DNA from: Candidatus Nomurabacteria bacterium
Lineage (GTDB): Bacteria > Patescibacteriota > Minisyncoccia > Phycocordibacterales > UBA9973
Length of the DNA: 64,000 bases
Reading direction: 5' to 3'
NCBI GenBank assembly: GCA_026395915.1
Contig: JAPLXU010000013.1
Coordinates: 16,428 to 80,427 of the forward strand
Shown here: positions 1 through 64,000 of the stretch, one piece after another
How the letters are laid out: every line of letters starts with the position of its first letter
Position numbering within the stretch: the stretch's first letter is position 1
Translations under genes and position numbers: made by a program
Notes under the pieces: model-generated
What the model was told of the DNA's origin: nothing
The model's database searches: none
Seen by the model: only the letters and a program-made list of their open reading frames with translations

Positions 1-791
1 CTGTTGTTTTCTTCATCTTCGGCCTTATCATCGGCAGTTTTTTGAATGTCGTTATTTTCCGGCTCAATACGAAGAGGTCTTTCGGTGGCAGGAGCGGATG
101 CATGTCTTGTTTGAATAAACTCTCTTGGTATGAGCTTATTCCGCTTTTCAGCTTTCTCGGTTTGAAAGGAAGGTGCCGAAATTGCAAAAGCAAAATTTCG
201 ATTCAGTATCCTTTGGTGGAATTTGTGACGGGCATCGTTTTTGCTTTTCTTTTTTTAAGACTTTTTGCTTCTGGTGGACAAAATAGCTTTTTAACTTTAC
301 CGTTTATTATAACTTACACTTATTATGCTATCACCTTTTCGCTTTTGATGGTTATCTCAGTTTACGATTTAAGACACAAAATAATTCCCGATTCACTTGC
401 TTTTATTTTTGGCGCACTGGCTTTTCTCGGTTTATTTTTCTTCCACGGCGGAAATTTTTACTGGCAGATGCCGTCAATTCTAGAATTTTTGTCGGGCTTT
501 TTAATTGCTTTACCTTTTGCTTTTTTTTGGTTTGTGTCGAGTGGCAGGTGGATGGGTCTTGGAGATGCAAAGCTCGCTCTCGGCATCGGCTGGTTGCTCG
601 GTTTTGTCGGCGCGCTTTCAGGTCTCGTCATAGCTTTTTGGTCTGGAGCACTAGTAGGGATTTGTCTTATTATTTTCAAGAGCAGTAAAACAAGTAGATT
701 AGGAATGAAAAGCGAAATTCCATTCGCTCCATTTCTGGTCTTCGGAGCCTTCCTGGTTTTTATTTTTGGATTGAATCTTTTTGGGCTATGA
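1..791 (+). CDS. pilD: Type IV prepilin leader peptidase (A24 family), 5'-partial
   Basis: ORF 42..791 continues in frame to the window start (..FGLIIGSFLNVVIFRLN, the typical PilD N-terminal helix). Has CxxC...CxxC (CMSC..CRNC) and a polytopic TM core with GLGDAKL. Confidence 0.8.
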   Translation, partial: VVFFIFGLIIGSFLNVVIFRLNTKRSFGGRSGCMSCLNKLSWYELIPLFSFLGLKGRCRNCKSKISIQYPLVEFVTGIVFAFLFLRLFASGGQNSFLTLPFIITYTYYAITFSLLMVISVYDLRHKIIPDSLAFIFGALAFLGLFFFHGGNFYWQMPSILEFLSGFLIALPFAFFWFVSSGRWMGLGDAKLALGIGWLLGFVGALSGLVIAFWSGALVGICLIIFKSSKTSRLGMKSEIPFAPFLVFGAFLVFIFGLNLFGL

Positions 792-1429
792 AAAAAATGA
801 TAAAAATACAAAAGAATAAAGGTATGACTTACATAGAACTGATTGTAGTTCTTTCTATTTTTGCGATAATGAGTTCGATAGTTATTTTTAATTATGAACA
901 GTTCCAAGCGAAAGTGGATGTCAAAAATCTGGCGAGCGATATTGCTTTGAAAATTGTCGAAGCGCAGAAGTCAGCTCTGGACGGACAATTACCATCACTC
1001 ACTCAGCAATCACAGATAGATTCAACGTGGAAACCTTCTTATGGAGTTTATTTTGATCTTTCAACTGACAGCAAAAGTTTTATTTATTTTACTGATCTTA
1101 ACAATATTAACAATAATCCTGGTACGCAAAATAGCCAGTATGACGGAACTTCTTCTTGTAATGGTGAATGCATAGATAAAATTCTAATAACTAGGAATGA
1201 TTCTATATCTCAGATAGCAAGTTGCACAGGTTCTCCCATTGTTTGCACTCCAATTACAAATCCTTTTTCTGTGTCTTTTTCGAGACCCAGCTCAACTGCT
1301 GTATTTTTTTCCAACACTACACAATTAGTATTAACGGGTGCTTCCTACATTCAAATTACAATCAAGTCGCCAAAAACAGCTTCCGCCACAATAAAAGTCT
1401 ATCCTTCAGGTAGGATTCAAGTAGACTAG
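788..1429 (+). CDS. Type IV pilin-like/pseudopilin (prepilin-type N-terminal cleavage/methylation motif)
   Basis: N-terminus KG|MTYIELIVVLSIFAIMSSIV after a basic leader. Immediately downstream of pilD. Confidence 0.6.
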   Translation: MKKMIKIQKNKGMTYIELIVVLSIFAIMSSIVIFNYEQFQAKVDVKNLASDIALKIVEAQKSALDGQLPSLTQQSQIDSTWKPSYGVYFDLSTDSKSFIYFTDLNNINNNPGTQNSQYDGTSSCNGECIDKILITRNDSISQIASCTGSPIVCTPITNPFSVSFSRPSSTAVFFSNTTQLVLTGASYIQITIKSPKTASATIKVYPSGRIQVD

Positions 1430-1458
1430 ATAATTGTAAAGTAAAAAGTTATAAAGAG

Positions 1459-2097
1459 ATGCAAAATAAAAACAACAACAACAGAAAAAGAGGATTCACA
1501 ATAATAGAAACGATGATTTCAGTTTCGCTTTTTTTAATTATTGTCATGGTTGGTATGGGGGCGCTTTTAAATGCCGACATGCTTCACAACAAATCAAAAA
1601 GCATGCGTTCCATTATGGATAATTTGAGTTTCATTATGGAAGACATGTCTAGAAATATAAGGACGGGATACAATTATAGGTGTTACGAGAGTGGTACTTG
1701 GCCAGGCATAAGTCAGCAGTCCGTTTTTAATACTCCTCAAAGTTGCATAAGTGGCGGAGTATTAGTTTTTGAAGAAGCTCATGGAAAAAATCTTTTAACT
1801 ACTCCACCTGATACAAATGCGACCGATCAATGGATATATAAAATTGAATCAACCGATGGGGGTCTCACTTTTGATATTAGCAAATCTGTTGATGGCGGAG
1901 TTACTTGGGTTCAAATGAATTCAGATGAAGTCAGTCTAAATGGGGTAAGCGGTTTTTCAGTAATAGGCGCAGAGGCGGGTGATAATCAGCAACCTTTTGT
2001 CACCATAAAGTTGGTCGGAAATATAAATTTGCAAAATAATATTCAAACACCTTTCTCTTTACAAACTTCAGTTTCGCAAAGACAGATAGATAGATGA
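1459..2097 (+). CDS. Type IV pilin-like protein (prepilin N-terminal motif)
   Basis: RG|FTIIETMISVSLFLIIVMVGM motif. Upstream motif AAGTTATAAAGA-ATG is shared with the next pilin gene. Confidence 0.65.
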   Translation: MQNKNNNNRKRGFTIIETMISVSLFLIIVMVGMGALLNADMLHNKSKSMRSIMDNLSFIMEDMSRNIRTGYNYRCYESGTWPGISQQSVFNTPQSCISGGVLVFEEAHGKNLLTTPPDTNATDQWIYKIESTDGGLTFDISKSVDGGVTWVQMNSDEVSLNGVSGFSVIGAEAGDNQQPFVTIKLVGNINLQNNIQTPFSLQTSVSQRQIDR

Positions 2098-2135
2098 GTA
2101 GTTATAAAGTTGAAAGTTTATAAAGTTATAAAGAA

Positions 2136-2579
2136 ATGAAATTATTTTTTAAAAAAGTTAATAAGACAAATAAGGGTTTCACTTTAGTAGAGATGCTTGT
2201 TGCCATTTCGATTTTTACTGTGTCATTGCTTGGCATAATGTCTGTTTTGGCATCTGGTGTTGCTAATACCACTTATGCTAAACAGAAAATGGTAGCTACT
2301 TATCTGGCGCAAGAAGGTATCGAATATGTGAGAAATATGCGAGATACCGAAGTTTTATATGGGTCTGGTAATATTATCGCTAGATGGAATAGATTTAAAA
2401 ATAATCCCAACATTGCTAGTACAATACCTGCTCCTTCTGATGCAAGTTTTACTCGCACAATCTCAATGACCAAAATAAATTCAGATGAGGTGCAAATTTT
2501 TTCGAAAGTTGAATGGACCCAAGGTTCCGGCTCTTACAGCATAACTTTTTCAGAAAATTTATTTAATTGGATAGAATAG
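2136..2579 (+). CDS. Type IV pilin-like protein (prepilin N-terminal motif)
   Basis: KG|FTLVEMLVAISIFTVSLLGI motif. 147 aa. Confidence 0.7.
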   Translation: MKLFFKKVNKTNKGFTLVEMLVAISIFTVSLLGIMSVLASGVANTTYAKQKMVATYLAQEGIEYVRNMRDTEVLYGSGNIIARWNRFKNNPNIASTIPAPSDASFTRTISMTKINSDEVQIFSKVEWTQGSGSYSITFSENLFNWIE

Positions 2580-2583
2580 AATT

Positions 2584-3114
2584 ATGGAGATAAAAAAATT
2601 ACAAAAGAATAAGGCCTGCCCGCATTACTACGCAAAGCGTTGTAGGCGGGGATTCGTAATACTTTTTGCAGTTACGTTGGCGGCTATTCTTTTGTCTATA
2701 GCTATCGGTGTTACGAATGTGGCTTTGAAAGAAATAAAATTTAGCACATCAGCCAAGGGTACCAACGACGCTTTTTTTGCTGCTGATACAGGTATTGAAT
2801 GCGCGCTAGTTAATGATAAATCAACTATAAACTCTTTTACACAATCTGGAGGTCCATCTTCTATACAATGCATTGGTTTGACAATTACTCTCACTAAAAC
2901 CGGCACTTCTTTAAATCCTGTTTGGGATTTTGTAGTTCCAAGTTTGGGAAGTTCAAGTCAGTCTTGCGCTAAAGTGAAAGTTACGAAAGATTTTTCGCTC
3001 AATACTGCTGTTGTTGTTTCAAAAGGATACAATAACGGAAGTGGTGGGGATCCTTCGAATTGGACGTGTTCTAATACCAATAATGTAGAACGAGAATTAC
3101 AGGTAAGCTATTAA
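2584..3114 (+). CDS. Minor pilin-like protein (PilX_N-like hydrophobic N-terminus)
   Basis: RRGFVILFAVTLAAILLSIAIGV hydrophobic segment. Last gene of the pilin cluster. Confidence 0.4.
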   Translation: MEIKKLQKNKACPHYYAKRCRRGFVILFAVTLAAILLSIAIGVTNVALKEIKFSTSAKGTNDAFFAADTGIECALVNDKSTINSFTQSGGPSSIQCIGLTITLTKTGTSLNPVWDFVVPSLGSSSQSCAKVKVTKDFSLNTAVVVSKGYNNGSGGDPSNWTCSNTNNVERELQVSY

Positions 3115-3121
3115 CTGCGGT

Positions 3122-5245
3122 ATGGATAAATCTAGCATTCAAAAAAGAATAACAAAACTGCGAAGCGAAATCGCGCGATTGAGAGACGCTTATCATACAA
3201 AAAATGCGCCTGACGTTACCGACGAGGTGTATGATTCTCTGACTCGCGAGCTGAAAGAGCTTTTGCAAAATTATCCAGAATTTGACGATTCAAATGCTCC
3301 GGAAAACAGAGTGGCAGGCAAACCGCTCGACAAATTCGTCAAAGTAAAACACGAAGTGAAAATGTTTTCAATCGGCAATGTGTTTTCAGCAGAAGAACTT
3401 TTTGCTTGGGAAAAAAGAAACTTAAAATTACTTCCCAATCTACAAAAACAATCTTTGGATTATTTTTGTGAGTTAAAATTCGACGGACTGGCTATATCGC
3501 TTATCTACGAGGATGGAAAATTTGCAAGAGGTGTGACGAGAGGAGATGGAGAAATCGGCGAAGACATTACCCAAAATTTGAAAACAATTAAAACGATTCC
3601 GCTCGCGTTCGAGGCGCCATATCCAGAAAGGATAGAGATTCGTGGCGAAGCGATTATGAAAAAAAATGTGTTGAAAAAACTCAATGAAGAAAACGAAAAA
3701 GAGGGGAAATTACTTTTTGCCAATTCGCGAAACGCTGCGGCGGGAAGCTTGCGCCAACTCGATCCAAAACTCGCAGAAGAAAGGCATCTAGATTTTTTTG
3801 CATATGAAATAGCGCAAATCAAAGGAGAAAAATGGCAGAAATATGTTGATAAACATTCTTTGAAACACGAATTACTAAAAAAATTAGGCTTTGCCGTTGA
3901 TGTGTACGCGAAGGAGGTTGTCGATTCAAAAGACATTTTAAATTTCATCGATAAGATTTCCAAAGTCCGCGACAGTTTAGATTTTGGCATTGATGGAGTG
4001 GTTATCAATGTGAATGAAACGAAGATTTTTGAAAATCTTGGAGTGGCGGGGAAAGACCCTCGCGGAATTATTGCTTTTAAGTATCCGGCTGAGAAGGCGA
4101 CTACCATCGTGAAAGATATTTTGATTAATGTTGGGCGTACTGGTGTCTTGACGCCACTTGCCGTTTTTGAACCGACTCTCGTAGCGGGTTCTAGAGTTTC
4201 AAAAGCAACCTTGCATAATATGGATCAAATAGAACGTTTAGATTTACGAATTGGTGATACTGTTGTTATAGAAAAAGCGGGGGATGTTATTCCGAAAGTT
4301 GTCGAAGTTTTGACACGTATGCGCACAGGCAAAGAGAAGAAATTTAAAATGCCGAAAACTTGCCCAGCTTGTAGGGGGAGCATAGAGAAAAAAGAAACAT
4401 CTGCGCAAATTCGCGAAATTTCCTCTGGCTTGACCCTTCCCGGAGTACCGGGTGGGACCCACACCATTCAGAAATCTCGCGAATTTGCGCAGATGTCTGT
4501 TGCTTACTATTGTTCAAATCCAAAATGTCCGGCAAAAAATGAAAGATATCTTGAACATTTTGTGTCTGTTTTTGAAATATACGAGCTCGGTCCGAAAATT
4601 TTGAGTCGATTTAAAGACGAAGGATTGATAACAGACGCGGCGGATATTTTTACGCTTGAAAAAGTTGACATCGCGCCCTTGGAGAGGTTCGGAGAAAAAT
4701 CAGCCGAGAATATTATAAAAGAAATAGAAAACAAAAAACATGTTTCCCTCACACGTTTTCTGTGGGCGCTTGGAATTTTGCATGTGGGTGAGGAGACTGC
4801 GCGAGACTTAGCAGAACATTTTGGCACTCTGGAAAAGTTAATATTCTCTGCAAGGCAAGACCTTGCAGAAGTAGATAATATCGAAAACATCGGTCCCGCG
4901 GTATCAAAAAGCCTTGTTGTTTTTTTTAATGATAAAAATAATTTAAACTTCATAAAAAAATTAAAAAAAAATGGTGTGGTTGTGGAAAAAGCAGAAGAAA
5001 ATCTAGCAAAGAGAAACGGGAAATTAAAAGGATTAAGTTTTGTTTTGACTGGTACGCTCCCAAATATGTCTCGAGAGATGGCAAAAAAGAAAATAATCTC
5101 TTTAGGAGGAAAAGTTGTGGGTTCAGTTTCAAAAAACACTTCCTATGTCGTAGCGGGGGTTGATCCGGGTTCCAAGCTAAAAAATGCGGAAAAATTAGGC
5201 GTTAAAGTGCTAGATGAAAAAAAGTTCCAAAATATGATAGGATAG
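3122..5245 (+). CDS. ligA: NAD-dependent DNA ligase LigA (carries an in-frame insertion in the Zn finger)
   Basis: Adenylation motif KxDG (ELKFDGLAI), OB domain, Zn finger CPAC....CSNPKC, HhH region and C-terminal BRCT. 707 aa. Confidence 0.9.
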   Translation: MDKSSIQKRITKLRSEIARLRDAYHTKNAPDVTDEVYDSLTRELKELLQNYPEFDDSNAPENRVAGKPLDKFVKVKHEVKMFSIGNVFSAEELFAWEKRNLKLLPNLQKQSLDYFCELKFDGLAISLIYEDGKFARGVTRGDGEIGEDITQNLKTIKTIPLAFEAPYPERIEIRGEAIMKKNVLKKLNEENEKEGKLLFANSRNAAAGSLRQLDPKLAEERHLDFFAYEIAQIKGEKWQKYVDKHSLKHELLKKLGFAVDVYAKEVVDSKDILNFIDKISKVRDSLDFGIDGVVINVNETKIFENLGVAGKDPRGIIAFKYPAEKATTIVKDILINVGRTGVLTPLAVFEPTLVAGSRVSKATLHNMDQIERLDLRIGDTVVIEKAGDVIPKVVEVLTRMRTGKEKKFKMPKTCPACRGSIEKKETSAQIREISSGLTLPGVPGGTHTIQKSREFAQMSVAYYCSNPKCPAKNERYLEHFVSVFEIYELGPKILSRFKDEGLITDAADIFTLEKVDIAPLERFGEKSAENIIKEIENKKHVSLTRFLWALGILHVGEETARDLAEHFGTLEKLIFSARQDLAEVDNIENIGPAVSKSLVVFFNDKNNLNFIKKLKKNGVVVEKAEENLAKRNGKLKGLSFVLTGTLPNMSREMAKKKIISLGGKVVGSVSKNTSYVVAGVDPGSKLKNAEKLGVKVLDEKKFQNMIG
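4398..4495. repeat. Palindromic element (25-bp inverted repeats, one mismatch, flanking a 48-bp core with an inner hairpin) inserted in frame in ligA
   Basis: catctgcgcaaattcgcgaaatttc (4398-4422) and gaaatctcgcgaatttgcgcagatg (4471-4495) are reverse complements. Inner hairpin is cccggagtaccggg. The segment separates the CxxC and C..C halves of the LigA Zn finger by about 41 aa instead of about 14. Confidence 0.6.
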
Positions 5246-5262
5246 TTTATTGCAGATGATAA

Positions 5263-5349
5263 GGAGGGTTCGCATAGTGGTCTAGTGCGCATCCCTGGAA
5301 AGGATGTATGTCCGAAAGGGCATCGAGAGTTCGAATCTCTCACCCTCCG
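5263..5349 (+). tRNA. tRNA-Ser (anticodon GGA)
   Basis: Hand-folded cloverleaf: acceptor GGAGGGT/ACCCTCC, anticodon loop CUGGAAA, long variable arm, T-arm GAGAG-TTCGAATC-TCTC. Confidence 0.8.
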
Positions 5350-5387
5350 CACGGCCATTTTGGCTGTTTAAAAAATAAATAAAATTT

Positions 5388-5460
5388 GCCATCCTAGCTC
5401 AGTTGGTAGAGCACGTCTTTCGTAAAGACGGGGTCCCGAGTTCGATCCTCGGGGATGGCT
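5388..5460 (+). tRNA. tRNA-Thr (anticodon CGU)
   Basis: Acceptor GCCATCC/GGATGGC, D-arm GCTC-AGTTGGTA-GAGC, anticodon stem-loop CGTCT-TTCGTAA-AGACG, T-arm CCGAG-TTCGATC-CTCGG. Confidence 0.8.
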
Positions 5461-5461
5461 C

Positions 5462-6343
5462 ATGGATAAAGAAAGCATACAGCAAAAAATAAATGAGTTA
5501 GAGACGCAGATGCTCGCGCCGGAATTTTGGAATGATAAAAACAAAGCGCAAACGATCATCAAAGAAATTGCCGATTTGAAAAGTTCGCTTTCGGGCGTCG
5601 GTAAGTTTGATAAGGGTAACGCTATTGTGACTATTTTTTCCGGCGCAGGCGGGGACGACGCGGAAGATTTTTCGGCTATGCTTTACAGAATGTATAGGAA
5701 ATTTTTTGAAAAAAAAGGCTGGGGAATGGAGCTTATTCATTCGAACGAGAACGATCATGGAGGTTACAGAAATATAACTTTTGAAATATCCGGTAAAAAT
5801 GTCTATGGAACTTTGAAAAACGAATCAGGAGTGCATCGCTTGGTCCGCATTTCGCCTTTCAATGCCAAACAGCTTCGTCACACTTCTTTTTCGATGGTGG
5901 AAGTTATACCGAAATTTGAAAAGACTAACAGCGCGGACATAGAATTGCCGGAAAAAGACATAGAAATTTCTATTGCTCGTTCTGGTGGTCCCGGAGGACA
6001 GAATGTGAACAAGAGAGAAACAGCGGTGAGAATTGTGCATAAACTTACAGGGCTTTCCGTTCACGTGACGTCAGAAAGATCTCAAGCGCAGAATAAAGAA
6101 AAAGCGATAGATATTTTGAAGGGTAAACTTTTTAAAAGAAAGGAAGAAGAAAAAATCGCGAGAGAAAAAGGAATGTACATAAGCAAGACAACTTCCATCG
6201 AGTGGGGGAATCAGATTCGCTCGTATGTCCTTCATCCGTATAAAATGGTAAAAGACCACAGGACAGATACCGAGACTTCCAACGTTGACGCAGTTTTAAA
6301 CGGCGATTTGGATATTTTTATTGAAGCAGAGAAAAATTTGTAA
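5462..6343 (+). CDS. prfB: Peptide chain release factor 2 (short form, no programmed frameshift)
   Basis: GGQ motif ([11 protein letters not shown]). RF2-type SPF motif ([15 protein letters not shown]). 293 aa with truncated domain 1. ATG starts 1 nt after tRNA-Thr. Confidence 0.75.
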
Positions 6344-6359
6344 AAGCATTTAAAAAGCA

Positions 6360-7280
6360 ATGATATTTTCTATATTGATTACAATAATCGGCCTTTCGCT
6401 TTTTGAAACGGTTTCGTCTGTTGATAATGCGATTATCAATGCGGAAGTGCTTTCTACGATGGGCGCGCGGGCTCGGCGCTGGTTTCTTACTTGGGGGATA
6501 CTGGTTGCGGTTTTTGTTGTCCGGGGACTTCTGCCTTTCGTAATAATTTGGGCTTTCAATAAGTCGCTCAATCCGATTCAGATCTTGTCGGCCACATGGT
6601 CGAACGATCCTATAGTTTTGGAATCTATAGAGAAATCGGCTCCGATTTTGCTCGTGGCGGGTGGAATTTTTCTTTTATTTTTATTTCTGCATTGGCTTTT
6701 TCTTGAAGATAAACATCTTGGGTTACCGAGAACGGAGAAATTTTTTATGTCGAAAGGCGTTTGGTTCTATGCGACGGTTTCCATCTTACTCGCAGTTATT
6801 TCATGGTTTGCTCTAAAAGAAAATAGCCTGATGGGTTTTGGAGCTGTTGTTGGCTCAAGCATATTTTTTATTACTCACGGTTTTAAACAGAATGCAGAAG
6901 CACAAGAGAAGAGACTGTCCAATAGTGGGCGTTCCGATTTGAGCAAACTTTTATTTTTGGAAATAATTGATAGCACTTTTTCTGTCGACGGGGTTCTAGG
7001 CGCTTTCGCTTTTACTCTTTCGGTGCCTTTGATTTTGCTCGGGAATGGTCTAGGCGCTTTTATAGTACGAGGTCTAACAATTCGGAACATTGAGCGTATT
7101 AAAAAATATGTTTATTTAAAAAATGGGGCGATGTATTCCATTTTGGTTCTTGGTATAATCATGATATTGCACAGTTTTGGTTTCCGTGTTCCCGAATATG
7201 CTTCTCCGCTCGCCACCTTTTCCATAATCGGATTTTTCTTTTGGAAGTCAAAAATACATCTTAAATTAAATTTTAAATAA
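6360..7280 (+). CDS. TerC/DUF475-family integral membrane protein
   Basis: Polytopic membrane protein with SVDNAIINA and SVDGVLGAFAF-like repeated motifs. Confidence 0.45.
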   Translation: MIFSILITIIGLSLFETVSSVDNAIINAEVLSTMGARARRWFLTWGILVAVFVVRGLLPFVIIWAFNKSLNPIQILSATWSNDPIVLESIEKSAPILLVAGGIFLLFLFLHWLFLEDKHLGLPRTEKFFMSKGVWFYATVSILLAVISWFALKENSLMGFGAVVGSSIFFITHGFKQNAEAQEKRLSNSGRSDLSKLLFLEIIDSTFSVDGVLGAFAFTLSVPLILLGNGLGAFIVRGLTIRNIERIKKYVYLKNGAMYSILVLGIIMILHSFGFRVPEYASPLATFSIIGFFFWKSKIHLKLNFK

Positions 7281-7281
7281 A

Positions 7282-10251
7282 ATGAAAGATTCAGAAAAAA
7301 AATTCAAAGAGGAATATAGCAAGTTGAACAAAGCCCAGAAGGAGGCTGTGGATGCTATCGACGGACCAGTGATGGTGGTGGCTGGACCGGGGACAGGGAA
7401 GACACAGATACTGGCTCTTCGCATCGCGAATATTTTAACCAAGACGGACAACAAAGCAGATAGTATACTCTCTCTCACTTTTACGAACTCCGGTGTGAAA
7501 GCTATGCGCGAACGTTTGCGCGAATATATCGGCGTCGAGGCTTCAAAAATTCATGTTTCCACTTTTCACAGTTTTGGTATGGAGATTATCGAGAAATATT
7601 TTCGTGTTTTGGATTTAGAAGAGATGCCAAAATTGATGGATGAGATGGATTCTGTAGCGATCTACGATGCGATTTTGGAGGATAATGAATGGGAATATAT
7701 CCGTCCGAGGTCAGACGCTTCTAGATATTTTAACGATTTGAATAATTTGATTTCACTCTTGAAACGCGAGCGGATAGATCCTGAAGCTTTCGAAAATTTG
7801 ATAAAAGAGGAAATTGACAGTCTAGAATCCGATCCTGAAAATATCTCTTCGCGCGGGGCGACAAAGGGCGAACTAAAGAAAGATGTGCAAAAAAAGATAG
7901 AAGGATTGGCACGCACACGTGAAGCCGTTAAATTCTATGAATTTTACGAGGAAGTGAAGAAAGAAAAAAACTTTATTGATTACGACGATATCTTTCCATA
8001 TTTGGTGAAAATCATAGAGAACTCAGAAGAAGCATCTTTTGATTTGAAAGAGAAATACCAATATATTTTGATAGACGAGCATCAAGACTCTTCCGGCGTG
8101 CAAAACGAATTTTTGGAAAAAGTTTGGAAATCGGAAGAAAAGCCGAACATTTTCGTGGTGGGTGACGATCGTCAGCTTATCTATGGTTTTTCAGGCGCGT
8201 CTCTTTCTTATTTCGAAAATTTTAAGCATGTTTTTGGAAAAGCCAAGCTGATCACTTTGGAAGAGAATTATCGTTCAACGGAAAATATTTTGAATGCCTC
8301 TCATAGTTTGCTTCAAAGTTCCATTACTGATGGAAAGTTGAAAAGCAGTCATAAAGAAAATTATCCACTTCGTTTGGTTGAGGCGAGCTATTCCCGCGAT
8401 GAAATTATTGCCTGCGCGCTTGAGATAAAAGATAAAATATCAGCAAAAAATAGCGAGAAGAAAGTTGATCTTGACGAGATAGCCATACTTGTCCCCAAAA
8501 ATAAGCAGGCGCGAGAGGCTGTAGCGATTTTGCGAGATATGGGTATACCTGTGGCAGGTGGAGAGAAGTTGAATTTTTTTGATTCAGAAGAAGCACAGGC
8601 TTTCTTACAAGTTTTGAAGATAATTGCGAACCCAGCAGACGAAATTGTTCTTTCCGAATCTTTTTTCAATAAGTTTTCAGGAGTTTTACCACTCGAAGCT
8701 CACAAATTTGCAAAAGAAAATCATATGCGGGAATTTTCTATTTTGAATACCGTTTCGGAAACGCCAACCCTTTTTCAAGATGAAAGTTCTGTGAAAATTT
8801 GGCTAGCGAAATTAAAGTCCTGGATACAAAAATCCAGTGATTTGAGTTTGTATTCTTTGTTGCAAAATATTGGTTCAGAATTTTTGCTTGATACCGCGAA
8901 AAATCATGAAGATTTGATGGTTCGTATAGAGGTTGTACGCACACTTTTGCATTTAGTGCTTGCGCAAATGGAGAAAAATCCAAAAATGACATTGAAAGAA
9001 TTTTTGACTTTTGTGAATCGTCTAGAGTCTTACGGAAAACATATTCCACTCGCTGTATTTTCTGCGGATGTCGGCGTAAAAGTGCTGACGCTTCATGGTT
9101 CAAAGGGCTTAGAATTTGATTATGTGTGGATTGCGCATATGGATGAAAAATCTCTCAGTGGTGGCAGGCATGGCGGTTTCACGCTACCAAAAACATTGGA
9201 AGAGAAAGTTGAAAAGAAAGACGAGGAAGTATTGAAACGCCAACTCTATGTCGCTATTACACGAGCGAAAAGATTCTGCACGCTTTCATATTCCTTGCAT
9301 TCATACGGAGGAGGGGACTTGGAACTTGCAAACATTGTATCTGATCTCGGAGAACATTTTGAAAAGCAAAATGCGGAAGAAACTGAAAAGATAATTTTGA
9401 AAAATGATCCGAGAGCGTACGTGGGAAAAAAGCAGACAGAAAATAAAAATGTCACGTTAGCGGATTTGCAAAAACTGGTTGCTAAAGATTACGAGGATAG
9501 AAAAGTGTCCGTATCGCTTTTGAACAATTTTTTCGAATGCCCTTGGAAATGGTACTTCAGAAATTTGCTTCAGCTACCAGAAGCGAAGAGCGTGAGTTTG
9601 GAATTTGGCAACAAAGTGCATTCATCAATCGACAAGATTCTGAAGCTAAAGAAAATTCCTAAGGAGAAAGATTTAGATGAAATAACAGGTGGAGACAAAG
9701 AAGTTTTAAAAATCGTCTCAAGATGGATAAAAAATAGATTGGGAGAGATAGAACAAAAAAGAGAAAACGAGCGAAGTGTTTCTGTTTCCGACGACAGATT
9801 TCCTCATTTGAATGTCTACGGCAAGATAGACTTGATAGAAAATTTGAACGACAAAAGTGTTCGCGTGACGGACTTCAAAACCGGGAGCGTAAGAAAAAAA
9901 GTAGACATAGAAAAGATTGATGAGCATGGCAGGATGAGTTCGTATATGCGTCAGCTTTCAATGTATTCGTATTTATTAAAACAGAGTCCGAAATGGAAAG
10001 CGGATGTCAGCGAGTCGCGTTTAGAATTTTTAGAAGCAAAAAATGAGAAGGAAAGCATTTATAGTACATTGATTAAAAAAGAACAGATTGATTTGCTTAT
10101 CAAAGATATAAAAGATTACGATGAATCTGCAAAGAAAGGCGAGTGGGTAGATCGTCCTTGCAACTATAATTCCTATGGAAAAAATACTGAATGCGAATAT
10201 TGCAAAATGGCGGAAATTTACACTGGTCCATTATCCAACCAGCCAAAATAA
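7282..10251 (+). CDS. UvrD/PcrA-family SF1 helicase fused to a C-terminal PD-(D/E)XK (RecB/Cas4-like, Cys-cluster) nuclease domain
   Basis: Walker A GPGTGKT, LIDEHQDSS, VGDDRQLIY helicase motifs. C-terminus has DLIE..KTG...Y..QL and a 4-Cys cluster C..(x)..CNYNSYGKNTECEYC. Confidence 0.7.
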   Translation: MKDSEKKFKEEYSKLNKAQKEAVDAIDGPVMVVAGPGTGKTQILALRIANILTKTDNKADSILSLTFTNSGVKAMRERLREYIGVEASKIHVSTFHSFGMEIIEKYFRVLDLEEMPKLMDEMDSVAIYDAILEDNEWEYIRPRSDASRYFNDLNNLISLLKRERIDPEAFENLIKEEIDSLESDPENISSRGATKGELKKDVQKKIEGLARTREAVKFYEFYEEVKKEKNFIDYDDIFPYLVKIIENSEEASFDLKEKYQYILIDEHQDSSGVQNEFLEKVWKSEEKPNIFVVGDDRQLIYGFSGASLSYFENFKHVFGKAKLITLEENYRSTENILNASHSLLQSSITDGKLKSSHKENYPLRLVEASYSRDEIIACALEIKDKISAKNSEKKVDLDEIAILVPKNKQAREAVAILRDMGIPVAGGEKLNFFDSEEAQAFLQVLKIIANPADEIVLSESFFNKFSGVLPLEAHKFAKENHMREFSILNTVSETPTLFQDESSVKIWLAKLKSWIQKSSDLSLYSLLQNIGSEFLLDTAKNHEDLMVRIEVVRTLLHLVLAQMEKNPKMTLKEFLTFVNRLESYGKHIPLAVFSADVGVKVLTLHGSKGLEFDYVWIAHMDEKSLSGGRHGGFTLPKTLEEKVEKKDEEVLKRQLYVAITRAKRFCTLSYSLHSYGGGDLELANIVSDLGEHFEKQNAEETEKIILKNDPRAYVGKKQTENKNVTLADLQKLVAKDYEDRKVSVSLLNNFFECPWKWYFRNLLQLPEAKSVSLEFGNKVHSSIDKILKLKKIPKEKDLDEITGGDKEVLKIVSRWIKNRLGEIEQKRENERSVSVSDDRFPHLNVYGKIDLIENLNDKSVRVTDFKTGSVRKKVDIEKIDEHGRMSSYMRQLSMYSYLLKQSPKWKADVSESRLEFLEAKNEKESIYSTLIKKEQIDLLIKDIKDYDESAKKGEWVDRPCNYNSYGKNTECEYCKMAEIYTGPLSNQPK

Positions 10252-10377
10252 AATCCAAGCAAAGCGAACAAGATTATGGCGATAATCAAAATCAAATAAA
10301 TCCTCTTTGTTTTCTGGTCCATCAGTGAATTGTATCAAAATCTTGTAATTTTGTCTTTTTTTCGTTAAGATAACGAT

Positions 10378-11088
10378 ATGAGCACCGAAAATAAAAAAGG
10401 CACAGAGCATCCGCTTTCTATTGTTATAAACGAAGCAGTAAAGATCTTTACTGATTTGGGTTTTGAAGTTGCCAGCGGTCCAGAGCTCGAAGATGTTTGG
10501 CATAATTTCGATGCCTTGAATGTTCCCAAAGATCATCCAGCGCGTGATATGCAGGACACTTTTTACATCAAAGGAGAAGATGGAAAAGTTTTGAGAACTC
10601 ACACCTCGAATGTGCAGATTAGATATATGGAAAACTTTGTGAAGTCCAACAGGAAACCACCGTTTGCGGTCATTTCAGTTGGTAAATGTTTTCGCAATGA
10701 GGCAACCGACGCGACTCATGAGATGCAATTCTATCAGATCGAGGGGTTGATGGTTGGAGAAGATATTTCGATGGCAAATTTGAAAGGAGTGTTATCTCAT
10801 TTTTATAAAAAAATGCTTGGCGAGGACACGAATCTTCGTTTTCGTCCGAGTTTCTTCCCATTTACTGAGCCCTCGATAGAATTTGATTTGAAATATAAAG
10901 GAAAATGGATTGAGATGGGCGGGGCGGGCATGGTGCATCCGAAAGTTTTGGAAAATTGCGGGATTGATTCAAAAAAATACCAAGGTTTTGCTTTCGGTCC
11001 GGGACTCGAGAGGCTCATGGTTATAAAATACGTAATGCCGGACATCAGACCGGCTTATCAAGGCGACTTAAGGTTTAATCAGTTTTAA
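10378..11088 (+). CDS. pheS: Phenylalanine--tRNA ligase alpha subunit (short, catalytic core only)
   Basis: Class II motifs: HPARDMQDTFY, FRNEATDATHEMQFYQIEG, GGAGMVHP..GFAFGPGLERL. Confidence 0.85.
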   Translation: MSTENKKGTEHPLSIVINEAVKIFTDLGFEVASGPELEDVWHNFDALNVPKDHPARDMQDTFYIKGEDGKVLRTHTSNVQIRYMENFVKSNRKPPFAVISVGKCFRNEATDATHEMQFYQIEGLMVGEDISMANLKGVLSHFYKKMLGEDTNLRFRPSFFPFTEPSIEFDLKYKGKWIEMGGAGMVHPKVLENCGIDSKKYQGFAFGPGLERLMVIKYVMPDIRPAYQGDLRFNQF

Positions 11089-11091
11089 TTT

Positions 11092-11484
11092 ATGGAATAT
11101 GTGAAAGATTTTGATGCATGGAATACAAAGAAAAAAATAATTGATCAAAAAGAAACGTCTGATCATGTATTTTTTGCTGAACGTGAAATCTGGTGGGGCT
11201 CGTTAGGATTAAACATTGGATATGAACAAGACGGAAAGAATGAAAATTTTGAGCGTCCTTTGCTTTTGATAAAAAAATTCAATAGAGATATTGTTTTAGC
11301 AGTTCCATTAACAAGTGTTGCAAAGAATAATAAGTTTCATCATAAGTTGAAATCAAGCGGTTCTTTTGTCATACTTTCGCAGATGAGACTTATTAGCACG
11401 AAAAGATTACTTCGTAGAGTGGAGAAAATAACAGATTCGGAATTTGAAGAAATTATTAGTAAAATTAAGAGTTTGTTCCCATAA
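11092..11484 (+). CDS. PemK/MazF-family protein (putative endoribonuclease toxin homolog, orphan)
   Basis: EIWWGSLGLNIGYEQDGKNENFERPLLLIKKFNRDIVLAVPLTS ... SFVILSQMRLISTKRL aligns to the MazF/EndoA core (GSEQ.G.RPvlvi...vaPiTs; ..vl.dqiRtidk.RL). No upstream antitoxin ORF. Confidence 0.6.
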   Translation: MEYVKDFDAWNTKKKIIDQKETSDHVFFAEREIWWGSLGLNIGYEQDGKNENFERPLLLIKKFNRDIVLAVPLTSVAKNNKFHHKLKSSGSFVILSQMRLISTKRLLRRVEKITDSEFEEIISKIKSLFP

Positions 11485-11487
11485 AAG

Positions 11488-11520
11488 CGAAACCCCGCTT
11501 TCGCGGGGAATCTCGGGGGC
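11488..11520. repeat. GC-rich hairpin repeat (family shared with 46041-46071 and 46129-46160)
   Basis: cgaaaccccgctttcgcggggaatctcgggggc. Stem ccccgc/gcgggg. Three near-identical copies in the window, all downstream of MazF-like genes. Confidence 0.55.
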
Positions 11521-11607
11521 CTAACGACCATTTACCTAAGTAGTGTATACTAGACGAAAGGTAAAGTCAAGCAAAAAAAATATTTATAAATAATATATTC
11601 ATAAATT

Positions 11608-11886
11608 ATGGAACTCGAATTAATAGTAATTATTGGATTTATAACGACAGTTTTAACTATCTTGGTAAAAATTGTTGGTTTTCCAGACCAAATAAAGAAA
11701 AATTATCAAAGAAAATCCACTGAAGGAATTTCTACGGCTTTTTATGTACTTTCTTTTATAACATATATTTTTTGGACTATACATGGAATTTTGCAAAATG
11801 ATTGGGTAGTATATTTTGGTCAAGGTCTGGGAATACTAACTACTGGTATCATTGTATTTCAAATATTCTTTTATCATAAAAAATAA
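11608..11886 (+). CDS. SemiSWEET / PQ-loop family small membrane transporter
   Basis: 92 aa, 3 predicted TM helices. PQ-loop-like segment GFPDQIKKNYQRKSTEGIS between TM1 and TM2. Confidence 0.55.
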   Translation: MELELIVIIGFITTVLTILVKIVGFPDQIKKNYQRKSTEGISTAFYVLSFITYIFWTIHGILQNDWVVYFGQGLGILTTGIIVFQIFFYHKK

Positions 11887-11895
11887 TTTTTTGAC

Positions 11896-13716
11896 ATGAA
11901 AATTTCTTACAATTGGCTCAAATCATATATACCAGAAGCTCCCACGCCTGAAAAACTCGCAGAAGTTTTTACTTTTCATATTTGTGAAGTCGAAAGCTTT
12001 GATAGATTACCAAATGGCGACGTTGTTTTTGATTTGAAAATATTGCCGAACCGCGCGCATGATTTGCTTTCTCACCAAGGCATTGCTCGAGAACTTGCTT
12101 CGCTTCTTGATATAAAATTCGTTGATCCGACGGCAAAATATAAAATTCCAAAATCAAAACCGACAAAACTAAAAATAGAAATAAAAAGCAATAAGTGTCG
12201 CCGTTATATAGGCAGAATTATTAGGGGAATAAAAATTGGTCCATCTCCAGAATGGGTAGTAAAACATTTAGAATCCATAGGCCAGAGAAGTATAAATAAT
12301 ATAGTTGATGCCGCAAATCTCGTAATGTTTGATTGTGGTCAACCGACGCATGCTTTCGATTTGGATAAAATACCGGAAGAAAAAATCATTGTAAAGAATG
12401 CTACGGATTTAGAAAATGCTTCCATTACAATGGAAACTCTTGATGGAAAAGTTTGCAAACTGTCGAAAAACGATCTGGTCATAGCTTCTGTCAGCAATAC
12501 ATTAGCTATAGCAGGAATTAAGGGTGGTAAAAAAGCAGAGGTTCATAATGAAACCACAAATATAATTCTCGAATGCGCCAATTTCGATCCTGTGAGTGTT
12601 AGAAAAACTGCGCAAGCCTTGAATATCATTACCGACGCAAAAAAGCGTTTTGAGAATGATTTATCTCCTGAATTAGCCGAGTACGGAATGATGGAACTCT
12701 CAGCGCTTATTTTTGAAATGTGTCCAGATGCGATTTTTGAAGATGTCATTGACGTTTATCCTAATAAGGCTGAACAGAGAAAAGTTTTTGTTTCAGTCGA
12801 TTATATCAACAAGCGTCTCGGCTCGGATTTTTCAAAAAAAGAAATTGAGAATGTTTGGAAAAAATTAAATTTTAAATATGTAGAGAAAAATGGAGAATTT
12901 GAAATCGTGATTCCGTTTTCGAGGATTGATATAAACGATCCATGCGATTTGACGGAGGATGTAATAAGCGTTTTGGGGTACGATAAAATCAAAGAAAAGT
13001 TGCCAGAAACAAAAACTAAATCAAAAATGAATGAAACCTTTGCCAAAATGCTTTGGGCTAGAAACAAACTGCTCGATGATGGATATAGTGAGGTGATGAC
13101 ATACGTTTTCAGAGACAATGGTGAATTGGAAGTATTGGCTTCTGCCTCGGATAAAAAATTTTTACGCACGAATTTAACTGATGGGCTCAAGGAAAGTATT
13201 AAATTGAATCAAACAAACGCGTCGCTTCTTGGAATTGACAAGGTTAGGGTTTTTGAGATCGGGACCATTTTCAAAAAGAAAGGCGAGGAGATGCATGTTA
13301 CGTACGGAGACAAAAAAAATGTTGCCGAAGTCTCTTTGGAAGATTTTTGTAAAGGGCAGATTTTGCAAGGACAGTCCTTAAGAGAGTTTCCCCAAGGACT
13401 GTCCTTGGAAAAATCTAAGGAAACTAAGTTCAAAATGTGGTCCCTGTTTCCCTTTATTGCGCGCGACGTAGCTGTTTGGGTTCCGGAAAATGTAAAAAGC
13501 ACTGAAGTCGCTCAAATAATAAAAGAAAACATGGGAGAAATGGTGGTCCGAGGTCCGGAACTTTTTGATGAATTCAAAAAAGATGGAAAAACTTCTTATG
13601 CTTTCAGATTGGTTTTCCAATCTTACGACAGGACTCTCACCGACGCCGAGGTGAATGAAATTATGACGAAAATAACTGATAAAATAAAAGAAAATGTAGG
13701 TTGGCAGGTGAGGTAG
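11896..13716 (+). CDS. pheT: Phenylalanine--tRNA ligase beta subunit (short form)
   Basis: N-terminus MKISYNWLKSYIPE. B3/B4, B5 and C-terminal anticodon-binding-like regions. 606 aa. Confidence 0.85.
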   Translation: MKISYNWLKSYIPEAPTPEKLAEVFTFHICEVESFDRLPNGDVVFDLKILPNRAHDLLSHQGIARELASLLDIKFVDPTAKYKIPKSKPTKLKIEIKSNKCRRYIGRIIRGIKIGPSPEWVVKHLESIGQRSINNIVDAANLVMFDCGQPTHAFDLDKIPEEKIIVKNATDLENASITMETLDGKVCKLSKNDLVIASVSNTLAIAGIKGGKKAEVHNETTNIILECANFDPVSVRKTAQALNIITDAKKRFENDLSPELAEYGMMELSALIFEMCPDAIFEDVIDVYPNKAEQRKVFVSVDYINKRLGSDFSKKEIENVWKKLNFKYVEKNGEFEIVIPFSRIDINDPCDLTEDVISVLGYDKIKEKLPETKTKSKMNETFAKMLWARNKLLDDGYSEVMTYVFRDNGELEVLASASDKKFLRTNLTDGLKESIKLNQTNASLLGIDKVRVFEIGTIFKKKGEEMHVTYGDKKNVAEVSLEDFCKGQILQGQSLREFPQGLSLEKSKETKFKMWSLFPFIARDVAVWVPENVKSTEVAQIIKENMGEMVVRGPELFDEFKKDGKTSYAFRLVFQSYDRTLTDAEVNEIMTKITDKIKENVGWQVR

Positions 13717-13724
13717 AAATTTTA

Positions 13725-13753
13725 TTGACAAAAAATGGGCAGTTGCTAATATA
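13725..13753 (+). promoter_or_regulatory. Sigma-70-like promoter (TTGACA, 17 nt spacer, AATATA/TAATAT)
   Basis: Consensus -35 TTGACA at 13725-13730 and an AT-rich -10 at 13747-13753, downstream of pheT. Confidence 0.4.
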
Positions 13754-13866
13754 TACAATACAGATGAAAAACTTACGAAAAAACTATTATTTTAGTTTTT
13801 GGGCTCCACATTTGAGAGTCGATTTTTCTTATTGATTTCAACTAATTTAAACGATCAATTGAAAAA

Positions 13867-13895
13867 ATGGGCTCTCAAGTGAGAGCCCATTTTTA
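13867..13895 (+). terminator. Short intrinsic-terminator-like hairpin
   Basis: atgggctctc-aagt-gagagcccat followed by TTTTT. Confidence 0.45.
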
Positions 13896-13966
13896 GTTCT
13901 TCTTTGTTTTCACTGCCCGATCTCGGGATGAGTGAATTGTTCTTGTACAAATAAATCAGTGTTGTT

Positions 13967-14209
13967 ATGGTAAAAAGAATAGAGTCTGGCTGTAAGCTAA
14001 CGTTGGCAGATGAATTGCACCTATCTTTGGTGCTTGGTCCTGGCAATGGCGATTCTCCTAAACCAGAGGATATGCTCCATCTTGAGAGGGGGACGATAGT
14101 TACTGTGGCAGGAGATCATCCTGAAAATGCCTTTGAAATTGGGTTCAGAGTAAACAAAAAACCAGGAACTTTCTATGCTCCAAGGTCGCATTTTGCCGGA
14201 TGTGCCTAA
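13967..14209 (+). CDS. Hypothetical 80-aa protein (alternative: part of a structured ncRNA)
   Basis: ORF in a locally GC-richer segment (about 47% GC). Third codon positions are AT-rich (about 35% GC3) while positions 1-2 are GC-rich, which favours coding. Overlapping antisense ORFs give no similarity I recognise. Confidence 0.3.
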   Translation: MVKRIESGCKLTLADELHLSLVLGPGNGDSPKPEDMLHLERGTIVTVAGDHPENAFEIGFRVNKKPGTFYAPRSHFAGCA

Positions 14210-14302
14210 TGCGCTTGGCATTAACCAAGCAAAGGCTGAGAGTCCTTACGTAAACTCTTCGTGTTCGGCGGGACCGGACAGCATTGGGTGCTATACTCAA
14301 AG

Positions 14303-14340
14303 AACCGCAACGTGCAAAATGAACGTTGCGGTTTTTTTTT
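14303..14340 (+). terminator. Rho-independent terminator
   Basis: ccgcaacg-tgcaaaatgaa-cgttgcgg followed by a 9-T run. Confidence 0.65.
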
Positions 14341-14366
14341 GTAAACAAAATTGTTAGTAAATATGC

Positions 14367-14395
14367 TGGCAAATGCAAAGGAAATTTGCTATAAT
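14367..14395 (+). promoter_or_regulatory. gyrB promoter (TGGCAA, 17 nt spacer, TATAAT), near-leaderless
   Basis: TATAAT at 14390-14395, only about 11 nt before the gyrB ATG at 14407. Confidence 0.4.
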
Positions 14396-14406
14396 GCAAG
14401 TACATT

Positions 14407-16488
14407 ATGGCAAAAGAAAAGGAAGAAAAGAAAGGAAATGGGCATCATTATGATGCTTCAGATATCTCGGTTTTAGAGGGTCTGGAGCCCGTACGGCGCC
14501 GTCCTGGCATGTATATTGGCACCACAGGCCCGGAAGGGCTTCATCATTTGGTGTGGGAGATTTTTGACAACTCTCGCGATGAAGCGATGGGAGGATTTTG
14601 CAACGATATCGAAGTGACTCTTTTGCCGGAAAATCGCGTGCGAGTGGTGGACAATGGACGAGGCATACCTGTCGATATTCACAAAAAAACAAAAGTTTCA
14701 GCTTTGGAAACTGTCATGACGACTCTCCATGCCGGAGGAAAATTCGGCGGAGAAAACAGTGGATACAAAGTTTCCGGCGGTTTGCACGGAGTAGGCGCGT
14801 CTGTTGTGAACGCTCTTTCTATTTATTGCAGAGTGGAGGTTCATAAAGACGGTGGTATTTACATGCAAGAATATTCTCAAGGCAAGAAAAAATCTGCAGT
14901 AAAAAAAATCGGCAATTCGAAACTCCATGGCACGGTAGTGACTTTCGAACCAGACCAAGAAATTTTCAAGGAAATAAAATTCGACTGGAACACGATAGTG
15001 AATCATATCCGCCAGCAAGCGTACTTGGTCAAAGGATTAAAGATTTTGATAATCGACGCGCGAGGATGGGACAACAAAAAAGGTTTGAACGAATCGGATG
15101 TTTTTTATTTCAGAGATCTTGGTTTGGAGCTTCCATCGGTTTCTTTTTATTTCGAAGGCGGACTGATTTCTCTTATAAAATATTACAACAAATTTCAGAA
15201 AGCTATCCAGAGCCATATTTTTTACGTTGAAAAAGAGCTTGATGGCGTGGGAGTGGAAGTGGCTTTGCAATATGTCGATGACATAACCGACCGCATTGTT
15301 CCTTTTGCCAATAATATCAATACTCCAGAAGGTGGAACGCATGTGACCGGTTTCAAAACGGCGCTCACGAGGACTTTGAATACCTACTGCAAAAAAAATG
15401 AAATGATGAAAGAATCCGAAGGTGGATTCACTGGCGAAGACGTCTTGGAAGGTTTGACTGCGGTTATTTCCGTCAAACTTCGTGAGATACAGTTTGAAGG
15501 TCAGACAAAAGCGAAACTTGGCAGTCAAGAAGCGCAAGGGGCTGTGGCAACTGTGTTCGGCGAGGCGTTCAATAATTTCTTGGAAGAAAATCCTGATGAA
15601 GCTAGAGCTATAATCAACAAATCAATTCTTGCCTTGAAAGCTCGCAAGGCCGCAAAGGCTGCCAAAGATTCGATACTGCGAAAAGGCGCTCTCGAAGGCA
15701 TGACGCTTCCCGGCAAGCTCGCAGATTGCCAGAGCAAAGACGCTTCCGAATCCGAATTATTTTTGGTGGAGGGAGACTCGGCAGGAGGTTCCGCCAAACA
15801 GGGCAGGGATCGTCGAACGCAAGCCATACTCCCGCTTCGCGGAAAAATTTTGAACGTTGAGCGCGCTCGGATAGACAAGATGCTTGCGTCCAAAGAAGTG
15901 AAGTCACTCGTCATCGCTATGGGCACTTCGATTGGGGATACTTTTGATCTTTCAAAAATGCGTTATCATAAGATAATTATCGCAACCGATGCTGATGTCG
16001 ATGGATCACACATCCGCACATTGCTTTTGACTTTATTTTTCAGATATTTCAGAGCAGTTGTTGACGCTGGATACATTTACATCGCTCAGCCACCACTTTA
16101 CAAAATAAAAAAAGGTAAGGAAATTTTATATGCTTACACCGATGAAGAAAGGACAAAAATAGTCGGCAAGGGCTTAAATGTCAGTGATATAGAAGAAGTT
16201 GAAACGGATCTTCCAGCCGAGGAAGAGGCGGAGCCGGAAGAAGGTACCGAAGAAGCAAAAAAGAAATCAAACAAAGTTCATATCCAGCGCTTTAAAGGTC
16301 TCGGAGAAATGAATCCGGAAGAACTCTGGGAGACGACGATGGATCCTGCGCACCGCATCCTCAAAAAGGTAAATATCGATGACGCCGAAGAAGCAAATAA
16401 AATCTTTGATATTCTAATGGGTTCCGAAGTCCCGCCGAGAAAGTCTTTCATTCAATCAAATGCCAAATTGGCGGAGATAGATATCTAG
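14407..16488 (+). CDS. gyrB: DNA gyrase subunit B
   Basis: GHKL ATPase (EIFDNSRDEAMGG; GGLHGVGASVVNALS). TOPRIM (LFLVEGDSAGGSAKQGRDR). C-terminal tail. Acidic insert EEEAEPEEGTEE. Confidence 0.9.
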   Translation: MAKEKEEKKGNGHHYDASDISVLEGLEPVRRRPGMYIGTTGPEGLHHLVWEIFDNSRDEAMGGFCNDIEVTLLPENRVRVVDNGRGIPVDIHKKTKVSALETVMTTLHAGGKFGGENSGYKVSGGLHGVGASVVNALSIYCRVEVHKDGGIYMQEYSQGKKKSAVKKIGNSKLHGTVVTFEPDQEIFKEIKFDWNTIVNHIRQQAYLVKGLKILIIDARGWDNKKGLNESDVFYFRDLGLELPSVSFYFEGGLISLIKYYNKFQKAIQSHIFYVEKELDGVGVEVALQYVDDITDRIVPFANNINTPEGGTHVTGFKTALTRTLNTYCKKNEMMKESEGGFTGEDVLEGLTAVISVKLREIQFEGQTKAKLGSQEAQGAVATVFGEAFNNFLEENPDEARAIINKSILALKARKAAKAAKDSILRKGALEGMTLPGKLADCQSKDASESELFLVEGDSAGGSAKQGRDRRTQAILPLRGKILNVERARIDKMLASKEVKSLVIAMGTSIGDTFDLSKMRYHKIIIATDADVDGSHIRTLLLTLFFRYFRAVVDAGYIYIAQPPLYKIKKGKEILYAYTDEERTKIVGKGLNVSDIEEVETDLPAEEEAEPEEGTEEAKKKSNKVHIQRFKGLGEMNPEELWETTMDPAHRILKKVNIDDAEEANKIFDILMGSEVPPRKSFIQSNAKLAEIDI

Positions 16489-16490
16489 TT

Positions 16491-17072
16491 ATGAAAAAGA
16501 AGGCTTTAATTTTTGATTGTTTTGGGGTCGTTGCTTCAAGGGTGTTGGGTGGCTGGATCCCAGATAATCTGGGAACTAAATTTGAGTTTGATTCAAGCGA
16601 CATATTTAATAAAATTGACCTTGGTCAAATGTCGGAAAATGAAGCTATTTTAGAATTTTCGAATTTAGTTAATCGCCCACCTCAAGTTGTAAGAAAAGAA
16701 ATTGATGCCTATTTTAGGCCTAATTTGGAATTAGTAGATTGTATCAAAAAATTAAAATCCAAAAAGTATAAGATAATTTTGTTAACAAACTCTAGCCACT
16801 CATTTTTTGAAAGGTTTGTTTTTATTGAACATCCATGGTTTCGTGAATTATTTGATGACATAATTATTTCTTCACAAATAAAAATGATTAAGCCATATAA
16901 AGATATTTATTTATATGCTCTAAAACAAAATAATTTAAAACCCGAAGATGCTGTTTTTATTGATGATAGTCAATCTAATGTTATCGGTGCACAGAATGTT
17001 GGCATCGGATCAATTTTATTTAAAGATGTAGCTCAACTAAAAAAAGATCTATTAAAATATCAGATTGGTTAA
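16491..17072 (+). CDS. HAD-superfamily hydrolase (subfamily IA-like)
   Basis: Motif I FDCFGVV, motif II LLTNS, motif IV FIDDSQSNVIGAQNVG. Confidence 0.65.
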   Translation: MKKKALIFDCFGVVASRVLGGWIPDNLGTKFEFDSSDIFNKIDLGQMSENEAILEFSNLVNRPPQVVRKEIDAYFRPNLELVDCIKKLKSKKYKIILLTNSSHSFFERFVFIEHPWFRELFDDIIISSQIKMIKPYKDIYLYALKQNNLKPEDAVFIDDSQSNVIGAQNVGIGSILFKDVAQLKKDLLKYQIG

Positions 17073-17152
17073 TTTTTTTAAGCAATTTTTAATATACCAT
17101 ATATAGTAGGTTAAAGAACAGGAATTTTAAAAAGGCAAAATCGATTTTTAAA

Positions 17153-17551
17153 TTATTTATATAAGAATTTCCATTTGCCTCGACCCGCGATTGGAGGTAA
17201 TCCAGCTCTCAAGATTTTCTCCAAAATTTTCCAAATTTCAGTGTCATCTTTTTTAATTGCCTTCAAGAGAGAAGAATATCTACCAATATCATATTTAGCC
17301 GACATTCTAAAGATAGTAGTCGGACTCATGCAAAGAGATTCAGAGATATATGAAGTTGGAACATCCTTTGACAAAAGGTATATAACCGCAAATCTTTTTG
17401 CTAGCATTATTTTTTCCGTGTAGGTTAAAAAATCGTTTAAGAAAAGTTTTGTCCACGATTTTCTCGCTGATTTTTCAAGGGCAGTACCAAGTTCATTGTA
17501 AAGTTTTTGCAAGTGTTCCTTTTTAAGTTTTTTTGATGATACATGAGGCAT
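17153..17551 (-). CDS. TrpR/YerC/YecD-family HTH protein
   Basis: About 130 aa. Helix-turn-helix segment YISESLCMSPTTIFRMSAKY. Confidence 0.45.
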   Translation of the reverse strand: MPHVSSKKLKKEHLQKLYNELGTALEKSARKSWTKLFLNDFLTYTEKIMLAKRFAVIYLLSKDVPTSYISESLCMSPTTIFRMSAKYDIGRYSSLLKAIKKDDTEIWKILEKILRAGLPPIAGRGKWKFLYK

Positions 17552-17621
17552 ATATTTTATTTATTAGTATATCATATATGATAGATTAAGAAATGTAAAT
17601 TAAAAAGATTAAAATTGATAT

Positions 17622-18242
17622 CTAAAAAAGTTTAGTTTGTTCGACTTTTTTGTTTTCTTTTTCCTCCTTTTTTATTTTTTCCAAAATCTTTGGGATTTTT
17701 TTGAAGTCTTCCGTCAAAGTTTCTCTCATGTTTCCGTTGTAAAGAGCGGCTGCTGGGTGGTAGAGGGGGAGAAAATATTTTACATTCACGTGGCTGAATT
17801 TTTTCACTAAGAGTTTCCCATGCACCGAAGAAATTTTCTCTGTCGGGAAAAAGTCGTTCATTGAATGCCTGCCTAAAAACACTACAAGCTTCGGATTTAT
17901 AAAGTTGATTTCCTCTATTAACCAATCCCTGCAAGCGTCTTTTTCTTCCGGAAGTGGGTCGCGATTATTCGGCGGTCTGTATTTCACAATGTTTGTTATA
18001 TAAATTTCTTCGCGTTTCAATTTTATCGCTTCGAGCATTTCTGCCAAGAATTTTCCCGCGGCGCCGACAAAAGGTCGGCCTTGTTTGTCTTCATCTCTTC
18101 CAGGCGCTTCGCCAATGAAAATCATTTCTGAATCAGGATTGCCATCTCCGGGGACGGGTTGAGTCGCCGTCTTTTTTAGTTCGCATTTACAATCAGCAAA
18201 CCATTTTTCATGTATTTTTTTTAGCCCTTCGCTTTTATCCAT
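17622..18242 (-). CDS. Uracil-DNA glycosylase, family 4 (Fe-S type)
   Basis: GEAPGRDEDKQGRPFVGAAGKFL motif. Cys residues in WFADCKCEL and C..W for the 4Fe-4S cluster. HPAA near the C-terminus. Confidence 0.8.
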   Translation of the reverse strand: MDKSEGLKKIHEKWFADCKCELKKTATQPVPGDGNPDSEMIFIGEAPGRDEDKQGRPFVGAAGKFLAEMLEAIKLKREEIYITNIVKYRPPNNRDPLPEEKDACRDWLIEEINFINPKLVVFLGRHSMNDFFPTEKISSVHGKLLVKKFSHVNVKYFLPLYHPAAALYNGNMRETLTEDFKKIPKILEKIKKEEKENKKVEQTKLF

Positions 18243-18261
18243 TGAGAAAGTCCAATTAAAA

Positions 18262-20034
18262 TTATTTTTTGTTCTTGATTTCCTCCAAAAGTTTTTTCAC
18301 GAGTTCTTCTTTTGATATTTGACCAAGGTTTCCAGAATCGCGGGATTCTAATGTAACCTTTTTTGCTTCCATTTCTTTATCTCCAACGACAATCCAATAA
18401 GGAATTTTATTATTTTTTGCGTCGCGGACTTTTGTGCCAAGATTTTCATCATCATTATCGAATTCTGCGCGGATGTTATTTTCTTTCAACAACTCATAAA
18501 TTTGTTTAGCATATTCGTTGTGATTTTCTCGAACAGGGATGACTTTTACTTGCACCGGCGAGAGCCAGAGAGGGAAGGCGCCAGCAAAATGTTCGATGAT
18601 TATAGACATGAATCTTTCAATAGATCCCATGATAGCCGCATGAATCATTACGATTCTTTCTTTTTCTCCTTTTTCGTTCGTACAGGAAAGATCAAATCTC
18701 TCTGGCATATTCACATCCAATTGGATTGTTGCCACTTGCCATTCTCTTCCGAGCGAATCTTTTGCCATAAAATCAAGTTTCGGCGCGTAAAAAGCCGCTT
18801 CGCCGGGGGCTTCATAATGTTCTGTATTATTTTCTTTTGCCACTTCTCTCAAAACTTGTTCGGCTTTATCCCAATGATCTTTATCACCGAGATATTTTTC
18901 CGGATGCGCGGGATCTCTCAAAGACAGTCTCAAGACCAAAGGAAAATTAAAAGCCTTGTAAAACGCGTGAACTATTTCCCACACATTTTGTATTTCATTT
19001 TTTGCTTGGGAGATACGGCAGAAATCGTGAGCATCGTCTTGGGTAATACACAACACTCTAGACAAGCCAGAAAGTTCTCCTGATTGTTCGTCTCGGTAAA
19101 CCATTGTTGTGTTGGCATAACGCTGGGGCAACTCTTTGTAACTCCATGTTTTACGATTGTATATTTGAGTGTGGTGAGGACAACTCATAGGTTTCATGGC
19201 AAATTCGTGTTTTTCGCGGGTTGTTATTTTAAACAAGTCATCTTTGTATTTATCCCAGTGTCCGCTTGTCATGTAGAGTTCCTTTTTGGTGATATGTGGG
19301 ATTTCTACTTTTACGTAACCATATTTTTGACGAAGTTCCCAGACAAAATCATCCAGCAAGTTTCTCATTAAAGTCCCTTTTGGTGTCCAAAGGGGAAGTC
19401 CGCTTCCGACAAGTTCAGAAAATACGAAAAGATCTAGCTCTTTTCCTAATTTTTTATGATCTCTTTTTTTTGCTTCTTCTCTCTGTTTTGTGTAGGCTTC
19501 CAATTCTTCCTTTGTCTCAAACGCCAACCCATAAATACGAGTGAGCATTTTGTTTTTCTCGTCTCCTCGCCAATACGCTCCCGCTACGCGGTCGAGTTTG
19601 AATGAGTCCGGATCTATTTCCTTGCTCGGATTTTCCAAATGTCCGCCTCGGCATAAATCAGTGAATCCTCCGCAAGTGTAAGTGGTGATTTTTTCGCCAC
19701 GGTCGGCAATCTCGTTTATCAATTCTGTTTTGTATTCATTTTTGAAGAATTTTAAAGCTTCGTCCTTGCTTATTTCCTCATGTTTCCATTCAGTCCACTT
19801 TGGTAACTTTTTCCGCATTTTGTCTTCGATTTTTTTCAAGTCAGAATCAGTTACTTTTTCTCCGCAAAAATCGATATCATAGTAAAAACCGTTTTCTACA
19901 GCTGGTCCGAGGGTGAGCTTTATTTTGTCGAATTTATATATTTCTCCGACCGCGGACGCTAGTAAGTGCGCCAACGTATGCCTCAAATTGTTTAGTTTTT
20001 CTGTCTTTTCCATAATCCATCCATAATAACACAC
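18262..20034 (-). CDS. thrS: Threonine--tRNA ligase
   Basis: RDHRKLGKELDLF. Class II core and C-terminal anticodon-binding domain. Start may be the internal Met (MEKTEK, about 20013). Confidence 0.9.
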   Translation of the reverse strand: MCYYGWIMEKTEKLNNLRHTLAHLLASAVGEIYKFDKIKLTLGPAVENGFYYDIDFCGEKVTDSDLKKIEDKMRKKLPKWTEWKHEEISKDEALKFFKNEYKTELINEIADRGEKITTYTCGGFTDLCRGGHLENPSKEIDPDSFKLDRVAGAYWRGDEKNKMLTRIYGLAFETKEELEAYTKQREEAKKRDHKKLGKELDLFVFSELVGSGLPLWTPKGTLMRNLLDDFVWELRQKYGYVKVEIPHITKKELYMTSGHWDKYKDDLFKITTREKHEFAMKPMSCPHHTQIYNRKTWSYKELPQRYANTTMVYRDEQSGELSGLSRVLCITQDDAHDFCRISQAKNEIQNVWEIVHAFYKAFNFPLVLRLSLRDPAHPEKYLGDKDHWDKAEQVLREVAKENNTEHYEAPGEAAFYAPKLDFMAKDSLGREWQVATIQLDVNMPERFDLSCTNEKGEKERIVMIHAAIMGSIERFMSIIIEHFAGAFPLWLSPVQVKVIPVRENHNEYAKQIYELLKENNIRAEFDNDDENLGTKVRDAKNNKIPYWIVVGDKEMEAKKVTLESRDSGNLGQISKEELVKKLLEEIKNKK

Positions 20035-20088
20035 TTTTTTATATATTAAAATTGCTTTTTACCCACAATATGCTAGGATGTATTCATT

Positions 20089-20319
20089 ATGGTAGTACGA
20101 ATGAGAAGCACAAAATCGCATACAGGCAACAGACGTTCGCATCATGCTTTGGAGAGCACCAGTTTTTCCAAGTGTGAGAATTGCAAAGCTTTGAAGAGAC
20201 GCCACACGGTTTGTTCTTCTTGCGGTTTTTATAGGGGTAAAAAAGTTTTAGATTTAGTCAAAAAGATAGAAAAGAAGCAGAAAAAAGAGAAAGCAAAAAA
20301 AGTGGAAGCAGGTAAGTAG
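20089..20319 (+). CDS. rpmF: 50S ribosomal protein L32
   Basis: KSHTGNRRSHHAL ... C.NC....RHTVCSSCGFYRGKKV zinc ribbon with a Lys-rich tail. Confidence 0.75.
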   Translation: MVVRMRSTKSHTGNRRSHHALESTSFSKCENCKALKRRHTVCSSCGFYRGKKVLDLVKKIEKKQKKEKAKKVEAGK

Positions 20320-20398
20320 CGATTAGACCTTAGGCACTAGGCGCTAGCAAGTTTTTAAAATGCTAAAGCCTAACGCCTAGAGCCTAGCGCCTAAAATC

Positions 20399-21346
20399 AT
20401 GGCAAATAGGCACCTTTCAAGATCAATAGTACTCCAAACACTTTTCGAGTGGGACTTCTTGCCTGCAGGAAAGAAGATCGATGACGCCGAAAGCGAAAAA
20501 ATCAAAAAAGCGTTAGAAAGAAATCTAAAAGAATTTGCTCCCGGACTTGAGGATGATGATTTTGTGTTTTCTCTCATGGATGAAATTCTGAAGAAGCAAG
20601 AAGAGATCGATAAGATCATAGTGGCGTCGGCGCCGGACTGGCCGATCGAAAAGATTTCTGTCATCGATAGGAATATTTTGAGAATTGGTCTGACTGAACT
20701 TTTATTCGGCGATAGGTCGCAAGTGCCTCCAAAGGTTGCTATCAACGAAGCTATAGAATTGGCAAAAACTTTCGGTGGGGAAAATTCCGGCAAGTTTGTG
20801 AACGGCGTGCTTGGGGCAGTTTACAAAGAAATGGGCGAGCCTGAAAAAGAGCACCAAAAGTCTTCCAAAAAAAAGAACATCGCTGGTCAAAAAGAAAAAA
20901 ATGAAGTGGTTGATATTAGTAAGTTGCCTGTAGAAAAAAAAGGAGGAGCGTTAGTGTACGCAAAAAAAGATGGGAGTATTTTCTTTGCTTTAGTGCATGA
21001 TGTTTTCGGATATTGGACTATTTCAAAAGGCAGTATTGAAAAAGGAGAAAGCGAAGAAGTGGCGACAGTTAGAGAAATTAAAGAAGAAATTGGGCTTGAT
21101 ATTACGATAGAAGAAAGACTCGGGGAGAACGAATATGTCGCGACGCATCCTGCCAAAGGCAAAAGTCTGAAAAAAGTCGTGTATTTTCTCGCTTACAGCG
21201 AATACAAAGAGCTCCAGCTTGAAAAATCTGGCGGGCTTGATGGCGCTAGATGGTTCGAGATGTCAGAGATTCCAGAACTCCGCATTTACAACGATATTAT
21301 TCCACTTATCACAAAAGCGGTTGAAATTATTAGTAAAAAACGCTAG
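20399..21346 (+). CDS. nusB: NusB antitermination factor fused to a C-terminal NUDIX hydrolase domain
   Basis: N-terminal 140 aa match NusB ([25 protein letters not shown]...[26 protein letters not shown]). C-terminus has a complete Nudix box: [23 protein letters not shown] (Gx5Ex7REUxEExGU). Confidence 0.75.
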
Positions 21347-21404
21347 ACCTCACCCCGCCTTTGGCACCCCTCTCCTTGGCAAGGAGAGGGGCCAGGGGTG
21401 AGGT
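21347..21404. repeat. GC-rich nested palindrome (terminator/REP-like)
   Basis: Outer arms cctcacccc/ggggtgagg. Inner arms cccctctcc-ttggcaa-ggagagggg. GC-rich island in AT-rich DNA. Confidence 0.5.
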
Positions 21405-21439
21405 GAATTGAGAAATTATTAATATCCTTAATATTATCT

Positions 21440-22135
21440 ATGATCCAATTTTCAAATTTTGAGAAAAAAACAAAAATAATTTTTAAAAATAAAAATCTGC
21501 TAGAGCAGGCTTTTATTCACCGCTCATATATAAACGAAAATCCGGGAACCAAATTGTCGCACAATGAGAGGCTTGAGTTTTTGGGCGACGCCGTGCTAGA
21601 ACTCGTCGTGACAGATTTTCTTTTCAAAAAATATCCGAATTATGCGGAAGGAGAACTGACCGCCTTGCGTTCGGCTCTGGTTAACGCGGTTATTATTTCT
21701 GAAATTGCGACCGGTCTCGGTATGAATGATTTTTTGCTCTTATCAAAAGGTGAGACAAAAGATAACGGCAAAGCAAGACAGTATATTTTGGCAAACACGT
21801 ACGAAGCGTATATCGGCGCCTTGTATCTCGACCAAGGCATCGAGGCAGTGGATAAATTCGTGCACAAATCGCTCTTGCCGAAGACCGAGGAAATAGTTTC
21901 AAAAAAACTTTGGCGTGACGCGAAGTCTCTAGTTCAGGAAAAGGCGCAAGAATTCGTGAACGTCACGCCCGCTTACAAAGTTTTGCACGAGTCTGGCCCC
22001 GACCATGACAAGCATTTTACAGTTGGCATTTATTTCGGAGGCAATTTGATTGCGGAAGGCAAGGGTAAATCAAAGCAAGAAGCGGAGCAAAAAGCCGCCG
22101 AAGCGGCGCTCAAAACAAAAAATTGGCTAGATTAA
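21440..22135 (+). CDS. rnc: Ribonuclease III
   Basis: Signature ERLEFLGDAVLELVVTDFLF and a C-terminal dsRBD (…GKGKSKQEAEQKAAEAAL). Confidence 0.9.
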   Translation: MIQFSNFEKKTKIIFKNKNLLEQAFIHRSYINENPGTKLSHNERLEFLGDAVLELVVTDFLFKKYPNYAEGELTALRSALVNAVIISEIATGLGMNDFLLLSKGETKDNGKARQYILANTYEAYIGALYLDQGIEAVDKFVHKSLLPKTEEIVSKKLWRDAKSLVQEKAQEFVNVTPAYKVLHESGPDHDKHFTVGIYFGGNLIAEGKGKSKQEAEQKAAEAALKTKNWLD

Positions 22136-22156
22136 AAACGGTGCTAAATTTTTAAT

Positions 22157-23848
22157 ATGCAAGCGCAAAATAAAAAATGTCAGAATTGCAAAAAGGACTT
22201 CACGATAGAGTCGGAAGATTTTAATTTCTATGAAAAAATCAAAGTGCCTGCGCCCTCTTGGTGCCCTGAGTGTCGAATGATGCGAAGATTGAATTGGCAG
22301 GGATATCGGATTTTGTACAAAAGGAAATGTGATTTCACGGGAGAGATGATGTTCAGCACGTATCATCAAGATTCTCCATATAAAGTCTATCGCCAAGATA
22401 TTTGGTGGTCAGACAAATGGGATCCGAAAAGTTACGGAAAAGATATCGATTGGAATAGACCGTTTCTTGAACAATTCAAAGAGTTGATGTTAGAAGTTCC
22501 ACACGCTTCTTTAGCCACTGGACATTCGACGATGATTCGTAGCGATTATTGTAATGCGGCCTCAGAGTGTAAAGATTGTTATTTATGTTTTCGCATCACT
22601 GGCGGAGAGGACAGCGCGTATTTGAATACCATTGTCGATGGCAAGCAGTCTTTTGATTGTTCTTTTTTGAATCATTCCGAACTTTGTTATGGATCTACAA
22701 ATATAAATAAATGCTATCAGACTTTCTTTTCACAAGATTGCGCGGAGTGCCATTCTATCTGGTTCTCGCGCGATTTAGTCGGATGTTCTGATTGCATAGG
22801 CTGTATCAATTTGCGTATGAAGCAATATTGCATTTTCAACAAGCAATACAGCAGGGAAGAGTACAAGAAAAAATTTATGGAATTCGATTTCGGAACACTG
22901 GCAAAAATACAAAATTTCCAAAAAGAGACGGAAGAATTCACGAAAAAAGAACCGAGAAGACAATTTCATGGAGTAAAAAACACCAATGTCTCCGGAGAAT
23001 ATATTTCCAATTCAAAAAATGTGCACGATTCGTACCTGTTTGCAAACGGGCTCGATTTGCGATACTGCCAATTTTTAAAAAACGGACCGGCATCCTCATC
23101 CTATGACTGGTCGTTTTTTGGCGACAACGCAGAATTGATGTATGAATGTTGTTGGTGCGGACTGGATTCTCATAATGTGAAATTCAGTTCATGGAATTAT
23201 TACAATCATGATGTCGAGTATTGTTTCGGTTGCCATCATTCCAGCAACCTGTTTGGCTGTGTGAGTTTGATAAAAGGGGAATATTGCATCTTAAACAAAC
23301 AGTATTCGAAAGAAGAATATGAAAAATTAGTTCTTAAAATAAAAAAGCAAATGGCAGAAATTCCATACGAAGATAGACTTGGCAGAGAATATCGTTATGG
23401 CGAAATGTTGCCTGCGGAACTTTCACCGTGGTCTTATAACGAAGCGACAGTCTTCGAATGGTTTCCTCTTAAAAAGGAAGAGGCGGTTGCGAAAGGTTTT
23501 AACTGGCGCGATCCGGATTTGCGCGAATACAAAGATGCGACTGTGGAAATCCCGAGTCATATAAAAGACGTGGAGGACGATGTTTTGCAAGCAATCTTGA
23601 AATGTGTCTCTTGTGGAAAAAATTATCAAATTATTCCAAAAGAATTGCAATTTTTGCGCCGTTTCAATCTTCCGATTTCAGACAATTGTCCACTTTGTCG
23701 AGATCGAGCTCGTATTAAACAACTGAACCCGATGCAGATTTATAATCGTGAATGCGCAAAATGTGGCAAAGAAATTAAGACTTCCTATGCACCTGACCGT
23801 CCGGAAGTAGTATACTGTGAAAAGTGTTACCAACAAGAAGTGTATTAG
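22157..23848 (+). CDS. Cys-rich multi-zinc-ribbon/CxxC-repeat protein, paralog A (unknown function)
   Basis: 563 aa. N-terminal double Zn ribbon KCQNCKK..FYEKIKVPAPSWCPECR..RKCDFTGE. Two internal halves each ending GC.NLR.K.YCIFNKQY.REEY. C-terminal ribbon ..LCPLCR...ECAKCGKEIKTSYAPDRPEVVYCEKCYQQEVY. Confidence 0.7.
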   Translation: MQAQNKKCQNCKKDFTIESEDFNFYEKIKVPAPSWCPECRMMRRLNWQGYRILYKRKCDFTGEMMFSTYHQDSPYKVYRQDIWWSDKWDPKSYGKDIDWNRPFLEQFKELMLEVPHASLATGHSTMIRSDYCNAASECKDCYLCFRITGGEDSAYLNTIVDGKQSFDCSFLNHSELCYGSTNINKCYQTFFSQDCAECHSIWFSRDLVGCSDCIGCINLRMKQYCIFNKQYSREEYKKKFMEFDFGTLAKIQNFQKETEEFTKKEPRRQFHGVKNTNVSGEYISNSKNVHDSYLFANGLDLRYCQFLKNGPASSSYDWSFFGDNAELMYECCWCGLDSHNVKFSSWNYYNHDVEYCFGCHHSSNLFGCVSLIKGEYCILNKQYSKEEYEKLVLKIKKQMAEIPYEDRLGREYRYGEMLPAELSPWSYNEATVFEWFPLKKEEAVAKGFNWRDPDLREYKDATVEIPSHIKDVEDDVLQAILKCVSCGKNYQIIPKELQFLRRFNLPISDNCPLCRDRARIKQLNPMQIYNRECAKCGKEIKTSYAPDRPEVVYCEKCYQQEVY

Positions 23849-23897
23849 GGAAATACATATTTAAGCCATGGCGTAAATATGTATTTGAAGTAAAAAC

Positions 23898-25643
23898 ATG
23901 AAACAAGAAACAAAAAAATGTCAGAATTGCAAAAAAGAATTCACGATAGAGTCGGAAGATTTTAATTTTTACGAAAAAATAAGAGTGCCCGCGCCGACTT
24001 TTTGTCCTGAATGCAGATTGATCAAGCGTCTGCTTATGCGCAACGAGCGCACTCTTTATAAGCGAAAATGCGATTCTTGCGGTGAAGAAAAAATACTAGT
24101 TTTCCCGAAAGAAAGCGAATATAAAGTCTATTGCCACACTTGTTTTTACAGCGATGATTGGGACGGGCAAACTTATGAAAAAGATTACGATTTTTCTAAA
24201 ACTTTTTTTGAGCAATACAAAGAGCTATATGACAGTGTTCCCAGATTGGGAATTGCTAAACAAGGCTTTCAAGTGAACAGCGAATATGTAAATCGCGCGA
24301 GCGACGTGAAAAATTGTTATCTTATTTTTGCAAGCAACGTCAACGAAGATTGTTATTATGGCGTGGCATATTGGGAATCAAAAAATTGCATGGATTGCTA
24401 TAACGCACGAAAATGTGAGAGGTGTTATGAGTGCATAGATTGTTATAAATGTAACGGCGTGAAGTATTCGAAAGAATGCAACGAATGCATCGATTCCTAT
24501 TTCTTGAACAATTGTCGAAACTGCCAAAATTGTTTCGGTTGCACGAATTTAAGAAATAAAAGTTACTGCATTTTTAACAAGCAATACACGAGGGAAGATT
24601 ATTTGGCGACAATTTCCGAACTCAAGCTTTCGAACGGGGCGGAAATAGAGAAAATCGAAAAAGAAGTGAAAAAGGAATCTCTAAATTACGTTGTACCTTG
24701 CATCGTGGAAAAACATTCGGTGAATGTTTCCGGCAATTGGATTGAGAATTCAAAAAATGTGCAGAATTCTTATAATTGCGACAGGGTGGAAGATGGAAAA
24801 TATTTGTTTGGTGTTTCTGACGCCAAGGACGCTATGGATAACACATATTGGGGAGCAGGAAGCGAGCTAATTTATGAATCGTCCAGTATCGGCAGGCAAT
24901 GTTCGTCGGTATTTTTCTCGAATGAATCTTGGGATCAATTGGTACGAGCTGAGTATTGCATCAATTGTTTTGCTTCCTCGGACTTGTTTGGTTGTGTGGG
25001 GCTTCGCAAAAAGCAGTATTGCATTTTGAATAAACAATATACGAAAGAAGAGTACGAAGAATTGGTTCCTAAAATCAAAGAGCAAATGAAAAATATGCCT
25101 TTTGTGGACAACGTCGATAGAACTATCAGTTATGGCGAATTTTTCCCATCTGACATGCTTCCTTTTGCCTATAATGAATCTATAGCGCAAGAATATTTTC
25201 CAAAAACCGAAAAGGAAGCGCTTGCCGAAGGATATCGCTGGAGAAAACCGGATACGAAAAATTATGTTCCGACAATGTCGGCCGATGAATTGCCGAAAAA
25301 TATTAAACTGGTCAACGACAATATCACAAGTGAAATAATAGCTTGCGCGCACGAAGGGAAGTGCAACGAGCAGTGCACAACCGCTTTCAAAATTGTTTTC
25401 AATGAATTGCAATTTTACCGCGCAAACAATATACCGCTTCCGAAACTTTGCCCGAATTGCCGTCACTACGAAAGATTACTGAAACGCCAGCCGATAAAAC
25501 TCTGGCACAGGCAATGCATGTGTGACAAAGAAAATCACATTCACGGCGCGAATGTTTGCGAAACAGAATTTGAAACTTCATACGCTCCAGACAGGCCGGA
25601 GATTGTTTATTGCGAAAAATGTTATCAACAAGAAGTGTATTGA
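23898..25643 (+). CDS. Cys-rich multi-zinc-ribbon/CxxC-repeat protein, paralog B (unknown function)
   Basis: 581 aa. Same architecture and identical C-terminal 22 aa (TSYAPDRPE.VYCEKCYQQEVY). Central run of C-x2-C units at 9-12 aa spacing. Confidence 0.7.
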   Translation: MKQETKKCQNCKKEFTIESEDFNFYEKIRVPAPTFCPECRLIKRLLMRNERTLYKRKCDSCGEEKILVFPKESEYKVYCHTCFYSDDWDGQTYEKDYDFSKTFFEQYKELYDSVPRLGIAKQGFQVNSEYVNRASDVKNCYLIFASNVNEDCYYGVAYWESKNCMDCYNARKCERCYECIDCYKCNGVKYSKECNECIDSYFLNNCRNCQNCFGCTNLRNKSYCIFNKQYTREDYLATISELKLSNGAEIEKIEKEVKKESLNYVVPCIVEKHSVNVSGNWIENSKNVQNSYNCDRVEDGKYLFGVSDAKDAMDNTYWGAGSELIYESSSIGRQCSSVFFSNESWDQLVRAEYCINCFASSDLFGCVGLRKKQYCILNKQYTKEEYEELVPKIKEQMKNMPFVDNVDRTISYGEFFPSDMLPFAYNESIAQEYFPKTEKEALAEGYRWRKPDTKNYVPTMSADELPKNIKLVNDNITSEIIACAHEGKCNEQCTTAFKIVFNELQFYRANNIPLPKLCPNCRHYERLLKRQPIKLWHRQCMCDKENHIHGANVCETEFETSYAPDRPEIVYCEKCYQQEVY

Positions 25644-25663
25644 AAATATGCTAGAATAAAAAT

Positions 25664-27934
25664 ATGCGACTCAAGACACTTGAAATAAATGGCTTTAAAT
25701 CTTTTGCCCAGAAAACCGTTTTGGAATTCAATAACAGCATCGTCTGCGTGGTTGGCCCGAATGGTTCTGGAAAATCAAATGTTGTAGAAGCTCTCCGTTA
25801 TGTTTTGGGCGAGCAATCTATGAAGTCAATGCGCGGAAAGTCGGGTTTAGACCTTATTTTTAAAGGCTCAAAAAGCTTGTCCAAAGGTTCACGCGCCGGT
25901 GTCACAATCTATTTTGACAATTCCGACAAGGTTTTCAAACTTTCAAATAGCGAAGGAGGGGAGATAAATTTGAATTATGAAACTGTCAGCATTTCTCGCG
26001 AAGTTTATTCTGATGGATTGAACAAGTACATTTTGAATGGCTCGGAAGTTAGGTTGAAAGATATTCACAATCTCTTGGCGTCGGTCAATATCGGTTCCTC
26101 AGGACATCACATCATTTCTCAAGGTGAGGCGGATAGAATTTTAAACGCAAACATGGTGGACAGACGTGAGATGGTGGAAGACGCGCTCGGTCTCAAAATT
26201 TATCAATACAAAATAAAAGAAAGCGAGAGGAAACTCGAGCGAACGGAAGAAAACATGAAAGAGGTGACTCTTCAACGAAGAGAAAACGCTCCGCATTTGA
26301 ATTTTTTAAAAAAACAAGTAGAGAAGTTTGAGAAAGCAAAAGAAATGCAGGCCGACTTGGCTATTTTATATAAAGAATATTTAAGCAAGGAAAGTGTTTA
26401 TCTTGAAAATGAAAAAAACACGCTATCTCTTCAAAAAGATAAACTAAAAAGTGAACTTGAAAACGTTGCAAGCAAAATTTCAGCTACTGAAGATAACAAT
26501 TCTGCCGAGGGTAATAAAAAAATAAACGCCTTGCGTGTCGTTGAAGGCAATTTGAATTCTATTCGCGGAATGAAATCTGAAATGGAGCGCAAGCTCGGCA
26601 GAATAGAAGGAATGATCGAAATGGAAACTCGCAGGGCGGAACAAAATATCGCCGTTGTTGAAATTTCACAAGAAGAAATTAAAGCCGTTATCGCCGACAT
26701 CAACAATTCTATCGATGAAGCTATTTCCAAGAATGACGTGAGCGAAGTTAAACCAATTTTGGAGCGTATCAAAAGTATCTTGAAGAAATTCTCTTCGCAA
26801 AATACAGAAAAGTCCGGCGAAAATATCGAAATAAAAAATCTTAAACAAAGCCAGCAGGAGATTCTCGAAGAGATGAAGGGGATAGAGAGCAAGGAAAAAG
26901 ATATTGCAAAATCAGCAGAACTGCTCAAACAAGAAATAAACAAAGAGATGGAAGCCTTGCGGGATCTCGAACGAGAGAAATTCACTTGGAAGGTCAGGCA
27001 ACAAGAGTTGTCTTCTGCTTTAGAACTTACAGCGATCAAAGAAGGGAATCTAAAAAGCCGAACCGAAGCTTTTCTTAATGAGATAAAAGAAGGTGTGGCG
27101 CTGATCGGGCAAGAGATTTTGGCTTACAAAGATGAAGTTGCGGAAGCCTTGCTTCCGCCAGCTGGCGGAAGCAAGGCTTCCGCAACAACTCAAGAAGAAT
27201 TGAAACGCAAAATTGAAAGGATAAAAATAAAATTGGAAGATGCCGGCCTCGGCAGTGGCGCGGAAGTCCTGAAAGAATTCAAAGAAGTTTCGGAGAGGGA
27301 TGGATTTCTGGCTAAAGAAATGGAAGATTTAGCGAAAAGCATAGAGTCATTGGAAAAATTAATCGCAGATCTCAAAGAAAAAATAGATTTGGAATTCAAA
27401 GAAGGCGTTAGAAAAATCAATGTGGAATTTCAGGAATTTTTCTCTCTAATGTTCGGCGGGGGAACAGGTTCTCTTTCTATCGTGGTTGAAAATAAGAAGA
27501 AAAGGAAAAACGAGTTTGAAGAGGATGAATCTGTCGACGTCGAAAGCTCTGGCGAGTCGAAGGAAGAAATCGTGTTTGAAAAGGGGATAGAAATAAATGT
27601 TTCTCTTCCGCACAAGAAAGTCAAAGAGCTCAATGCTTTTTCAGGGGGAGAAAGATCGCTCACTTCCATCGCGCTTCTTTTTGCCATGTCGCAAGTCAAT
27701 CCGCCGCCATTTCTCGTTTTGGACGAGACCGATGCGGCGCTCGACGAAGCAAACTCTCGCAAATATGGAGACATGCTTGAGAAGTTGTCCAAACATTCAC
27801 AGCTCATCGTCGTCACCCACAATCGTGAGACGATGTCTCGAGCGGGTGTGCTTTATGGAGTGACGATAGGAAGCAACGGAGCCTCAAAACTTCTTTCTGT
27901 GAAATTCGACGAAGCAACTGCTATCGCGAAATAA
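25664..27934 (+). CDS. smc: SMC-family ATPase (short SMC-like chromosome segregation protein)
   Basis: N-terminal Walker A GPNGSGKSN. Long coiled coil. C-terminal signature FSGGERSLTSIALLFAM and Walker B/D-loop FLVLDETDAALD. 756 aa. Confidence 0.7.
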   Translation: MRLKTLEINGFKSFAQKTVLEFNNSIVCVVGPNGSGKSNVVEALRYVLGEQSMKSMRGKSGLDLIFKGSKSLSKGSRAGVTIYFDNSDKVFKLSNSEGGEINLNYETVSISREVYSDGLNKYILNGSEVRLKDIHNLLASVNIGSSGHHIISQGEADRILNANMVDRREMVEDALGLKIYQYKIKESERKLERTEENMKEVTLQRRENAPHLNFLKKQVEKFEKAKEMQADLAILYKEYLSKESVYLENEKNTLSLQKDKLKSELENVASKISATEDNNSAEGNKKINALRVVEGNLNSIRGMKSEMERKLGRIEGMIEMETRRAEQNIAVVEISQEEIKAVIADINNSIDEAISKNDVSEVKPILERIKSILKKFSSQNTEKSGENIEIKNLKQSQQEILEEMKGIESKEKDIAKSAELLKQEINKEMEALRDLEREKFTWKVRQQELSSALELTAIKEGNLKSRTEAFLNEIKEGVALIGQEILAYKDEVAEALLPPAGGSKASATTQEELKRKIERIKIKLEDAGLGSGAEVLKEFKEVSERDGFLAKEMEDLAKSIESLEKLIADLKEKIDLEFKEGVRKINVEFQEFFSLMFGGGTGSLSIVVENKKKRKNEFEEDESVDVESSGESKEEIVFEKGIEINVSLPHKKVKELNAFSGGERSLTSIALLFAMSQVNPPPFLVLDETDAALDEANSRKYGDMLEKLSKHSQLIVVTHNRETMSRAGVLYGVTIGSNGASKLLSVKFDEATAIAK

Positions 27935-27935
27935 G

Positions 27936-28668
27936 AACTACGGAGGCGTTGCCTCCGTAGTTCGGCTACAACTAATTATTATCAAAGTTAAGCCATTCAA
28001 ATAGCTCTTTTTTGTGATCGTCAGGATTTTTAAAATATTCAGGGAATTGAGAAGGATTTATAATTTTGAACTTTTTGTCTTTATATTCTTTTAAACTTGA
28101 ATATGAGTAAGAAAAAACATATTTTAGTAAATTTGCTACATTTCGATTTTTATTTTCTTTCCAGTTTTTATCTATTAGTTTTGCCGGATTTAAATGTATG
28201 TATGAATAAAGATATTTTAAATAATTATCACTGTTTGCGTGGATTGATTTGAATACACTCTCGTACAATTTTCCGGTCCTCTCATATTTTTTATTGAAAT
28301 ACATTGAATAACTGGTCATAAGTTTAAGCATATATTTTGAGATTCCGTGTTCTATTTTCTCATGAACCAGAATGTGAAAATGATTAGGCATTAGACAATA
28401 TGTTCCAATATCAATAATAGTTTCCCCACGATCAAAATTCTCGCCAATATTTCTTAATTCTATACTTTTTGCTGTGTTGCAGATGTACATTAAAAATAGG
28501 AAGTGCTTATGGTCCTGTTCATCCAGAAATATTGTTCTTTTTTCTGTACCACGATTATATAAATGATAATACTCACCTGGAGCAAAAACTTGTTTTCGTA
28601 AAGTCATGTATAAAGTATAGCAAATAACTACTACGGAGGCAATGCCTCCGTATGTTCTCCGTATGTTA
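27936..28668. mobile_element. IS200/IS605-like minimal element (tnpA only) with subterminal hairpins
   Basis: Hairpins tacggaggc-gtt-gcctccgta (27939-27959) and tacggaggc-aat-gcctccgta (28632-28652) flank the HUH transposase gene. Tandem ctccgtatgtt x2 at 28647-28668. Confidence 0.6.
27972..28607 (-). CDS. tnpA: IS200/IS605-family HUH-Y1 transposase (RAYT-like TnpA)
   Basis: HuH motif NHFHILV. Catalytic Tyr region YLYSYIHLNP. 211 aa. Paralogous to 61795-62451. Confidence 0.7.
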   Translation of the reverse strand: MTLRKQVFAPGEYYHLYNRGTEKRTIFLDEQDHKHFLFLMYICNTAKSIELRNIGENFDRGETIIDIGTYCLMPNHFHILVHEKIEHGISKYMLKLMTSYSMYFNKKYERTGKLYESVFKSIHANSDNYLKYLYSYIHLNPAKLIDKNWKENKNRNVANLLKYVFSYSYSSLKEYKDKKFKIINPSQFPEYFKNPDDHKKELFEWLNFDNN

Positions 28669-29673
28669 TTTCACTTTTTCTTCTTTACCTTGAATTATTT
28701 TTTCCGGCTGGAAAACGGAATTTAGTTGCACGGTGTCTTTTTTTACTGTCATTGAACCATCTTTGTTCAATCTCACTTCGAGGAGCATTCCTTTCATCGT
28801 CGGCGCGCTCCAAGATTGATCAAAAATAAAGTTACCGAGAGAATAAGCGATGAAACTCGCGCACGAACTTTGAGTGCAATCTTTTCTGCTGTAAACTTCC
28901 GTGTCTTCCACGACGTGTGGATGAGTTCCGATAATAATTTTCGCGCCGTCATCGACTGCACGATGCGCGAGGTATTCTTGTCTCGCATTGTGTTTCGGTT
29001 TATATTCATCGCCAAAATGAAATGCGACGACGAGATAATCGACTTGTTTTGTCGCATTTTTTATTATTTCGTCAAAACGCGGATCGCTCGCCAAGAGGAT
29101 TCCATTTTGTTCGGCAGTTGCTTTCATCCAATTTGGATCGACGTCAGAGAAGCCAAGAAATCCTATTTTCATTCCGTATTTTTCAACAATAACTGGCGTT
29201 TCCGCTTCGATATTATTTTGTCCTCCACCAGTGTAGGCTATTTCATTCTCTTTTAAACGCGAAAGGGTGTCTGCAAAAGCAAGACGACCCCAATCTCCGA
29301 CATGATTGTTTGCTACAGATAAAACGCTTATGCCCGCGCCTTTCAAAGCAGGAATTGTTTCGGGATCCATTCTGAAAGAATAAAGATTGTGCATGTCACT
29401 GCCTTGGTCCGAAGCGGTACCTTCTAAATTTGCAAAAGCGATGTCAGAATTTTTGAATTCGTCCACGTTTTCAAAAAGCGCCGAGTAATCGTTGCTGAAA
29501 TTTTTTACGACTGATTTTCTCACTCCGCGGTCAAGCATTATGTCGCCCCCGAAGGCGAGCGTTACAAATTCAGGAGCTTTGACTTCCGGTATTACAACTT
29601 TTTCTTCTACTAAAAAATAAACGGGGAAAAGTATTACAATAACAATAAAAAATATATAAAGAAATTTTTTCAT
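28666..29673 (-). CDS. capA: CapA/PgsA-family poly-gamma-glutamate synthesis metallophosphatase-like protein (membrane anchored)
   Basis: N-terminal TM. LAFGGDIM, ANLEG, VANNH, GIHPHV metallophosphatase-like motifs. Confidence 0.7.
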   Translation of the reverse strand: MKKFLYIFFIVIVILFPVYFLVEEKVVIPEVKAPEFVTLAFGGDIMLDRGVRKSVVKNFSNDYSALFENVDEFKNSDIAFANLEGTASDQGSDMHNLYSFRMDPETIPALKGAGISVLSVANNHVGDWGRLAFADTLSRLKENEIAYTGGGQNNIEAETPVIVEKYGMKIGFLGFSDVDPNWMKATAEQNGILLASDPRFDEIIKNATKQVDYLVVAFHFGDEYKPKHNARQEYLAHRAVDDGAKIIIGTHPHVVEDTEVYSRKDCTQSSCASFIAYSLGNFIFDQSWSAPTMKGMLLEVRLNKDGSMTVKKDTVQLNSVFQPEKIIQGKEEKVK

Positions 29674-31736
29674 ATCAAAACATATTCTATCGTCTTTCGT
29701 TCCAAATCAACTCCTTTCACTTTTATTTTGACTCGATCACCCAAGCGATATCTTTTTTTATTTTTTTGTCCAACTAATTCCAATTTCTTTTCATTGAAAA
29801 TATAAAAATCGTCTTTGAGATCTCGCACACGCACCAAGCCTTCACATTTTGTTTCTGCCTCCTCGACATAGAAACCCCATTCCGTGATTCCGCTTATTAT
29901 TCCCTCGAAACTTTCTCCTAAACGTTTAGACATGTATTCTGCTTGTTTGTATTTTATAGATGCTCGTTCGGCATCGGAAGCGCGTTTTTCTTGTTCGGAT
30001 GAAATTCGTGCGATTTTTTCATATTCAAACATGCGTTCTTTGCCGACTTTTTTACCAGACAAATAATTTGTAAGTAGTCTGTGCACTATTATGTCCGGAT
30101 ATCGCCTAATCGGGGAAGTGAAGTGCGTGTAATGAGAAAAGGCTAGACCGTAGTGCCCGATATTTTCTGTGGAGTAGATCGCTTTTGCCATAGACCTTAT
30201 GACTGCTCTGTTGACCGTATTTTCTTCAGTTTTTCCTTCCAATTTTTTGAGGAGATTATTTATCTCATGACTGGGGATGATTCCGTTTACCAAGGATATC
30301 TTGTGTCCCAAGCTTCGCAGGAAGAATGCCAAGTCGTGCATCTTTTCTTTGCTTGGAAGATCGTGAATGCGGTACAAAGAAATGCTTTCATCTTTTTTAT
30401 CTTTCATTTTTTTTGGAGACAAAACCTGCGCCACTTTTTTGTTTGCTAAAAGCATAAATTCTTCAACCAATCTGTTTGAATCGCCTCGTTCTTTGGTGAT
30501 TACTTTTGTCGGGACTCCATCTTTGTCCAATACGAATTTCACTTCTTCTTGTTCGAGCGATATAGCGCCTTGCGCGAATCTTTCTTTAGTAAGTTTTTTA
30601 GCCAGATCATTTAATATCGACAATTCTTTGTGAAATGGCGCTTCTCTATTTTTGATTGATTCTTCTGCTTCCTCATAGGTGAATCTTTTTTGAGAATGAA
30701 TAACTGTGCGTCCGAACCATTCACTTTTAATCTTGGCATTTTTATCCACGACAAAAACCGCGCCCATCGTGAGTCTGTCTTTGTTCGGCACCAAACTACA
30801 CAAATCGTTCGAAAGTTCTTCCGGTAGCATAGGTATCGTCCTATCCACCAAATACACCGAGGTCCCGCGTTCGCGAGCTTCGAGATCAAGCGCGCTACCT
30901 ATTTTCACATAGTGCGAAACATCAGCGATATGAATGCCGATTTCATAGAGATCTTCTTCTACATAAACCTGCTTTTTTTCAGGTCCTCGGTTCTCCGGGG
31001 CCCCGACCCCGGCCAGACCATGAAAAAAAGCAGGTTTATGTTTCAGACCACAAAACGAAATTGCATCGTCGAAATCTTTTGCGTCAGATGGGTCGATAGT
31101 GAATGTCAAAGTTTTTCTAAAATCTCTGCGTCCCGCATAATCGCTTTCCTTTATACCTTGCCTTTTTATCTCCAAAGCTTCGTGCTCCACATTTTTTGGC
31201 AGTTCCGAATCGAAACCTTTTTCTATGGCGATAGCATGCATTTCGACGTTATTATCTCCCGGATTTCCCAAAATTTTAATAACTTTTCCTTCCGGCATTT
31301 TTCGGGAGTCAGACCAAGAAATTATTTCCACGAAAACTTTCTGACCAACCCTTGCGCCGTTTAACATATTTTCTGATACCAATATATCTATGTACATTTT
31401 CGGATCGTCAGGATTCAAGGAAAAAATATGGTTCTTTGATTCTAATATTCCAACAAAACGCATTTTAGCGCGAGTGATTATTTTTGTTACTTCAGCAGTC
31501 TGTCTTGACTTACCTTTTGAATGCAAAACAATTTCCACCATGTCTCCATGCAAAGCAGTATTCAAATGCTTGAAATCAACTTCAGGATCTTGTTTATCTT
31601 TCTTATTTCCAGTTCCAATAGCGACATATCCAGTGCCTTTTCCTGAAATGGAAATAATGCCCTGCAATCTATTTATTTTCGCTTCTTCATGTCTTCTTTG
31701 GTGTTTCATTCCTTTTAATATAGCATAAAAGTGCAA
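29670..31736 (-). CDS. rnr: Ribonuclease R (RNase II/R family 3'-5' exoribonuclease)
   Basis: N-terminal cold-shock/OB domains. RNB catalytic motif HIADVSHYV. C-terminal S1 domain. 4-nt overlap with capA. Confidence 0.85.
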   Translation of the reverse strand: MHFYAILKGMKHQRRHEEAKINRLQGIISISGKGTGYVAIGTGNKKDKQDPEVDFKHLNTALHGDMVEIVLHSKGKSRQTAEVTKIITRAKMRFVGILESKNHIFSLNPDDPKMYIDILVSENMLNGARVGQKVFVEIISWSDSRKMPEGKVIKILGNPGDNNVEMHAIAIEKGFDSELPKNVEHEALEIKRQGIKESDYAGRRDFRKTLTFTIDPSDAKDFDDAISFCGLKHKPAFFHGLAGVGAPENRGPEKKQVYVEEDLYEIGIHIADVSHYVKIGSALDLEARERGTSVYLVDRTIPMLPEELSNDLCSLVPNKDRLTMGAVFVVDKNAKIKSEWFGRTVIHSQKRFTYEEAEESIKNREAPFHKELSILNDLAKKLTKERFAQGAISLEQEEVKFVLDKDGVPTKVITKERGDSNRLVEEFMLLANKKVAQVLSPKKMKDKKDESISLYRIHDLPSKEKMHDLAFFLRSLGHKISLVNGIIPSHEINNLLKKLEGKTEENTVNRAVIRSMAKAIYSTENIGHYGLAFSHYTHFTSPIRRYPDIIVHRLLTNYLSGKKVGKERMFEYEKIARISSEQEKRASDAERASIKYKQAEYMSKRLGESFEGIISGITEWGFYVEEAETKCEGLVRVRDLKDDFYIFNEKKLELVGQKNKKRYRLGDRVKIKVKGVDLERKTIEYVLI

Positions 31737-31769
31737 ATACTTTGCTTTTTTTAGTTTTTATGTTAGGCT

Positions 31770-32096
31770 ATGCCTATGTTAAAAATAAGATTACAGAGAA
31801 TAGGCAGGAAGAACGATCCATCTTTTCGGGTGGTTTTGACTGATTCTAAAAACAGCACCAAGAGCGGAAGGTTTTTGGAATTGCTCGGCACTTATAACCC
31901 AAAGGCCGTAGATAAGAAAACAAGGACGAGTTTTGTTGATGACAGAATAAAATACTGGATGTCGCAAGGAGCGAAATGTTCAGACACAATGCACAATTTT
32001 TTAGTACAAGGCAAAATCATAGAAGGCAAGAAAATAAACGTTCTCCCAAAGAAAAAACCAACGGTAAAAAGAAAAGAATTGAAAGCTAAAAAATAA
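31770..32096 (+). CDS. rpsP: 30S ribosomal protein S16
   Basis: MPMLKIRLQRIGRKNDPSFRVVLTDSKNSTKSGRFLELLGTYNP. Confidence 0.85.
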   Translation: MPMLKIRLQRIGRKNDPSFRVVLTDSKNSTKSGRFLELLGTYNPKAVDKKTRTSFVDDRIKYWMSQGAKCSDTMHNFLVQGKIIEGKKINVLPKKKPTVKRKELKAKK

Positions 32097-32203
32097 CTTG
32101 CCTCGCTGTGGTGAGGTAGAGTATAATTACAGGTAGAGCAGTATTTCAGGTCGTAAAACTGCCAAGATATTAAATTAAAAATTAAAATAATCCTGAAACA
32201 CAT

Positions 32204-32548
32204 ATGGAAGAAGCAGACAAGGTATTTTTGGAATATGTAGTGAAGGCTCTCGTTGACAATCCGAACGATATAAAAATCGATCGCACTGTTGACGAAATGG
32301 GAGTGCTTATCAGTCTCACTGTGAATCCTGCCGACATGGGCAAGATTATCGGAAGAATGGGAAACACTGCCAAAGCTATTCGCACTCTTCTCCGAATCAT
32401 CGGTATGAAGAACAATGCTCGCGTGAATTTGAAAATCAACGAGCCGGAAGGAAGCACGAGACCTGAGAGGTCCATGGGCGCAAGTAGCGTTGCTCCTTCT
32501 TCGCTGAAGACTGTTGACCAAGCGATGGAAGACCTTAAGGGTATATAA
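32204..32548 (+). CDS. KH-domain RNA-binding protein (YlqC/UPF0109-like)
   Basis: GKIIGRMGNTAKAIRTLL KH (GXXG) motif. Conserved rpsP-KH-trmD neighbourhood. Confidence 0.7.
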   Translation: MEEADKVFLEYVVKALVDNPNDIKIDRTVDEMGVLISLTVNPADMGKIIGRMGNTAKAIRTLLRIIGMKNNARVNLKINEPEGSTRPERSMGASSVAPSSLKTVDQAMEDLKGI

Positions 32549-32601
32549 TTAGTTTCTTCCAGATAGTGCTTAAGTACTATCTGGCTAGGTTCTAGTGAAA
32601 G

Positions 32602-32636
32602 GCCCAGAGCAATCTGGGCTTTTCGTTTGCTTTTTT
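32602..32636 (+). terminator. Intrinsic terminator after KH gene
   Basis: gcccaga-gcaa-tctgggc followed by ttttcgtttgctttttt. Confidence 0.5.
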
Positions 32637-32674
32637 ATACTAGAAGCTATAACCTAGAAGCTATAACCTAATTT

Positions 32675-33367
32675 ATGCGTTTTCATATAATCACAATTTT
32701 TCCGGAGATTTTCGATTCATACATTCATGAATCTATTTTAGGGCGGGCGATAAAAAACAAACTTGTAGAAATGAAATTTTACAATCCGCGAGATTTTGTT
32801 AAAGTGCCGAAGAATAAAAATCAGAATAATTATAAACCGGTGGATGACAGACCATATGGTGGGGGACCGGGCATGGTGATGAGAGCCGAGCCGATTTTGT
32901 CTGCCGTCGCCAAAGCTATGACGGACAAGAAAGTTAAAAAAGGCAAAGTTAAAATTATTATTTTTTCCCCCTCAGGAAAAAAGTTTGATACGGCTTACGC
33001 AAAAAAATCTGCGCAAAAATACACGGACATTGTCCTAATTTCTGGACGTTATGAAGGCATAGATGCCCGAGTGCAAAAGATTTTACGCGCGGAAGAAATT
33101 TCAATAGGCGATTATGTGCTGACTGGCGGTGAACTTCCAGCGATGGTTTTGATAGATTCTATTTCTCGTCAAATTCCGGGAGTTTTAGGCAAGTTTGAGT
33201 CTCTAGAAGAAGAAAGAGTTTCCAGTAGTGAAGTTTACACCCGTCCGGAAATTTTGAAATATCCCTTCGGCAAGGCTCAGGGTAAAAATTATAAAGTTCC
33301 AAAGGTCTTATTGTCAGGCAATCACAAGCTTATTGAAAACTGGAAAAAATCTAAAGGTAACTTGTAG
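32675..33367 (+). CDS. trmD: tRNA (guanine37-N1)-methyltransferase
   Basis: MRFHIITIFPEIF. SPOUT knot motifs (IISGRYEGIDARV; GDYVLTGGELPAMVLIDSI). Confidence 0.85.
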   Translation: MRFHIITIFPEIFDSYIHESILGRAIKNKLVEMKFYNPRDFVKVPKNKNQNNYKPVDDRPYGGGPGMVMRAEPILSAVAKAMTDKKVKKGKVKIIIFSPSGKKFDTAYAKKSAQKYTDIVLISGRYEGIDARVQKILRAEEISIGDYVLTGGELPAMVLIDSISRQIPGVLGKFESLEEERVSSSEVYTRPEILKYPFGKAQGKNYKVPKVLLSGNHKLIENWKKSKGNL

Positions 33368-33404
33368 TGTTTGTTTTTTGGAATTATGGTATGATAAAAA
33401 GCGT

Positions 33405-33809
33405 ATGATAATAAATGATGAGCAAAAAAATAGTGTCCAAACAGTGGCCGAAAAATACGGTCTGGATTTGTTGATGCTATTTGGTTCATACGCCGAAGAC
33501 AGGAATACAAAAAATAGCGATATTGACATTGGTTATCTAAAAAGTGAAAGGCTTTCTTTTGATGCCGAGATAGAACTTGCATCTCTATTTCAAACTATTT
33601 TCAAAATAAAACGGGCGGATATCGTGTATATTCCAAGCTCTTCGCCATTGTTTATGTATATGATTTTGCAAAAAGGCAAGATTTTATTTAAGCGAAATTT
33701 AACACTTTTTCCAAACATATACACATACGCGCTGAAACGATTTGAGGATAATAAACCTTTATATAAAGCGCGTTTTGATTATTTGTGCAAGCAATATCAA
33801 GTGGTATAA
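33405..33809 (+). CDS. mntA: Minimal nucleotidyltransferase (MntA-type antitoxin)
   Basis: GSYAEDRNTKNSDIDIGY (GS..DIDI NTase motif). Start placed at the internal ATG 33405 to avoid overlap with trmD. Confidence 0.65.
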   Translation: MIINDEQKNSVQTVAEKYGLDLLMLFGSYAEDRNTKNSDIDIGYLKSERLSFDAEIELASLFQTIFKIKRADIVYIPSSSPLFMYMILQKGKILFKRNLTLFPNIYTYALKRFEDNKPLYKARFDYLCKQYQVV

Positions 33810-33827
33810 TATAAAACATAAAAAAAT

Positions 33828-34250
33828 ATGACCATCAGTCAAATTTTTATAACAGAAAAAGCGCGTTTGTTAAAAGAGTACATTCAAAAATCCAAAGATA
33901 TTTTTGGGATGGTTTCAGATGATAAGATTATTCTTGGATCGGACAATGTCTATGTTTTAGAACGGATGTTTCAGCTTGCCGTGGAAGTGGTGATTGACAT
34001 TAATAATTATTTAATAAAAGAACTTGATATCGAACCGGCGGAAGATATAGAGGGGACATTTCAAACTTTGGCTAGGAAAGATATTCTGCCTATGGATTTT
34101 GCCGTTAAAATTAGTCCGACAGTAGGGTTGCGAAATAAACTGGTTCATGTTTACGAAAAAGTGGACAGAGCTTTTTTTGTTAGCAATTTCAGAAAAAATG
34201 TCGATGATTTTGATAAATATATTTCGTATGTTTTAAAATTTGTGAAATAA
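33828..34250 (+). CDS. hepT: HEPN-domain protein HepT (DUF86) toxin
   Basis: Rx4HxY motif RNKLVHVY. 140 aa. Immediately downstream of the MNT gene. Confidence 0.65.
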   Translation: MTISQIFITEKARLLKEYIQKSKDIFGMVSDDKIILGSDNVYVLERMFQLAVEVVIDINNYLIKELDIEPAEDIEGTFQTLARKDILPMDFAVKISPTVGLRNKLVHVYEKVDRAFFVSNFRKNVDDFDKYISYVLKFVK

Positions 34251-34287
34251 AAATATGTATGATTCAAAAAATATGTCAGCATTTTAC

Positions 34288-34308
34288 GAGAGAGAGAGAG
34301 AGAGAGAG
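34288..34308. repeat. (GA)10 dinucleotide microsatellite
   Basis: gagagagagagagagagagag, lying between in-frame ATGs (34255/34273) and the surface-protein ORF start. Confidence 0.9.
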
Positions 34309-34361
34309 TAAATCTCGCTCCGCGGAAGTTTAATTTTGGTTTCGTTAAGACCATTGCGGTT

Positions 34362-37300
34362 TTGTTTTGCTTTGGATTTTTGCTTTTGGCTTTAGTGGCT
34401 GTTGCCTTTGTAAAATTTTCTCCGGTATCTGCTACAGTATCATCTACCTCTGCAACCGTTCTCGCCAAATCCGATCTCCTCCAATTCACTTCGCATGGTC
34501 AAGTTATCGGTTTCCAAAACACAGGCTTTATCCTCGCATCTCCCACACACATGCTCAAAATTGATTTTTTAAATTCCAACAACATCACGCCAGTATCAGA
34601 TAGCGCGCCAACCACACCTTCCACTTCTACCACCTTACCTTCCACAACAGAAAAAGCCGCTCCGCTTACAAAAGTTACTTACTCCAATGTTTGGAATGGC
34701 ATAGATATTGTTTATGAAGCCAACAAAGATTCTCTGATGAAAAGCACCTATTATGTTGATATCACAAAGCAAGGAGTTTCTCCAGACAGTATCAAGCTTC
34801 ACTACAACCGTCCTCTTTCTTTGGATAAAAATAAAAGTCTCACAATCAAATATGACATTGGCACAATCACCGAATCAGCTCCTCTCGCTTGGCAAATAAT
34901 AAATAACAAAAAAGTTTTTGTACCAATTTCTTACAAACTTATAAACGAAAATGATATCGGATTTACTCTTGGAGCTTACACTCCAAATATTCCAATAGTC
35001 ATCGATCCCACTTATACATGGAATCCTTTTTTGGGAGGAAGCGGGAGTGATACTGGCCACGGGATTGCGGTAGACGTTAATGGAAACGTTTATGTCAGTG
35101 GTTATAGTAGTTCCACATGGGGTTCACCTGTGCGAGCATATACTGATGGTGGTGATGCCTTTGTAGCAAAACTCAGTAGCACAGGAATTCTTATCTGGAA
35201 CACCTTTTTGGGTGGAAATGGAGAAGATTATGGTTTTGGTGTCGCCGTAGATACAAACGGAAATGTTTATGCTACTGGATACAGTAATGATACATGGGGG
35301 GTAACACCAGTGCGATCATATACTTCAAGCACTGATGCTTTTGTCGTTAAACTTGATAGTGCGGGCGTATTAACTTGGAATACTTTCTTGGGAGGTAGTA
35401 GAGAGGATCAAGGAAATGGAATCGCCGTAGACATCAGCGGAAATGTTTATGTTACCGGAACTACTAGTGGCGCCACTTGGGGTTCACCTGTAAAAGCATA
35501 CCTGTCAACTCAAGATGCTTTTGCCGCTAAAATCAGTAGTGCTGGCGCTCTCACATGGAATACTTTTGTGGGTAGGAGTAGTACTGTTGGTCAAGGAATA
35601 GCAGTTGATACTAGTGGTAATGTTTACATTGCTGGAAGTGTTGGTGGTGGCTCCGGTTTTGCCTCTATTGTTAGAGCATATACCTCATCTAATGATGGCT
35701 TTGTTGTAAAATTCGCAAATAATGGCGCTCTCACGTGGACCTCTTTTTTGGGTGGAAATGGAGGTGATGAAAGTTACGCAATTGCAGTTGACACGATTGG
35801 AAATATTTACGTAACTGGACTCAGCGACACCACTTGGGGTTCACCAGTGCGAGCGTATTATGGTTCTAGTTACGATATTTGGGCAGCTAAGCTAGATACT
35901 AATGGCGCTCTTACGTGGAATACTTTTTTAGGCGATAGTGGTAATGACTATGGCTACGGGATCGCTATCGACATTAATGGAAACGTATATGTCGTTGGAT
36001 ACACTTCAGCCACTTGGGGTTCACCAGTGAGAACATACTCTTCCGGTCTTGATGTCTTCGCCGCTAAACTTGATGGTGTTGGTACTCTTGTATGGAATAC
36101 TTTTTTGGGAGGAAATGAGACCGATGTTGGTTACGGTATCGCTATCGACATTAATGGAAATGTTTATATTGGCGGGGCTGGTCCCACTACCTGGGAATCT
36201 CCAACAATTGCTCATGATTTAGGAGCCAACACAGATGCCTTTGTAGCCAAGTTAACCTCCCTTGGCGCTCTCACCACCATCATCGTTCCCACAATCACTC
36301 CAACAGCAGGAAGTAACGGTGCAATATCTCCAAGTGTTCCAACTGATGTAACAAGCGGTGGCAGCCAATCCTTCACCCTCACCCCATCAGCTCACTACCA
36401 CGTAGCCGATGTATTAGTCGACAGTGTCTCTCAAGGGGCAATAACTTCATACACTTTTTCAAATGTCACAGGAGATCACGCAATCTCTGCCACCTTTGCC
36501 ATAGACACCCAAACAGTTACCTTCAACAAAAACGGTGGTGACACAGAAGCAAGTCCAACAACCAGAACAACTAATTACAATACAACAGTAACACTACCAA
36601 CAGCGCCAACAAAGACAGGTTATACTTTCTCTGGCTGGAACACAGCAGCCAATGGTTCAGGCACTGCATTCATAGGAAGCACTGCAGTTGTTGCAGATGT
36701 TACTGTATATGCTCAATGGACTATTAATAGTTATACTTTGACCTACACCGCCGGCTCTCATGGTTCAATCACAGGCACTTCTCCTCAAACAATCAATTAC
36801 GGTTCAAATGGTTCAGAAGTTACTGCTGTCCCAAATGCTCATTATCACTTTGTAAACTGGTCTGACTCTTCCATTACTAACCCAAGAACAGACACAAACA
36901 TAACTGACAATCTCTCTTTCTCAGCTAACTTTGCCATAACTACCCACACCCTCACTCCATCCTCAGATTCAAACGGTTCAATCAGTCCTTCCACATCAAC
37001 CACAATAAATGACGGTGACTCAGAAACCTTCACCATCATCCCAAACAACGGTTACCGCATCTCTGACATTCAAATAGACGGTATATCTCAAGGAACAATT
37101 GCTTCCTACACTTTCTCAAACGTTACAGATAATCACACTATCTCTGTCACCTTTGCTCGTCGTCCATCCGGTCGTCCCATAATTTCAATAACTCCACCGA
37201 CTCCAGTAGTTGCAACCCCTTCTCCTTCGACAAGCTCAGGACAAGCAACCACTCCGCCTCCTTACACAAATACAACAACAGTTTACAACTTCGGTACAAA

Positions 37301-37514
37301 AACTTTAAAGAATGGTAGCACTGGTGATGCAGTCAAAGAACTTCAAAGATTCTTGAATGCCAAGCTGAATCTTAATCTAACCATTGATGGCAAACTAGGT
37401 CCAAAGACTATTCTTGTCATCAAAGCATGGCAGAAAGCTCATGGTTTAACTCCTGATGGACTTATTGGAGCAAAGACGAAGGAGAGGATGAAAATCGAAG
37501 CGGAAAAATTCTAA
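34362..37514 (+). CDS. Large cell-surface protein: signal peptide, SBBP/beta-propeller repeats, Listeria-Bacteroides (InlB B-type) repeats, C-terminal peptidoglycan-binding domain
   Basis: ORF as listed starts at TTG (no in-frame ATG). More than 12 repeats of ..TW(G/N)SPVRAY.(S)..DAFV(A/V)KL..(G/A)(A/V)LTWNTFLGG. 'TGYTFSGWNTAANGSG...VYAQWT' repeat. C-terminus NGSTGDAVKELQRFLN...DGKLGPKT (PG_binding_1-like). Confidence 0.7.
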   Translation: MFCFGFLLLALVAVAFVKFSPVSATVSSTSATVLAKSDLLQFTSHGQVIGFQNTGFILASPTHMLKIDFLNSNNITPVSDSAPTTPSTSTTLPSTTEKAAPLTKVTYSNVWNGIDIVYEANKDSLMKSTYYVDITKQGVSPDSIKLHYNRPLSLDKNKSLTIKYDIGTITESAPLAWQIINNKKVFVPISYKLINENDIGFTLGAYTPNIPIVIDPTYTWNPFLGGSGSDTGHGIAVDVNGNVYVSGYSSSTWGSPVRAYTDGGDAFVAKLSSTGILIWNTFLGGNGEDYGFGVAVDTNGNVYATGYSNDTWGVTPVRSYTSSTDAFVVKLDSAGVLTWNTFLGGSREDQGNGIAVDISGNVYVTGTTSGATWGSPVKAYLSTQDAFAAKISSAGALTWNTFVGRSSTVGQGIAVDTSGNVYIAGSVGGGSGFASIVRAYTSSNDGFVVKFANNGALTWTSFLGGNGGDESYAIAVDTIGNIYVTGLSDTTWGSPVRAYYGSSYDIWAAKLDTNGALTWNTFLGDSGNDYGYGIAIDINGNVYVVGYTSATWGSPVRTYSSGLDVFAAKLDGVGTLVWNTFLGGNETDVGYGIAIDINGNVYIGGAGPTTWESPTIAHDLGANTDAFVAKLTSLGALTTIIVPTITPTAGSNGAISPSVPTDVTSGGSQSFTLTPSAHYHVADVLVDSVSQGAITSYTFSNVTGDHAISATFAIDTQTVTFNKNGGDTEASPTTRTTNYNTTVTLPTAPTKTGYTFSGWNTAANGSGTAFIGSTAVVADVTVYAQWTINSYTLTYTAGSHGSITGTSPQTINYGSNGSEVTAVPNAHYHFVNWSDSSITNPRTDTNITDNLSFSANFAITTHTLTPSSDSNGSISPSTSTTINDGDSETFTIIPNNGYRISDIQIDGISQGTIASYTFSNVTDNHTISVTFARRPSGRPIISITPPTPVVATPSPSTSSGQATTPPPYTNTTTVYNFGTKTLKNGSTGDAVKELQRFLNAKLNLNLTIDGKLGPKTILVIKAWQKAHGLTPDGLIGAKTKERMKIEAEKF

Positions 37515-37931
37515 CTATTACGAAGCCATTGACATATTCTTTCAATATGATATGTTACTGACAATATGCAAACCATTGACAGAAGTAGCAACGTGTATTT
37601 GCTACCTGTATGGATGAGGGTCGTATTGTCGGTAGGTATTGGTATCATCGCGATCTGTATTGTGATTGGTGCTTGTATCTGTTTCGACTATGCGGCAGAA
37701 CAGTTCTCCTTGTGGTGTGCTCGACATTAGGGCAGATAACGAGGAGGAAAAAAGCGCGCTGGCTTGAGGGACAACTCCTTCTTGCTGGCGCTTTTTATTT
37801 GCCTCCTTCGTAATCCCCAATTCGCATTTGACAAAAAAAGAAAAATAGAGTAGGCTGTTTGAGATTCATTGATTGAGTATTGGATGCAATCTCCGTAATT
37901 ATTATAAGCTTTAACAGGCCTTTTTTAATTT

Positions 37932-40900
37932 ATGCATACAATAGCCAAGCGTCCGAAGAAGTATTTTTCTAGATACAAGAAACCTCTCGTCGAATTTCCG
38001 AATTTGATCGAGGCACAATTAAAAAGTTTTAAATGGTTGGTGGAGCAGGGAATCGGAGAAGTGTTCAAGGAATTTTCTCCCATTAGCGATTACTCCACAA
38101 AAAAGTTTCAGCTAGAATTCACTTCTTTCTCTCTTTCTGAATGCAAGTATGATGAAAATAATGCGAAGGTAAATAAACTTTCGTATCAAGGTCTCTTGAA
38201 AGCTCGAGTAAAATTGACGAACAAAGTTTTGGGCACTGTGAAAGAGCAGGAAATTTTCATGTCGGAACTTCCTCTCATGACGAATCACGGAACTTTTATC
38301 ATCAACGGTGTAGAACGCGTTATCGTTCCGCAACTCGCGCGAAGTTTTGGAGTTTTCTTTACAGAATCCGAAAGCAAAGGCAACAGATATTTTGGCGCCA
38401 AGATTATTCCTGCGCGAGGTGTTTGGATTGAGATAGAGTCGGAAGCTGATGGAGCCATTTATATAAGAATAGACAAGAAAAGAAAATTCCCTGCGACAGC
38501 GCTTCTGCGAGCTATGGGTTATGAGAGTAATGAGGATATTTTGAAGGCTTTTTCCACGAATTCTATTTTCGAAGAAACGATAAAAACTTGTTTGGCGAAA
38601 GACGGAGTTAAAAGTCTGAATGATTCGTATGTAGAAATCTACAAACGCTTGAGAGATGGAGATATGGCTACAGCGGAAAACGCAAAAGAATTTATCAATT
38701 CTTTGTTTACACCTGAGCGTTACGATCTTTCTCCTGTCGGCCGTTTCAGATTCAACCAACGTTTCGGGAAGCCTATGGATGAAGTGGCGCTCGCTCGTCG
38801 AACTATTTCCAAAGAAGATTTAGCGACGGTGATTATGAATATCATCACTTTGAATAATACTCCCGACGCAAAGAGCGATGATATAGATCACTTGGGTCAG
38901 AGACGTGTAAGATTTGTCGGCGAAATACTTCAACAGAAAGTTCGCACTGGTATGATGCAGATCAAGAGAAACATTCAAGACAGAATGTCTATTATCGACG
39001 TTGATACTGCGATGCCTATCGCCATTATCAACCAACGTCCGCTTCAAGCTCGAATAAAAGAATTTTTCACCACGAACCAGCTTTCCCAATTTATGGCGCA
39101 AGAAAATGTGCTTTACGAAATAGAACATTTGCGCACTCTTTCGGCTTTGGGACCCGGAGGTCTCACTCGCGAGCGCGCAGGACTCGAAGTCCGCGATGTG
39201 CATCCTTCTCACTATGGAAGAGTTTGTCCTATTCACACTCCTGAAGGTCCGAACATTGGGCTCATTTTGCACCTTTCCACTTACGCTAAAATAAATGATT
39301 TTGGAATTATTGAAACTCCATATGTAAAAGTTTCAAAAGGAAAAATCACCGGCGAAGTAGTTTACTTAAACGCGCTTGAGGAAGAAAAGTACAATATCGC
39401 GCATGCCGGAATTCCTTATGATGAAAGTGGAAGAATCACAGAAGAAAAAGTAGAAGCCAGAATCAAGACAGAGCCGGGTCAAGTTTCCCGCGATGAAGTT
39501 GATTTCATTGACGTCTCTCCCAACCAAGCTTTTTCGATAGCGACTTCAATGATTCCGTTTTTGGAACACAACAATGCAAACAGAGCATTGATGGGAAGCA
39601 ACATGCAGAAGCAGGCAGTGCCTTGCGTGTTGCCCGAAGCTCCTCTTGTCGCCACAGGCATAGAAGAATTAGCGGCTCGCGATGGAGGACGTTTGGTTAT
39701 CGCTGAAGAAGATGGTCTAATCTCTTATTTAGATGCGAAAAAAATAACTATCAAAGGGAAAAAAGAGCAGACTTATCCTCTTGTTAATTTTATGAGGAAT
39801 AACAACTTCGCTGTATTTCATCAGCGTCCGTTGGTGAATGTCGGTGATAAGGTGAAGAAGGGCGATGTGTTGGCGGATACCAGTAGCACAGTAGGTGGGC
39901 AAATTTCTCTAGGGCAAAATATTTTTGTTGCCTTTCTGTCTTGGTCTGGATCAACTTATGAAGATGCAATAGTTGTTTCTGAACGTTTAGTGAAAAAGAG
40001 TAAATTTACGTCGGTCTATGTCGAAGAATTCACTTGCGTTGTTCGTGATACGAAACTCGGACCTGAAATCACTACTCGAGATATACCAAACGTCGGGGAA
40101 CTCAAACTGAAAGATCTAGACGAAGATGGCATTGTTCGCATTGGCGCGGAAGTTAGAGAAAATGATATTTTGGTTGGTAAGATCACTCCAAAAGGTGAGA
40201 CAGAACTTACTCCAGAAGAGCGACTCTTGCGTTCGATTTTTGCCGAGAAGGCGCGAGATGTCAAAGACACATCACTCCGAGTGGAACACGGAAAACGCGG
40301 ACGCATTATTGGTGTGAAGATTTTTTCTCGCGATTTGGGACATACGCTTGAAGCGGGAATCATCAAAAAAATTGTGATTGAAGTGGCTCAGATTAGAAAT
40401 ATTTCGGTTGGAGACAAACTTTCCGGACGACATGGAAACAAAGGAGTTATCTCAAGAATTTTGCCTGAAGAAGATATGCCTTACATGGCAGATGGCACGC
40501 CGGTTGATATTATTTTGTCGCCACTTGGTGTTCCTTCTCGTATGAACTTGGGACAAATATTGGAAATGCATCTTGGTATGGCGGCAAACAGTCTCGGTTA
40601 TCAAGCTATCGTTCCGCCGTTTTTGGGAGCTAAACACGAGGAAATCAGTCAAGAATTGGAAAAAGCCGGATTGCCAGCAAATGGAAAAGTGAAACTTTTT
40701 GACGGACGCACCGGAGAAGCTTTTGAACAAGATGTCGCTGTCGGTTATATGTACATGTTGAAACTTCATCACATGGTGGAAGACAAGATTCACATGCGTT
40801 CTATTGGACCTTATTCTTTAATCACTCAACAGCCTCTCGGCGGAAAAGCTCAAGGCGGTGGACAGAGATTCGGGGAAATGGAAGTCTGGGCGCTCGAAGG

Positions 40901-41102
40901 TTACGGCGCGGCTTATACTTTGCGTGAAATGCTTACTATTAAGTCTGACGATATTCTAGGTCGTTCGCAGACTTTTGATTCTATTATCAAAAATGAAATG
41001 ATTCGACCGCCAAATTCACCAGCTTCGTTCAATGTGCTCCTAAATTACTTGCGAGGGTTGGCGCTTGATGTGAATTTAAAGAAAGGCGTAGACGAGAAAT
41101 AA
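37932..41102 (+). CDS. rpoB: DNA-directed RNA polymerase subunit beta
   Basis: Full-length conserved RpoB (…GPGGLTRERAGLEVRDVHPSHYGRVCPIHTPEGPNIGL…). Confidence 0.95.
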   Translation: MHTIAKRPKKYFSRYKKPLVEFPNLIEAQLKSFKWLVEQGIGEVFKEFSPISDYSTKKFQLEFTSFSLSECKYDENNAKVNKLSYQGLLKARVKLTNKVLGTVKEQEIFMSELPLMTNHGTFIINGVERVIVPQLARSFGVFFTESESKGNRYFGAKIIPARGVWIEIESEADGAIYIRIDKKRKFPATALLRAMGYESNEDILKAFSTNSIFEETIKTCLAKDGVKSLNDSYVEIYKRLRDGDMATAENAKEFINSLFTPERYDLSPVGRFRFNQRFGKPMDEVALARRTISKEDLATVIMNIITLNNTPDAKSDDIDHLGQRRVRFVGEILQQKVRTGMMQIKRNIQDRMSIIDVDTAMPIAIINQRPLQARIKEFFTTNQLSQFMAQENVLYEIEHLRTLSALGPGGLTRERAGLEVRDVHPSHYGRVCPIHTPEGPNIGLILHLSTYAKINDFGIIETPYVKVSKGKITGEVVYLNALEEEKYNIAHAGIPYDESGRITEEKVEARIKTEPGQVSRDEVDFIDVSPNQAFSIATSMIPFLEHNNANRALMGSNMQKQAVPCVLPEAPLVATGIEELAARDGGRLVIAEEDGLISYLDAKKITIKGKKEQTYPLVNFMRNNNFAVFHQRPLVNVGDKVKKGDVLADTSSTVGGQISLGQNIFVAFLSWSGSTYEDAIVVSERLVKKSKFTSVYVEEFTCVVRDTKLGPEITTRDIPNVGELKLKDLDEDGIVRIGAEVRENDILVGKITPKGETELTPEERLLRSIFAEKARDVKDTSLRVEHGKRGRIIGVKIFSRDLGHTLEAGIIKKIVIEVAQIRNISVGDKLSGRHGNKGVISRILPEEDMPYMADGTPVDIILSPLGVPSRMNLGQILEMHLGMAANSLGYQAIVPPFLGAKHEEISQELEKAGLPANGKVKLFDGRTGEAFEQDVAVGYMYMLKLHHMVEDKIHMRSIGPYSLITQQPLGGKAQGGGQRFGEMEVWALEGYGAAYTLREMLTIKSDDILGRSQTFDSIIKNEMIRPPNSPASFNVLLNYLRGLALDVNLKKGVDEK

Positions 41103-41105
41103 AAT

Positions 41106-41936
41106 ATGGACAAAAATCAATTGGCTATTTTTGAAAACTTTAAAATAAGAAGGCATTATAACGAGAAAGAAGAAGTCTGGTATTTTTCAGTGGTTGATAT
41201 TATTGGAGCGCTTTTAGATCAGAATGATTTTCAAAAATCTAGAAGTTATTGGAAAAAGCTGGCACAACGACTCAGAGAGGAGGGAAGTCAAGTGGTGACA
41301 AATTGTCACCGGTTGAAAATGGTGGCAGCTGATGGAAAAATGAGAGAAACTGATGTAGCTAGTGTAGAAACTATTTTACGCATTATTCAAACAGTGCCAA
41401 GTAAAAGAGCTGAACCATTTAAGCTCTGGCTGGCGAAAGTTGGTTATGAAAGATTGCAGGAAATGGCTGATCCGGAAAAATCAATAAACAGAGCAAGAGA
41501 AAATTGGCAAAAACATGGACGTAGCAATCAATGGATACAGCAAAGAATGATGGGGCAGGAAATTAGAAACAAGCTCACGGATTATTGGAAAAATAATGAA
41601 GTAAAAGAAAAAAAAGAATATGCCATTTTGACGAATATTATTCACGAAGAATGGAGCGGTGTTTCTGTCCAAAGTCATAAAAAAATGAAGGGGCTAAAAA
41701 CTCAAAACTTGCGCGATCATATGTCCGACGCGGAATTGGTTTTTACCGCTTTGGCTGAATTATCCACCAGACAAATTGCTGAAACGATGGAAACAAAAGG
41801 ATTGGAAGAAAATAAAATTCCAGCAATAAAAGGTGGAAGCATTGCCAAAAATGCGCGAAAATCATTGGAGGCAAAAACTGGAAAGCCAGTGGTAACCGGC
41901 AAAAATTTTTTATTAGCAAGTGAAGTTAAAAAGTAA
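41106..41936 (+). CDS. Bro-N domain / DinD-like (DNA-damage-inducible protein D family) protein inserted between rpoB and rpoC
   Basis: N-terminus IFENFKIRRHYNEKEEVWYFSVVDIIGAL = Bro-N fold motif. Remainder (…RAEPFKLWLAKVGYERL…) resembles DinD-like proteins. Confidence 0.55.
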   Translation: MDKNQLAIFENFKIRRHYNEKEEVWYFSVVDIIGALLDQNDFQKSRSYWKKLAQRLREEGSQVVTNCHRLKMVAADGKMRETDVASVETILRIIQTVPSKRAEPFKLWLAKVGYERLQEMADPEKSINRARENWQKHGRSNQWIQQRMMGQEIRNKLTDYWKNNEVKEKKEYAILTNIIHEEWSGVSVQSHKKMKGLKTQNLRDHMSDAELVFTALAELSTRQIAETMETKGLEENKIPAIKGGSIAKNARKSLEAKTGKPVVTGKNFLLASEVKK

Positions 41937-41940
41937 ACAT

Positions 41941-44900
41941 ATGAAAACTTTAAACACAACTGAATTTGATTCCATCGGATTGCGTCTCGCTTCGCCAGAG
42001 CAGATACAGGAATGGTCTTTTGGAGAAGTGACCAAACCGGAAACCATAAATTATCGCACGGGAAGGAGCGAACGTGGAGGTCTCTTTGACGAAAAAATAT
42101 TCGGGCCGGAAAAAGACTACGAATGTTACTGTGGAAAGTATCGCCGAATTCGTTACAAGGATATTATTTGCGAAAAATGCGGAGTGGAAGTTACGCGTTC
42201 GATTGTTCGTCGTGAACGCATGGGACATATCGAGCTTTCTACACCGGTATCGCATATTTGGTTCTTGCGTGGAGTGCCTTCTCGCATGAGCATCTTGCTC
42301 AATATCTCCGTGATTGATCTTGAAAAGGTTATTTATTTTGCCGGCTATATAATCACCAAAGTTCATGAGGAAGAAAAACAGTCAATAATCACAGGCTTGG
42401 ACAAAGAATATAAAGCCAAGCTAAAAAATGCGGCTGATGATGACATCAAAGAGAAGCTGAAAAATTTGCTTTCCGTCACCAAAAAAGAAATTGGAGAAAT
42501 CTACGAAGGAAAAGTTTTGAATGAAATTTCTTTCCATCATTATTCTCTGAAATACGGAACTTGTTTTGAAGCGAATATCGGCGCCGAAGCTATTTACTCA
42601 ATTTTCAAAAATCTTGACTTGAATAAATTAAAAGCTCACACCGAAAAAATGTTGGAGAAGGCGAGCGCTGCGGAAAAAGACAAATTACAGAAGAGGCTTT
42701 CTCTCATTCGCGCTATGACTTATGCTGGGATCAGACCGGAATGGATGTTCCTTACGATTATTCCTGTCATTCCTCCAGTTTTGCGTCCGATGGTGGCTCT
42801 CGATGGAGGCAGACATGCTACTTCTGATTTGAACGATCTTTACCGCAGAGTTATAAACAGAAATAATCGTTTGAAAAAATTAAAAGAGATCAACGCGCCG
42901 GACGTAATCTTGCGAAATGAAAAAAGAATCATCCAAGAAGCTGTCGACGCTTTGATTGATAACTCAATCGCGAAACAAAATGATTCTGCGGCGATGAGTC
43001 AATCTCAGAAACGCCCACTAAAATCTCTTTCGGACAATTTGAAATCTAAACAAGGTCTTTTTCGCCAAAATTTGCTCGGAAAAAGAGTAGACTATTCTGG
43101 ACGTTCGGTTATTGTTGTTGGTCCCGAACTCAAACTCAATCAATGCGGTTTGCCGAAGCATATGGCGCTCGAACTTTTCCGACCATTCGTGATTTCAAAA
43201 ATCTTGCAGGCGGAATTGGCGTTTAACATTCGCGGGGCAAATAAGCTCATCGAAGAACGCACCCCCGAAGTTTGGGCGATGCTCGAAGAAGTTATTGCGG
43301 GAAAGTATGTGCTTTTAAACCGCGCGCCGACCTTGCACAGATTGGGTATTCAAGCTTTTAATCCAATTCTGATTGAAGGAAATGCTATTCAAGTGCATCC
43401 TCTTGTTTGTCAGGCTTTTAACGCTGATTTCGATGGAGACCAAATGGCTGTCTATGTTCCTCTTCTCGAAGAAGCGCAGTCTGAAGCGAAAGAATTAATG
43501 GCTGCGAATAAAAATCTGCTCAAACCTCAAAACGGAGAGCCGATCGTAAACCCTCGCATGGACATGGTGCTCGGAAGCTATTGGATGACAAAATCAATGG
43601 AAGGAGAAAAAGGGGAGGGAAAATATTTTTCGCGACCTAATGTGGCTATTAGCGCCTATGAATATGGGATCACTTCTTTGCGCGCGAAAGTAAAAGTCTT
43701 AGCGGATACAGCTAAAGTAAAATACAAGAAATTTGATGGGGGAATTTTTGAAACTTCTGCCGGCAAACTTCTCTTTAATAGTATTTTGCCAGACGATTTT
43801 CCTTACGTGGGCGATGAAATGACTCAGGACAGACTGATTGCGCTTCTCGATGAACTCATAGTGCATTACGGCGTGGACGCTACTCCTAAAATCTTGGACA
43901 AGATAAAGGCGTTTGGTTTCAAATATTCGACAGTTTCTGGCACCACTTGGGGACTCGATAATGTTTCTGTGTCTCTCGACAAGCCAAAAATTATTGCGCA
44001 AGGTAAAAAATTGGAAGAAGAAATTATCTCTCAATGGAGGGAAGGTCTTTTGTCTGAAGAAGAGAAGTATCAAAAAATTATTGAAATTTGGACTCACACA
44101 AAAAAGGATTTGGAAAAAATTCTACCAAAAACATTGGATAAAAAAAGTTCCACTTACGATCTTTTCACTTCGAAAGCTAGAGGCACGATGTCTAGCTTGA
44201 TGCAAATGACAGGCATGATCGGACTTATCCAGAACAACCAAGGCAAGACTTTGGAGTTCCCGATTATTCCTTGTTATCAAGAAGGACTTTCTCCGATCGA
44301 GTATTTCGTCATCACACACGGAGCTCGTAAAGGTGCTTCTGATACCGCGCTCAATACCGCAAAAGCCGGATATTTGACGCGAAGACTGGTTGACGTTGCG
44401 CAGGATGTTGTCATTACGGAAATAGATTGTGGTACAAAAGAAGGAAGAATGGTCAGAAGCGAAGATATTTCCGGAATAAAAATTCCACTTTCAAAAAATA
44501 TTCGTGGACGAGTTTTGGCAGCCGATCTAAAAGACAAGGACGGCAAAGTGGTTTACAAAAAAGGATTTTTGGTCACCAAAGAAGAAGCTTACAATATCGA
44601 AGGCGCTGGTTTCACAGAAGTTTTTGTCCGTTCTCCACTAACCTGTGAGACTATTCACGGCCTCTGCGTCAATTGTTACGGACTTGATTTGGGACGCAAT
44701 CATCTTGTCGAGCTCGGTGAAGCAGTCGGTATCATTGCCGCTCAAGCTATCGGCGAACCGGGTACTCAGCTTACTCTTCGCACGTTCCATGCTGGAGGCG
44801 TGGCGGGAACTGATATCACGACTGGTTTGCCTCGCGTTGAAGAAATATTTGAAAGAAGAGTTCCCAAAAATCCTGCTATTATTTCTGAGACAGACGGAGA

Positions 44901-45579
44901 AGTTGTTGAGATAAAAGTCAAAGATGAGAAAGAGAAAATCATCAAAGTATTGTCCGATATTAAAGCCGACGGGAAAGGGGGTGATAAGAAAAATGAAATG
45001 GAATATATTGTGGCTTTTCATCGAACGCCGACAGTTAAAGTTGGCGACCACGTGAAAGCGGGCGACCTTTTGACTGACGGATCGGCTGATATTGCTGAGA
45101 TCTTCAAATTCGGTGGCAAGGAATTGGTTGAAAGATATATCATTCGAGAAATAAATAAAGTTTACGAATTGCAGAGCGCTTCGATTAGCAGAAAGCACAC
45201 GGAAATAATCATCCGCCAGATGTTCTCACGTCGAAAAATAAAAGATGCGGGTATCACCAATTTTTCGATTGGTGATATTGTTGAGAATACTGCATTTATA
45301 GAGGAAAATCAAAGAGTTGCTGGGTTAGATAAAAAAATAACTGAAGATGAAATTGGAGGACAGGCAAAAGCAGAAACAGTTGTACTCGGCATTACCGAAG
45401 TCTCGCTTCGTACAAAGAGCTGGCTCTCTGCCGCTTCGTTCCAAAACACAAATCGTGTTCTTATTGAAAACGCAATAAAAGGGGGAGTAGACGACCTACG
45501 AGGATTGAAAGAAAATGTCATAATCGGGCGACTCATTCCGGCCGGAACTGGGTTTAAAAATAAGATAAAGGCTGAATAA
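41941..45579 (+). CDS. rpoC: DNA-directed RNA polymerase subunit beta'
   Basis: Zn-binding CxxC..CxxC, NADFDGD catalytic motif, trigger loop, C-terminal domains. Start placed at ATG 41941 (the listed ORF 41920 start overlaps the upstream gene). Confidence 0.95.
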
Positions 45580-45614
45580 ATTTATCAAGGTGAGTCCTTG
45601 ATAAAGTAAAAGTA

Positions 45615-46127
45615 GTGGTGAAGGTTGAAAAGGGGAAATGGATATTTATGCAAAAAGATTTTGATAAATGGAACACAGAGAAAAAAGCTGTAGATGCAAA
45701 AGTTGTAAATACAGAACTTTTCTTTCATGCTCGGGAAATTTGGTGGTGTAGCGCAGGATTAAATGTTGGAGTAGAAGCAGATGGAAAACACGAAAACTTT
45801 GAAAGGCCGATGCTAATTGTAAAAAAGTTTAATGCGGATATGGTATGGGCGCTTCCACTTACTACGCAAGGAAGAAAAAATAAGTATTATTATAAGTTGA
45901 ATCACGAAGAAGTAAAATCGTGGGTTGTTCTGTCACAAATAAAAACAATAAGCACAAAAAGATTTTTGCGAAAGGTAGGATCTATTTCTGAGTCAGATTT
46001 CAAGGAAGTAATTTTGAGGTTGCAAAAGTTGCTAAAAATCGAAAACCCCCTTACGGGGGCTTTCTCGGAGGCCGAAGCCACTAATACAAGAAGTATAAAC
46101 GGCAATCAAAACAAAGTCAAGCGATAG
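45615..46127 (+). CDS. PemK/MazF-family protein, paralog 2 (orphan). The C-terminal 30 aa are probably read-through into a GC-hairpin repeat
   Basis: REIWWCSAGLNVGVEADGKHENFERPMLIVKKFNADMVWALPLTT...WVVLSQIKTISTKRFL is paralogous to 11092-11484. Homology ends near ..ILRLQKLL, after which the ORF runs through repeat copy 46041-46071. Confidence 0.55.
   Translation: MVKVEKGKWIFMQKDFDKWNTEKKAVDAKVVNTELFFHAREIWWCSAGLNVGVEADGKHENFERPMLIVKKFNADMVWALPLTTQGRKNKYYYKLNHEEVKSWVVLSQIKTISTKRFLRKVGSISESDFKEVILRLQKLLKIENPLTGAFSEAEATNTRSINGNQNKVKR
46041..46071. repeat. GC-rich hairpin repeat copy (ccccc-ttac-ggggg + tttctcggagg)
   Basis: cgaaaacccccttacgggggctttctcggag, inside the 3' end of the MazF-like ORF. 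Confidence 0.5.
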
Positions 46128-46128
46128 A

Positions 46129-46176
46129 CGAAACCCCCTTTCGGGGGTTTCTCGGGGTCTCCGACAAGGGAGACAT
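46129..46176. repeat. GC-rich hairpin repeat copy plus adjacent hairpin
   Basis: cgaaaccccctttcgggggtttctcggggtc followed by gtctcc-gacaag-ggagac. Confidence 0.5.
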
Positions 46177-46269
46177 TTACAACGTAAGTATATCAAATAC
46201 AAAAGACATGTCAAGTAAAAAATCAACCTTAATTTACAAGCTTATTATTAAAAATTTAACCAAAATAAT

Positions 46270-47889
46270 ATGAACAAAAAAATTATTTGGAGGGTTATCG
46301 TAGCGATTGTCATAATCGCAGGGGGCTTCGCGTATAATTATCTATCAAAACCAAAACCAGTGTGTTGGCCTTATTGTCCTGGAATGACGGATCAAGATCG
46401 TGAAGCAATCAAAAAATCTGCGCTTGAAGCCGAAACTGCGAATTGGAAAACGTACACAAATACTAAATATGGATTTGAAGTAAAGTATCCAGTAGATTGG
46501 AGAACTGAAGAGACAAAAACACGTTATGGTTCTACTATTTTCTCTCTAGCTCTAGTATCTCCAGAAACTGATGATTTTATCAAAAAAGTTCCTGGCACTG
46601 ATGCAAGTACATTTGACGTTGATTTTATGATATATCCATTAAATTACAGATCTAATGGTGTTCGTAGTCAGGTTGTGTTTAATGGAATTAATGCAGAAAA
46701 AGTTGTATCTGAATCTGAGCTGGGTACTCATAGTATTATCTATTTGGATGGAAAAAATTATACGTATGGGATATATAATATTAGTCCAAGAAACATTGAG
46801 GAGAATGATCAAATTCTCTCTACTTTCAAATTCATTGAGCCAACGACACAAATTGATACTTCGAATTGGAAAACGTATACAAATGAAAAATATGGTTTTT
46901 CATTATCATATCCAACCGACTTTGAAAATGTGAATGATTTAACTGCCACACAACAAAATTCTCTTTTGACGTATATGGCAGTATGTCTTGTTGGTAATAA
47001 TAATTCACGGATACGGCCAGATCAAAGTGGTTTCTGTTATGTAGGAAAACAAACGTCAGATGGGTTTACAATGGCTTCTTTGAACATAACTCCTAGTGTA
47101 TCGAAAAGTGCGCAAGAATGTAATAATACATCTGCTCAAATTAAGCAAACGACACTTAATGGTATTATCTTTGATCAATCCCATCTCGACGACGCTGGTT
47201 TAGGTCACTATGTATCAACAGATTCTTATAGGACATATCACCAGGGAATATGTTATACGATAGATCTAAACATTGAGTCGAATATAGGTAAATTAGAAAA
47301 GGGACTTAGCGTTGATTTTGCTTCTTTGATACATTCTAAATTAGAATCGATTCTTTCCACTTTCAAATTCATTCCAACCGCAAATATTTCCTCAAATGAT
47401 TCTTTGTTAAAAGCTGGAACAGATGTTTTGACTGCATTAAGAGATGATAATTATCAAAAACTAGAGGAACTTACGAGCTCAAGTGGTTTATCTTGGAATG
47501 AATATCCGCAACTTGATTTTACGAAAAATGATATTTCTAAAGATAGCATATCGGATATATCAACAGACAATAAAACTTATATGTTCGGTTACACAGATGG
47601 AAAAGGTGATCCTATCGTTTTAACAAAAAAAGACTATATAAAAGAATATCTTTATAATTACGACTACTTGTATGCTGAAAAGGTTGCTGTAAATAAAACA
47701 TTAGGTAGTGGAAACAGTGTTAATTCTATTATTAAGGATTCTGGAAATAGAACTGTCGTAGCTTACTATTTTTCTGGGTTTGATGCAAAATATGGTGGTA
47801 TGGATTGGACAACTTTGTATTTAGTTTTTGACAAGGAAAATGGTGTGTATAAGCTTTGTGGAATTGCAAAAGACAATTGGACAATTTAG
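46270..47889 (+). CDS. Membrane-anchored secreted repeat protein (WKTYTNxKYGF..KYP modules), paralog A
   Basis: N-terminal TM (IIWRVIVAIVIIAGGF). Two modules starting (T/D)(A/T)(S/N)NWKTYTN(T/E)KYGF(E/S)(V/L)(K/S)YP and ending ILSTFKFI(E/P)PT. 539 aa. Confidence 0.65.
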   Translation: MNKKIIWRVIVAIVIIAGGFAYNYLSKPKPVCWPYCPGMTDQDREAIKKSALEAETANWKTYTNTKYGFEVKYPVDWRTEETKTRYGSTIFSLALVSPETDDFIKKVPGTDASTFDVDFMIYPLNYRSNGVRSQVVFNGINAEKVVSESELGTHSIIYLDGKNYTYGIYNISPRNIEENDQILSTFKFIEPTTQIDTSNWKTYTNEKYGFSLSYPTDFENVNDLTATQQNSLLTYMAVCLVGNNNSRIRPDQSGFCYVGKQTSDGFTMASLNITPSVSKSAQECNNTSAQIKQTTLNGIIFDQSHLDDAGLGHYVSTDSYRTYHQGICYTIDLNIESNIGKLEKGLSVDFASLIHSKLESILSTFKFIPTANISSNDSLLKAGTDVLTALRDDNYQKLEELTSSSGLSWNEYPQLDFTKNDISKDSISDISTDNKTYMFGYTDGKGDPIVLTKKDYIKEYLYNYDYLYAEKVAVNKTLGSGNSVNSIIKDSGNRTVVAYYFSGFDAKYGGMDWTTLYLVFDKENGVYKLCGIAKDNWTI

Positions 47890-47907
47890 TGTGAATTAAA
47901 AAAACAT

Positions 47908-49275
47908 ATGAAGATTAATATAAAATTTATAGCATCGGTGATATTAATTGCGCTTTTTGCTGCCGGATTTTATTTTGTTGTATCACAGAAAAAGGTGCCA
48001 ATTACTTCTGCAACAGATGATTGGAAAACATACACAAATGAAAAGTACGGATTCGAGTTTAAATATCCAGCTTCAAAATATACGGTATTAGGATATGAAC
48101 TTAGTAGTCGGTATTATAAAGATGAATATGAAGTTGGTGTATATCCCATTGAAGAATATGGAGAATATTCAGGTACTGGACTCGGTATCTCTATAAGGAA
48201 TTTAGGAAAAACTCCAGTCAAATTAGAAGAGCTTATCAATTATCGTCCTCTTGGTATAGACAATACTCACAATACTAAAAAAATATTGGTGGGAGGCCAG
48301 GAGGCTGTTCGAGTTGATCATGATCTTATTCAGATTTCTGGATATGACGGTCAGCAATCAATTTTTCAGTCTTATGTTTATTTTATTAAAAATAACTTGC
48401 TTTATACTATAAATATAGAAAAAGATTCAGTCGACTTAGAAAAAAATATTTCTTTAGAAGAAATTCTTTCTTCTTTTGAATTTACTGATCCAACGACTGA
48501 CGTTTCAAATTGGAAAACATATAGCGGATATGGAATTTCTTTTAAATACCCTAGCTCTATGGGTGAGCCGAAGATCACGCAGTTAAGTACCATGACGTCA
48601 TTTAGTTTTAGTAATAGTGTAGAATTTGATATAGGTGTTTATTATGATCAAAATTTTGGTAGAAATAAAACATTTGACGAAGTTGTAAATAAGGCAAAAA
48701 ATAATCCGGAAGTTGTCTATCGTGGAGAAAAAGATATTACTGTGGGTAATAAAACTGGTGTAGAGCTTTTTCTGTTAGATAAAGTCTCTGGCGGTGAATC
48801 GGTAGAAATTTATGTTCCAAACATAGATAAGCATGGAAATATGTTATCTGGTTCTGAATATAACAGGGCGGTGGCTAATGTTGGTGGTGCTGATCTTCTG
48901 TCAATCATGAAAACTTTAGAATTTACTGAACCAGCAACACAAATTGACACTTCAAATTGGAAAACATATAAAAATGAAGACTATGGGATAGAGTTTAAAT
49001 ATCTTAGTACTTATAGCATATTAGATAGAAGTTATATAACTCCAGGAGGAGGTGTTTTTCCATCAGTAGCGATTGTTCCTCCAACTGATCAAGAAAATGA
49101 TCTAATAATTATTGGTTCTAGAACTTTAGTAAGTACGGCACCTGCAATTTCTTGTAATTCTACATTTACAAGGTGTAAAGAATTTGGGTCAAATATTGTA
49201 TATACTAAAGCTCAAAATAGTAACATTCAGGTTCTGTTTGATAACTTTATTGATACCGTAAAATTCACCAAATAA
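47908..49275 (+). CDS. Membrane-anchored secreted repeat protein, paralog B
   Basis: N-terminal TM. Three modules: DDWKTYTNEKYGFEFKYP, SNWKTYSGYGISFKYP, SNWKTYKNEDYGIEFKYL. Ends LSSFEFTDPT / MKTLEFTEPAT. 455 aa. Confidence 0.65.
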   Translation: MKINIKFIASVILIALFAAGFYFVVSQKKVPITSATDDWKTYTNEKYGFEFKYPASKYTVLGYELSSRYYKDEYEVGVYPIEEYGEYSGTGLGISIRNLGKTPVKLEELINYRPLGIDNTHNTKKILVGGQEAVRVDHDLIQISGYDGQQSIFQSYVYFIKNNLLYTINIEKDSVDLEKNISLEEILSSFEFTDPTTDVSNWKTYSGYGISFKYPSSMGEPKITQLSTMTSFSFSNSVEFDIGVYYDQNFGRNKTFDEVVNKAKNNPEVVYRGEKDITVGNKTGVELFLLDKVSGGESVEIYVPNIDKHGNMLSGSEYNRAVANVGGADLLSIMKTLEFTEPATQIDTSNWKTYKNEDYGIEFKYLSTYSILDRSYITPGGGVFPSVAIVPPTDQENDLIIIGSRTLVSTAPAISCNSTFTRCKEFGSNIVYTKAQNSNIQVLFDNFIDTVKFTK

Positions 49276-49280
49276 AACAT

Positions 49281-51026
49281 ATGTCTTCATCAGTCGATCA
49301 AATTAAATCACGAATAGATATCCTCTCGCTCGTTTCATCTTACATGAAGCTAGACAGGGCGGGAGCTAGTTGGAAAGGCAAGTGTCCATTTCATAACGAA
49401 AAGACACCTTCTTTTTTTGTGTCGCCAGATCGAGGAAGTTATTATTGTTTTGGTTGTGGAGCCTCTGGGGACATTTTTACTTTTGTGGAAGAATTCGAAG
49501 GGCTTGATTTCAAAGGCGCGCTTAAACTTTTGGCAGATAGGGCTGGAGTCACCCTCGAGGTTTACAGCAAGAACGACAAAGATGAAAAAGAAACAAAAAG
49601 CGAGAAAGAAAAACTCTACGAAATAATGGAAGAAGCCACAAAGTTTTTTGAGAAAAATCTGAAAGAAAATACAAAAGAAAGTGAAGAGGCTCGAGCGTAT
49701 TTGAAGTCGCGCGGTTTGACGGATAAAACTATCCAAGATTTCAGAATCGGTTTTGCAATTTTGGATTGGCGCAAACTTTATGATTACCTGAAAGGTAAAG
49801 GTTTTGTTGATAAAGAAATAGAGCTTGCTGGATTAGCAAAGAGACCAGAAGATGTAAAAAAGGCCATGTATGATCGTTTTCGTGGGCGAGTGATGTTTCC
49901 AATAAGCGATTCGAGCGGGCGTATTATTGCTTTCTCAGGTAGGATTTTAGTTGACGACGGCAAGTCCGCAAAATATCTAAACAGCCCAGAGACCCCTATA
50001 TTCAATAAATCTTCCGTGCTCTTTGGTATAGACAAAGCGAAAGATTCTATTCGCAAAAATAATTTTTCCATTTTAGTCGAAGGCCAGATGGACTTGGTGT
50101 TGTCCCATCAAGCTGGTTTCAAAAACACAGTTGCGTCTTCCGGTACAGCGATGACAGACAAGACAGTGTCCAAAGAAAATATTATAAACAACCTCGGGCT
50201 TGTTTATAGGTTGTCAAAAAATATTGTTCTAGCGTATGATGCCGACAAGGCCGGAGTGAACGCTTCAAATCGTTTTGCAAAAATTGCGCTGTCTCTCGGC
50301 ATGGATGTAAAAGTTGCTAGCATGAAAGAAGGAGTGGATCCCGCGGATGTTATTTCAAAAGAGGGGAGAGACGCTTGGCATGAGGTGATAAGAAATTCAA
50401 AACATTTTATTCCATTTATGCTGGAGAGAATTTTGAAAGATGCTTCCGGCGACGAGAGAAAAGCAGGCAGAGGAATCAGGGAACGCCTTTTGCCTTTTGT
50501 GAATGACTTGGAAAGTTCTATAGAAAAATCTCATTTTATAAGGCTTATTAGCGACAAATCGGGCATTGCTGAAGATGCTTTGATTGAAGATTTGAAAAAG
50601 GTCGAGTCTGAATTAAAATATGAAAAAGAAGAAACAGAAATTGCGAAAGCCAATGTCGAGAAAAAATTTAGAAAAGATCCCATCGAGCGCAGGCTCCTTG
50701 GTATAGCCTTTTGGCAAGAAGGCGTTAAAGATAAAATTATTGAACCGGAATTGATTTTTAATAAACTAAGCAAAGTAAAAGACGCTTACAAAGATATCAG
50801 AGAAGATTTGATTTACGAAGCGGAGGAATTTTATTTAAATAGTGAAAATTTACAAAAAGATGTGCAGGAAATGTTATTATCCATAGAAGAAGAATATCTT
50901 AATGAAGAACTTGTTAAAATGATGGTAGAATTTAAAAATCTTAAAGACAAATCAAAAGAGGTGGAAATTCTGAAGAAGATAAATGAAATAAATAAAAGGA
51001 AAGAAGAAATTAAAAATAGTCGTTAG
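49281..51026 (+). CDS. dnaG: DNA primase
   Basis: Zn-binding CPFHNEKTPSF...CFGCGASGD. TOPRIM (SILVEGQMDLV..YDADKAG). Confidence 0.9.
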   Translation: MSSSVDQIKSRIDILSLVSSYMKLDRAGASWKGKCPFHNEKTPSFFVSPDRGSYYCFGCGASGDIFTFVEEFEGLDFKGALKLLADRAGVTLEVYSKNDKDEKETKSEKEKLYEIMEEATKFFEKNLKENTKESEEARAYLKSRGLTDKTIQDFRIGFAILDWRKLYDYLKGKGFVDKEIELAGLAKRPEDVKKAMYDRFRGRVMFPISDSSGRIIAFSGRILVDDGKSAKYLNSPETPIFNKSSVLFGIDKAKDSIRKNNFSILVEGQMDLVLSHQAGFKNTVASSGTAMTDKTVSKENIINNLGLVYRLSKNIVLAYDADKAGVNASNRFAKIALSLGMDVKVASMKEGVDPADVISKEGRDAWHEVIRNSKHFIPFMLERILKDASGDERKAGRGIRERLLPFVNDLESSIEKSHFIRLISDKSGIAEDALIEDLKKVESELKYEKEETEIAKANVEKKFRKDPIERRLLGIAFWQEGVKDKIIEPELIFNKLSKVKDAYKDIREDLIYEAEEFYLNSENLQKDVQEMLLSIEEEYLNEELVKMMVEFKNLKDKSKEVEILKKINEINKRKEEIKNSR

Positions 51027-51039
51027 AAAATAAAAAATT

Positions 51040-52218
51040 ATGAAAAAGAAAAAAATCACAAAAAAAATAAAAAACAAAAAGCTTAAAACAAAGAAGACTA
51101 AAAAAAGAAAAATTTTAAGAAAAAAAGTCGCGAAATCTTCTTATCTCGAAAAGAAGGCAGATAATTTGGCTCGCATCTCGAACGAACTCATAGAAAAAGG
51201 ACGCAAGAGAGGATTTATTACTTATGATGAGATACTGAAAACTTTCCCCGATATTGAAAATAACATTTTGTTCTTAGACGAGCTTTATGAAAAGTTTGCG
51301 ATTGCTGGTATCGACGTGCTTGAGGGGGGGAATTTGCTTAATCTCAATGTTGACTTGACCGATAAAGATTTGAACAAGTCTACGATGCATGACTCTATTC
51401 AGATGTATTTGAAAGAGATAGGACAATATCCGCTCATTCATGCAGGCGACGAAAAAGATTTGGCCAAGCGCATCGAACAGGGTGACCTCGAAGCGAAGAA
51501 TCTTCTTGCTCGAGCAAACTTGCGTCTTGTGGTTTCGATTGCTAAAAAATACGTCGGCAGGTCTGCCAATCTTACGCTTCTCGATTTAATTCAGGAAGGC
51601 AATTTGGGTCTATTTAAAGCAGTTGAAAAATTTGATTGGACGAAAGGATATAAATTCTCCACTTATGCGACTTGGTGGATCCGCCAGTCTATCACTCGCG
51701 CTTTGGCTGACCAATCTCGTACTATCCGCATACCTGTCCACATGGTGGAGACGATTTCTAAATATAAACAGACGCACAGAAGGTTATCGCAAGACTTGGG
51801 ACGAGAACCGCTTGCTGAAGAGATTGCCACAGAAATGGGTATTCCGGTGGATAAAATCCATGTCATTGAAAACATCAGTCAGGAGACAGTCTCTCTTGAA
51901 CAGCCGGTTGGAGATGACGATGATAAGTCAACGCTGGAGAATTTTATTCCCGATGATAAAATTTTGCGTCCAGACCAAGAATCTTCTCGCAGAATTCTTT
52001 CTGATCAAATCCGTGAAGTGTTAGGCGAACTTAATCCAAAGGAACGCAAGATACTCGAGATGCGTTATGGACTGTTGGACGGCATTCAACATACTCTTGA
52101 AAGAGTGGGGGAAGAATTCGGTGTGACTCGCGAACGCATTCGTCAAATAGAAGCGAAAGTTCATGAAAAACTCCGCCAGCACGAAAAAATCGCAAGATTG
52201 AAGAATTACTTTGATTAA
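51040..52218 (+). CDS. rpoD: RNA polymerase sigma factor RpoD (sigma-70)
   Basis: Lys-rich N-terminus. Region 2 ([29 protein letters not shown]). Region 4 ([19 protein letters not shown]). Classic dnaG-rpoD adjacency. Confidence 0.9.
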
Positions 52219-52219
52219 A

Positions 52220-53053
52220 TTATTTTAATTTCATTTCTTTCGCAAATAGTTTCAAATTAAGACTTGAAAAGTTTCCCTGATTTTCTCCATCTTGGTGTCC
52301 ATACAGATAGTCATGGTATTCCCAGAATTTTCCTTGATCTCCAGCGCATCTTGCTGCTTCAGCTGATTTTATAGATTCCGGACCTAGAAATGCCCAATCT
52401 CTATAAACAAATTTCACATTTCCCTTTTTTGTGTATTCGTTAACTCCAAGCATAAAAGGATTCCAGCTCGGATCTCTCTGTATCAGGGATTGTATTAAGG
52501 GTGCATCTGATTTCATCAAACCAGAAACTGCTCCGCAAAAAGGACATTGGAAGTCCTCATACAACACTAAAACAACTTTTGCTTGAGTGCTTCCAATTGA
52601 AAAGTCTGAAATTGAAATCGGATCTAAATTTATATTATTTATCGTTTTTTCATTACCAACCAAAGCTTTGTCTATCTTCTGGATGACAAGTTCTGCAGAT
52701 TCAGCACCGTCGACAGTAGCGACAACCTTACCATCTCTTAAGAGAAATCCTTTAGGTGTTCCACTTACTCCAGCATTAGTTCCTTTTGTCTTAGAATCCG
52801 CAATTGCTTGCGCATATTTTCCAGAATCAAGACAACTGCTGAATGTTGGCATAGATTTCGTTAATTCGGCTTCTTGTTTTACAGGATCAATTTTTGCGGG
52901 TATTCCACCACCTTTTAACAAAATCGCTCCGGCAATAATAATTCCGGCAATGATTATTGCTCCAGCTATTTGTTTTTGGCTATTGTTCTGATTATTATTT
53001 GGCTTGCTTTCCGCCGTATTTTCTTCTTTATTTTCTATATTGTTTTCTTCCAT
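52220..53053 (-). CDS. DsbA-family thiol:disulfide oxidoreductase, membrane anchored
   Basis: N-terminal TM (IAGAIIIAGIIIAGAILL). Thioredoxin-fold active site CPFC. Confidence 0.65.
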   Translation of the reverse strand: MEENNIENKEENTAESKPNNNQNNSQKQIAGAIIIAGIIIAGAILLKGGGIPAKIDPVKQEAELTKSMPTFSSCLDSGKYAQAIADSKTKGTNAGVSGTPKGFLLRDGKVVATVDGAESAELVIQKIDKALVGNEKTINNINLDPISISDFSIGSTQAKVVLVLYEDFQCPFCGAVSGLMKSDAPLIQSLIQRDPSWNPFMLGVNEYTKKGNVKFVYRDWAFLGPESIKSAEAARCAGDQGKFWEYHDYLYGHQDGENQGNFSSLNLKLFAKEMKLK

Positions 53054-53177
53054 GCGTTTTTATGTTAATTACTAATATTGCCATTGTAGCATTTTTTTGG
53101 AATATGGTATACTTGCTTCATTAACAAATAAAGGTCTCTCTTATTAATAACTAATGTCCCTGACGGGATAAAAACAT

Positions 53178-53468
53178 ATGTGTAAATCAATGAATGGTTG
53201 TTGCAAAGGTTATTGCGTTCCGGCTTTGATTGGCAAAATCTTGCTGATAATCGGAGGCATTAACTGGGGTTTGATTGGTGTCGGAATGTTGATGGGTAAC
53301 GATTGGAATGTCGTCAAACTGCTTCTAGGATCTTGGCCGACTGTTGAGGCGATTGTTTACATACTCGTAGGTATTGCAGCCGTGGTGAAAATTTTTGGTT
53401 GCAGATGCAAGAAGTGTGGCACATGTGCTTGTGCTCCAGCCGAAGAAGTTATGGATAAACAGATGTAA
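53178..53468 (+). CDS. DUF378-family small membrane protein with Cys-rich termini
   Basis: GGINWGLIGVGML...VYILVGIAAVVKIF core. Terminal Cys clusters CKSMNGCCKGYC and CRCKKCGTCAC. Confidence 0.5.
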   Translation: MCKSMNGCCKGYCVPALIGKILLIIGGINWGLIGVGMLMGNDWNVVKLLLGSWPTVEAIVYILVGIAAVVKIFGCRCKKCGTCACAPAEEVMDKQM

Positions 53469-53484
53469 AATTTGTGTTTTTCAT

Positions 53485-53513
53485 CAAAAAAGCCCTTTTG
53501 AAAGGGCTTTTTT
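53485..53513. terminator. Bidirectional intrinsic terminator
   Basis: aaaaaagccc-ttttgaaa-gggctttttt. Confidence 0.6.
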
Positions 53514-53557
53514 GATTGCATTTTGCCAGAAAAATGCTATAGTGTGAAGATAAATCT

Positions 53558-54802
53558 ATGGCTTCAATTCCAGACATAATGTTTTTTGTTGTGACTTTTT
53601 TGGCTATTTATATACAGATTTTTTTCCTTGTCACGTTTATGGACAATAGAAATAAACTGGTCACAAGACGGGGTCAAACAAAGTTGGCGAGTTATCCAGC
53701 AGTCACTGTTATTGTGCCTTGCTGGAACGAGGAAACAACCATATTTGCCACGATAAAATCTTTGCTTGCTCTGAATTACCCAAAAGATAAAGTAAATATT
53801 ATTTTAATTGACGACGGTTCGACGGACAACACATGGGAAGTTATTAAGAAATTTGTCGGACATTCTAATATAAAAATTTTCCACAAAGAAAATGGAGGAA
53901 AGCACACTGCGCTCAATTTTGGCCTTCTTCATACCAATACCGAATTCGTGGGTTGCTTGGACGCCGATTCGTTGGTTCATCCAGAATGCCTCGTTCGGAT
54001 TATGAGTTATTTTGAAGCGGATCGAGATACTATGGCTGTGGTTCCTTCAGTGGTTGTGTATAATCCAAAAAATATGATTCAGAAAGCTCAGGCTTTTGAA
54101 CATTTCATTACTGTTTTCATGAGAAAGATGCACGGGCTTCTGGGCGCTGTTTCTGTGCTTCCTGGACCGTTTTCAATATACAAAAAGAAAGTATTTGACG
54201 ATCTTGGTCCATATCGTCAGGCTTATAATGTGGAGGATACAGAGATGGCCTATCGTATGCAGAAGAATCATTACAAGATTGATGATTGCAATGACGCTTA
54301 TGTTTATACCAATATGCCGTCCACATTGGTGAAGCTTTACCGCCAAAGACTGCGCTGGATTTATGGAATTATAAATAACATTATTGACTATCGAGATGTT
54401 ATTTTCAAAAAAAAATATGGTGATTTTTCAATGATTATTATTCCTTCAGTTATTATCTTGATGTTTTCCGCGCTCTATATGTTTGGCATAGGGGTTTATC
54501 ATCTGCTCGATTTTATTATTTCAAAAATTATGAAGTTGGAAATAATCGGGTTTCATCTTTCAAATTACTTTAGTCATTTTGATATGTTTTTTGTGCCGGC
54601 TAGATTTTCTTTTATTATTATATTGCTTGTGTACTTTTTTATTGTATTAGTAAGCACGCTTGGAAGGAAAATGGTCGAAGACAAATGGGTAATTTCATTT
54701 GATGCCATTTACTTTTTTCTCATATTCAGTTTTTTCGCTCCGTTTTGGCTTATGAAAGCTGTTTATAATACCATTTTATCCAAGAAACCTGTGTGGAGAT
54801 AA
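53558..54802 (+). CDS. Family-2 processive beta-glycosyltransferase (PgaC/IcaA/NodC/cellulose-synthase-like)
   Basis: VTVIVPCWNEE...IILIDDGSTDNT, DAD, and Q(R)xRW motif QRLRWIYG. Several C-terminal TM helices. Confidence 0.75.
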   Translation: MASIPDIMFFVVTFLAIYIQIFFLVTFMDNRNKLVTRRGQTKLASYPAVTVIVPCWNEETTIFATIKSLLALNYPKDKVNIILIDDGSTDNTWEVIKKFVGHSNIKIFHKENGGKHTALNFGLLHTNTEFVGCLDADSLVHPECLVRIMSYFEADRDTMAVVPSVVVYNPKNMIQKAQAFEHFITVFMRKMHGLLGAVSVLPGPFSIYKKKVFDDLGPYRQAYNVEDTEMAYRMQKNHYKIDDCNDAYVYTNMPSTLVKLYRQRLRWIYGIINNIIDYRDVIFKKKYGDFSMIIIPSVIILMFSALYMFGIGVYHLLDFIISKIMKLEIIGFHLSNYFSHFDMFFVPARFSFIIILLVYFFIVLVSTLGRKMVEDKWVISFDAIYFFLIFSFFAPFWLMKAVYNTILSKKPVWR

Positions 54803-54808
54803 TTTTAT

Positions 54809-55495
54809 ATGATACAAAAACAAATTGATTGGAGAAAATATTTGATAGTTTTTTTAATCACCTTAGGCATATTTTTAACTGCCAGCTATGCAAGCAATTA
54901 TTTTAGTAATAGAAAAATCAACGAATTGAAATCGATTCAAGATAAGATAGCCATTGATATTCTTTCTTCGGAAACTCAATTTTCTTTGCTTACAGAATTA
55001 TCTTGTAAAAATATCTCTGATTCTGTATATTCTCCCGAACTTGGAGAATTGGGAAGTAAATTAGAATGGAGCAGAAATAATTTGGGGGTTACTCCCGAAG
55101 TGTCTTATCTAAGAAAATATTATTCGTTGTTGCAAATTAAAGATTATCTTTTGGCAAAAAAAATATCTGAACGTTGTGGAGTAAAATCATCTTTCATTCT
55201 TTATTTTTACATCGCGCAAGAAAATTGTAGCGAGTGCGAAAAAGAAAGCTTGGTGCTTTCAGATCTGCGTGACAAGTATCCAGAATTGCGCGTTTATTCC
55301 TTTGATTACACTACAAAATTAGGAGCAGTGGAGGCCATGCTTCAAATTTATAAAATAAAGGACACTGAACTTCCGGCGCTTGTCTTGGACGACGAAGTGT
55401 TGACTGGCTTTCATAGCGTGGAAGATCTTGACGCTCGTATTGTAAAATCTTTCAAGCTTCAAGAGAAGAAATCTATCAACAAAACGAACTCATAA
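54809..55495 (+). CDS. Hypothetical membrane-anchored protein with CxxC (thioredoxin-like?) motif
   Basis: N-terminal TM. NCSECE motif. No family I recognise with confidence. Confidence 0.3.
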   Translation: MIQKQIDWRKYLIVFLITLGIFLTASYASNYFSNRKINELKSIQDKIAIDILSSETQFSLLTELSCKNISDSVYSPELGELGSKLEWSRNNLGVTPEVSYLRKYYSLLQIKDYLLAKKISERCGVKSSFILYFYIAQENCSECEKESLVLSDLRDKYPELRVYSFDYTTKLGAVEAMLQIYKIKDTELPALVLDDEVLTGFHSVEDLDARIVKSFKLQEKKSINKTNS

Positions 55496-55496
55496 T

Positions 55497-55955
55497 ATGG
55501 TCTCAAAAAAAGTTAAGAAGAATAAAATAGGTTTTACTGCTGGAAGTTTTGATCTGTTGCATGCGGGGCACATTCTTATGTTAAAAGAATGTAAGACGCA
55601 GTGCGACTATTTGATTGTCGGATTGCAGACAGATCCTAGCTCGGATAGACCTGAGAAAAATAAACCGATTGAAACTTTAAAAGAAAGGATGATCCGATTG
55701 CAAGGATGCAGATATGTAGATAAAATTGTAATTTATGACACAGAAAGAGACTTATACGATATTTTAAAGAGATTAAAACCCAATGTCCGTTTTATGGGGG
55801 CAGATTGGAAAGGCAGGCCTAATTATTCGAGAGATTTGTTGCCTAATATAAGAGTTATCTATAACAGTCGGGATCATTCTTATTCGTCTTCATCACTCAG
55901 AAAACATATTTATGAAGCGGAGATGGTTTTAATTTACAAGAACAAAAAACACTAA
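55497..55955 (+). CDS. Cytidylyltransferase-like nucleotidyltransferase (TagD / RfaE domain II-like)
   Basis: HxGH-type motif GSFDLLHAGH. 152 aa. Confidence 0.65.
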   Translation: MVSKKVKKNKIGFTAGSFDLLHAGHILMLKECKTQCDYLIVGLQTDPSSDRPEKNKPIETLKERMIRLQGCRYVDKIVIYDTERDLYDILKRLKPNVRFMGADWKGRPNYSRDLLPNIRVIYNSRDHSYSSSSLRKHIYEAEMVLIYKNKKH

Positions 55956-55958
55956 GTT

Positions 55959-56819
55959 TTAAGGAAGGCTGTGTATCACTTCGCAGGCGTAAGCTTGTGG
56001 CATGAAGATTCTACATCTATCTTTGGAGAATTTTTCGTCGATAATTCCAATATTACTATCAAGAGACAAAAAAGCTCTTACTTGCGATTTATATTTTTCA
56101 ATGGCAACAATTTTTTCTGAAAGCATCGGCTCGCTTAATTCAATTGGATTTTCTTGAAATTTAACATTTTCTTTTTTTTCTAAATATGTGTTTAAGTCGC
56201 CAAGGCTAGAAGTTGTAAACTGCTTAATGTAGGGAAAATCTTCATAAATAAAAAAATGCGCATTTTGTGTTTTGTATTTTTTAAAGACATCCATAAACGC
56301 ATCGTGAATTATTTGATGGTCGGGATGTGTAATGGCCGCGCCAAAAGTAGCTGGTCCGTATATTAAAAGTTCTCGATTCTGATAAGTTTTTATTAGGTTT
56401 TCAATATCTTTTGAAATTTTTTCTTCGATTTCTTTGTCTTTATTCTTTTCTCGATATTGAGAATCAAGGTGGTCGTAATTTTTTATGATTACCTTAAAAG
56501 GTGATAAAGCATTTTCGTTTTCTTTCGTTCTGGCAAGCATTGCTTCGTCGCTATCTTTAAATCCGGAAATTTTATCCCAATAAGTATGCATAATTTCTGT
56601 TGGCTTTTTTGTGAAAAATGTCGCCACCAAAATATTAGTTTCTTTTTTTGCTATAAGTCCGCCGAGAGACAAAACCGCATCGTCAAGGTGAGGGGACAGG
56701 ATGATGGTAAACGGTGTCGTGGTATTTTGCTCAGTCGGAAATTTTAATGATTCTGTAAAATAAACTAGACTCCCAGCGAGCAGAACAAAAAAAATTATTA
56801 TTAGAAAATTCTTTTTCAT
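55959..56819 (-). CDS. PIG-L/LmbE-family N-deacetylase
   Basis: LSPHLDDAVLSLGG and ITHPDHQIIHDAF motifs. N-terminal signal anchor. Confidence 0.65.
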   Translation of the reverse strand: MKKNFLIIIFFVLLAGSLVYFTESLKFPTEQNTTTPFTIILSPHLDDAVLSLGGLIAKKETNILVATFFTKKPTEIMHTYWDKISGFKDSDEAMLARTKENENALSPFKVIIKNYDHLDSQYREKNKDKEIEEKISKDIENLIKTYQNRELLIYGPATFGAAITHPDHQIIHDAFMDVFKKYKTQNAHFFIYEDFPYIKQFTTSSLGDLNTYLEKKENVKFQENPIELSEPMLSEKIVAIEKYKSQVRAFLSLDSNIGIIDEKFSKDRCRIFMPQAYACEVIHSLP

Positions 56820-56834
56820 ATTTCTTAAATATCT

Positions 56835-58997
56835 TTACGATTTCAATTTATCTAAAGGTATTGGATCTGAAATAAAGAATTTAAAATGAAATCCTTTATA
56901 AATATCACATTCACCTAATCCATTCTTTTGATCTATCGGACACTCTTCTAATGGAACACGATCAATACCCAAAGAAGCTTCCACGAGATAAAAATTATTA
57001 TTGACAAGATAAAATTGCACTGTTTGTTGTCCATTCTTCTCAAAAATAGCAGGTGCATACCAACGATTGGTCAGTTCATCAAACACATCCCAACCCACAG
57101 GATCGAAATGATGATATATTGATTGTATATATTCATGTCCCCAAATATATTCACGTCTTAAAAGATCAGTTGATATATTTTCGATGAAACGATCAAGGTC
57201 ATCTTGGGCAACACTTGCAGAATGAATAGGTGTTTGAGCAGATGTATAAATAATAGATCCGGCAACTTGAGACCCAGATACGTAAACGGTATGGTCCTTT
57301 GCAATAGATTTATCAAAACCTTTTTTAGTGCCGACGAATACCAATTTAGGCATCGAACTAATTTTAACTAGTGGAGATAATACAAATTGAGTATTTTTTG
57401 TGTCAAAAGATTCTTCAAACCAAAATCTGATTGTACTACTATCTATAGGTTTTCTATCTGAAATTTTTGCCGCACTAGTCTCTATCGCAGATATACCTAG
57501 TAGCCCAAGTCTTGAGAAATCTTTTCGTGCTTGTTCATAATGTTCTCCGTCGAATAAACCGTAGCACTCATCTTGTGCAGTGCCTCGCTCTTTACCATCA
57601 TGACATGTTGTCAGAAATGAAGTGATAACTTCAGCAGAAGGTTTGTAATCCTTAAAAAGAGGCAACAGACCATATACAAGTTTAGAATAACCACCCTCAA
57701 ACGCATAGTCCATTGCTGATAAGCCACTACTATCTTTGCTGTGGACATTTACGCCGAGCTTAACAAAATCAGTCGCGTAAGAATTTTCTACAGCTTGACC
57801 ATTTTTACTTCCTAAGGCTGAGTCAAGAATATACGATAAATAATTTTTTCCCGTTAGGTCTACACTATTCGGATTGACACCAATTGAAGACAGCCAATAA
57901 AGTATATCGGGGGTTTTGATCGGAACACCATATTTATCGTAGCCAGTAATAATATGCGCATTGAACCAGAGAGGTGTTCCATCTGCGTCTAACTCATTAA
58001 TAGTTTTTTTATCGAGACATTGTCCAATAATTACGGCATCTTTTCCATTATTGTCATCAGAACCATAATAACTCCCTTTCTTGATGGCATTAAAAGAAGC
58101 ACTGCACATAGAAGTCCACGCTTGAGTGCTGATGTATGGTAAAAGACATACAGCTCTTCGCGCCAGATTTTTAATTCCATTACAAGTTGCCGCTTTATCA
58201 TCTAATGAAATCGAAGATTGAGTGTCTTGTGCTAAGAGTTGAGCTTGGTGTGTGACACATTCCTGATAAGGATTTCCATTATAATCGGGCGCATTTTCAA
58301 AGAAACCACTCAAAATATCCTCTCTTGTAGATAACGGTATAAGTTCACAATGAGCATAATATTCTTTTTCTGTCTGTGAATCACGTAGGCATCTTATTCC
58401 TGCTCCTGGCGTATTAAAAAAATCGGGATCAAAAGATTTTCCAGGCATTAATGAACAGAATCTAGGCTGACGAAATAAAGTGGCTAAAATTTTAGGAAAA
58501 TTATTTATTGTAGGAATAGTCACAGTGCCATAGAGCGGTCCCCATGGTCCAAATAAAGCAAAAAGAAAAACGAGGACGCTTGTGACTGTTGCAAACTGTA
58601 AAAATAAACGAGATTTAGTTGGGGATACATCCGCTTCAGATGCTTTGATAGCATATATAATTCTGGTTCGAATATAAATAAAGCCAGCAACACAAGCTAA
58701 AAAAGTTGGCGCAATTGCGTAAAAATAAATAAGTTTATCTCCATAAGAGAATGCTAAAATTCCTAAAAGTTGCGCTATTTCTGGAGCGAGCAAGCGTGCG
58801 ACTAAGAATAATAAAAGACTAGCTAAGATTGAAAATAGTTTGCTTAGGATTAAAAAAACAACTGCTCCGACAGTAAACGCGAGGACTTTATTTTTGCAAA
58901 GTTTCCATAAATACCGACGAAGGAAAACCAACATTAGAAATGCTACGATTAGTGACAAAACAAAAACAAGAAGGGGGAAAAAAATGATAACAATCAT
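56835..58997 (-). CDS. Large polytopic membrane protein with ankyrin-like repeats in its soluble domain (unknown function)
   Basis: About 6 N-terminal TM helices. DLTGKNYLSYILDSALGSKNGQ...LGVNVHSKDSSGLSAMDYAFEGGYSKLVYGLL resembles two ANK repeats. Confidence 0.35.
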   Translation of the reverse strand: MIVIIFFPLLVFVLSLIVAFLMLVFLRRYLWKLCKNKVLAFTVGAVVFLILSKLFSILASLLLFLVARLLAPEIAQLLGILAFSYGDKLIYFYAIAPTFLACVAGFIYIRTRIIYAIKASEADVSPTKSRLFLQFATVTSVLVFLFALFGPWGPLYGTVTIPTINNFPKILATLFRQPRFCSLMPGKSFDPDFFNTPGAGIRCLRDSQTEKEYYAHCELIPLSTREDILSGFFENAPDYNGNPYQECVTHQAQLLAQDTQSSISLDDKAATCNGIKNLARRAVCLLPYISTQAWTSMCSASFNAIKKGSYYGSDDNNGKDAVIIGQCLDKKTINELDADGTPLWFNAHIITGYDKYGVPIKTPDILYWLSSIGVNPNSVDLTGKNYLSYILDSALGSKNGQAVENSYATDFVKLGVNVHSKDSSGLSAMDYAFEGGYSKLVYGLLPLFKDYKPSAEVITSFLTTCHDGKERGTAQDECYGLFDGEHYEQARKDFSRLGLLGISAIETSAAKISDRKPIDSSTIRFWFEESFDTKNTQFVLSPLVKISSMPKLVFVGTKKGFDKSIAKDHTVYVSGSQVAGSIIYTSAQTPIHSASVAQDDLDRFIENISTDLLRREYIWGHEYIQSIYHHFDPVGWDVFDELTNRWYAPAIFEKNGQQTVQFYLVNNNFYLVEASLGIDRVPLEECPIDQKNGLGECDIYKGFHFKFFISDPIPLDKLKS

Positions 58998-59061
58998 TTG
59001 AACTCAAGTATATCATATTTTATGTAAGAATTGGTACACAAATAGATATAACTTGTTCTTG

Positions 59062-59134
59062 AGCCGCCTCTCGGATTTGAACCGAGGACCTTCGCTTTAC
59101 AAAAGCGTTGCTCTACCAACTGAGCTAAGGCGGC
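59062..59134 (-). tRNA. tRNA-Thr (anticodon UGU)
   Basis: The reverse complement folds: acceptor GCCGCCT/AGGCGGC, D-arm GCTC-AGTTGGTA-GAGC, anticodon loop TTTGTAA, T-arm CTCGG-TTCAAAT-CCGAG. Confidence 0.8.
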
Positions 59135-59158
59135 TTTTAAAACACACTACCATATTAT

Positions 59159-59581
59159 TTACAAATCTTCTTCTTTTTTGATTTTGTGCTTGATTTCTCT
59201 GATCTTGTGTTTGTAATCGCCAATGATTTTTAAAAACTTTGAAATCTCTCTTTTTTCGTCATCTATATGATTTTCCCTACTTCTGTTTTTTATTTTGATT
59301 TTTATTTCTTCGTATTTATTTTTGAAAAAACTTGTTCCACGGACATAATATCTGACTATCGCCACCAGAAGAGCGTATCCATGTTTTTTAACATTCGCCA
59401 CTGTTACATGCCTGATTTCCTTCAAATATGGAAATTCAAGCAAAACGTTTTCTTGATTCGAGATTTGTTCGTGATCCAAAAAGACCAATTTTCTGCCTAT
59501 CATAATGATGATGGAGACTAGCGACGCGAAGAATAAAGTTAAAAGAAAATACATCATCATATCGTTTTTTATATTGAGCAA
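59159..59581 (-). CDS. Hypothetical membrane protein
   Basis: N-terminal TM, Lys/Glu-rich C-terminus. Overlaps the tsf end by 13 nt. No family I recognise. Confidence 0.3.
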   Translation of the reverse strand: MLNIKNDMMMYFLLTLFFASLVSIIIMIGRKLVFLDHEQISNQENVLLEFPYLKEIRHVTVANVKKHGYALLVAIVRYYVRGTSFFKNKYEEIKIKIKNRSRENHIDDEKREISKFLKIIGDYKHKIREIKHKIKKEEDL

Positions 59582-60348
59582 CGTTTTACTTCTTTGATTT
59601 TTGCGCCTGCTTTTTCTAACAATTTGCTTACCGTCATTTCTCCGTTTTTTATGAATGCTTGCTCGAGCAATGTTTTTTCTTTGAAGTAAGTGCTTATTTT
59701 TCCATCAAGCATTTTTTTCTTTATATTTTCTGGTTTGTTTACATTTGCAATTTCTTTTTCGAAAATTTCTATCATTGTTTTTTTAGCTTCTTCGCTGATT
59801 TCAGCGCTTGTGATATATTCCGGTTTCATTGCAGTGATATGCATAGCTACATCTTTTGCAAGTTCTGAGCTACCTTTTTCTAAAGATACAATCACGCCAG
59901 TTTTGTTATTGTGCACATAATAGCCGAGAACGTCTCCACGCATTTCATAAACTTCTCCAAGCTGAATATTCTCTCCAGTTTTTTGAATTATAGGATCTAC
60001 CAAGTCCTTTGCCTCTTTCTTCATTTTTTCTATTCCATCTTTGAAAGTGATGTCTACCAATTTCTTAAGCAGGTTTGTAAAATCTTCATTTCTTGACACA
60101 AAATCTGTTTCGCAATGAAGAGATACGAGAACAATTTTCTTGCCTTCCGCTTTGACCATTACTGCGCCATCTTTGACTTCACGACTGACTTTCTTGAGCG
60201 CGATGTCGGAGCTTGTCTTTCTTAAAATAGCCAAGGCTTTTTTCATGTCGCCTTCAGCCTCTTCGAGTGCTCGTTTGCACTGCATCACAGAAATGCCCGT
60301 AGCATTTCTAAGTTCCTTTATTAACTCAGTTGTTATTTCTTGTGCCAT
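59569..60348 (-). CDS. tsf: Elongation factor Ts
   Basis: N-terminal UBA-like ITTELIKELRNATGISVMQCKRALEEAEGDMKKA. 259 aa. Confidence 0.9.
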   Translation of the reverse strand: MAQEITTELIKELRNATGISVMQCKRALEEAEGDMKKALAILRKTSSDIALKKVSREVKDGAVMVKAEGKKIVLVSLHCETDFVSRNEDFTNLLKKLVDITFKDGIEKMKKEAKDLVDPIIQKTGENIQLGEVYEMRGDVLGYYVHNNKTGVIVSLEKGSSELAKDVAMHITAMKPEYITSAEISEEAKKTMIEIFEKEIANVNKPENIKKKMLDGKISTYFKEKTLLEQAFIKNGEMTVSKLLEKAGAKIKEVKRCSI

Positions 60349-60352
60349 ATAT

Positions 60353-61081
60353 TTATTTTGTTATAGTTGGCGCGACAGGAGCGTTTGTTTTATAAGCGGT
60401 CGCGATAGCTCCAGCGAAAAACTTTATAGAAGGAATACTGGAATCGTTGCCGATGATAGGATAGGCGATGTCTTTGATATTTGAATCAGAATTCATCAAA
60501 GAAATTACGGGCACATCTTTGCTTTTTGCTTCAGTCGCGGCGATATGTTCAGCCCTTGCGTCTATGATAAATAGCGCGTCAGGAGCTTTCTTCAAACCTA
60601 CGAGTCCGGAATAATATCTTTCAAGTTTCTCCATTTTTTTCGCCATGACCACTCGTTCTTTTTTGGTGTACTTATCGAGTCCGCCTTCGGCGCTATCTTT
60701 GCGATAATTTTCAAGCTCGTTGATTCTCTTTTTTATTTCTGTGAAATTGCTCAAGGTGCCTCCGATCCAGCGTTCACTCACATACGGCATATTCAAAGAT
60801 TCTGCCGTGTTCTTGGTCACATTTTTAGCCTCGGGTTTTGTGCCGACAAAAAGAATAACTCCATTTTTCGCGCTTAAATTTTTCACAAATTCTACTGCTT
60901 TATCTAGCATAATGCTTGTCTTTTCAAGGTCTATAATGTCTCCTTTGTTCTTGGTGGCAAATATGTATTTTGACACAGAAGGATGTCTGCGAGTTTTTGA
61001 GTACCCGTAATGCGCTCCGACTCGGAACATCTTTTCTACGACTGTATCGGAATTTTCTTTGATTTCTTTTGTTTTTTGCAT
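60353..61081 (-). CDS. rpsB: 30S ribosomal protein S2
   Basis: MFRVGAHYGYSKTRRHPSVSKYIF.. S2 core. Start placed at the internal ATG (61081), because the listed ORF start 61159 overlaps the upstream gene. Confidence 0.85.
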   Translation of the reverse strand: MQKTKEIKENSDTVVEKMFRVGAHYGYSKTRRHPSVSKYIFATKNKGDIIDLEKTSIMLDKAVEFVKNLSAKNGVILFVGTKPEAKNVTKNTAESLNMPYVSERWIGGTLSNFTEIKKRINELENYRKDSAEGGLDKYTKKERVVMAKKMEKLERYYSGLVGLKKAPDALFIIDARAEHIAATEAKSKDVPVISLMNSDSNIKDIAYPIIGNDSSIPSIKFFAGAIATAYKTNAPVAPTITK

Positions 61082-61136
61082 GTGAATAATATAGCAGAAA
61101 GAATTGATTTTTGCAAACTTAGACAGCTTTGTATAA

Positions 61137-61715
61137 TTATTGTCTAACTCTTCCAACATTTATAAACAAGTCAGTGATTTTATCATTAGATATTTTATAC
61201 CCAACTGATGCTTTATTTTGTTGTGAAATATCAGATTCAACCCCAATTAATAATTCATCAAAATATAATTTTGGGGAACTTTTTATCAATCGTCGATCTG
61301 GATATTGAGAAGCGATGTAAGCCATATATTCTTTTACTACGGCGTTATTTTGATTAAAGGTAAATATAAGCCCCTTGATTCTTTTTAATTCTTGTATGGC
61401 GCGACTTGTAGAAACTTCACCACAACATGAAGATCCTTCAAGCACTACATATACTTTATCTGCAAAATATTTACTAGCATTACTGAAATCTGACTTATTT
61501 ATTGCTTCTTCAAATGCTACAATGTGTTCAGCAATAGTCACTTGTTGTGTTGGGATTGGTTGATTTTGATTATTTGTCTGTTGCGTTCCAGTATCAACGA
61601 TTGGAGGAGTTTCTGCTTTTTTATTTTCATAAATATAGACACCGCCACCTATCACTAATAATCCTATTATTACTAAAAGCACTGGCACAATGAAACCTTT
61701 TTGTAAGTTTTTCAT
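61137..61715 (-). CDS. Hypothetical membrane-anchored protein
   Basis: N-terminal TM (IVPVLLVIIGLLVIGGGVYI). Gln/Thr-rich linker. Globular C-terminus. No family recognised. Confidence 0.3.
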   Translation of the reverse strand: MKNLQKGFIVPVLLVIIGLLVIGGGVYIYENKKAETPPIVDTGTQQTNNQNQPIPTQQVTIAEHIVAFEEAINKSDFSNASKYFADKVYVVLEGSSCCGEVSTSRAIQELKRIKGLIFTFNQNNAVVKEYMAYIASQYPDRRLIKSSPKLYFDELLIGVESDISQQNKASVGYKISNDKITDLFINVGRVRQ

Positions 61716-61767
61716 ATAGAAATTATATCACAAAGCCAAAAAAGTTATTCACAATAAAAATTTTTAC

Positions 61768-62499
61768 AAACCTGCAAGGCAAGACCTTGCAGGTTTAGTC
61801 ATTAAAACTTAACCATTCAAAAATTTCTCTTTGGAATGATTTGCTATCTGAAAAATACTCTGGAAAAGATTTGATGTCTAATATTTTATTTTGAATTCTT
61901 TTTATTCCCAAATAATCAAGATAGCTTGAGTATTTATAATTTTGCAAATATTCCAGAGTTTCTTTTTTATTTTTAATTCCAACTTCTTTCCAATCTTTTT
62001 GTATTAGTTTGATAGGATTCAAATGAATATAGGAAAATAAATATTTTAAGTGGCGGTCATCTTTTGCGTGTTCTGATTTAAATTTACCTTCAAAAAGTCC
62101 GCCAGTTCTTTTATATTTTTTATTGTAATACATTGCGTAAGCAGTTGTAAGTTTTTGCATAAATTTACTGATACCATTTTCTTCTTTTTGAGTTATTAGA
62201 ATATGAAAATGATTAGACATAATACAATAAGACCCGATGGACGCAATTTGTTTTCCTCTTCCAAAATCATATGGGCTTTCTCCTTTTGAAAGGATACCTG
62301 CTCTAAAATTATTAATAGAGTTACAAGCAAATAAAAGACCCATGAAATGGAAATAATCTTCATTGTCGTGAAAAATTTTCTGTTTACTATTTCCGCGATT
62401 ATAAATATGGTAATACTCGTCACTGATCAAATTTACTTTTCTTAAAGACATGTATATATTATATACTTGAAAATCTGCAAGGCAAGACCTTGCAGATTT
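61768..62499. mobile_element. IS200/IS605-like minimal element #2 with distinct subterminal hairpins
   Basis: aaacctgcaagg-caaga-ccttgcaggttt (61768-61796) and aaatctgcaagg-caaga-ccttgcagattt (62471-62499) flank the transposase gene in the same orientation. Confidence 0.6.
61795..62451 (-). CDS. tnpA: IS200/IS605-family HUH-Y1 transposase (RAYT-like TnpA), paralog 2
   Basis: HuH SNHFHILI. Tyr region YLFSYIHLNP. Overall similarity to 27972-28607 (…YYH(L/I)YNRG…YC(L/I)M(P/S)NHFHIL…). Confidence 0.7.
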   Translation of the reverse strand: MSLRKVNLISDEYYHIYNRGNSKQKIFHDNEDYFHFMGLLFACNSINNFRAGILSKGESPYDFGRGKQIASIGSYCIMSNHFHILITQKEENGISKFMQKLTTAYAMYYNKKYKRTGGLFEGKFKSEHAKDDRHLKYLFSYIHLNPIKLIQKDWKEVGIKNKKETLEYLQNYKYSSYLDYLGIKRIQNKILDIKSFPEYFSDSKSFQREIFEWLSFND

Positions 62500-62536
62500 C
62501 TTTGACCAAAAGACTTTTTTCGGTTAAGATTGCATT

Positions 62537-64000
<1,464 letters not shown>

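Follow-up and report, generated by a model that had tools for sequence, protein, structure and literature searches.

An in-frame palindrome in the zinc-finger region of a Nomurabacterial DNA ligase gene: probably a dispersed selfish element tolerated as a translated loop

The ligA locus and its hairpin

The DNA analysed here, called the window below, is a stretch of 64,000 nucleotides from a Candidatus Nomurabacteria metagenome-assembled genome (MAG). Its features are collected in Table 1. One of its genes is ligA, whose product has the Pfam domains DNA_ligase_aden, OB, HHH_2 and BRCT and is 100% identical to the LigA of a Candidatus Nomurabacteria MAG at NCBI. The C4 zinc finger of NAD-dependent DNA ligases (PF03119) has four conserved cysteines with a short spacer, of about 13-18 aa, between the second and the third. 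In the window LigA this spacer (C417 to C464) measures 46 aa, rather than the approximately 41 aa estimated in an earlier reading of the sequence alone. The Pfam model of the zinc-binding domain (ZBD) matches residues 460-471 only, below its cutoff, because an insert splits the domain.

Table 1. Features of the window discussed in the text (a dot marks features without an assigned strand)
Feature	Position	Strand	Basis or remark
ligA, NAD-dependent DNA ligase	3122-5245	+	ORF, 707 aa; host of the hairpin element
First Cys pair of the C4 zinc finger (C414, C417)	4361-4372	+	invariant columns, 54-sequence alignment A1
Whole hairpin element, outer arms and core, 100 nt	4397-4496	.	inverted-repeat search, shuffles, RNA fold
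Left outer arm, site-specific	4397-4414	.	pairing reaches outward to 4392; arm comparison between hosts
Family-A inner core, ~64 nt, imperfect palindrome	4415-4478	+	common to 72 metagenomic copies
Central GC hairpin of the core, CCCGG-AGTA-CCGGG	4439-4452	.	paired in every copy
Right outer arm, site-specific	4479-4496	.	pairing reaches to 4501
Second Cys pair of the C4 zinc finger (C464, C469)	4511-4528	+	invariant columns, 54-sequence alignment A1
Family F palindrome in pheT (ORF 11896-13716)	13361-13412	.	doublet of the REP unit CAAGGAC-N-GTCCTTG
Near-perfect 50-56-nt palindrome, coreless, in an SMC-like gene (25664-27934)	27134-27189	.	inverted-repeat scan
REP-like hairpin GAACTACGGAGGC-GTT-GCCTCCGTAGTTC	27935-27963	.	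flanks the RAYT-like gene 27972-28607
RAYT-like HUH/Y1 transposase gene, 211 aa	27972-28607	-	Pfam Y1_Tnp, motifs, synteny
Second copy of the REP-like hairpin GAACTACGGAGGC-GTT-GCCTCCGTAGTTC	28632-28652	.	opposite side of the RAYT-like gene 27972-28607
Hairpin in the RNB-domain ribonuclease gene rnr (29670-31736, minus strand)	30955-31047	.	family B/D core, own arms
Second RAYT-like paralog, 49% identity	61795-62451	-	hairpins AAAYCTGCAAGGCAAGACCTTGCAGRTTT at 61768-61796 and 62471-62499

Nucleotides 4397-4495 are read as 33 residues (426-458, TSAQIREISSGLTLPGVPGGTHTIQKSREFAQM), and the ligA reading frame is unbroken across them. The hairpin found here is the strongest inverted repeat within the window: its arms (4397-4422/4471-4496) pair over 26 nt with one mismatch and may be extended to 31 nt at 90% (4392-4422/4471-4501), and no comparable arm pair occurred in any shuffle of the window. 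As RNA the element folds with -56.8 kcal/mol versus -27.0 +/- 3.8 in shuffles (z=-7.9). The sequence-only reading had described a frame-neutral element of about 98 bp, with 25-bp arms, a single mismatch and an internal hairpin. Its place, the mismatch, the internal hairpin and the intact frame are all borne out, while the lengths come to 26 nt for the arms and 100 nt for the hairpin. Likewise, the approximately 34 residues thought to be added are 33 translated ones, or a net gain of 28-33 aa when insert-free relatives, with spacers of 13-18 aa, are taken as reference.

AlphaFold2 gives a pLDDT below 50 for exactly residues 426-458, the sole low-confidence segment between the two Cys-bearing strands. 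C414 and C417 adjoin the modelled strand 420-425, C464 and C469 come after the modelled strand 458-464, and all four cysteines, invariant in our alignment, are placed on a beta-hairpin. The model keeps the zinc ribbon intact and shows the insert at its tip as a disordered loop, in line with the early placement of the insert between the Cys pairs, and LigA presumably stays active with it.

The element is composed of a core and of outer arms. The core, which we call family A, has A/T-rich self-complementary termini (consensus AAGAATTCTT; in the ligA element GAAATTTC...GAAATCTC) and a GC-rich, asymmetric centre, where swaps in the GC hairpin such as CCCCG...CGGGG are compensated. The arms belong to the site. 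A search of the window with the 26-nt arm or a 15-nt sub-arm returned only the two arms themselves, which rules out the arms as the repeated unit. Indeed no second copy of the arm is to be expected, since each site has arms of its own and repetition is limited to the central ~64 nt; the repeated unit is this core and not the 25-bp inverted repeat that the sequence-only reading had suggested as a search target. The right outer arm encodes REFAQMS, which resembles ELPAQKS of the basal host spacer, and it probably derives from host sequence. Rfam returned nothing relevant for the element at either gathering or permissive thresholds; a weak match to a plant miRNA precursor reflects merely a long hairpin. 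An exhaustive search of the 38-aa insert peptide against representative proteins gave 8 weak multi-stretch matches in long proteins.

The window has four in-frame palindromes: besides ligA, they lie in pheT, smc and rnr. The pheT palindrome is 97.5% identical over 40 nt to the insert at the ligA zinc site of L021, and the core of the rnr hairpin is 95% identical over 42 nt to the ligA zinc-site inserts of L003 and L080.

Distribution of the element

Among the 120 closest LigA orthologs, the spacer between the second and the third cysteine is at least 26 aa long in 76 and at most 15 aa long in only 5. The long spacers represent at least 11 unrelated hairpin families and nearly all of them fold strongly (z -4 to -9), whereas short spacers do not. 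Some sister lineages carry the same element at the same ligA site, even where their ligA DNA is only 71-73% identical; others have a different family or no insert. Aligned to its orthologs, the window LigA thus has insert-free relatives as well as relatives with other hairpins in the same position. The frame is kept across the insertion site in all 81 ligA loci, and independent ENA, Logan, JGI and NCBI assemblies contain the same element with the same length at the same site.

The core is not confined to ligA. Its 72 metagenomic copies are spread over no fewer than 10 host genes, and a single contig may have as many as 3; the hosts, most of which were named by Pfam, include LeuRS, UvrA, UvrC, UvrD-like, HolB, RluA, an FAD oxidase and a methyltransferase. 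Every copy lies inside an ORF and is free of stops (62 of the 72 in one frame), and the core is always bracketed by outer arms that are site-specific and almost perfectly complementary. Outer-arm identity is 0.30 between host genes versus 0.62 within one host, and the core has an identity of 0.73 between hosts. Core-containing hairpins are in coding phase 1 in 35 of 38 cases, and so is the ligA element. Given that the core is found in unrelated genes and that other orthologs have short spacers or different hairpin families, the element is an inserted and dispersed one, rather than a lineage-specific protein loop. The recurrence in frame in these genes, several times in some contigs, supports the original description of an in-frame palindromic insertion akin to Rickettsia palindromic elements (RPE) or MITEs.

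The sites themselves say something of the insertion. Insertion into pre-existing palindromes was rejected, as those orthologous FAD-oxidase sites that are truly empty show no palindrome. A direct repeat of at least 4 nt at the hairpin boundaries, as a target-site duplication would leave, was observed once in 46 copies versus 0 in the control, and the A2 copies have only a possible TTC duplication. Cut-and-paste at EcoRI sites, given GAATTC at both core ends, was dropped as an idea, since many copies have AAATTT or GATTTC instead. Cores also change in place: flipped cores were found within the same arms, where they encode a different peptide, and L071 and L063 have deletion remnants of the element. 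Scans of viral contigs for the family A and family E cores gave no match, and phages do not appear to be the vectors of these two families.

RAYT-like genes and their hairpins

The 211-aa RAYT-like protein has visible HUH and Tyr motifs and matches Pfam Y1_Tnp with 26.7 bits (cutoff 23). Its best NCBIfam match is REP-associated tyrosine transposase, at 31.7 bits and thus below the cutoff of 80, and a PDB sequence search with it gave no significant match. The gene is single-locus with synteny kept in 8 contigs, and the best 120 of its 7,894 homologs are 75-86% identical. Each of the two paralogs in the window has on both sides a GC-rich hairpin of its own, which ends in GTAG/CTAC; the homologs in L048, L054 and L154-L160 also have the same hairpin on both sides.

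What connects these genes with in-frame palindromes is family F, whose unit is a REP motif, so that here an in-frame family is built from a RAYT-associated REP unit. The family-A core is unlike every RAYT-flanking hairpin seen and has no GTAG/CTAC motif, and the REP1 hairpin is barely dispersed in the 2 Mb examined. No cognate autonomous IS with matching ends was found among the annotated window ORFs (20/52). We regard the RAYT-like protein as a candidate for the enzyme that acts in trans on family A. A short k-mer likeness between the outer arms of ligA and rnr and the REP2 hairpins was set aside as too short and post hoc.

Presentation of the hypothesis

In our opinion, the ligA segment is best explained as a small non-autonomous selfish palindromic DNA element of the RPE kind, tolerated as a translated loop and kept as a hairpin at the DNA level. 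We give this explanation a probability of about 0.78.

The element would have entered the ligA segment for the exposed loop that separates the two Cys pairs of the zinc ribbon. The dispersed unit is the ~64-nt family-A palindrome, and a site-specific, nearly perfect inverted repeat of 15-25 nt around it, which may arise by inverted copying of the host flank, completes a hairpin of ~100 nt. A RAYT-type HUH enzyme, of which the window encodes two, possibly mobilises the element. The ribosome would read through it, and LigA would tolerate the resulting floppy loop of 33 residues rich in Gly, Pro, Ser and Thr. Selection would pass only those insertions that keep the frame, lack stops, sit in phase 1 (the least constraining) and fall in permissive loops, which would be the reason why many families are found at the same few ligA sites. 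After insertion, the hairpin stays paired as DNA: changes in the arms are compensated, probably through intrastrand template switching or arm conversion, and the core would be refreshed or constrained. Recombination between the arms can flip the element, and it can also be replaced or partly deleted, in which case a few extra residues remain.

Certain observations count against a selfish element, among them the lack of target-site duplications of at least 4 nt and the dissimilarity of the family-A core to the RAYT-flanking hairpins. No intergenic copy was seen among ~30 distinct sites; for selfish repeats this is unusual, but it is only marginally significant. Further, ligA shows a roughly 15-fold enrichment in these hairpins over its neighbouring genes, a figure in which ascertainment is uncontrolled.

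Alternative explanations

The most serious alternative is a domesticated or functional nucleic-acid element, selected by the host whatever its selfish origin. As DNA, for instance, it might be a hairpin or cruciform to which a host protein binds; as mRNA, it might form a structure that governs the expression of ligA or the folding of the protein during translation. We consider it unlikely, but not for lack of conservation. The core is equally conserved at all three codon positions, therefore the constraint is at the level of nucleotides and not of protein. At third codon positions, orthologous copies have an identity of 0.77-0.95 over the core and of 0.68-0.77 over the arms, above the 0.51-0.53 of the host flanks. 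Such synonymous conservation in excess of the host genes calls for ongoing conversion, re-invasion or a host-level function, and it counts against a purely decaying selfish insert. Compensatory changes are pervasive as well. Each position of the outer stem is occupied by 3-6 types of Watson-Crick pair, 20 of 36 pairs are compensated among 7 orthologs, the outer-arm changes relative to the orthologs L152 and L153 are compensated, and comparison with independent assemblies reveals compensated blocks. The persistence of the element in diverged sister lineages and the presence of an RNase III gene in the window would also suit a function.

On the contrary, a function does not sit well with the use of one site by many unrelated families, with the many orthologs that have none, with cores that are flipped or partly deleted, or with the lack of any Rfam family match. 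The strong mRNA hairpin that the sequence-only reading had envisaged gains no support as a functional fold: sense-strand mismatches comprise 31 G:T and 46 A:C, hence no G:T excess, and the stems contain hardly any G:T pairs. Paralogs on the same contig tend to share a subtype (0.83 vs 0.71), which better fits conversion or re-invasion.

A local template switch, that is, an inverted duplication made de novo without any mobile element, is highly improbable as the origin of the whole. It would account for arms that are unique to each site, some of which run into conserved host codons (Y-F-D in L097, KLL in LeuRS), and it is the mechanism that PMC6649704 proposes for coding palindromes in hairworm mitochondria. 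However, no local event can yield a central ~64 nt that is shared by at least 10 genes and by many genomes, so that template switching is refuted as a complete explanation. The arms and their upkeep may well be due to it; the core is not.

We find it extremely hard to believe that the zinc finger has in these 33 residues an adaptive loop specific to the lineage, with the palindrome incidental. Many LigA and other proteins do share the conserved peptide motif SSGLTLPGVPGGTHT, the frame is kept always, and sister lineages do have long conserved spacers. Yet the absence of copies elsewhere, which had been named together with such spacers as the mark of a lineage-specific loop, is not what is found. 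The loop is predicted by AlphaFold2 to be disordered, the equal conservation of the three codon positions points to nucleotides, and unrelated families replace one another at the site. The occurrence of the same DNA in unrelated proteins, and in flipped form with a different peptide, effectively refutes the adaptive loop.

Finally, an assembly chimera, which strong hairpins can cause, or an untranslated intervening sequence (an intron, or a bypass as in T4 gene 60 and the palindromic byp elements of yeast mitochondria that PMC6649704 cites) has practically no chance of being correct, given the agreement of the independent assemblies, the intact frame of 81/81 ligA loci and 72/72 stop-free family-A copies within ORFs, and a strong phase-1 bias that is expected only if the hairpins are translated.

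Relation to known elements

The selfish element that we prefer invites comparison with several known systems. RPEs (Ogata et al. 2000/2002), as summarised in PMC10969869, are palindromic repeats of ~100-150 bp, in several families with tens of copies in a small reduced genome; that summary describes them as often in frame in unrelated housekeeping genes, mostly in one reading frame, as translated into surface segments compatible with the fold, and as being without a known transposase. Our element is similar in its stable 100-nt hairpin, in being one of several families in a reduced genome, and in its dispersed copies in frame in unrelated genes, which are mostly in one reading frame and would be translated into extra surface segments that suit the fold. 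The host, however, belongs to the CPR/Patescibacteria and not to the Alphaproteobacteria, and the two are analogues at most, likened by description. RPE copies lose repeat identity over time, according to the passage of PMC6649704 that mentions them, whereas hairpins here stay paired, with a core conserved beyond host synonymous sites and no decay. Moreover, only the central ~64 nt are shared here, the long arms being site-specific, and two features are prominent: the flipping, and the recurrence of many families in one and the same loop.

REPs are extragenic by definition, and an imperfect GC-rich palindrome is the kind of substrate that HUH enzymes recognise. The likeness to the REP/REPIN-RAYT system is that the window and related genomes encode conserved, syntenic HUH/Y1 proteins with cognate flanking hairpins, that family F consists of two REP units, the arrangement of a REPIN, and that the family-A core is an imperfect GC-rich palindrome. 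On the other side, all clustered copies here are inside ORFs and are read as coding, the RAYT match is below the NCBIfam cutoff, and the dispersed repeat is the RAYT-flanking REP only for family F, family A being different.

With MITEs, of which intragenic in-frame fusions are known (PMC10969869), the element shares a small size, a non-coding origin, multiple copies and inverted-repeat bounds. The conserved part of a MITE, however, is its terminal inverted repeat, while here the copies have the inner A/T-rich termini in common and the outermost inverted repeats of 15-25 nt differ at every site. In addition, no target-site duplication was found at the 46 copies.

The mitochondrial genes of Nematomorpha contain long, near-perfect, locus-specific coding inverted repeats with both arms translated (Mikhailov et al. 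2019, PMC6649704); phase-1 pairing predominates, the palindromes are gained and lost between species, and template switching or arm conversion was proposed for their origin and upkeep, with no function necessary. The ligA arms are similar, since they have one mismatch in 26 nt, are site-specific, are both translated and share the phase-1 bias, and hairpins are gained and lost here too. The Nematomorpha repeats, however, lie across conserved regions of the proteins and lack a mobile core in common, whereas here a conserved dispersed core is found at the centre, in variable loops of a bacterial chromosome rather than in mitochondrial DNA.

Implications of the hypothesis

To our knowledge, in-frame selfish palindromes have so far been essentially a curiosity of Rickettsia. 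Here the same phenomenon is met, and densely so, in a lineage that is entirely different although its genomes are reduced as well. The ligA element is one member of a large, apparently undescribed population that colonises loops of housekeeping proteins across the lineage of this tiny CPR (Nomurabacteria) bacterium. Metagenomes offer hundreds of natural replicates, and since filled, empty, flipped and partly deleted states can be compared at one loop, open questions become testable. It helps that the mobile core is clearly separable from arms made at the site, that the reading-phase rule is strong, and that a conserved RAYT-like enzyme and its cognate hairpins are present in the same genomes.

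We may speculate further, tentatively and with somewhat more doubt than confidence, that the translated palindromic elements of Patescibacteria (Nomurabacteria/Paceibacteria) maintain themselves and form a class not described before. Their conserved mobile core, on which the domesticated RAYT-type HUH enzymes of the lineage may act, would land in permissive loops of essential genes and seed an inverted copy of the adjacent host coding sequence, giving a long perfect hairpin that is then kept and renewed as DNA. Such elements would be REPIN-like, intragenic and in frame, and a third way, besides RPEs and hairworm mitochondrial palindromes, for a selfish hairpin and coding to coexist; they would also be a major source of length variation in CPR housekeeping proteins.

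There are practical consequences too. By their position, the inserts would mark loops of essential enzymes that tolerate insertions of ~30 residues. They split Pfam domain matches, as with the zinc-binding domain of LigA that falls under its threshold, inflate protein length, and may be starting points of assembly breaks in the genomes of CPR bacteria. Another effect is spurious antisense ORFs; the antisense strand of the ligA element does encode the peptide TSAQIREIS, as had been read from the palindrome at the outset.

The hairpin inside ligA

As far as its sequence and distribution tell, the insert in the zinc-finger loop of the window's LigA is a selfish, translated palindromic element. 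The sequence-only reading had proposed an in-frame insertion resembling a Rickettsia palindromic element (RPE) or a MITE, and this is supported and considerably extended by dispersed families, a shared core and a patchy distribution of long spacers.

A Candidatus Nomurabacteria MAG encodes a protein identical to the window's LigA. As had been noted, the arms of the hairpin (4397-4422 and 4471-4496) match as reverse complements at all but one position, and the ORF is continuous through them; pairing goes on to 4392-4422/4471-4501 at 90%. Such an arm pair is absent from every shuffle of the window, the fold (-56.8 kcal/mol, z=-7.9) is strong, and the hairpin ranks top among the inverted repeats of the 64 kb. 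Rfam searches with it found no relevant family. Antisense translation indeed yields the peptide TSAQIREIS on that strand too, and the distance between the second and third Cys of the zinc finger, earlier put at about 41, is corrected to 46 aa (C417-C464). In an AlphaFold2 model (54-sequence alignment, mean pLDDT 78.8) pLDDT falls below 50 at residues 426-458, which is exactly the insert; it sits between strands 420-425 and 458-464, the bearers of the Cys pairs.

Features of the window: genes, palindromes and spurious ORFs
Feature	Position	Strand	Remarks
Prepilin peptidase (A24) gene and pilin-like ORFs	42-3114		immediately upstream of ligA; several of the ORFs have N-termini like those of type IV pilins (e.g. 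GFTLVEMLVA)
ligA, NAD-dependent DNA ligase	3122-5245	+	707 aa, ORF with all usual domains
Spurious antisense ORF	4225-4467	-	80 aa, across hairpin
Two tRNA genes	5263-5349, 5388-5460		downstream of ligA
MazF/PemK-like toxin gene	11092-11484	+	between pheS and pheT
pheT palindrome	13361-13412		in frame; family F, REP-unit doublet
RNase III gene	21440-22135	+
SMC-like gene palindrome	27134-27189		in frame; near-perfect, 50 nt, without core
REP-like hairpins CTACGGAGGC-NNN-GCCTCCGTAG	27935-27963, 28632-28652		bracket first RAYT-like gene
RAYT-like HUH/Y1 transposase gene	27972-28607	-	Pfam Y1_Tnp 26.7 versus cutoff 23 bits
Spurious antisense ORF	30912-31364	+	150 aa, across hairpin
RNB ribonuclease gene (rnr) hairpin	30955-31047		in frame; family B/D core, 21-nt perfect arms
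Hairpin pair AAAYCTGCAAGGCAAGACCTTGCAGRTTT	61768-61796, 62471-62499		belongs to second RAYT-like gene
Second RAYT-like gene	61795-62451	-	paralog, 49% identity

Other copies and their architecture

The question of further copies, raised from the sequence alone, is answered by BLAST and a metagenome scan, both of which place the element families elsewhere. In all fetched DNA, BLAST finds the families of the ligA inserts at further places, including two window hairpins and a second ligA site in other genomes. Terminators aside, the four strongest hairpins of the window are all in frame within large housekeeping genes: ligA, pheT, the SMC-like gene and the RNB ribonuclease gene. When 94 strong hairpins from 1.49 Mb were clustered, one architecture emerged: a conserved asymmetric core between A/T-rich self-complementary inner stems, with outermost arms (15-25 nt) that differ from copy to copy yet pair almost perfectly. 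None of the clustered families was seen in intergenic DNA.

For family A, to which the ligA element belongs, a degenerate core pattern scanned against metagenomes gave 72 copies, up to three per contig and every one (72/72) within an ORF; 62 share a single frame, 7 are flipped and the remaining 3 use a different frame. Hosts include LeuRS, HolB, UvrA, UvrC, a UvrD-like helicase, RluA, a methyltransferase, and, at two sites each, FAD oxidase and LigA. Among 46 unique copies, identity of the inner element (~64 nt) is 0.73 between different hosts and 0.81 within one host, versus 0.30 and 0.62 for the outer arms, and inner conservation lacks codon periodicity. Positions of the outer stem show 3-6 Watson-Crick pair types and are 72-98% paired, with G:T almost absent. 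Single genes for LeuRS, UvrD-like helicase, UvrC and FAD oxidase (metagenome loci L087, L084, L104, L106) hold at least two elements belonging to different families, for example the peptides RTVLKKVSPRTVLK, GNGLAGLGTRRTE and ALPARGLRHG beside a family-A insert.

LigA spacers

The ligA spacer is a hot spot and not a private loop. In the 120 nearest LigA proteins (66-77% identity) the Cys2-Cys3 spacer spans 13 to 59 aa, reaching at least 26 aa in 76 and 15 aa or less in only 5, and the long spacers form at least 11 unrelated peptide families. All 80 ligA loci fetched from species-representative genomes (L001-L080) are in frame; nearly all long spacers are strong hairpins (z about -4 to -9), whereas those of 13-20 aa are not, and two genomes have a tandem pair of elements at the site. 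On a LigA tree with inserts masked the distribution is extremely patchy: sisters of the window's LigA have spacers of 18 and 13 aa or an element of another family. Four hot spots were found in these loci (coordinates about 10300-11900), after aa ~107, ~166 and ~236 and in the zinc loop. Strong hairpins number 41 in 171 kb of ligA versus 19 in 1.31 Mb of other ORFs, an enrichment of ~15-fold, or ~5-fold by the most conservative count.

Upkeep of the hairpin

The comparative data indicate that the elements are maintained rather than decaying. The two closest family-A LigA sequences (P0006 and P0002), 71-73% identical in ligA DNA, were assembled independently (ENA and Logan), and in both the element occupies this site at equal length. 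Differences in the arms are compensated blocks, e.g. CAAATTCGCG/CGCGAATTTG versus CCGGTTCGCG/CGCGAACCGG, and comparison of seven orthologs reveals, in 20 of 36 predicted pairs, a double change that keeps the pairing. Hence an assembly chimera, a concern of the sequence-only reading, is excluded, and vertical persistence of a maintained hairpin is shown.

Codon-position identity was compared for 31 pairs of orthologs covering six host genes, and a smaller set agrees. Third positions are 0.51-0.53 identical in host flanks (first/second 0.81-0.90), 0.77-0.95 in the inner element (0.94-0.95) and 0.68-0.77 in the outer arms (0.71-0.84). The high third-position values in the element relative to flanks imply constraint or homogenisation at the nucleotide level. 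An mRNA hairpin had also been considered possible; G:T is not in excess, and with 31 G:T versus 46 A:C sense-strand mismatches there is no pointer to mRNA structure. The complementarity is DNA-like. Should the long hairpins ever undergo RNA processing, the window's RNase III would matter.

Same-contig paralogs share a subtype at 0.83 versus 0.71 (n=8), and the zinc-site copy in locus L014 is A2, that genome's own subtype, at a site that elsewhere has A1. This small sample favours within-genome spread or conversion.

Translation and reading phase

Every ligA locus and every family-A copy is free of stops and keeps the reading frame. First codon positions pair with each other (phase 1) in 35 of 38 core-containing strong ORF hairpins, ligA and rnr included; since not every copy is independent of the rest, the nominal p=1e-13 makes the evidence look stronger than it is. 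For coding palindromes, phase 1 is the arrangement that constrains least (PMC6649704). The elements thus appear to be translated and filtered by coding constraints. Since they are palindromic and stop-free, antisense ORFs extend spuriously across them, a likely cause of false gene calls.

Flips, remnants and the origin of the arms

In locus L017 the family-A core is inverted between similar arms, "families" B and D are a single core in two orientations, and flipped copies occur likewise in HolB and RluA. From the element of L002 and L005, just the outer halves of both arms are left in L071 and the left arm alone in L063; given these, many LigA spacers of 18-23 aa are probably deletion remnants.

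It could be supposed that existing hairpins are the target, but empty FAD-oxidase sites (5 aa between anchors) contain no palindrome, which rules this out. In some copies the 3' arm continues into conserved host codons (Y-F-D in L097, KLL of KLL(H/N)KTIKKV in LeuRS), 3' arm peptides at the zinc site (REFAQMS, REPASQS, SSLAQSS) are similar to the basal spacer ELPAQ(K/S)S, and the net gain, 26 aa in FAD oxidase and 28 aa in LigA relative to 18-aa spacers, fits core plus one arm. Taken together, this suggests that one of the two arms is host sequence, of which the other is an inverted copy. At the elements, no duplication of the target site of at least 4 nt was found; TTC flanks A2 copies on both sides in two host genes. 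In the FAD-oxidase gene of L144 the left end of a family-A copy is partly duplicated directly downstream (AAGAATTTTCCCGGCTTTA; peptide KNFPGF twice), which suggests replication slippage or template switching at such hairpins.

Relation to known systems

By behaviour, the closest analogue of the ligA element is the RPE, present in frame many times over in a reduced genome's housekeeping genes (PMC10969869); its repeat identity is reported to be lost over time (PMC6649704). Unlike RPEs, the elements here have site-specific arms, maintained pairing and recurrent hot spots. Their arms act as coding palindromes do in hairworm mitochondria, where arm conversion or template switching has been put forward (PMC6649704). 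The RAYT (REP-associated tyrosine transposase) context resembles REP/REPIN systems, which are however extragenic. A palindromic element of this kind seems new to the literature of this lineage: searches of the literature outside subscription journals turned up no account of in-frame palindromic elements, MITEs or RAYT/REPINs from CPR/Patescibacteria, and there may be prior work.

RAYT-like genes

Annotation of part of the window revealed a RAYT-like gene, whose product is a candidate for the mobilising enzyme, with HUH (CLMPNHFHILV) and Tyr (YSYIHLNP) motifs; its best NCBIfam match, REP-associated tyrosine transposase, reaches 31.7 bits where the cutoff is 80. Homologs of the protein number 7,894, with the top 120 at 75-86% identity, and six homologs in other loci are likewise bracketed by their own hairpins. 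The order RNase R - PGA_cap - RAYT - SMC is kept in other genomes together with the flanking hairpins, a behaviour known for domesticated RAYTs. Beside some homologs of the gene, the flanking hairpin ..GCAAGGAC-N-GTCCTTGC.. is the unit whose doublets form in-frame family F, located in the window's pheT insert and at ligA sites. Because no cognate RAYT was found for family A, its mobilisation by a RAYT is something we infer.

The outer 6-8 nt of the hairpin stems of the second RAYT-like gene recur in the outer arms of rnr (AAACCTGC) and ligA (ATCTGC), which may be coincidence. In locus L048, a RAYT-like gene (5746-6366) has three tandem intergenic units of ~80-90 nt (5382-5715) directly upstream, each with the hairpin TAGCAAGAACCGTTCTTGCTA at its boundaries.

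Follow-up and report, generated by a model that had tools for sequence, protein, structure and literature searches.

A proposed accessory transcription unit with a structured leader RNA and a small protein gene between pheT and gyrB of a Candidatus Nomurabacteria genome

In the genome studied here, the interval between the end of pheT (13716) and the start of gyrB (14407) appears to hold a self-contained accessory transcription unit, inserted after the stop codon of pheT and ahead of the gyrB promoter; we give this reading a probability of about 0.55. The cassette comprises a promoter, a leader with a mini-ORF and a terminator switch, a hairpin, a gene for an 80-aa protein (ORF80), a structured 3'UTR and a terminator. 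The structured RNA flanks are absent from Rfam, and the ORF80 family is new. The anatomy of the interval and the coding status of ORF80 are, in our judgment, well established. That ORF80 is controlled by ribosome-dependent attenuation is a more tentative proposal, to which we would give somewhat less than even odds. Positions are those of the window, the whole 64,000-nucleotide stretch that was analyzed, which comes from a MAG of an uncultured Candidatus Nomurabacteria bacterium.

Layout of the interval and the ORF80 family

Both strands were examined across the 690-bp interval, and all features of the proposed unit lie on the + strand. A sigma-70 type promoter occupies 13725-13752 (TTGACA, 16-nt spacer, TG-extended -10 TAATAT; 10 of 12 matches in the promoter scan), where a sequence-only reading of the interval had placed a consensus-like promoter with a spacer given as 17 nt. 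Its -35 (ATTGACAA) and its -10 are kept in the alignment of all four homologous loci. The gyrB promoter was found by the promoter scan at 14366-14395, and the same scan detected no promoter-like site on the + strand from 13753 to 14365 and none on the minus strand within 13717-14406. The central part of the interval is richer in GC than its flanks, as had been remarked: the values are 0.285 for the leader, 0.449 for ORF80, 0.481 for the 3'UTR and 0.288 for the gyrB promoter spacer, with 0.383 for the whole window. The GC content of gyrB reaches 0.48-0.49, and so the level in ORF80 and the 3'UTR is ordinary for coding DNA here.

Four homologous intervals (window, L089, L095 and L100) can be aligned end to end, and leader, ORF and 3'UTR occur together and in the same order in all of them. 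This comparison set amounts to three independent lineages plus one close pair.

ORF80 (13967-14209), recorded in the database as "hypothetical protein NTZ87_01950", encodes an 80-aa cytoplasmic protein. Three homologues, making a four-member family, are the only ones among 1.84 billion representative proteins searched exhaustively with HMMER: P0002 (80 aa, 49% identity, E = 5e-9) and P0003 (66 aa) were matched directly and P0005 (84 aa) was added by a profile search, a second profile search yielding no further relatives. On their contigs, L089, L095 and L100, all three homologues sit between pheT and gyrB, and no paralogue is present within the window. P0004 (1071 aa, E = 6e-4, no matched stretch) was dismissed as a repeat protein. 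The identical ORF80 protein is also found on eight other contigs, which are uninformative because their DNA is 100% identical. Contigs of this strain came from samples that include SRR25046533, SRR20698638 and ERR15302178.

We conclude that ORF80 is a genuine gene, whose small product has a predicted SH3-like fold and belongs to a new family of very narrow extent; the sequence-only reading had leaned towards a real protein, and the same-locus homologues, the selection on its codons, its codon usage and its confident predicted fold bear this out. The codon alignment of the four sequences gives dN/dS of 0.20-0.44 with indels in frame, and differences at third positions exceed those at first and second positions in six of six pairs (e.g. 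12/12/26). The case of an ORF that is unconserved while its nucleotides covary is not the one encountered. GC at the three codon positions is 0.556/0.432/0.358, compared with gene means of 0.473/0.344/0.361, in agreement with an earlier remark on GC-rich first and second and AT-rich third positions. With stop codons excluded and real genes scored as 80-codon windows, the codon-usage score of ORF80 stands at the 29th percentile of real genes, a level reached by only 1 of 83 spurious in-gene ORFs. Among the three distant lineages nucleotide identity of the ORF is 55-68%, and despite this the motifs LVLGPGG and GxxVTV are kept among the protein homologues.

Could the whole interval instead be one long structured non-coding RNA, in which ORF80 is an untranslated accident of composition? 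Both strands of 13896-14340 do form more stable folds than shuffled sequences (z = -3.15 and -3.94) and covarying hairpins lie in the flanks, but the ORF body itself is without conserved RNA structure, its pairing in the four-locus alignment being weak and broken at many pairs. A word-indexed search of 5.8 billion proteins returned only the ORF80 protein itself, and ORF80 has no Shine-Dalgarno motif; no gene in this genome uses that motif, however, and the dN/dS values, third-position excess, in-frame indels, conserved protein motifs, gene-like codon usage and confident predicted fold all argue for translation. We regard the purely non-coding explanation as very improbable. The suggestion of an unclassified non-coding RNA does hold for the flanks, leader and 3'UTR, where pairings are kept, and fails for the ORF body. 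Overlapping ORFs exist on both strands, as had been noted, but none besides ORF80 and the mini-ORF is conserved in the four loci, and their presence carries no weight as a sign of structured RNA. One of them, a 60-aa ORF in the 3'UTR (14175-14357), was rejected as coding: it is open in L095 and L100 and not in L089.

The AlphaFold (AF2) model of ORF80, built on four sequences, is confident and SH3-like, and structural superposition places it on solved SH3-like barrels. At the level of sequence, Pfam, PADLOC, PHROGs and NCBIfam gave no significant match. Pfam SH3_9 was hit with E = 0.064, below the gathering score, in one of the four family members, while the window protein had no SH3 hits, and PDB sequence matches for the family were all insignificant (E >= 0.18). 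A viral structure library and viral contigs contained no relatives of ORF80, and no transmembrane segment was detected in ORF80 or in the mini-ORF peptide. The protein evolves faster than its neighbors (dN 0.19-0.50 vs 0.02-0.27). In L095 codon 67 is an in-frame TGA, and the allele of the window reaches its stop 5 codons earlier than that of L100.

Structured RNA around ORF80 and a possible attenuator

No Rfam family was found in the interval at gathering threshold with all 4227 models, which include RNase P, tmRNA, SRP, 6S and riboswitches, and three tRNAs were the only hits at that threshold in the whole window. Permissive thresholds also left the interval without a family, the best scores being those of MicX (29.9 bits vs 75) and Phe_leader (22.4 vs 55), both attributable to the terminator. 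ARAGORN detected no tmRNA, and no Rfam families were found in fourteen related loci. The earlier failure to see RNase P, tmRNA or SRP signatures was therefore correct, and no known RNA family spans ORF80.

The leader RNA (about 13758-13900) is defined by its fold, its conservation and a covariance model. Its minimum free energy is -44.8 kcal/mol (z = -6.98). Over 13758-13895 it is 83-88% identical among the three distant lineages, in which the synonymous sites of pheT and gyrB are saturated, with differences given as 57-72% or as 34-72% of sites, and so the leader is the most constrained stretch of the neighborhood. Near its 5' end lies a near-leaderless mini-ORF of 23 codons plus TGA (13764-13835), MKNLRKNYYFSFWAPHLRVDFSY. 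The sequence-only reading mentioned neither this mini-ORF nor the alternative pairings and covarying 5'UTR and 3'UTR hairpins described below. The mini-ORF ATG is 11 nt after the -10, a spacing identical to that of gyrB. Shine-Dalgarno motifs were found in none of the window genes, and in many first genes a -10 box precedes the ATG by 6-11 nt; the mini-ORF thus starts in the normal context of this genome. Its start, stop and frame are kept in all four loci (MKNQTQNYYFGFWTPLLRVDFSY in L089; MKNLMKNYYFSYWALHYLRVGFSY in L095, with a 3-nt insertion in frame; MKNLTKNYYFSYWALHLRVGFSY in L100), and from these features it looks translated. Its run YYFSFW, in which five of six codons are aromatic and specify three different amino acids, is kept in the leaders of this type, which we call type A.

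The leader contains two similar half-palindromes around a central stem (13822-13837 paired with 13853-13868). The first is formed by segment 1, GGGCUC (13801-13806), and segment 2, UUUGAGAGUC (13811-13820), and the second by segment 3, GGGCUCUCAAG (13869-13879), and segment 4, GAGAGCCC (13881-13888). The mini-ORF runs across both segments of the first half-palindrome, and its stop codon falls within the 5' strand of the central stem. Segments 3 and 4 belong to the first intrinsic terminator (13863-13894), which has a 14-bp stem followed by a run of 5-6 U; a hairpin with a T-run had been noted here before, with limits of 13867-13895 that are now corrected. An A-run before the stem and a T-run after it mean that this terminator could act in both directions. 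The arrangement of the half-palindromes makes two conformers possible, one with 1:2 and 3:4 (terminator) pairings and one consisting of a single long hairpin of 1:4, 2:3 and the central stem. In all four sequences 100% of the terminator conformer and 98.3% of the long-hairpin conformer can pair, compared with at most 57% in slid controls in which partners were shifted by 1-3 columns. In L089, segment 4 carries U in place of C and segment 1 a compensating A in place of G, with segment 3 retaining G-U. One pair of the central stem has changed from A-U to G-C. Compensatory pairs number only one or two, and covariation at the observed level occurs in 17-97 of 500 shuffles, so that in these four sequences the covariation is suggestive and statistically not strong. 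A metagenome pattern scan for the leader found the known loci and one chance match in an argB-like gene (L097).

Between the first terminator and ORF80 there is a 5'UTR hairpin (13909-13936), UUCACUG-CCCGAUCUCGGG-AU-GAGUGAA, with three covarying pairs (GU/AU/GC, CG to UA, GC to AU). It is followed by a spacer (13937-13966) whose 5' part is conserved and A-rich in the alignments and which has no Shine-Dalgarno motif and no promoter. On the other side of ORF80 is a conserved structured 3'UTR of five hairpins (14213-14340), the first four at 14213-14230, 14238-14259, 14262-14280 and 14286-14298. The fifth is, from folds and alignments, the terminator, with a stem of 15-16 bp (14301-14335) and a nine-U run to 14340; a strong terminator had been placed ahead of gyrB before, at 14303-14340, and its existence stands with these revised limits, so that the unit does have a promoter and a terminator of its own. 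A simple terminator scan did not list it. In the 3'UTR, 96.9% of cells are paired and seven pairs are compensatory, values reached by 0-2 of 500 shuffles, and slid controls pair in at most 45%. Its identity among the distant lineages is 75-79%, or 73-79% when taken over 14210-14340. A covariance model located shortened forms of this 3' element in L009 (6722-6814) and L010 (9210-9306).

We infer both the translation of the mini-ORF and the following attenuation logic. Transcription would start at the 13725-13752 promoter, and translation of the mini-ORF would begin very close to the transcript's 5' end, the ribosome passing through segments 1 and 2. With a ribosome at the stop codon, covering segment 2, or with no ribosome at all, the 3:4 hairpin or the full long hairpin would form ahead of the U-run and transcription would end at about 13894. 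An earlier pause, for example at the Tyr-Tyr-Phe-Ser-Phe-Trp codons over segment 1, would allow segment 2 and the central stem to capture segment 3, whereupon the terminator would fail and RNA polymerase would continue. As the long hairpin itself precedes the U-run, read-through would need a particular ribosome position. The read-through transcript would then cross the conserved hairpin into ORF80, with its predicted SH3-like beta-barrel product, and the five-hairpin 3'UTR would end it, shielding gyrB from upstream transcription. An independent ORF80 promoter was sought by scan and by eye and none was found; with no promoter-like site between the first terminator and the gene, ORF80 seems dependent on read-through.

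The same leader can be viewed as a gene in its own right. By this account there are two independent genes, a small RNA of about 135 nt (13760-13895), which would act in trans and possibly have a dual function with its 23-aa peptide, and a separately expressed ORF80 mRNA that the leader does not regulate. The complete promoter, strong terminator, very stable fold and top local nucleotide conservation of the leader would suit such an RNA, and two papers document trans-acting attenuator RNAs and leader peptides, rnTrpL and peTrpL (PMC6614838, PMC7298713). Moreover, a related leader in L009 (type B, see below; 7973-8128) has no recognized cargo ORF between it and the gyrB promoter (8314-8344), and such leaders may therefore stand alone. 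Still, the lack of a promoter-like site in 13895-13966 would leave ORF80 without a transcription start of its own, the co-occurrence of leader, ORF and 3'UTR in one order in four of four loci points to a single unit, and a switch that acts in cis would need just such a conserved choice of pairings among segments 1-4. We consider two separate genes unlikely, and distinctly less so than the purely non-coding explanation; attenuation in cis is the reading we prefer.

A variable site and related leaders

The pheT-gyrB synteny is common in related genomes, and the spacer ranges from 28 bp to 2.8 kb across relatives. In L027, L040, L020 and L029 it measures 28-90 bp and holds the gyrB promoter only. 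In L030 (up to 2.8 kb) a BsaWI-like restriction-modification system lies between the two genes, and other cargo includes DUF6922 with AbiEii (L009), a class I/II aminotransferase (L016), SPFH with MscL (L031) and a C39-like peptidase (L048). The site is a variable hotspot in Nomurabacteria/Paceibacteria.

Divergent relatives of the leader occur in other Nomurabacteria: in L009, L010, L011 and L016 a "type B" unit is located just after pheT, consisting of an extended -10, a GTG or ATG start 6 nt further on, an ORF of 25-32 codons and a terminator whose 5' half is complementary to codons near the end of the ORF. The type A covariance model matches type B in L011, L016, L036 and L010 (E 5e-4 to 0.05), and in the reverse direction the type B model matches the window leader (29.4 bits, E = 3e-5) as well as those of L100, L095 and L089. 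The type B codons AGG-CUG-AUA-UUU-GCG-CUG-UAA align with AGA-GUC-GAU-UUU-UCU-UAU-UGA of the window, placing R-L-I-F-A-L-stop opposite the R-V-D-F-S-Y-stop of the window mini-ORF. Five type B peptides of differing lengths stay in frame all the way from their start to a terminal RL[IV]FAL-stop. From these sequence matches, type A and type B leaders are probably one family. The aromatic run is found among type B leaders in L010b (FFF) only. Two type B copies (L009a and L036) keep the nucleotides and lose the peptide frame, so that constraint at the RNA level may explain much of the peptide conservation.

L095 and L100 are close (dS 0.15 for pheT and gyrB), and their leaders, 3'UTRs and gyrB promoters are 98-100% identical, with 93-100% as the figure for the flanks. 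At sharp edges the identity drops to 53-75% in the ORF body and about 25 nt upstream of it, where dS is 0.93 and dN/dS 0.20. Decay of a pseudogene does not account for this island, since dS of 0.93 exceeds the neutral divergence of the flanks (0.15) and dN/dS is 0.20. A diversity-generating retroelement is also unlikely: the 44 transitions and 26 transversions are spread over all bases, an ordinary substitution spectrum that is not adenine-specific. The simplest reading of these sequences is that the ORF allele was replaced by recombination within conserved flanks.

Two observations, the hotspot setting and the apparent replacement of the ORF allele, hint at a function in conflict. The unit could be a conflict module (toxin/antitoxin, defense or anti-defense) with ORF80 or the aromatic mini-peptide as effector, kept at a defense-type hotspot and exchanged between strains, an idea that is compatible with the attenuator anatomy. 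It would be in keeping with the restriction-modification system and the AbiEii/DUF6922 pair held by relatives at this site, with the L095/L100 divergence island, with the raised dN of ORF80 and with a PemK/MazF toxin gene that lies between pheS and pheT in the window; the remaining cargo at the hotspot includes metabolic or membrane-related genes (aminotransferase; SPFH with MscL), however, and neither PADLOC, PHROGs, Pfam nor NCBIfam gave a match, viral contigs held no relatives, both peptides are without a transmembrane segment and no antisense promoter was found. A link between ORF80 and PemK was rejected, as L089 and L100 have ORF80 homologues without that toxin. On balance a conflict module seems improbable, though less so than an interval devoid of coding function. 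A broader proposal, which builds on cis attenuation, is that type A and type B leaders form an undescribed family of Patescibacteria cis-regulators, in which a leaderless mini-ORF ending in R-[LV]-x-F-[AS]-[LY]-stop would sense the nascent peptide or translation status and gate terminator read-through into any accessory cargo at the pheT-gyrB site; swaps of cargo alleles between strains would use the conserved leader and 3' element as homology arms, and ORF80 would be a rapidly exchanged SH3-like protein of conflict or host interaction. Taken as a whole, this chain of suppositions is speculative and rather unlikely to hold in every part.

Relation to known systems

Gene regulation in bacteria of the Candidate Phyla Radiation is almost unstudied, and a literature search linking Patescibacteria with leader peptides or attenuators found no reports. 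The locus may offer a compact and testable case in which control is leaderless and coupled to translation, in a genome devoid of Shine-Dalgarno motifs, and it adds a new small-protein family and a defined hotspot that exchanges accessory and defense genes. It also illustrates how "protein or RNA?" may be the wrong question to ask of a short, GC-rich island between genes: here the ORF annotated as hypothetical is real, and the RNA on both sides of it, which carries no annotation, is conserved best of all.

Compared with SH3, KOW and PhnA C-terminal domains, ORF80 has no significant sequence match and no proline-rich ligand context. The hydrophobic membrane peptide and antisense RNA that characterize type I toxin-antitoxin systems were not found. 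In TnaC and the Erm/Cat arrest leaders, which are short regulatory ORFs, the C-terminal residues and the stop codon matter, and the ending R-[LV]-x-F-[AS]-[LY]-stop common to type A and type B leaders resembles them in this respect. The mini-ORF peptide, however, resembles no known arrest peptide in sequence, and the codons of its motif double as segment 2 and a portion of the central stem; RNA constraint may therefore explain the conservation of the motif.

The likeness to the trpL and pheL/pheM attenuators (Rfam Phe_leader, RF01859) is closer. There, as here, a short 5' ORF, in our case a putatively translated one, overlaps segments 1 and 2, and pairings 1:2, 2:3 and 3:4 exclude one another and precede an intrinsic terminator with a U-run; the predicted mini-ORF peptide also has a cluster of aromatic codons (YYFSFW). 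The leader thus has the exclusive terminator and antiterminator pairings of a classical attenuator. It differs in that its ORF is near-leaderless and lacks a Shine-Dalgarno motif, its codons mix Tyr, Phe and Trp, and the gene that follows is the 80-aa ORF80 and not a biosynthetic or aminoacyl-tRNA synthetase gene; ORF80 has no link to aromatic amino acids, where a classical attenuator precedes a gene for the amino acid sensed, and a strong terminator separates it from gyrB. The element is also downstream of pheT and not upstream of pheST, and its score with the Phe_leader model falls well short of the threshold.

For the start of the leader ORF, a parallel comes from mycobacteria, in which, according to a preprint, leaderless polycysteine sORFs act as attenuators (bioRxiv 10.1101/834739). 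As in our proposal, a leaderless short ORF is there described as the first cistron controlling downstream genes; those sORFs belong to Actinobacteria and sense cysteine through runs of Cys codons, whereas the mini-ORF of this Patescibacteria locus has no Cys codons and its mechanism is inferred. By analogy, then, the nearest documented precedents for the proposed unit would be the classical leader-peptide attenuators and the leaderless short-ORF attenuators of mycobacteria.

Variable cargo at the pheT-gyrB junction

The junction between pheT and gyrB is a variable hotspot. Among the related genomes that share this synteny (loci L009 to L048), the spacer is just 28-90 bp long in some. Elsewhere it is occupied by cargo, namely a BsaWI-like restriction-modification system in L030, DUF6922 and AbiEii genes in L009, an aminotransferase gene in L016, genes for SPFH and MscL proteins in L031, and one for a C39-like peptidase in L048.

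In the window, pheS (10378-11088) and pheT (11896-13716) are themselves parted by two inserted genes, one for a PemK/MazF-like toxin (11092-11484; Pfam E = 6e-11), with no obvious antitoxin gene beside it, and one for a 92-aa PQ-loop/SemiSWEET-like membrane protein (11608-11886). In L089 and L100, two other loci with a homologue of ORF80 (the gene of the 80-aa, predicted SH3-like protein between pheT and gyrB), pheS directly adjoins pheT.

Allele divergence and the C-terminus of ORF80

L100 and its close counterpart L095 differ in a sharp-edged island lying precisely over the ORF80 homologue (L095 779-1018 against the L100 ORF, 6001-6255). Within the island identity falls to 53-75% and dS reaches 0.93, compared with 93-100% identity in the flanks and a dS of 0.15 for the neighbouring genes, a contrast that points to replacement of the ORF80 allele through recombination.

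The L095 homologue carries an in-frame TGA at codon 67 (1001-1003), beyond which the frame is colinear with the L100 protein. Likewise, ORF80 of the window stops at a TAA (14207-14209) where L100 reads GAA, and the frame past the stop is still colinear. The C-terminal 5-18 residues, which overlap the first hairpin of the 3'UTR element (the conserved tail of the ORF80 unit), appear to be dispensable.

Gene starts and the gyrB promoter

A Shine-Dalgarno motif is absent from all gene starts in the window. In many first genes the ATG is preceded, at a distance of just 6-11 nt, by an extended -10 box, TGnTAnnAT (for example at 14390-14409, 25640-25666 and 61715-61740), an arrangement suggesting that mRNAs of this organism are generally leaderless or nearly so.

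The gyrB promoter (14366-14395) has a conserved inverted repeat, GGCAAAT ... ATTTGC, across its -35 to -10 region, which could be an operator site or the footprint of cassette insertion. Its sequence is present twice in L009 (6893-6920 and 8314-8344), where the duplicate is predicted to drive the DUF6922/AbiEii pair. About 3 kb downstream of the ORF80 interval, past gyrB and a HAD hydrolase gene, the minus strand encodes a 131-aa Trp_repressor family protein (17153-17551; Pfam E = 2e-7).

Leaders and 3' elements of other cassettes

In less closely related genomes, a shortened form of the 3'UTR element, consisting of a first hairpin, the GAGGGUGNUAUACCC hairpin and a terminator, closes another cassette (L009 6722-6814, L010 9210-9306).

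Type B leaders, divergent relatives of the type A leader upstream of ORF80, were found in L009 (5928-6069 and 7973-8128), L010 (5876-6033 and 7842-7983), L011 (5882-6045), L016 (5861-6019) and L036 (37-164). In each, a promoter is followed by a leaderless ORF of 25-32 codons, ending in most cases with RL[IV]FAL-stop, and by a terminator; the 5' half of this terminator is complementary to the RRL codons of that ORF. The downstream cargo differs by locus and includes an aminotransferase in L016 and, in L036, a gene that we take by eye to resemble pyrroline-5-carboxylate reductase (proC). Covariance-model searches were reciprocal, the type B model detecting type A and the type A model detecting type B.

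Follow-up and report, generated by a model that had tools for sequence, protein, structure and literature searches.

Coupling proteins (T4CPs) of the VirD4/TraD/TrwB type work with adaptors and substrates, of which TraD-TraM and DotL-IcmSW are examples. Parcubacteria rank among the most abundant of uncultured bacteria and have genomes of about 1 Mb. A survey of 2,918 CPR genomes found 5,713 VirD4-like T4CPs, 148 of them near virB4, and raised the possibility that these ATPases have been exapted (bioRxiv 10.1101/2025.01.22.634366). Among zinc-finger proteins, the CxxC-x17-CxxC domain of small proteins from Methanosarcina mazei binds zinc, as determined by ICP-MS (PMC12704099), and Ruc of Mycobacterium tuberculosis is described as a zinc-ribbon redox chaperone (PMC7448276). 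We analyzed a pair of adjacent genes, here called A and B, within a 64,000-nt stretch of DNA (the window) from a Candidatus Nomurabacteria MAG (Table 1). Both proteins are members of a very large family, uncharacterised and restricted to ultra-small bacteria of the Parcubacteria type, and the conserved neighbor of this family is a soluble VirD4-like ATPase, not the rnc and smc genes that flank the pair. Our preferred reading, to which we assign a probability of about 0.35, is that the family proteins are zinc-capped solenoids that serve as partners of this ATPase.

Table 1. Coordinates of the A/B gene pair, its modules and its flanking genes, counted from the first nucleotide of the window.
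Feature	Position	Strand	Description
rnc (RNase III)	21440..22135	+	21 nt upstream of A; this strain only, not a conserved unit
Paralog A	22157..23848	+	intact ORF, 563 aa, 34 Cys; MCX6752249.1 (NCBI 'hypothetical protein', Ca. Nomurabacteria MAG)
A residues 1-85, N-terminal zinc module	22157..22411	+	site 1 intact; site 2 reduced to C58
83-nt stretch, 5' end of A	22172..22254	+	91.6% DNA identity to 23913-23995 in B
A residues 528-563, C-terminal CxxC-x17-CxxC finger	23738..23845	+	CAKCGKEIKTSYAPDRPEVVYCEKC; PF23477 25.1 bits (cutoff 27)
36-bp palindrome in 49-nt A-B gap	23851..23886		13-bp perfect arms, 10-nt loop
Paralog B	23898..25643	+	intact ORF, 581 aa, 41 Cys; MCX6752250.1
B residues 1-85, N-terminal zinc module	23898..24152	+	site 1 C8,C11/C36,C39; basic helix; site 2 C58,C61/C79,C82; AF2 pLDDT 96-97
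B residues 126-230, solenoid half 1	24273..24587	+	period-3 Cys/Ser ladder; cap motif CFGCTNLRNKSYCIFNKQY at end; pLDDT 75-96
B residues 269-381, solenoid half 2	24702..25040	+	half-1 homolog, far fewer Cys; terminates in LFGCVGLRKKQYCILNKQY
B residues 401-478, acidic middle domain	25098..25331	+	conserved; YGEFFP...PFAYNE..AQEYFP...G.RW
B residues 479-581, C-terminal zinc module	25332..25640	+	homologous to N-terminal module; sites 3, 4
Short SMC-like ATPase, 756 aa	25664..27934	+	20 nt downstream of B; this strain only

A sequence-only reading of the region had described A and B as adjacent paralogs with nearly identical C-terminal ends, and this description stands: the proteins align over their full length with 42% identity (E 3e-151), and 21 of the final 22 residues match. 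Over the final 24 codons, A and B share 21 amino acids but only 10 codons, which indicates purifying selection at the protein level. The near-identity of an 83-nt stretch at the 5' ends of the two genes possibly reflects gene conversion at this site or a constraint acting on the nucleotide sequence. The same pair, identical, is present in two further assemblies. Cysteine counts are lower than the approximately 50 per protein first estimated (Table 1), the family median being 39 with a range of 24-48. The palindrome reported between the genes does have perfect arms, and its RNA folds as a stable hairpin (-15 kcal/mol, z -3.9). Lacking a T-run, it is not terminator-like; it is a generic intercistronic hairpin rather than a family-specific element, because such hairpins are common in the intergenic gaps of these genomes, with perfect stems of at least 9 bp in 36 of 231 other co-directional gaps and in 11 of 37 gaps between family genes.

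The layout of the proteins, ZnN-sol1-helix-sol2-helix-mid-ZnC, is a tandem duplication and not the mirror symmetry that an initial description as symmetric would imply. The two central halves, each of which terminates in GC.(N/G)LR.K.YCI.NKQY..EEY, are homologous as had been proposed (hhalign on family sub-alignments, 99.5%, E 4e-23), and by the same method the C-terminal zinc module does echo the N-terminal one (99.3%, E 1.4e-20). The AF2 model is confident (pLDDT 93.4, pTM 0.93), and no solved structure shares its fold, searches of the PDB by sequence and by fold having returned nothing significant. The whole proteins are acidic (median net charge -4), and none of 169 family copies contains a TM segment. 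As one part of the preferred reading, and at the same odds, A and B would be structural-zinc proteins that are soluble, reside in the cytoplasm and belong to a family specific to Parcubacteria. The idea that an acidic solenoid mimics DNA was considered and set aside, as the net charge is only mildly negative.

Profile searches agree with the initial view that the pair cannot be placed in a characterised family, since Pfam, NCBIfam, PHROGs and PADLOC yielded no confident assignment. Matches to Pfam and NCBIfam were sub-threshold and confined to the terminal fingers of A and B, leaving the core without a model and the middle domain of B without any database match. The best curated match in the window is that of PF23477 to the C-terminal finger of A; the PF23477 and TIGR04272 scores are 25.1 and 22.5 bits for A and 18.3 and 14.6 bits for B, against curated cutoffs of 27 and 36 bits, respectively. 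The CxxC-x17-CxxC spacing itself is present in both proteins (A 532-556, CAKC-x17-CEKC; B 58-82, CDSC-x17-CHTC), and because the scores lie under the curated cutoffs we name these fingers zf_Tbcl_2-like rather than curated members. When the Pfam search was extended to 72 relatives, PF23477 matched 40 of them (E<=1, best E 5.5e-9) and PF13451 (zf_Tbcl) matched seven (best E 0.0015), with a 'faint' precomputed match for one array member; A and B were unmatched by PF13451 at E<=1. We take the terminal fingers to resemble the zf_Tbcl consensus CxxC...F.(F/I)...E..FY...P..C..CR. The central part weakly matches phrog_15341, of unknown function (E 6e-5 and 8e-4), while PADLOC anti-phage defence profiles gave zero matches for A and B and literature searches for the family gave nothing specific. 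A phage origin, suggested by a single source label ('putative phage protein'), was discarded because no relatives were found among IMG/VR contigs. The family does not fall among LIM proteins, which are defined by a C2HC-C2C(C/H/D) double finger with an HMM match (PF00412 weakly matches 5 of 72 relatives, best E 0.0055), left-handed beta-helices (PF00132), for which an [LIV]-G-x4 periodicity and an HMM match are required, or disulfide-laddered antifreeze beta-helices (TmAFP/CfAFP), for which paired conserved cysteines and secretion are required.

All four terminal zinc sites are retained in B. Its site 1 has the zf_Tbcl-like spacing CxxC-x24-CxxC and site 2 the zf_Tbcl_2-like CxxC-x17-CxxC, and between them lies a conserved basic helix, CRxxRRLxxRNERxLYKRKC, in which R40, R44, R48, R51 and K55-K57 vary little or not at all across the B-type alignment. 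Site 3 comprises C483(H485,C489)C493/C518,C521; site 4, C540(C542)C554/C572,C575, has an insertion in its first knuckle followed by x17 between C554 and C572. The N-terminal double zinc ribbon originally attributed to both proteins is correct for B but not for A, in which three of the four site 2 ligands are gone (C61T, C79R, C82I). Copies in this Zn2-less state form a conserved subtype that makes up 27% of the family, and arrays mixing copies with and without Zn2 are frequent (29 of 51 by a crude regex census of zinc-site states). The zinc modules are mildly basic (net +3 to +4), which does not make a compelling case for nucleic-acid binding. The terminal sites would be occupied by zinc.

The terminal ligands are 86-100% conserved and are lost jointly (co-loss phi 1.0 for C61/C79/C82 and 0.8-0.9 for C493/C518/C521). 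In contrast, the solenoid cysteines are 31-96% conserved, are replaced mostly by Ser and less often by Val, Leu or Ile, and covary little (phi mostly 0.0-0.3, reaching 0.5 within half 1 and, for a single pair in half 2, 0.7). We do not read them as metal ligands because, compared with the terminal sites, they vary almost independently and largely by exchange with Ser. The cysteines do not form the C-x2-C units spaced 9-12 aa that were first perceived; they lie in a period-3 Cys/Ser ladder with a spectral power of 2.69 in half 1 and 0.42, or about 6-fold weaker, in half 2, and many half-1 Cys positions of B hold other residues in half 2 and in A. Under the preferred reading, and with no greater probability than the whole, most cysteines would be small core residues of the solenoid. 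The initial model of a multi-metal solenoid, taken here as one in which each of many CxxC units ligates Zn or Fe-S, appears very improbable: the solenoid cysteines are individually dispensable, joint loss is limited to the terminal ligand sets, and half 2 and paralog A hold the fold motifs with far fewer cysteines. There is likewise no CxxCxxCxxxCP motif and no match to an Fe-S family, as would be expected of 4Fe-4S ferredoxin-type proteins. A Cys-rich protein is thus not necessarily metal-rich, and in this family covariation sets the real zinc sites apart from a Cys/Ser packing ladder.

Full-length orthologs number in the thousands, and many Parcubacteria genomes carry at least 4-7 copies of the 1.7-kb family gene. 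Two to seven co-directional copies are present in 55 of 83 homologous loci. At 50% identity, 196 copies fall into 65 clusters, and only a few paralog pairs recur in the order of the arrays, where a conserved order of types would point to a fixed hetero-oligomer; a 31%-identical paralog has an orthogroup of its own with 55-85% identity. Under our preferred reading the family would consist of paralog sets that are ancient, each member conserved in its own right and not redundant, a component held at the probability of the whole. Tandem duplication and the zinc site lost in A could suggest degenerating or non-expressed repeat genes; this idea is effectively refuted by the intact ORFs, the identical pair in two other assemblies, the many full-length orthologs, the conservation of both paralog types in many genomes, the status of the Zn2-less state as a conserved subtype, and the protein-level selection at the C-terminus.

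The description of a system located right after rnc does not extend beyond this strain, as neither rnc nor smc lies within 6 kb of the family in any of the 83 homologous loci, and an 83%-identical ortholog of B is located between hpf and fmt/def; rnc and smc were therefore rejected as functional context. A TrwB_AAD_bind/DUF87/TraG-D_C ATPase is present in 26 of the 83 family-centered loci, usually directly upstream and co-directional. The reciprocal test on an independent collection found family genes in 45 of 80 ATPase-centered loci (30 of the 47 that span at least 9 kb), compared with a rough chance expectation of about 2-3% per 12-kb interval, derived from the 5,713 VirD4-like T4CPs in 2,918 CPR genomes and assuming a genome size of about 1 Mb. 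These counts are not phylogenetically independent, many linked loci coming from related Paceibacteria with shared synteny, extended runs of genes on one strand are usual in genomes this small, and 57 of 83 family loci and 35 of 80 ATPase loci, some on short contigs, are without the partner, as is the window itself, where no VirD4-like ATPase was found in 64 kb. All nine long ATPase forms (650-804 aa) carry CSxCxK(E/D)TxVPFKPEPGRPVYCKxC, and those scanned score 41.8-48.7 bits with PF23477, above its cutoff. A family gene follows immediately after 26 of 49 finger-bearing ATPases. The ATPases have Walker A at residues ~35-65, and 31 of 32 have no TM segment. Of the 80 ATPase-centered loci, 22 encode DnaK and 18 encode DnaJ, with the recurrent order (grpE) FAM FAM <wHTH dnaK x T4CP-long FAM T4CP-short dnaJ. 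A conserved two-TM membrane protein (~461 aa), without Pfam or NCBIfam matches, is encoded immediately upstream of the ATPase in 16 of 80 loci, often behind a gene for a Sigma70_r4/HARE-HTH protein. Among the recurrent neighbor clusters of the loci examined, virB4 and relaxase genes did not appear.

We propose that each family protein carries two homologous finger pairs, consisting of a zf_Tbcl-like CxxC-x24-CxxC, the basic helix and a CxxC-x17-CxxC, which would cap a duplicated narrow beta-solenoid and an acidic middle domain. Zinc would be bound at two to four terminal sites only, four in B and three in A. The proteins may be adaptor or client subunits of the soluble VirD4/TrwB-type hexameric ATPase, the long form of which has the same finger on its C-terminal extension; the fingers would be common docking or nucleic-acid-binding modules, while the variable solenoid and middle domain would give each paralog its specificity. 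The architecture, the duplications, the Cys covariation, the distribution, the paralog structure and the gene linkage are observed, and zinc occupancy, contact with the ATPase, the direction of action and the physiological role are inferred. Location inside the (grpE-)dnaK-dnaJ region in many genomes points to a role during stress, proteotoxic or otherwise. The A/B pair would be a dispersed array copy inserted between rnc and smc, with which it is probably co-transcribed.

The same linkage could be explained if the paralog arrays were effectors recognized by the ATPase and exported to the host of the episymbiont via the patescibacterial T4SS or another channel. Substrate recruitment is the canonical role of T4CPs, diversified arrays adjoin the ATPase, the two-TM protein could fit such a pathway, CPR T4SS lack conjugation components, and the highly conserved extreme C-terminus is the usual place of T4SS signals. 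That C-terminus is, however, a folded zinc finger rather than a disordered signal, the ATPases have no N-terminal membrane anchor such as canonical T4CPs possess, and only 148 of 5,713 CPR T4CPs are near virB4 (bioRxiv 10.1101/2025.01.22.634366). The paralogs are ancient and conserved at 55-85% identity, unlike effectors, which evolve rapidly; Pfam, NCBIfam and PADLOC revealed no toxin or enzyme domain, the dnaK/dnaJ region is a frequent location, and a T4CP is dispensable for epibiotic growth in Ca. Southlakia; we regard export as improbable.

Somewhat less improbable, and still unlikely, is an ATPase-independent role in which finger pairs and basic helices clamp RNA or DNA with paralog-specific targets, in a PPR-like manner, possibly tied to RNase III or SMC in the window. 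The near-invariant basic helix, the positive charge of the modules, stable and non-redundant paralog sets, one source annotation ('Zn ribbon nucleic-acid-binding protein') and the position of the pair between rnc and smc are consistent with it. Against it stand the absence of that adjacency elsewhere, the acidity of the whole protein, and the lack of any known binding domain, apart from fingers of unknown function, or of any fold match to such proteins. The chaperone genes raise a further explanation, namely that the proteins belong to the heat-shock regulon and serve as stress or redox chaperones or as a thiol buffer, releasing zinc or forming disulfides on oxidation and passing clients to DnaK/DnaJ and the ATPase, comparable to Hsp33, the DnaJ Cys-rich domain or Ruc, the last a precedent (PMC7448276). 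In its favor are the family genes that sit between grpE and dnaK and ahead of dnaJ in the recurrent locus, the DnaK and DnaJ counts, and numerous free cysteines along with zinc sites. The linkage is mainly found in one syntenic Paceibacteria group and most family loci have no chaperone genes; neither sequence nor fold resembles that of these proteins, and multiple conserved paralogs would not be expected of a generic holdase, which makes this explanation quite improbable.

In many Parcubacteria genomes the family takes up an estimated 1% or more of coding capacity, and it is a candidate partner for the CPR VirD4-like ATPases, almost all of which are unlinked to a T4SS. The linkage is a first clue to the role of both. 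More doubtfully, the family, the finger-bearing ATPase and, in part of the range, the two-TM protein may constitute an unrecognised Parcubacteria-specific ATP-driven machine, with the zinc-capped solenoids as interchangeable specificity subunits or cargo, for host interaction, Hsp70-linked proteostasis or nucleoprotein handling. If true, such a machine would explain thousands of 'orphan' T4CPs located away from any T4SS.

Compared with known systems, the terminal modules share their Cys spacing with zf_Tbcl, zf_Tbcl_2 and TIGR04272 proteins such as those of M. mazei, exactly so in the A C-terminus and B site 2. Those proteins are single small domains of unknown function, whereas A and B have two finger pairs around ~400 residues of solenoid and middle domain for which no library has a model. 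LIM proteins likewise have two neighboring zinc sites within ~60 residues, and the family profile matches an avian CRP LIM over 518-578 at a non-significant E of 0.2, but the ligand spacing and intervening basic helix differ. The narrow beta-solenoids counted among the closest systems are insect and plant antifreeze or ice-binding proteins, curli CsgA, left-handed beta-helix acyltransferases and YadA/UspA1 heads. Hsp33, Ruc and the DnaJ Cys-rich domain are similarly rich in Cys and Zn, with dnaK/dnaJ/grpE co-encoding in part of the family range, while the A/B proteins are much larger, occur as multiple paralogs and have a solenoid architecture. Known adaptors and relaxosome proteins have no similarity to the family, and the linked ATPase differs from a canonical T4CP in having no membrane anchor. 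As with the VirD4/TraD/TrwB coupling proteins, the family is tightly and co-directionally linked to a TrwB_AAD_bind/TraG-D_C ATPase, and the C-terminal extension of this ATPase holds a module common to the family proteins, much as T4CP extensions bind adaptors.

The window, part of a Candidatus Nomurabacteria MAG, is a housekeeping region with ligA, an addA-like helicase-nuclease gene, pheT, gyrB, thrS and rpmF, together with a nusB-NUDIX fusion, rnc, smc, rnr, rpoB, rpoC and dnaG. It also contains two adjacent genes, A and B, whose products share 42% identity along their entire length (E 3e-151) and which are the only copies of their family in the 64 kb. The pair recurs with identical DNA in two other public assemblies. 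The final 24 codons of the two genes encode 21 matching amino acids although only 10 of the codons themselves match, which indicates purifying selection; A and B are a real and intact paralog pair. At their 5' coding ends, an 83-nt stretch (22172-22254 in A, 23913-23995 in B) has 91.6% DNA identity, far above the 73% found over codons 6-60, and may reflect local gene conversion or RNA-level constraint.

Coordinates and annotation of selected features of the window
Feature	Coordinates	Strand	Annotation
A	22157-23848	co-directional with B	563 aa, intact ORF; NCBI MCX6752249.1, 'hypothetical protein'
B	23898-25643	co-directional with A	581 aa, intact ORF; NCBI MCX6752250.1, 'hypothetical protein'
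NusB with C-terminal NUDIX hydrolase domain	20399-21346	+	one 315-aa ORF
IS200-like Y1 transposase	27972-28607	-	PF01797, 26.7 bits
1050-aa protein	34362-37514	+	SBBP beta-propeller repeats, DUF7948, Listeria-Bacteroides (Flg_new) repeats, C-terminal peptidoglycan-binding domain
Bro-N ORF	41106-41936	+	276 aa; Bro-N domain, 26.1 bits

Several other features of the window were recorded. The SMC-like gene is unusually short (756 aa), with Pfam matching the SMC_N head only and no hinge at E<=0.001, and its coding sequence holds a perfect 50-bp palindrome (27137-27186) of two 25-nt arms, GTTGCGGAAGCCTTGCTTCCGCCAG and CTGGCGGAAGCAAGGCTTCCGCAAC, with no spacer. The transposase immediately downstream of smc is flanked by GC-rich hairpins (27935-27963 and 28632-28652) with a common core, TACGGAGGC...GCCTCCGTA, and together these look like a RAYT/REP-type element. 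The Bro-N ORF sits exactly between rpoB (37932-41102) and rpoC (41920-45579), an unusual insertion in the rpoBC operon, and the SBBP-repeat protein may serve the episymbiont at its surface or in adhesion.

Profile-profile comparison of family sub-alignments showed that residues 118-245 are homologous to 270-400 (probability 99.5%, E 4e-23; numbering of B) and residues 1-100 to 478-581 (99.3%, E 1.4e-20), which bears out both internal duplications proposed in the sequence-only reading. The architecture is a duplicated, zinc-capped solenoid comprised of an N-terminal zinc module (1-85), linker helices, two solenoid halves that each close with the same capping motif and helix, an acidic and conserved middle domain (401-478) and a C-terminal zinc module (479-581). 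AlphaFold2 reached a pLDDT of 83 from 72 mostly orthologous sequences and of 93.4, with a pTM of 0.93, from 147 diverse family members, the latter predicting a single compact body; a Foldseek search of the PDB with both models returned no significant neighbour. Sequence libraries match only the terminal fingers of A and B, below threshold, and among 72 relatives zf_Tbcl_2 is matched in 40, zf_Tbcl in 7 and LIM in 5, with no library match to the central 400 residues.

The proteins contain 34 (A) and 41 (B) cysteines, fewer than the roughly 50 apiece first estimated, and conservation and covariation (phi) in a 256-sequence family alignment distinguish those that behave as ligands. Two sites in each zinc module are highly conserved and their ligands disappear as sets, which argues that these are real metal sites: C61, C79 and C82 covary with a phi of 1.0 and are jointly missing in 27% of members, A among them, and C493, C518 and C521 covary at 0.8-0.9. 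In M. mazei, zinc binding has been demonstrated for the CxxC-x17-CxxC domain (PMC12704099). Conservation of the solenoid cysteines ranges from 31% to 96%, with Ser as the main substitute and Val, Leu or Ile as rarer ones; pairwise phi among them lies mostly at 0.0-0.3, with a maximum of 0.5 in the first half and 0.7 for C294/C335 in the second. Cys and Ser recur with a strikingly regular period of 3 (spectral power 2.7 versus <0.12 at any other period), core-type residues show a weaker period of ~12 as well, and the second, homologous half has far fewer cysteines yet retains the fold motifs. We infer from these sequence patterns a tight solenoid whose core would be packed by small Cys/Ser side chains, with cysteines that would form neither a chain of metal sites nor obligatory disulfides.

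The family is very large, comprising at least 7,979 clusters at 90% identity. At 50% identity, 4,877 clusters match with E<=1e-3, including 2,085 with E<=1e-30, and the best 150 clusters listed all have one single common architecture, most being 530-615 aa long and the shorter ones apparently truncated. GTDB species representatives gave at least 593 matches, and the labels in the top 80 of these are Patescibacteria/Parcubacteria-type (Nomura-, Staskawicz-, Lipton-, Jorgensen-, Giovannoni-, Sungii- and Niyogibacteria, Paceibacterota, Minisyncoccia) or unspecific, bar one Burkholderiales record; the distribution in the sampled records is thus of Parcubacteria type. No relatives were found in IMG/VR viral contigs, and the source names of relatives are all 'hypothetical' or a generic finger label. 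A paralog 31% identical to A and B has its own orthogroup of 582-aa proteins (55-85% identity), and 196 family copies fall into 65 clusters at 50% identity, so the paralogs are ancient, individually conserved and presumably non-redundant. The 267-kb contig JAMPXW010000002.1 (locus L057), labelled 'Burkholderiales bacterium', holds a typical Parcubacteria locus with four family copies, the ATPase discussed below and the 196-aa membrane protein; it probably belongs to a CPR genome and was mis-binned or mislabelled. Many SPIRE-type bins labelled 'Candidatus Saccharibacteria' bear the family as well.

Two to seven co-directional copies lie within 6 kb in 55 of the 83 family-centred loci. The position right after rnc, which the sequence-only reading gave for its candidate novel system, is an accident of this strain, since neither rnc nor smc lies within 6 kb at any of the 83 loci and the 83%-identical ortholog of B stands alone between hpf and fmt/def. 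A 76% ortholog lies within a six-gene array. The palindrome between A and B is real and its RNA hairpin stable (-15 kcal/mol, z -3.9), with no T-tract. Comparable perfect stems (>=9 bp) occur at the same 83 loci in 30% of family-family gaps versus 16% of other co-directional gaps (25-200 nt), and in ~0.6% of shuffles of the family-family gap set. The frequency in other gaps led us to reject the palindrome as a family hallmark; it is a generic intercistronic hairpin, which seems a general feature of these genomes, and may function in processing or stability.

Clustering of all neighbouring ORFs yielded one specific recurrent partner, an ATPase present at 26 of the 83 loci, usually on the same strand and directly upstream of a family gene. 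It is of the VirD4/TraD/TrwB type (TrwB_AAD_bind up to 59 bits, DUF87, TraG-D_C; the TrwB structure match is weak), lacks a membrane segment and has its Walker A motif at residues ~35-65. The long form (650-804 aa) always bears a C-terminal CSxCxK(E/D)TxVPFKPEPGRPVYCKxC finger, which exceeds the PF23477 cutoff in the copies scanned and is of a type common to the family termini. Reciprocally, family genes are present in 45 of 80 ATPase-centred loci from a different collection (30/47 among loci >=9 kb), and a family gene immediately follows the finger-bearing ATPase in 26/49. After the short form comes dnaJ in 13 and a family gene in 7 of 42 observable cases, and a family gene precedes it in 14/47. 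One order seen repeatedly is (grpE) FAM FAM(FAM) <wHTH dnaK x T4CP-long FAM(FAM) T4CP-short dnaJ, where FAM is a family gene and T4CP the coupling-protein-like ATPase; a second, in 16/80 loci, is a Sigma70_r4/HARE-HTH protein, a two-TM 461-aa protein, the ATPase and FAM. Assuming ~two T4CPs in a genome of roughly 1 Mb, a 12-kb span would by chance include both genes in a few per cent of cases versus 31-64% observed; these counts are not independent, as many loci are syntenic relatives. Genes of the family and of the soluble finger-bearing ATPase are linked in both directions. A CPR survey found 5,713 VirD4-like T4CPs in 2,918 genomes, 148 of them near virB4, and left exaptation undecided (bioRxiv 10.1101/2025.01.22.634366).

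The ~461-aa protein directly upstream of the ATPase in those 16 loci (e.g. L091:2389-3780, L094, L095, L099) has two N-terminal TM helices, is usually preceded by the Sigma70_r4 and HARE-HTH protein and could not be annotated; it could provide the membrane anchor that the ATPase lacks. Where dnaJ directly follows the short form, a conserved 196-aa membrane protein comes next (L141:11798-14479, L137:14032-16660 and 11 other loci), and many Paceibacteria thus appear to have an orphan T4CP inside their Hsp70 operon.

The reading we favour, tentatively and with a probability of about 35%, is that family proteins such as A and B would bind three to four structural zinc ions and remain cytoplasmic, and that the shared finger would join them, as adaptors or clients, to the VirD4-like ATPase, possibly in an Hsp70-linked process. 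Among the rivals, a role as autonomous nucleic-acid binders is unlikely, and translocation of the proteins, as cargo or effectors, is somewhat less probable again. Redox or stress chaperones seem improbable. The multi-metal solenoid of the sequence-only reading is still less probable in view of how the core cysteines vary; decaying repeats, for an intact pair under purifying selection, can practically be dismissed.

In the searchable literature, no characterised family, solved structure or paper describes the core of the family protein, and a CPR protein-family survey lists Parcubacteria-enriched families as mostly hypothetical. Zinc fingers and the beta-solenoid are familiar building blocks. 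Their assembly here, paired with orphan T4CP-like ATPases, fits no known kind of system, and it is therefore as something uncharacterised and unplaceable, rather than as a demonstrated new mechanism, that the family is new.

Follow-up and report, generated by a model that had tools for sequence, protein, structure and literature searches.

The closest described relatives of the system reported here are Y1-HUH enzymes whose genes are bounded by palindromic or inverted repeats. The IS200 transposases (subclass 1.1) carry a Y---Q motif (Y[IV]ENQ) on a core-only protein of about 150 residues (PMC6006769, Table 1). Their elements are single-gene units of about 700 bp with subterminal hairpins at both ends and no classical terminal inverted repeats, and occur in multiple copies with about 99% intragenomic identity; they insert 3' of a fixed tetra- or pentanucleotide and do not duplicate the target. 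Class 2 is recognized by the HUH motif together with a 'Y---NP' signature, and its subclass 2.1 by the motifs NH[YF]H and Y[IV]HLNP (PMC6006769). Class 2 also includes the REPtrons, exemplified by E. coli YafM (4er8) and the Pseudomonas RAYTs (PMC6006769), in which a low-copy gene is bracketed by cognate palindromes, divergent paralogs each have their own palindrome family, the locus is inherited largely vertically, and further palindromes are found elsewhere as singlets and inverted doublets, some of them in frame within genes. Canonical REPs have a 5' GT[AG]G foot and are usually cited at more than 100 copies per genome (PMC2817692); palindromes inside the enzyme's own gene have been described for subclass 2.4 (PMC6006769). 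The TIRYTs and their TIRtrons (PMC3733652; TnpA-Y1 subclass 2.1, equivalent to Bertels group 1) encode proteins of about 210-240 residues with a C-terminal extension bearing a conserved Ser-Ser, flanked by moderately repeated inverted repeats that can be self-complementary. Subclass 2.1 has been reported as not REP-associated, with the TIR consensus GGGG[AT][CG]A[CG] and an HTH-like tail (DnaA_C/HTH_23/HTH_28) (PMC6006769). Finally, the Rickettsia palindromic elements and other intragenic REPs are short in-frame palindromes in housekeeping genes, notably those of replication and repair. In the literature searched we found no report tying RAYT/REP biology to the Patescibacteria.

The window analyzed here, a 64-kb stretch from a Candidatus Nomurabacteria contig, contains between smc and capA a 733-bp unit on the minus strand (27935..28667; element 1) that comprises a hairpin, an HUH gene, its promoter, a second hairpin and a half-arm repeat, and constitutes an insertion relative to related genomes. 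The gene (27972..28607, minus strand) encodes a 211-aa protein that a first-pass annotation had taken for an HUH/Y1 enzyme on the strength of the motifs NHFHILV and YLYSYIHLNP; both are present in the ORF, and the Pfam model Y1_Tnp (PF01797) recovers it above threshold (26.7 bits, cutoff 23, E 6.5e-6). Its HUH motif (N75-H76-F77-H78) and Tyr motif (Y136-I-H-L-N-P141) display the class-2 signature: NHFH and YIHLNP agree both with 'Y---NP' and with the subclass 2.1 motifs that the TIRYTs share with this family. The HUH and Tyr-motif residues are invariant or nearly so in alignments of 43 and 40 sequences, as are, without exception, S170-S171 in the 70-aa C-terminal tail, which recalls the Ser-Ser extension and overall length of subclass 2.1. 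The sole NCBIfam match is REP_Tyr_transpos (NF047646) at 31.7 bits, far under the 80-bit cutoff that defines RAYTs in that model. Because a sequence-profile search of PDB returned just a marginal match to ISDra2 (E 0.07), a fold search was needed. With the AlphaFold model (pLDDT 81) as query its top match was TnpA-REP in complex with a REP hairpin (4er8; TMt 0.62, rmsd 4.2 Å), followed by the ISDra2 and IS608 TnpA proteins (TMt 0.55-0.62); Foldseek matches to Thg1 were set aside (TM about 0.3, rmsd above 10 Å). Going by its sequence motifs, the protein is an HUH/Y1 enzyme of the class-2 (Y---NP) RAYT/TIRYT type. It differs from subclass 2.1 in having FK at the position of the 'FQ' motif and in the tail, which in subclass 2.1 is HTH-like but in which Pfam detects no HTH even at E<=1.

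Both hairpins suspected from the first reading to bracket this gene are well-formed structures. The gene-distal (3') hairpin, GAACTACGGAGGC-GTT-GCCTCCGTAGTTC (27935..27963), has a 13-bp perfect stem and a GTT loop (ssDNA dG -15.2 kcal/mol, z -6.6); it starts directly past the smc stop (27934) and ends 8 nt before the HUH stop codon. The gene-proximal (5') hairpin, TACGGAGGC-AAT-GCCTCCGTA (28632..28652), has a 9-bp stem and an AAT loop (dG -9.5, z -4.9) and lies 24 nt upstream of the HUH ATG. Their common pattern, ACGGAGGC-N3-GCCTCCGT, occurs exactly twice in the 64 kb (expected 0.00), there being no solo copy of this hairpin within the window. The two had been described as near-identical and in the same orientation. 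The near-identity stands, at 27/31 nt as direct repeats; the orientation does not, for as inverted repeats they match at 22/23 nt, and, the stems being palindromic, orientation is set by loop and flanks alone, of which the loops (GTT versus AAT) better fit the flipped arrangement. A reported tandem repeat of the half-arm was located as two copies of CTCCGTATGTT (28646..28667, plus strand), the first within the arm of the 5' hairpin and the second abutting the capA stop codon. Half-arm iterations of the same kind are found in L085, L230 and L070 and at many solo hairpin copies; we rejected them as footprints of insertion boundaries, as they are present on gene-proximal and gene-distal sides alike. 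Nor was the AAATAA common to both 31-nt repeats supported as a target duplication, nothing comparable being seen in other elements.

The predicted promoter of the gene is built into the upstream hairpin. Its -35 box, TTGCCT (28637..28642, minus strand), falls on the loop and 3' arm of that hairpin, and is followed after 17 nt by a TG-extended -10 box, TATACT (28614..28619, minus strand), which lies 6 nt upstream of the ATG and so implies a leaderless or near-leaderless HUH mRNA. An Rfam search over the region gave no match. Both hairpins lack the T-tract of the evident terminators of the same genome (at 13863, 32594 and 53483), from which it follows that the 3' hairpin is not a typical intrinsic terminator. 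This, their presence in coding regions and their matching within a locus led us to reject the idea that the hairpins are ordinary terminators.

The same architecture recurs across a very large family. It comprises at least 8000 clusters at 90% identity, and the source names among the family matches listed are all Patescibacteria/CPR lineages or the generic label 'bacterium'. A matched hairpin pair surrounds the HUH gene in 68 of the roughly 72 loci that could be tested, which comprise about 70 relatives and both copies in the window, most pairs scoring 19-45 against 8-12 in shifted-region controls. The hairpin arms are 0.91 identical within a locus and 0.47 between loci, both flanking hairpins change in step between orthologous loci, and protein identity correlates with arm identity to a degree reached in 0 of 1000 permutations. 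Taken with the missing T-tracts, this upholds the original view of the hairpins as cognate ends of the element. Of 65 loci, 57 have a -10 box with at least 5/6 matches in the spacer between hairpin and ATG, and in 40 this box stops 3-6 nt short of the start codon; the upstream hairpins are more often oriented with TTG on the sense strand (19) than the other way round (6). These comparisons show that the series of hairpin, spacer of about 20 nt containing a -10 box, leaderless gene and hairpin at its stop codon is a property of the family across Patescibacteria. The part of the hairpin conserved over the family is the stem top, AGG-N3-5-CCT; the family flanks are perfect CGGAGG-type hairpins in place of the subclass 2.1 TIR, and they lack the 5' foot of canonical REPs. 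Element 1 itself reads CTAC-GGAGG...CCTCC-GTAG, so that its GTAG is part of the stem and stands on the 3' side, and no GTAG occurs in other family members.

A second, divergent unit with its own hairpins lies in the same window (element 2; 61768..62499, minus strand), where AAACCTGCAAGG-CAAGA-CCTTGCAGGTTT (61768-61796) and AAATCTGCAAGG-CAAGA-CCTTGCAGATTT (62471-62499) flank a 218-aa HUH gene (61795..62451, minus strand). The pair differs by one compensatory stem change, C:G to T:A. The HUH proteins of the two elements are 49% identical and their cognate hairpin pairs differ, as in REPtrons with divergent low-copy paralogs. Hairpins of this type are also dispersed through the window, in which AGG-N5-CCT hairpins number 7 against 0.69 expected. 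A solo element-2 hairpin lies in frame in ligA (4847..4869; a 21-nt exact match, expected 0.00), an inverted doublet of the AGG-N5-CCT hairpin in frame in pheT (13365..13410; dG -17.9, z -7.7), and a solo copy between the rpoC stop and a PemK/MazF toxin gene (45581..45605). A REPIN-like inverted doublet, two copies of GCGGAAGC-N3-GCTTCCGC, is in frame in smc (27137..27186; dG -32.9, z -11) within a variable linker; a decayed form persists in the smc of L027, and it is missing from the smc of L003, L044 and L088, whose proteins are 8 aa shorter there.

Beyond the window, a metagenome scan found 150 hairpin copies, 118 of them with no HUH gene next to them, a REP/RAYT-type answer to the question, raised at first reading, of whether the hairpins are confined to element ends. 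From this ascertained sample we estimate about 1 extra copy per 31 kb, a much lower density than that of REPs, and some high-GC contigs among the matches are probably chance or unrelated. Family hairpins remote from the gene are either single or paired as inverted doublets, like REPtron palindromes, and frequently lie within the reading frame of a housekeeping gene: in-frame copies were found in miaA, ksgA, TatD, ligA, purL and purD homologs, and the recurring coding copies are the same 19-21-nt sequences as the HUH-flanking hairpins. The in-frame palindromes in ligA and smc are also reminiscent of Rickettsia palindromic elements, from which the window's inserts differ in being 19-50 nt long and of the same family as the HUH-flanking hairpins.

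We therefore favor, as the probable reading of the sequence evidence, that 27935-28667 is a compact REPtron/TIRtron-like unit, i.e. a class-2 Y1-HUH gene bounded by cognate stem-loops (CGGAGG-N5-CCTCCG). By analogy with TnpA-REP and IS608 TnpA, the HUH protein would bind its hairpin in single-stranded DNA, and it may cut and rejoin DNA beside it. Such cutting and rejoining could spread hairpins in a REP/REPIN-like manner and, rarely, the same activity might excise or insert the whole hairpin-bounded unit. As the -35 box sits in the upstream hairpin, binding by the HUH protein probably autoregulates the gene, and the downstream hairpin probably ends or stabilizes its transcript. Like REPtrons, the family combines genes bracketed by cognate palindromes with largely vertical inheritance of the locus, and like TIRtrons it has moderately repeated inverted repeats at its flanks, sometimes self-complementary; element 1 differs from REPtrons in its extreme compactness (0.73 kb) and in the promoter built into its hairpin.

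The behavior of the unit at its locus bears on this reading and on its alternatives. In three related genomes (L027, L042 and L044) smc and capA adjoin without gene or hairpin: homology stops at the smc stop (27934) and restarts at about 28668, with just 7-15 nt between the genes and no hairpin remnant, though these empty sites are too diverged to fix the exact joint. The 733-bp block is thus a discrete indel, coinciding with the span of about 730 bp (27936-28668) first proposed for the element, and between related genomes the unit can come or go in one piece. The flanks of 14 related elements share no sequence outside the hairpins. At the same time, the HUH gene adjoins smc in the first window copy and in L003/L213, L167 and L212, and the order proS, HUH gene, rpsB is kept in the second window copy, L014 and L230.

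The best-surviving alternative, albeit an unlikely one, is the IS200/IS605-like minimal element of the first-pass annotation, namely an autonomous, currently active insertion sequence that excises as a single-stranded circle and inserts at short targets by IS608-like 'peel and paste'. A Y1-HUH protein in a single-gene unit of about 730 bp with subterminal hairpins at both ends and no classical terminal inverted repeats is what IS200 would look like, and the clean empty sites are as precise insertion or excision predicts. Moreover, close homologs (73-86% identical) occupy at least 9 different genomic contexts, including, in L088, a neighboring junction of the same gene cluster, making the unit more mobile than strict domestication would allow. 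However, the Tyr motif is Y---NP rather than Y---Q, and the protein has 211 rather than about 150 residues. Near-identical copies are lacking as well, the pair in the 64 kb covered of this genome being 49% identical and second copies within 80 GTDB loci divergent, and most hairpin copies are solo. Identical HUH proteins are each found at one locus, in 11-24 contigs, and look-ups with exact proteins (capA, both window HUH proteins, P0074 and P0181) revealed no presence/absence polymorphism, nor did occupied and empty sites coexist in 8 population samples; HUH loci stay syntenic across genomes whose flanking proteins are 65-80% identical. The gene has ameliorated to its host in GC: across 80 loci gene GC follows that of the host (r 0.90) at a constant -9% offset, and for this reason the low GC of the element-1 gene (28% versus 41%) was rejected as a sign of recent transfer. 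No recent transposition of the unit was seen, and it is fixed in the populations sampled. The insertion-sequence assignment therefore gives way to the RAYT type, which the first-pass annotation had named as its alternative and which fits better.

An improbable further alternative is that the unit is a passive cassette, deleted or captured by recombination between flanking or solo hairpins, while the HUH enzyme acts on hairpin DNA in some other host role, for example at replication forks. The flanking repeats of 21-31 nt are indeed near-identical, and in L011, L019 and L033 small, unrelated genes next door are enclosed by further hairpin copies; but recombination between repeats should leave one hairpin behind, which none of the empty sites has, and homologous recombination would have little to act on in repeats so short. 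Least probable is a resident host gene without DNA mobility, its hairpins a promoter operator and a terminator and the others ordinary terminators, since, for all that the upstream hairpin contains the -35 box, the downstream one lies at the stop codon and the gene is fixed in populations at a conserved locus, its hairpins differ from the genome's terminators in having no T-tract and recur in frame within coding regions, gene and both hairpins come and go as one block, and both hairpins change together between orthologous loci.

With the REPtron/TIRtron-like reading preferred, the family is apparently an undescribed CPR addition to the already known RAYT/TIRYT-type systems; its hairpin association was not described in the literature searched, and the closest subclass (2.1) had been reported to lack REPs. 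Since databases label these genes simply 'transposase', the family would be counted as insertion sequences in surveys of the CPR mobilome, while by the evidence they are RAYT/TIRYT-like genes, long resident at one locus each and equipped with hairpin repeats of their own. The family explains why CPR housekeeping proteins carry one class of short in-frame inserts. With a protein of about 210 aa, a hairpin of 19-29 nt and many natural protein/hairpin pairs, it is also a compact system, defined at the sequence level, in which the choice and spread of hairpins by Y1 enzymes can be tested. More speculatively, and with low probability, the family might stand between IS200-type insertion sequences and domesticated RAYTs as an extant intermediate, and be a CPR-wide source of in-frame insertions. 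If so, it would be a self-contained 0.73-kb REPtron whose movement as a whole unit still occurs on evolutionary timescales, its hairpins would give in-frame insertions of 7-16 aa (TEALPPY / YGGVASV modules) that reach essential genes (ligA, smc, pheT, miaA, ksgA), and the enzyme would be a significant mutator or diversifier in tiny genomes. As a separate observation, the DnaA-box (TTATCCAC), absent from both window elements, is enriched past the downstream hairpin in 7 of 68 loci.

Element 1 is a 733-bp unit (27935..28667, minus strand) that adjoins smc (25664..27934, +) and separates it from the convergent PGA_cap/capA gene (28666..29673, -; Pfam 3.7e-67). Broadly as the first-pass annotation had described, its ORF (27972..28607, -) encodes a 211-aa protein with the motifs NHFHILV and YLYSYIHLNP, bracketed by two hairpins, one on the smc side (27935-27963; perfect 13-bp stem, loop GTT) and one upstream of the ATG (28632-28652; 9-bp stem, loop AAT). 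Their core pattern, ACGGAGGC-N3-GCCTCCGT, is present exactly twice in 64 kb (0.00 expected), and both fold strongly as ssDNA (dG -15.2 kcal/mol, z -6.6, on the smc side; -9.5 kcal/mol, z -4.9, on the ATG side). The near-identity claimed for the two copies holds; their supposed shared orientation is ambiguous on account of the palindromic stems, since the copies agree at 27/31 nt when aligned directly and at 22/23 nt when one is inverted. The tandem repeat reported beside them was likewise recovered, as a doubling of CTCCGTATGTT at 28646-28667. Upstream of smc, a Cys-rich 581-aa ORF (23898-25643, +) has only a weak treble-clef zinc-finger match, under the Pfam cutoff.

The predicted HUH/Y1 affiliation of the element-1 protein was borne out by a Pfam Y1_Tnp match marginally over the cutoff (26.7 versus 23 bits), and its sole NCBIfam match is the RAYT model, at 31.7 bits well under the 80-bit cutoff. 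In family alignments of 43 and 40 members H76, H78, H138, N140 and S171 are invariant and Y136 nearly so, while P141 and S170 are each fully conserved in one alignment and almost fully so in the other. Quentin et al. take "Y---NP" as the hallmark of class 2 (RAYT-like enzymes), whereas IS200 transposases have Y---Q and about 150 aa (PMC6006769); the NH[YF]H/Y[IV]HLNP pair and SS-containing tail of the CPR family match subclass 2.1, the TIRYT group (PMC6006769). The AlphaFold model (pLDDT 81, pTM 0.80) has as its best fold match E. coli TnpA-REP with a REP hairpin (4er8; TMt 0.62, rmsd 4.2 A, 184 columns), followed by the TnpAs of ISDra2 and IS608. Matches to Thg1 (TM about 0.3) were set aside.

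This family is very large, with more than 7977 matches to a single protein query and at least 8000 to a profile; among the matches listed, "transposase" is the usual product name and the source organisms are all Patescibacteria/CPR lineages or a generic "bacterium". We surveyed the architecture of 80 loci from GTDB genomes (36-76% identity), together with contigs L085 and L088 and the window's two copies. A matched hairpin pair was found in 68 of about 72 testable loci, the upstream one usually ending about 10-30 nt 5' of the ATG and the downstream one overlapping the stop codon or lying close behind, which makes the hairpin-bracketed layout a property of the family. The two loops have the same orientation in 30 loci and are flipped in 32. 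Hairpin sequence varies widely from locus to locus, with AGG-N3-5-CCT at the stem top in most, and arm identity is 0.91 within a locus against 0.47 between loci. It rises with protein identity, from 0.45 at <45% to 0.81 at >75%, a correlation reached by 0 of 1000 permutations in a test that is inflated by kinship among the sequences. Just outside the downstream hairpin (3-22 nt past it), 7/68 loci (L025, L031, L034, L035, L043, L057 and L062) carry a DnaA-box-like octamer, TTATCCAC, against about 0.12 expected from background density; it is absent at the window's two elements. A likeness to the DnaA C-terminal HTH has been reported for subclass 2.1 tails.

The second copy in the window, element 2, encodes a 218-aa protein (61795..62451, -; Y1_Tnp 2.3e-9) only 49% identical to that of element 1. 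Its hairpins (61768-61796 and 62471-62499), AAA[C/T]CTGCAAGG-CAAGA-CCTTGCAG[G/A]TTT, differ from each other solely by a compensatory C:G to T:A pair and are unlike those of element 1, indicating that each gene has its own cognate pair. Between element 2 and its orthologue in L014 both flanking hairpins have been altered together (GCAAGG/CCTTGC versus GCTAGG/CCTAGC). Most short Logan contigs with the element-2 protein (L095-L104) start about 76-81 nt before the gene, about 20 nt past its upstream hairpin, and L096 stops 28 nt past the gene, where the downstream hairpin ends; these contig ends probably have no biological meaning and reflect assembly-graph breakage at a repeated palindrome.

The interval from the upstream hairpin to the ATG of element 1 contains an extended -10 box, TGCTATACT, with TTGCCT 17 nt upstream of it, inside the hairpin. 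Such a box (at least 5/6 matches) is present in 57/65 loci and in 40 of these ends 3-6 nt 5' of the ATG, implying leaderless transcripts; upstream hairpins favour TTG on the sense strand (19 versus 6). This layout of promoter and hairpin suggests that binding of the HUH protein to the upstream hairpin is autoregulatory.

The smc/capA/RNase R/S16 neighbourhood is kept in three other contigs, L027, L042 and L044 (Smc 77%, 74% and 68% identical), whose smc-capA junctions hold neither gene nor hairpin, the stop codons being about 7-15 nt apart. Homology with the window stops at 27934 and restarts at about 28668; hence the empty-site comparison raised by the first-pass annotation identifies the ~730-bp block as a discrete indel. 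Relatives of element 1 (73-86% identical) adjoin smc in L003/L213, L167 and L212, lie between RNase R and capA in L088, and occupy unrelated contexts in L085, L108, L117, L141/L180, L159/L116, L184 and L186, with no conserved sequence outside the hairpins among the members compared. The empty junctions and varied contexts imply that the unit can be gained or lost whole, and that it was gained or cleanly lost more than once.

In its behaviour element 1 is unlike an active insertion sequence. Its protein is conserved as well as its neighbours (L003: HUH 75%, Smc 69, CapA 65, RNase R 81; L088: 84%, 69, 66 and 72, respectively), and the clade of element 2 is found at proS|HUH|...|rpsB in the window, L014 (77%) and L230 (80%). 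Exact-sequence look-ups found one locus for each of P0001, the element-2 protein, P0074 and P0181 (11-24 contigs per protein, many samples), with no recent transposition seen; the HUH gene is adjacent to identical CapA in 8/8 contigs, and second HUH copies within a locus are divergent in every case. Low GC was ruled out as a sign of recent arrival: across 80 loci the gene's GC content rises and falls with that of its host (r 0.90, slope 0.92) at a constant offset of -9%, making it a family trait. Of the "IS200/IS605-like" label, the HUH/Y1 enzyme and flanking hairpins stand and the IS200 class does not, given Y---NP, 211 aa and the single locus.

Hairpins also occur away from HUH genes. Seven AGG-N5-CCT hairpins whose stem is 6 bp or longer occur in the window (0.69 expected): four are element flanks and three lie in ligA, in pheT and after rpoC. 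The first (4847-4869) reproduces the element-2 hairpin exactly over 21 nt and is read in frame, as SARQDLAE, within the part of the NAD-ligase gene (3122..5245, +) that encodes the HhH region, apparently with no length change relative to a typical LigA; another ligA, on metagenome contig L185, has an element-1-type hairpin in frame. The pheT hairpin (13392-13408; gene 11896..13716, +) is closely preceded by an imperfect inverted copy, and the two together form an in-frame doublet (13365-13410; QGQSLREFPQGLSLE) of the CAAGG-ACWGT-CCTTG type, for which the window has no cognate HUH gene. Directly past the rpoC stop is TTTATCAAGG-TGAGT-CCTTGATAAA (45581-45605), followed by a PemK/MazF-family toxin gene (45615-46127; Pfam 4.2e-15) for which no obvious antitoxin ORF was seen. 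A related type forms a doublet in smc (27137-27186), where two inverted GCGGAAGC-N3-GCTTCCGC hairpins make a 50-nt perfect nested palindrome (23-bp stem; ssDNA dG -32.9 kcal/mol) encoding AEALLPPAGGSKASA in frame in a variable linker; it is decayed in L027 and missing from the L003, L044 and L088 orthologues, which are 8 aa shorter there.

A metagenome scan for TACGGAGGC-N3-GCCTCCGTA returned at least 120 loci, and of the 150 hairpins among the matches listed 32 border an HUH gene and the remaining 118 lie elsewhere. The hairpin search meant to separate an IS from REP/RAYT points to REP/RAYT in the metagenome matches listed, where solo copies dominate; in the 64 kb of the window the element-1 core pattern lies only at the element's ends. 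The non-flanking hairpins listed are mostly on low-GC contigs, the few high-GC ones being probably unrelated, and many hairpins encode TEALPPY or YGG[VNI]ASV in the reading frame of genes for IPP transferase, rRNA adenine dimethylase, TatD, NAD-ligase, FGAM synthase and GAR synthetase. Excluding the ascertained copy, extra solo hairpins number roughly 1 per 31 kb in the matches listed, a low, REP-like dispersal. At several loci the HUH gene itself contains a third hairpin, in frame in its variable loop, a situation already reported for subclass 2.4. In L011 (10662-11324), L019 (8693-9400) and L033 (5642-6276) a third cognate hairpin lies beyond an adjacent unrelated gene (190-200 aa), which is thereby also bracketed, cassette-like.

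In REPtrons and TIRtrons a Y1 gene lies between copies of its own palindrome or inverted repeat; the paralogues are low-copy and divergent, and the repeats also occur within genes, notably of replication and repair (PMC3333891, PMC3733652, PMC5581495, PMC6006769). The CPR family fits this kind but differs in hairpins without a GT[AG]G foot, a compact, promoter-in-hairpin layout and another host phylum; subclass 2.1, the one it resembles most, has been reported without REPs (PMC6006769). Nothing on this family turned up in literature searches that paired RAYT, REP or IS200 with either Patescibacteria or the Candidate Phyla Radiation. The first-pass observation is confirmed, and the RAYT alternative it named fits better than an IS200 element: element 1 is best read as a RAYT/TIRYT-like REPtron, a CPR representative of an already known system type. 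By homology and layout, its protein would bind, cleave and join ssDNA.

Finally, hairpin half-arms, each with 3-5 flanking nt, are repeated in tandem beside the hairpin in the window (28646-28667) and in L085, L230, L070, L159, L186 and L184, as well as at many solo hairpins (L139, L142, L155, L189, L208), sometimes symmetrically to give a longer nested palindrome. Their presence on both sides of hairpins (5-10/68 per side versus about 2 expected) indicates that they are not simple insertion footprints.
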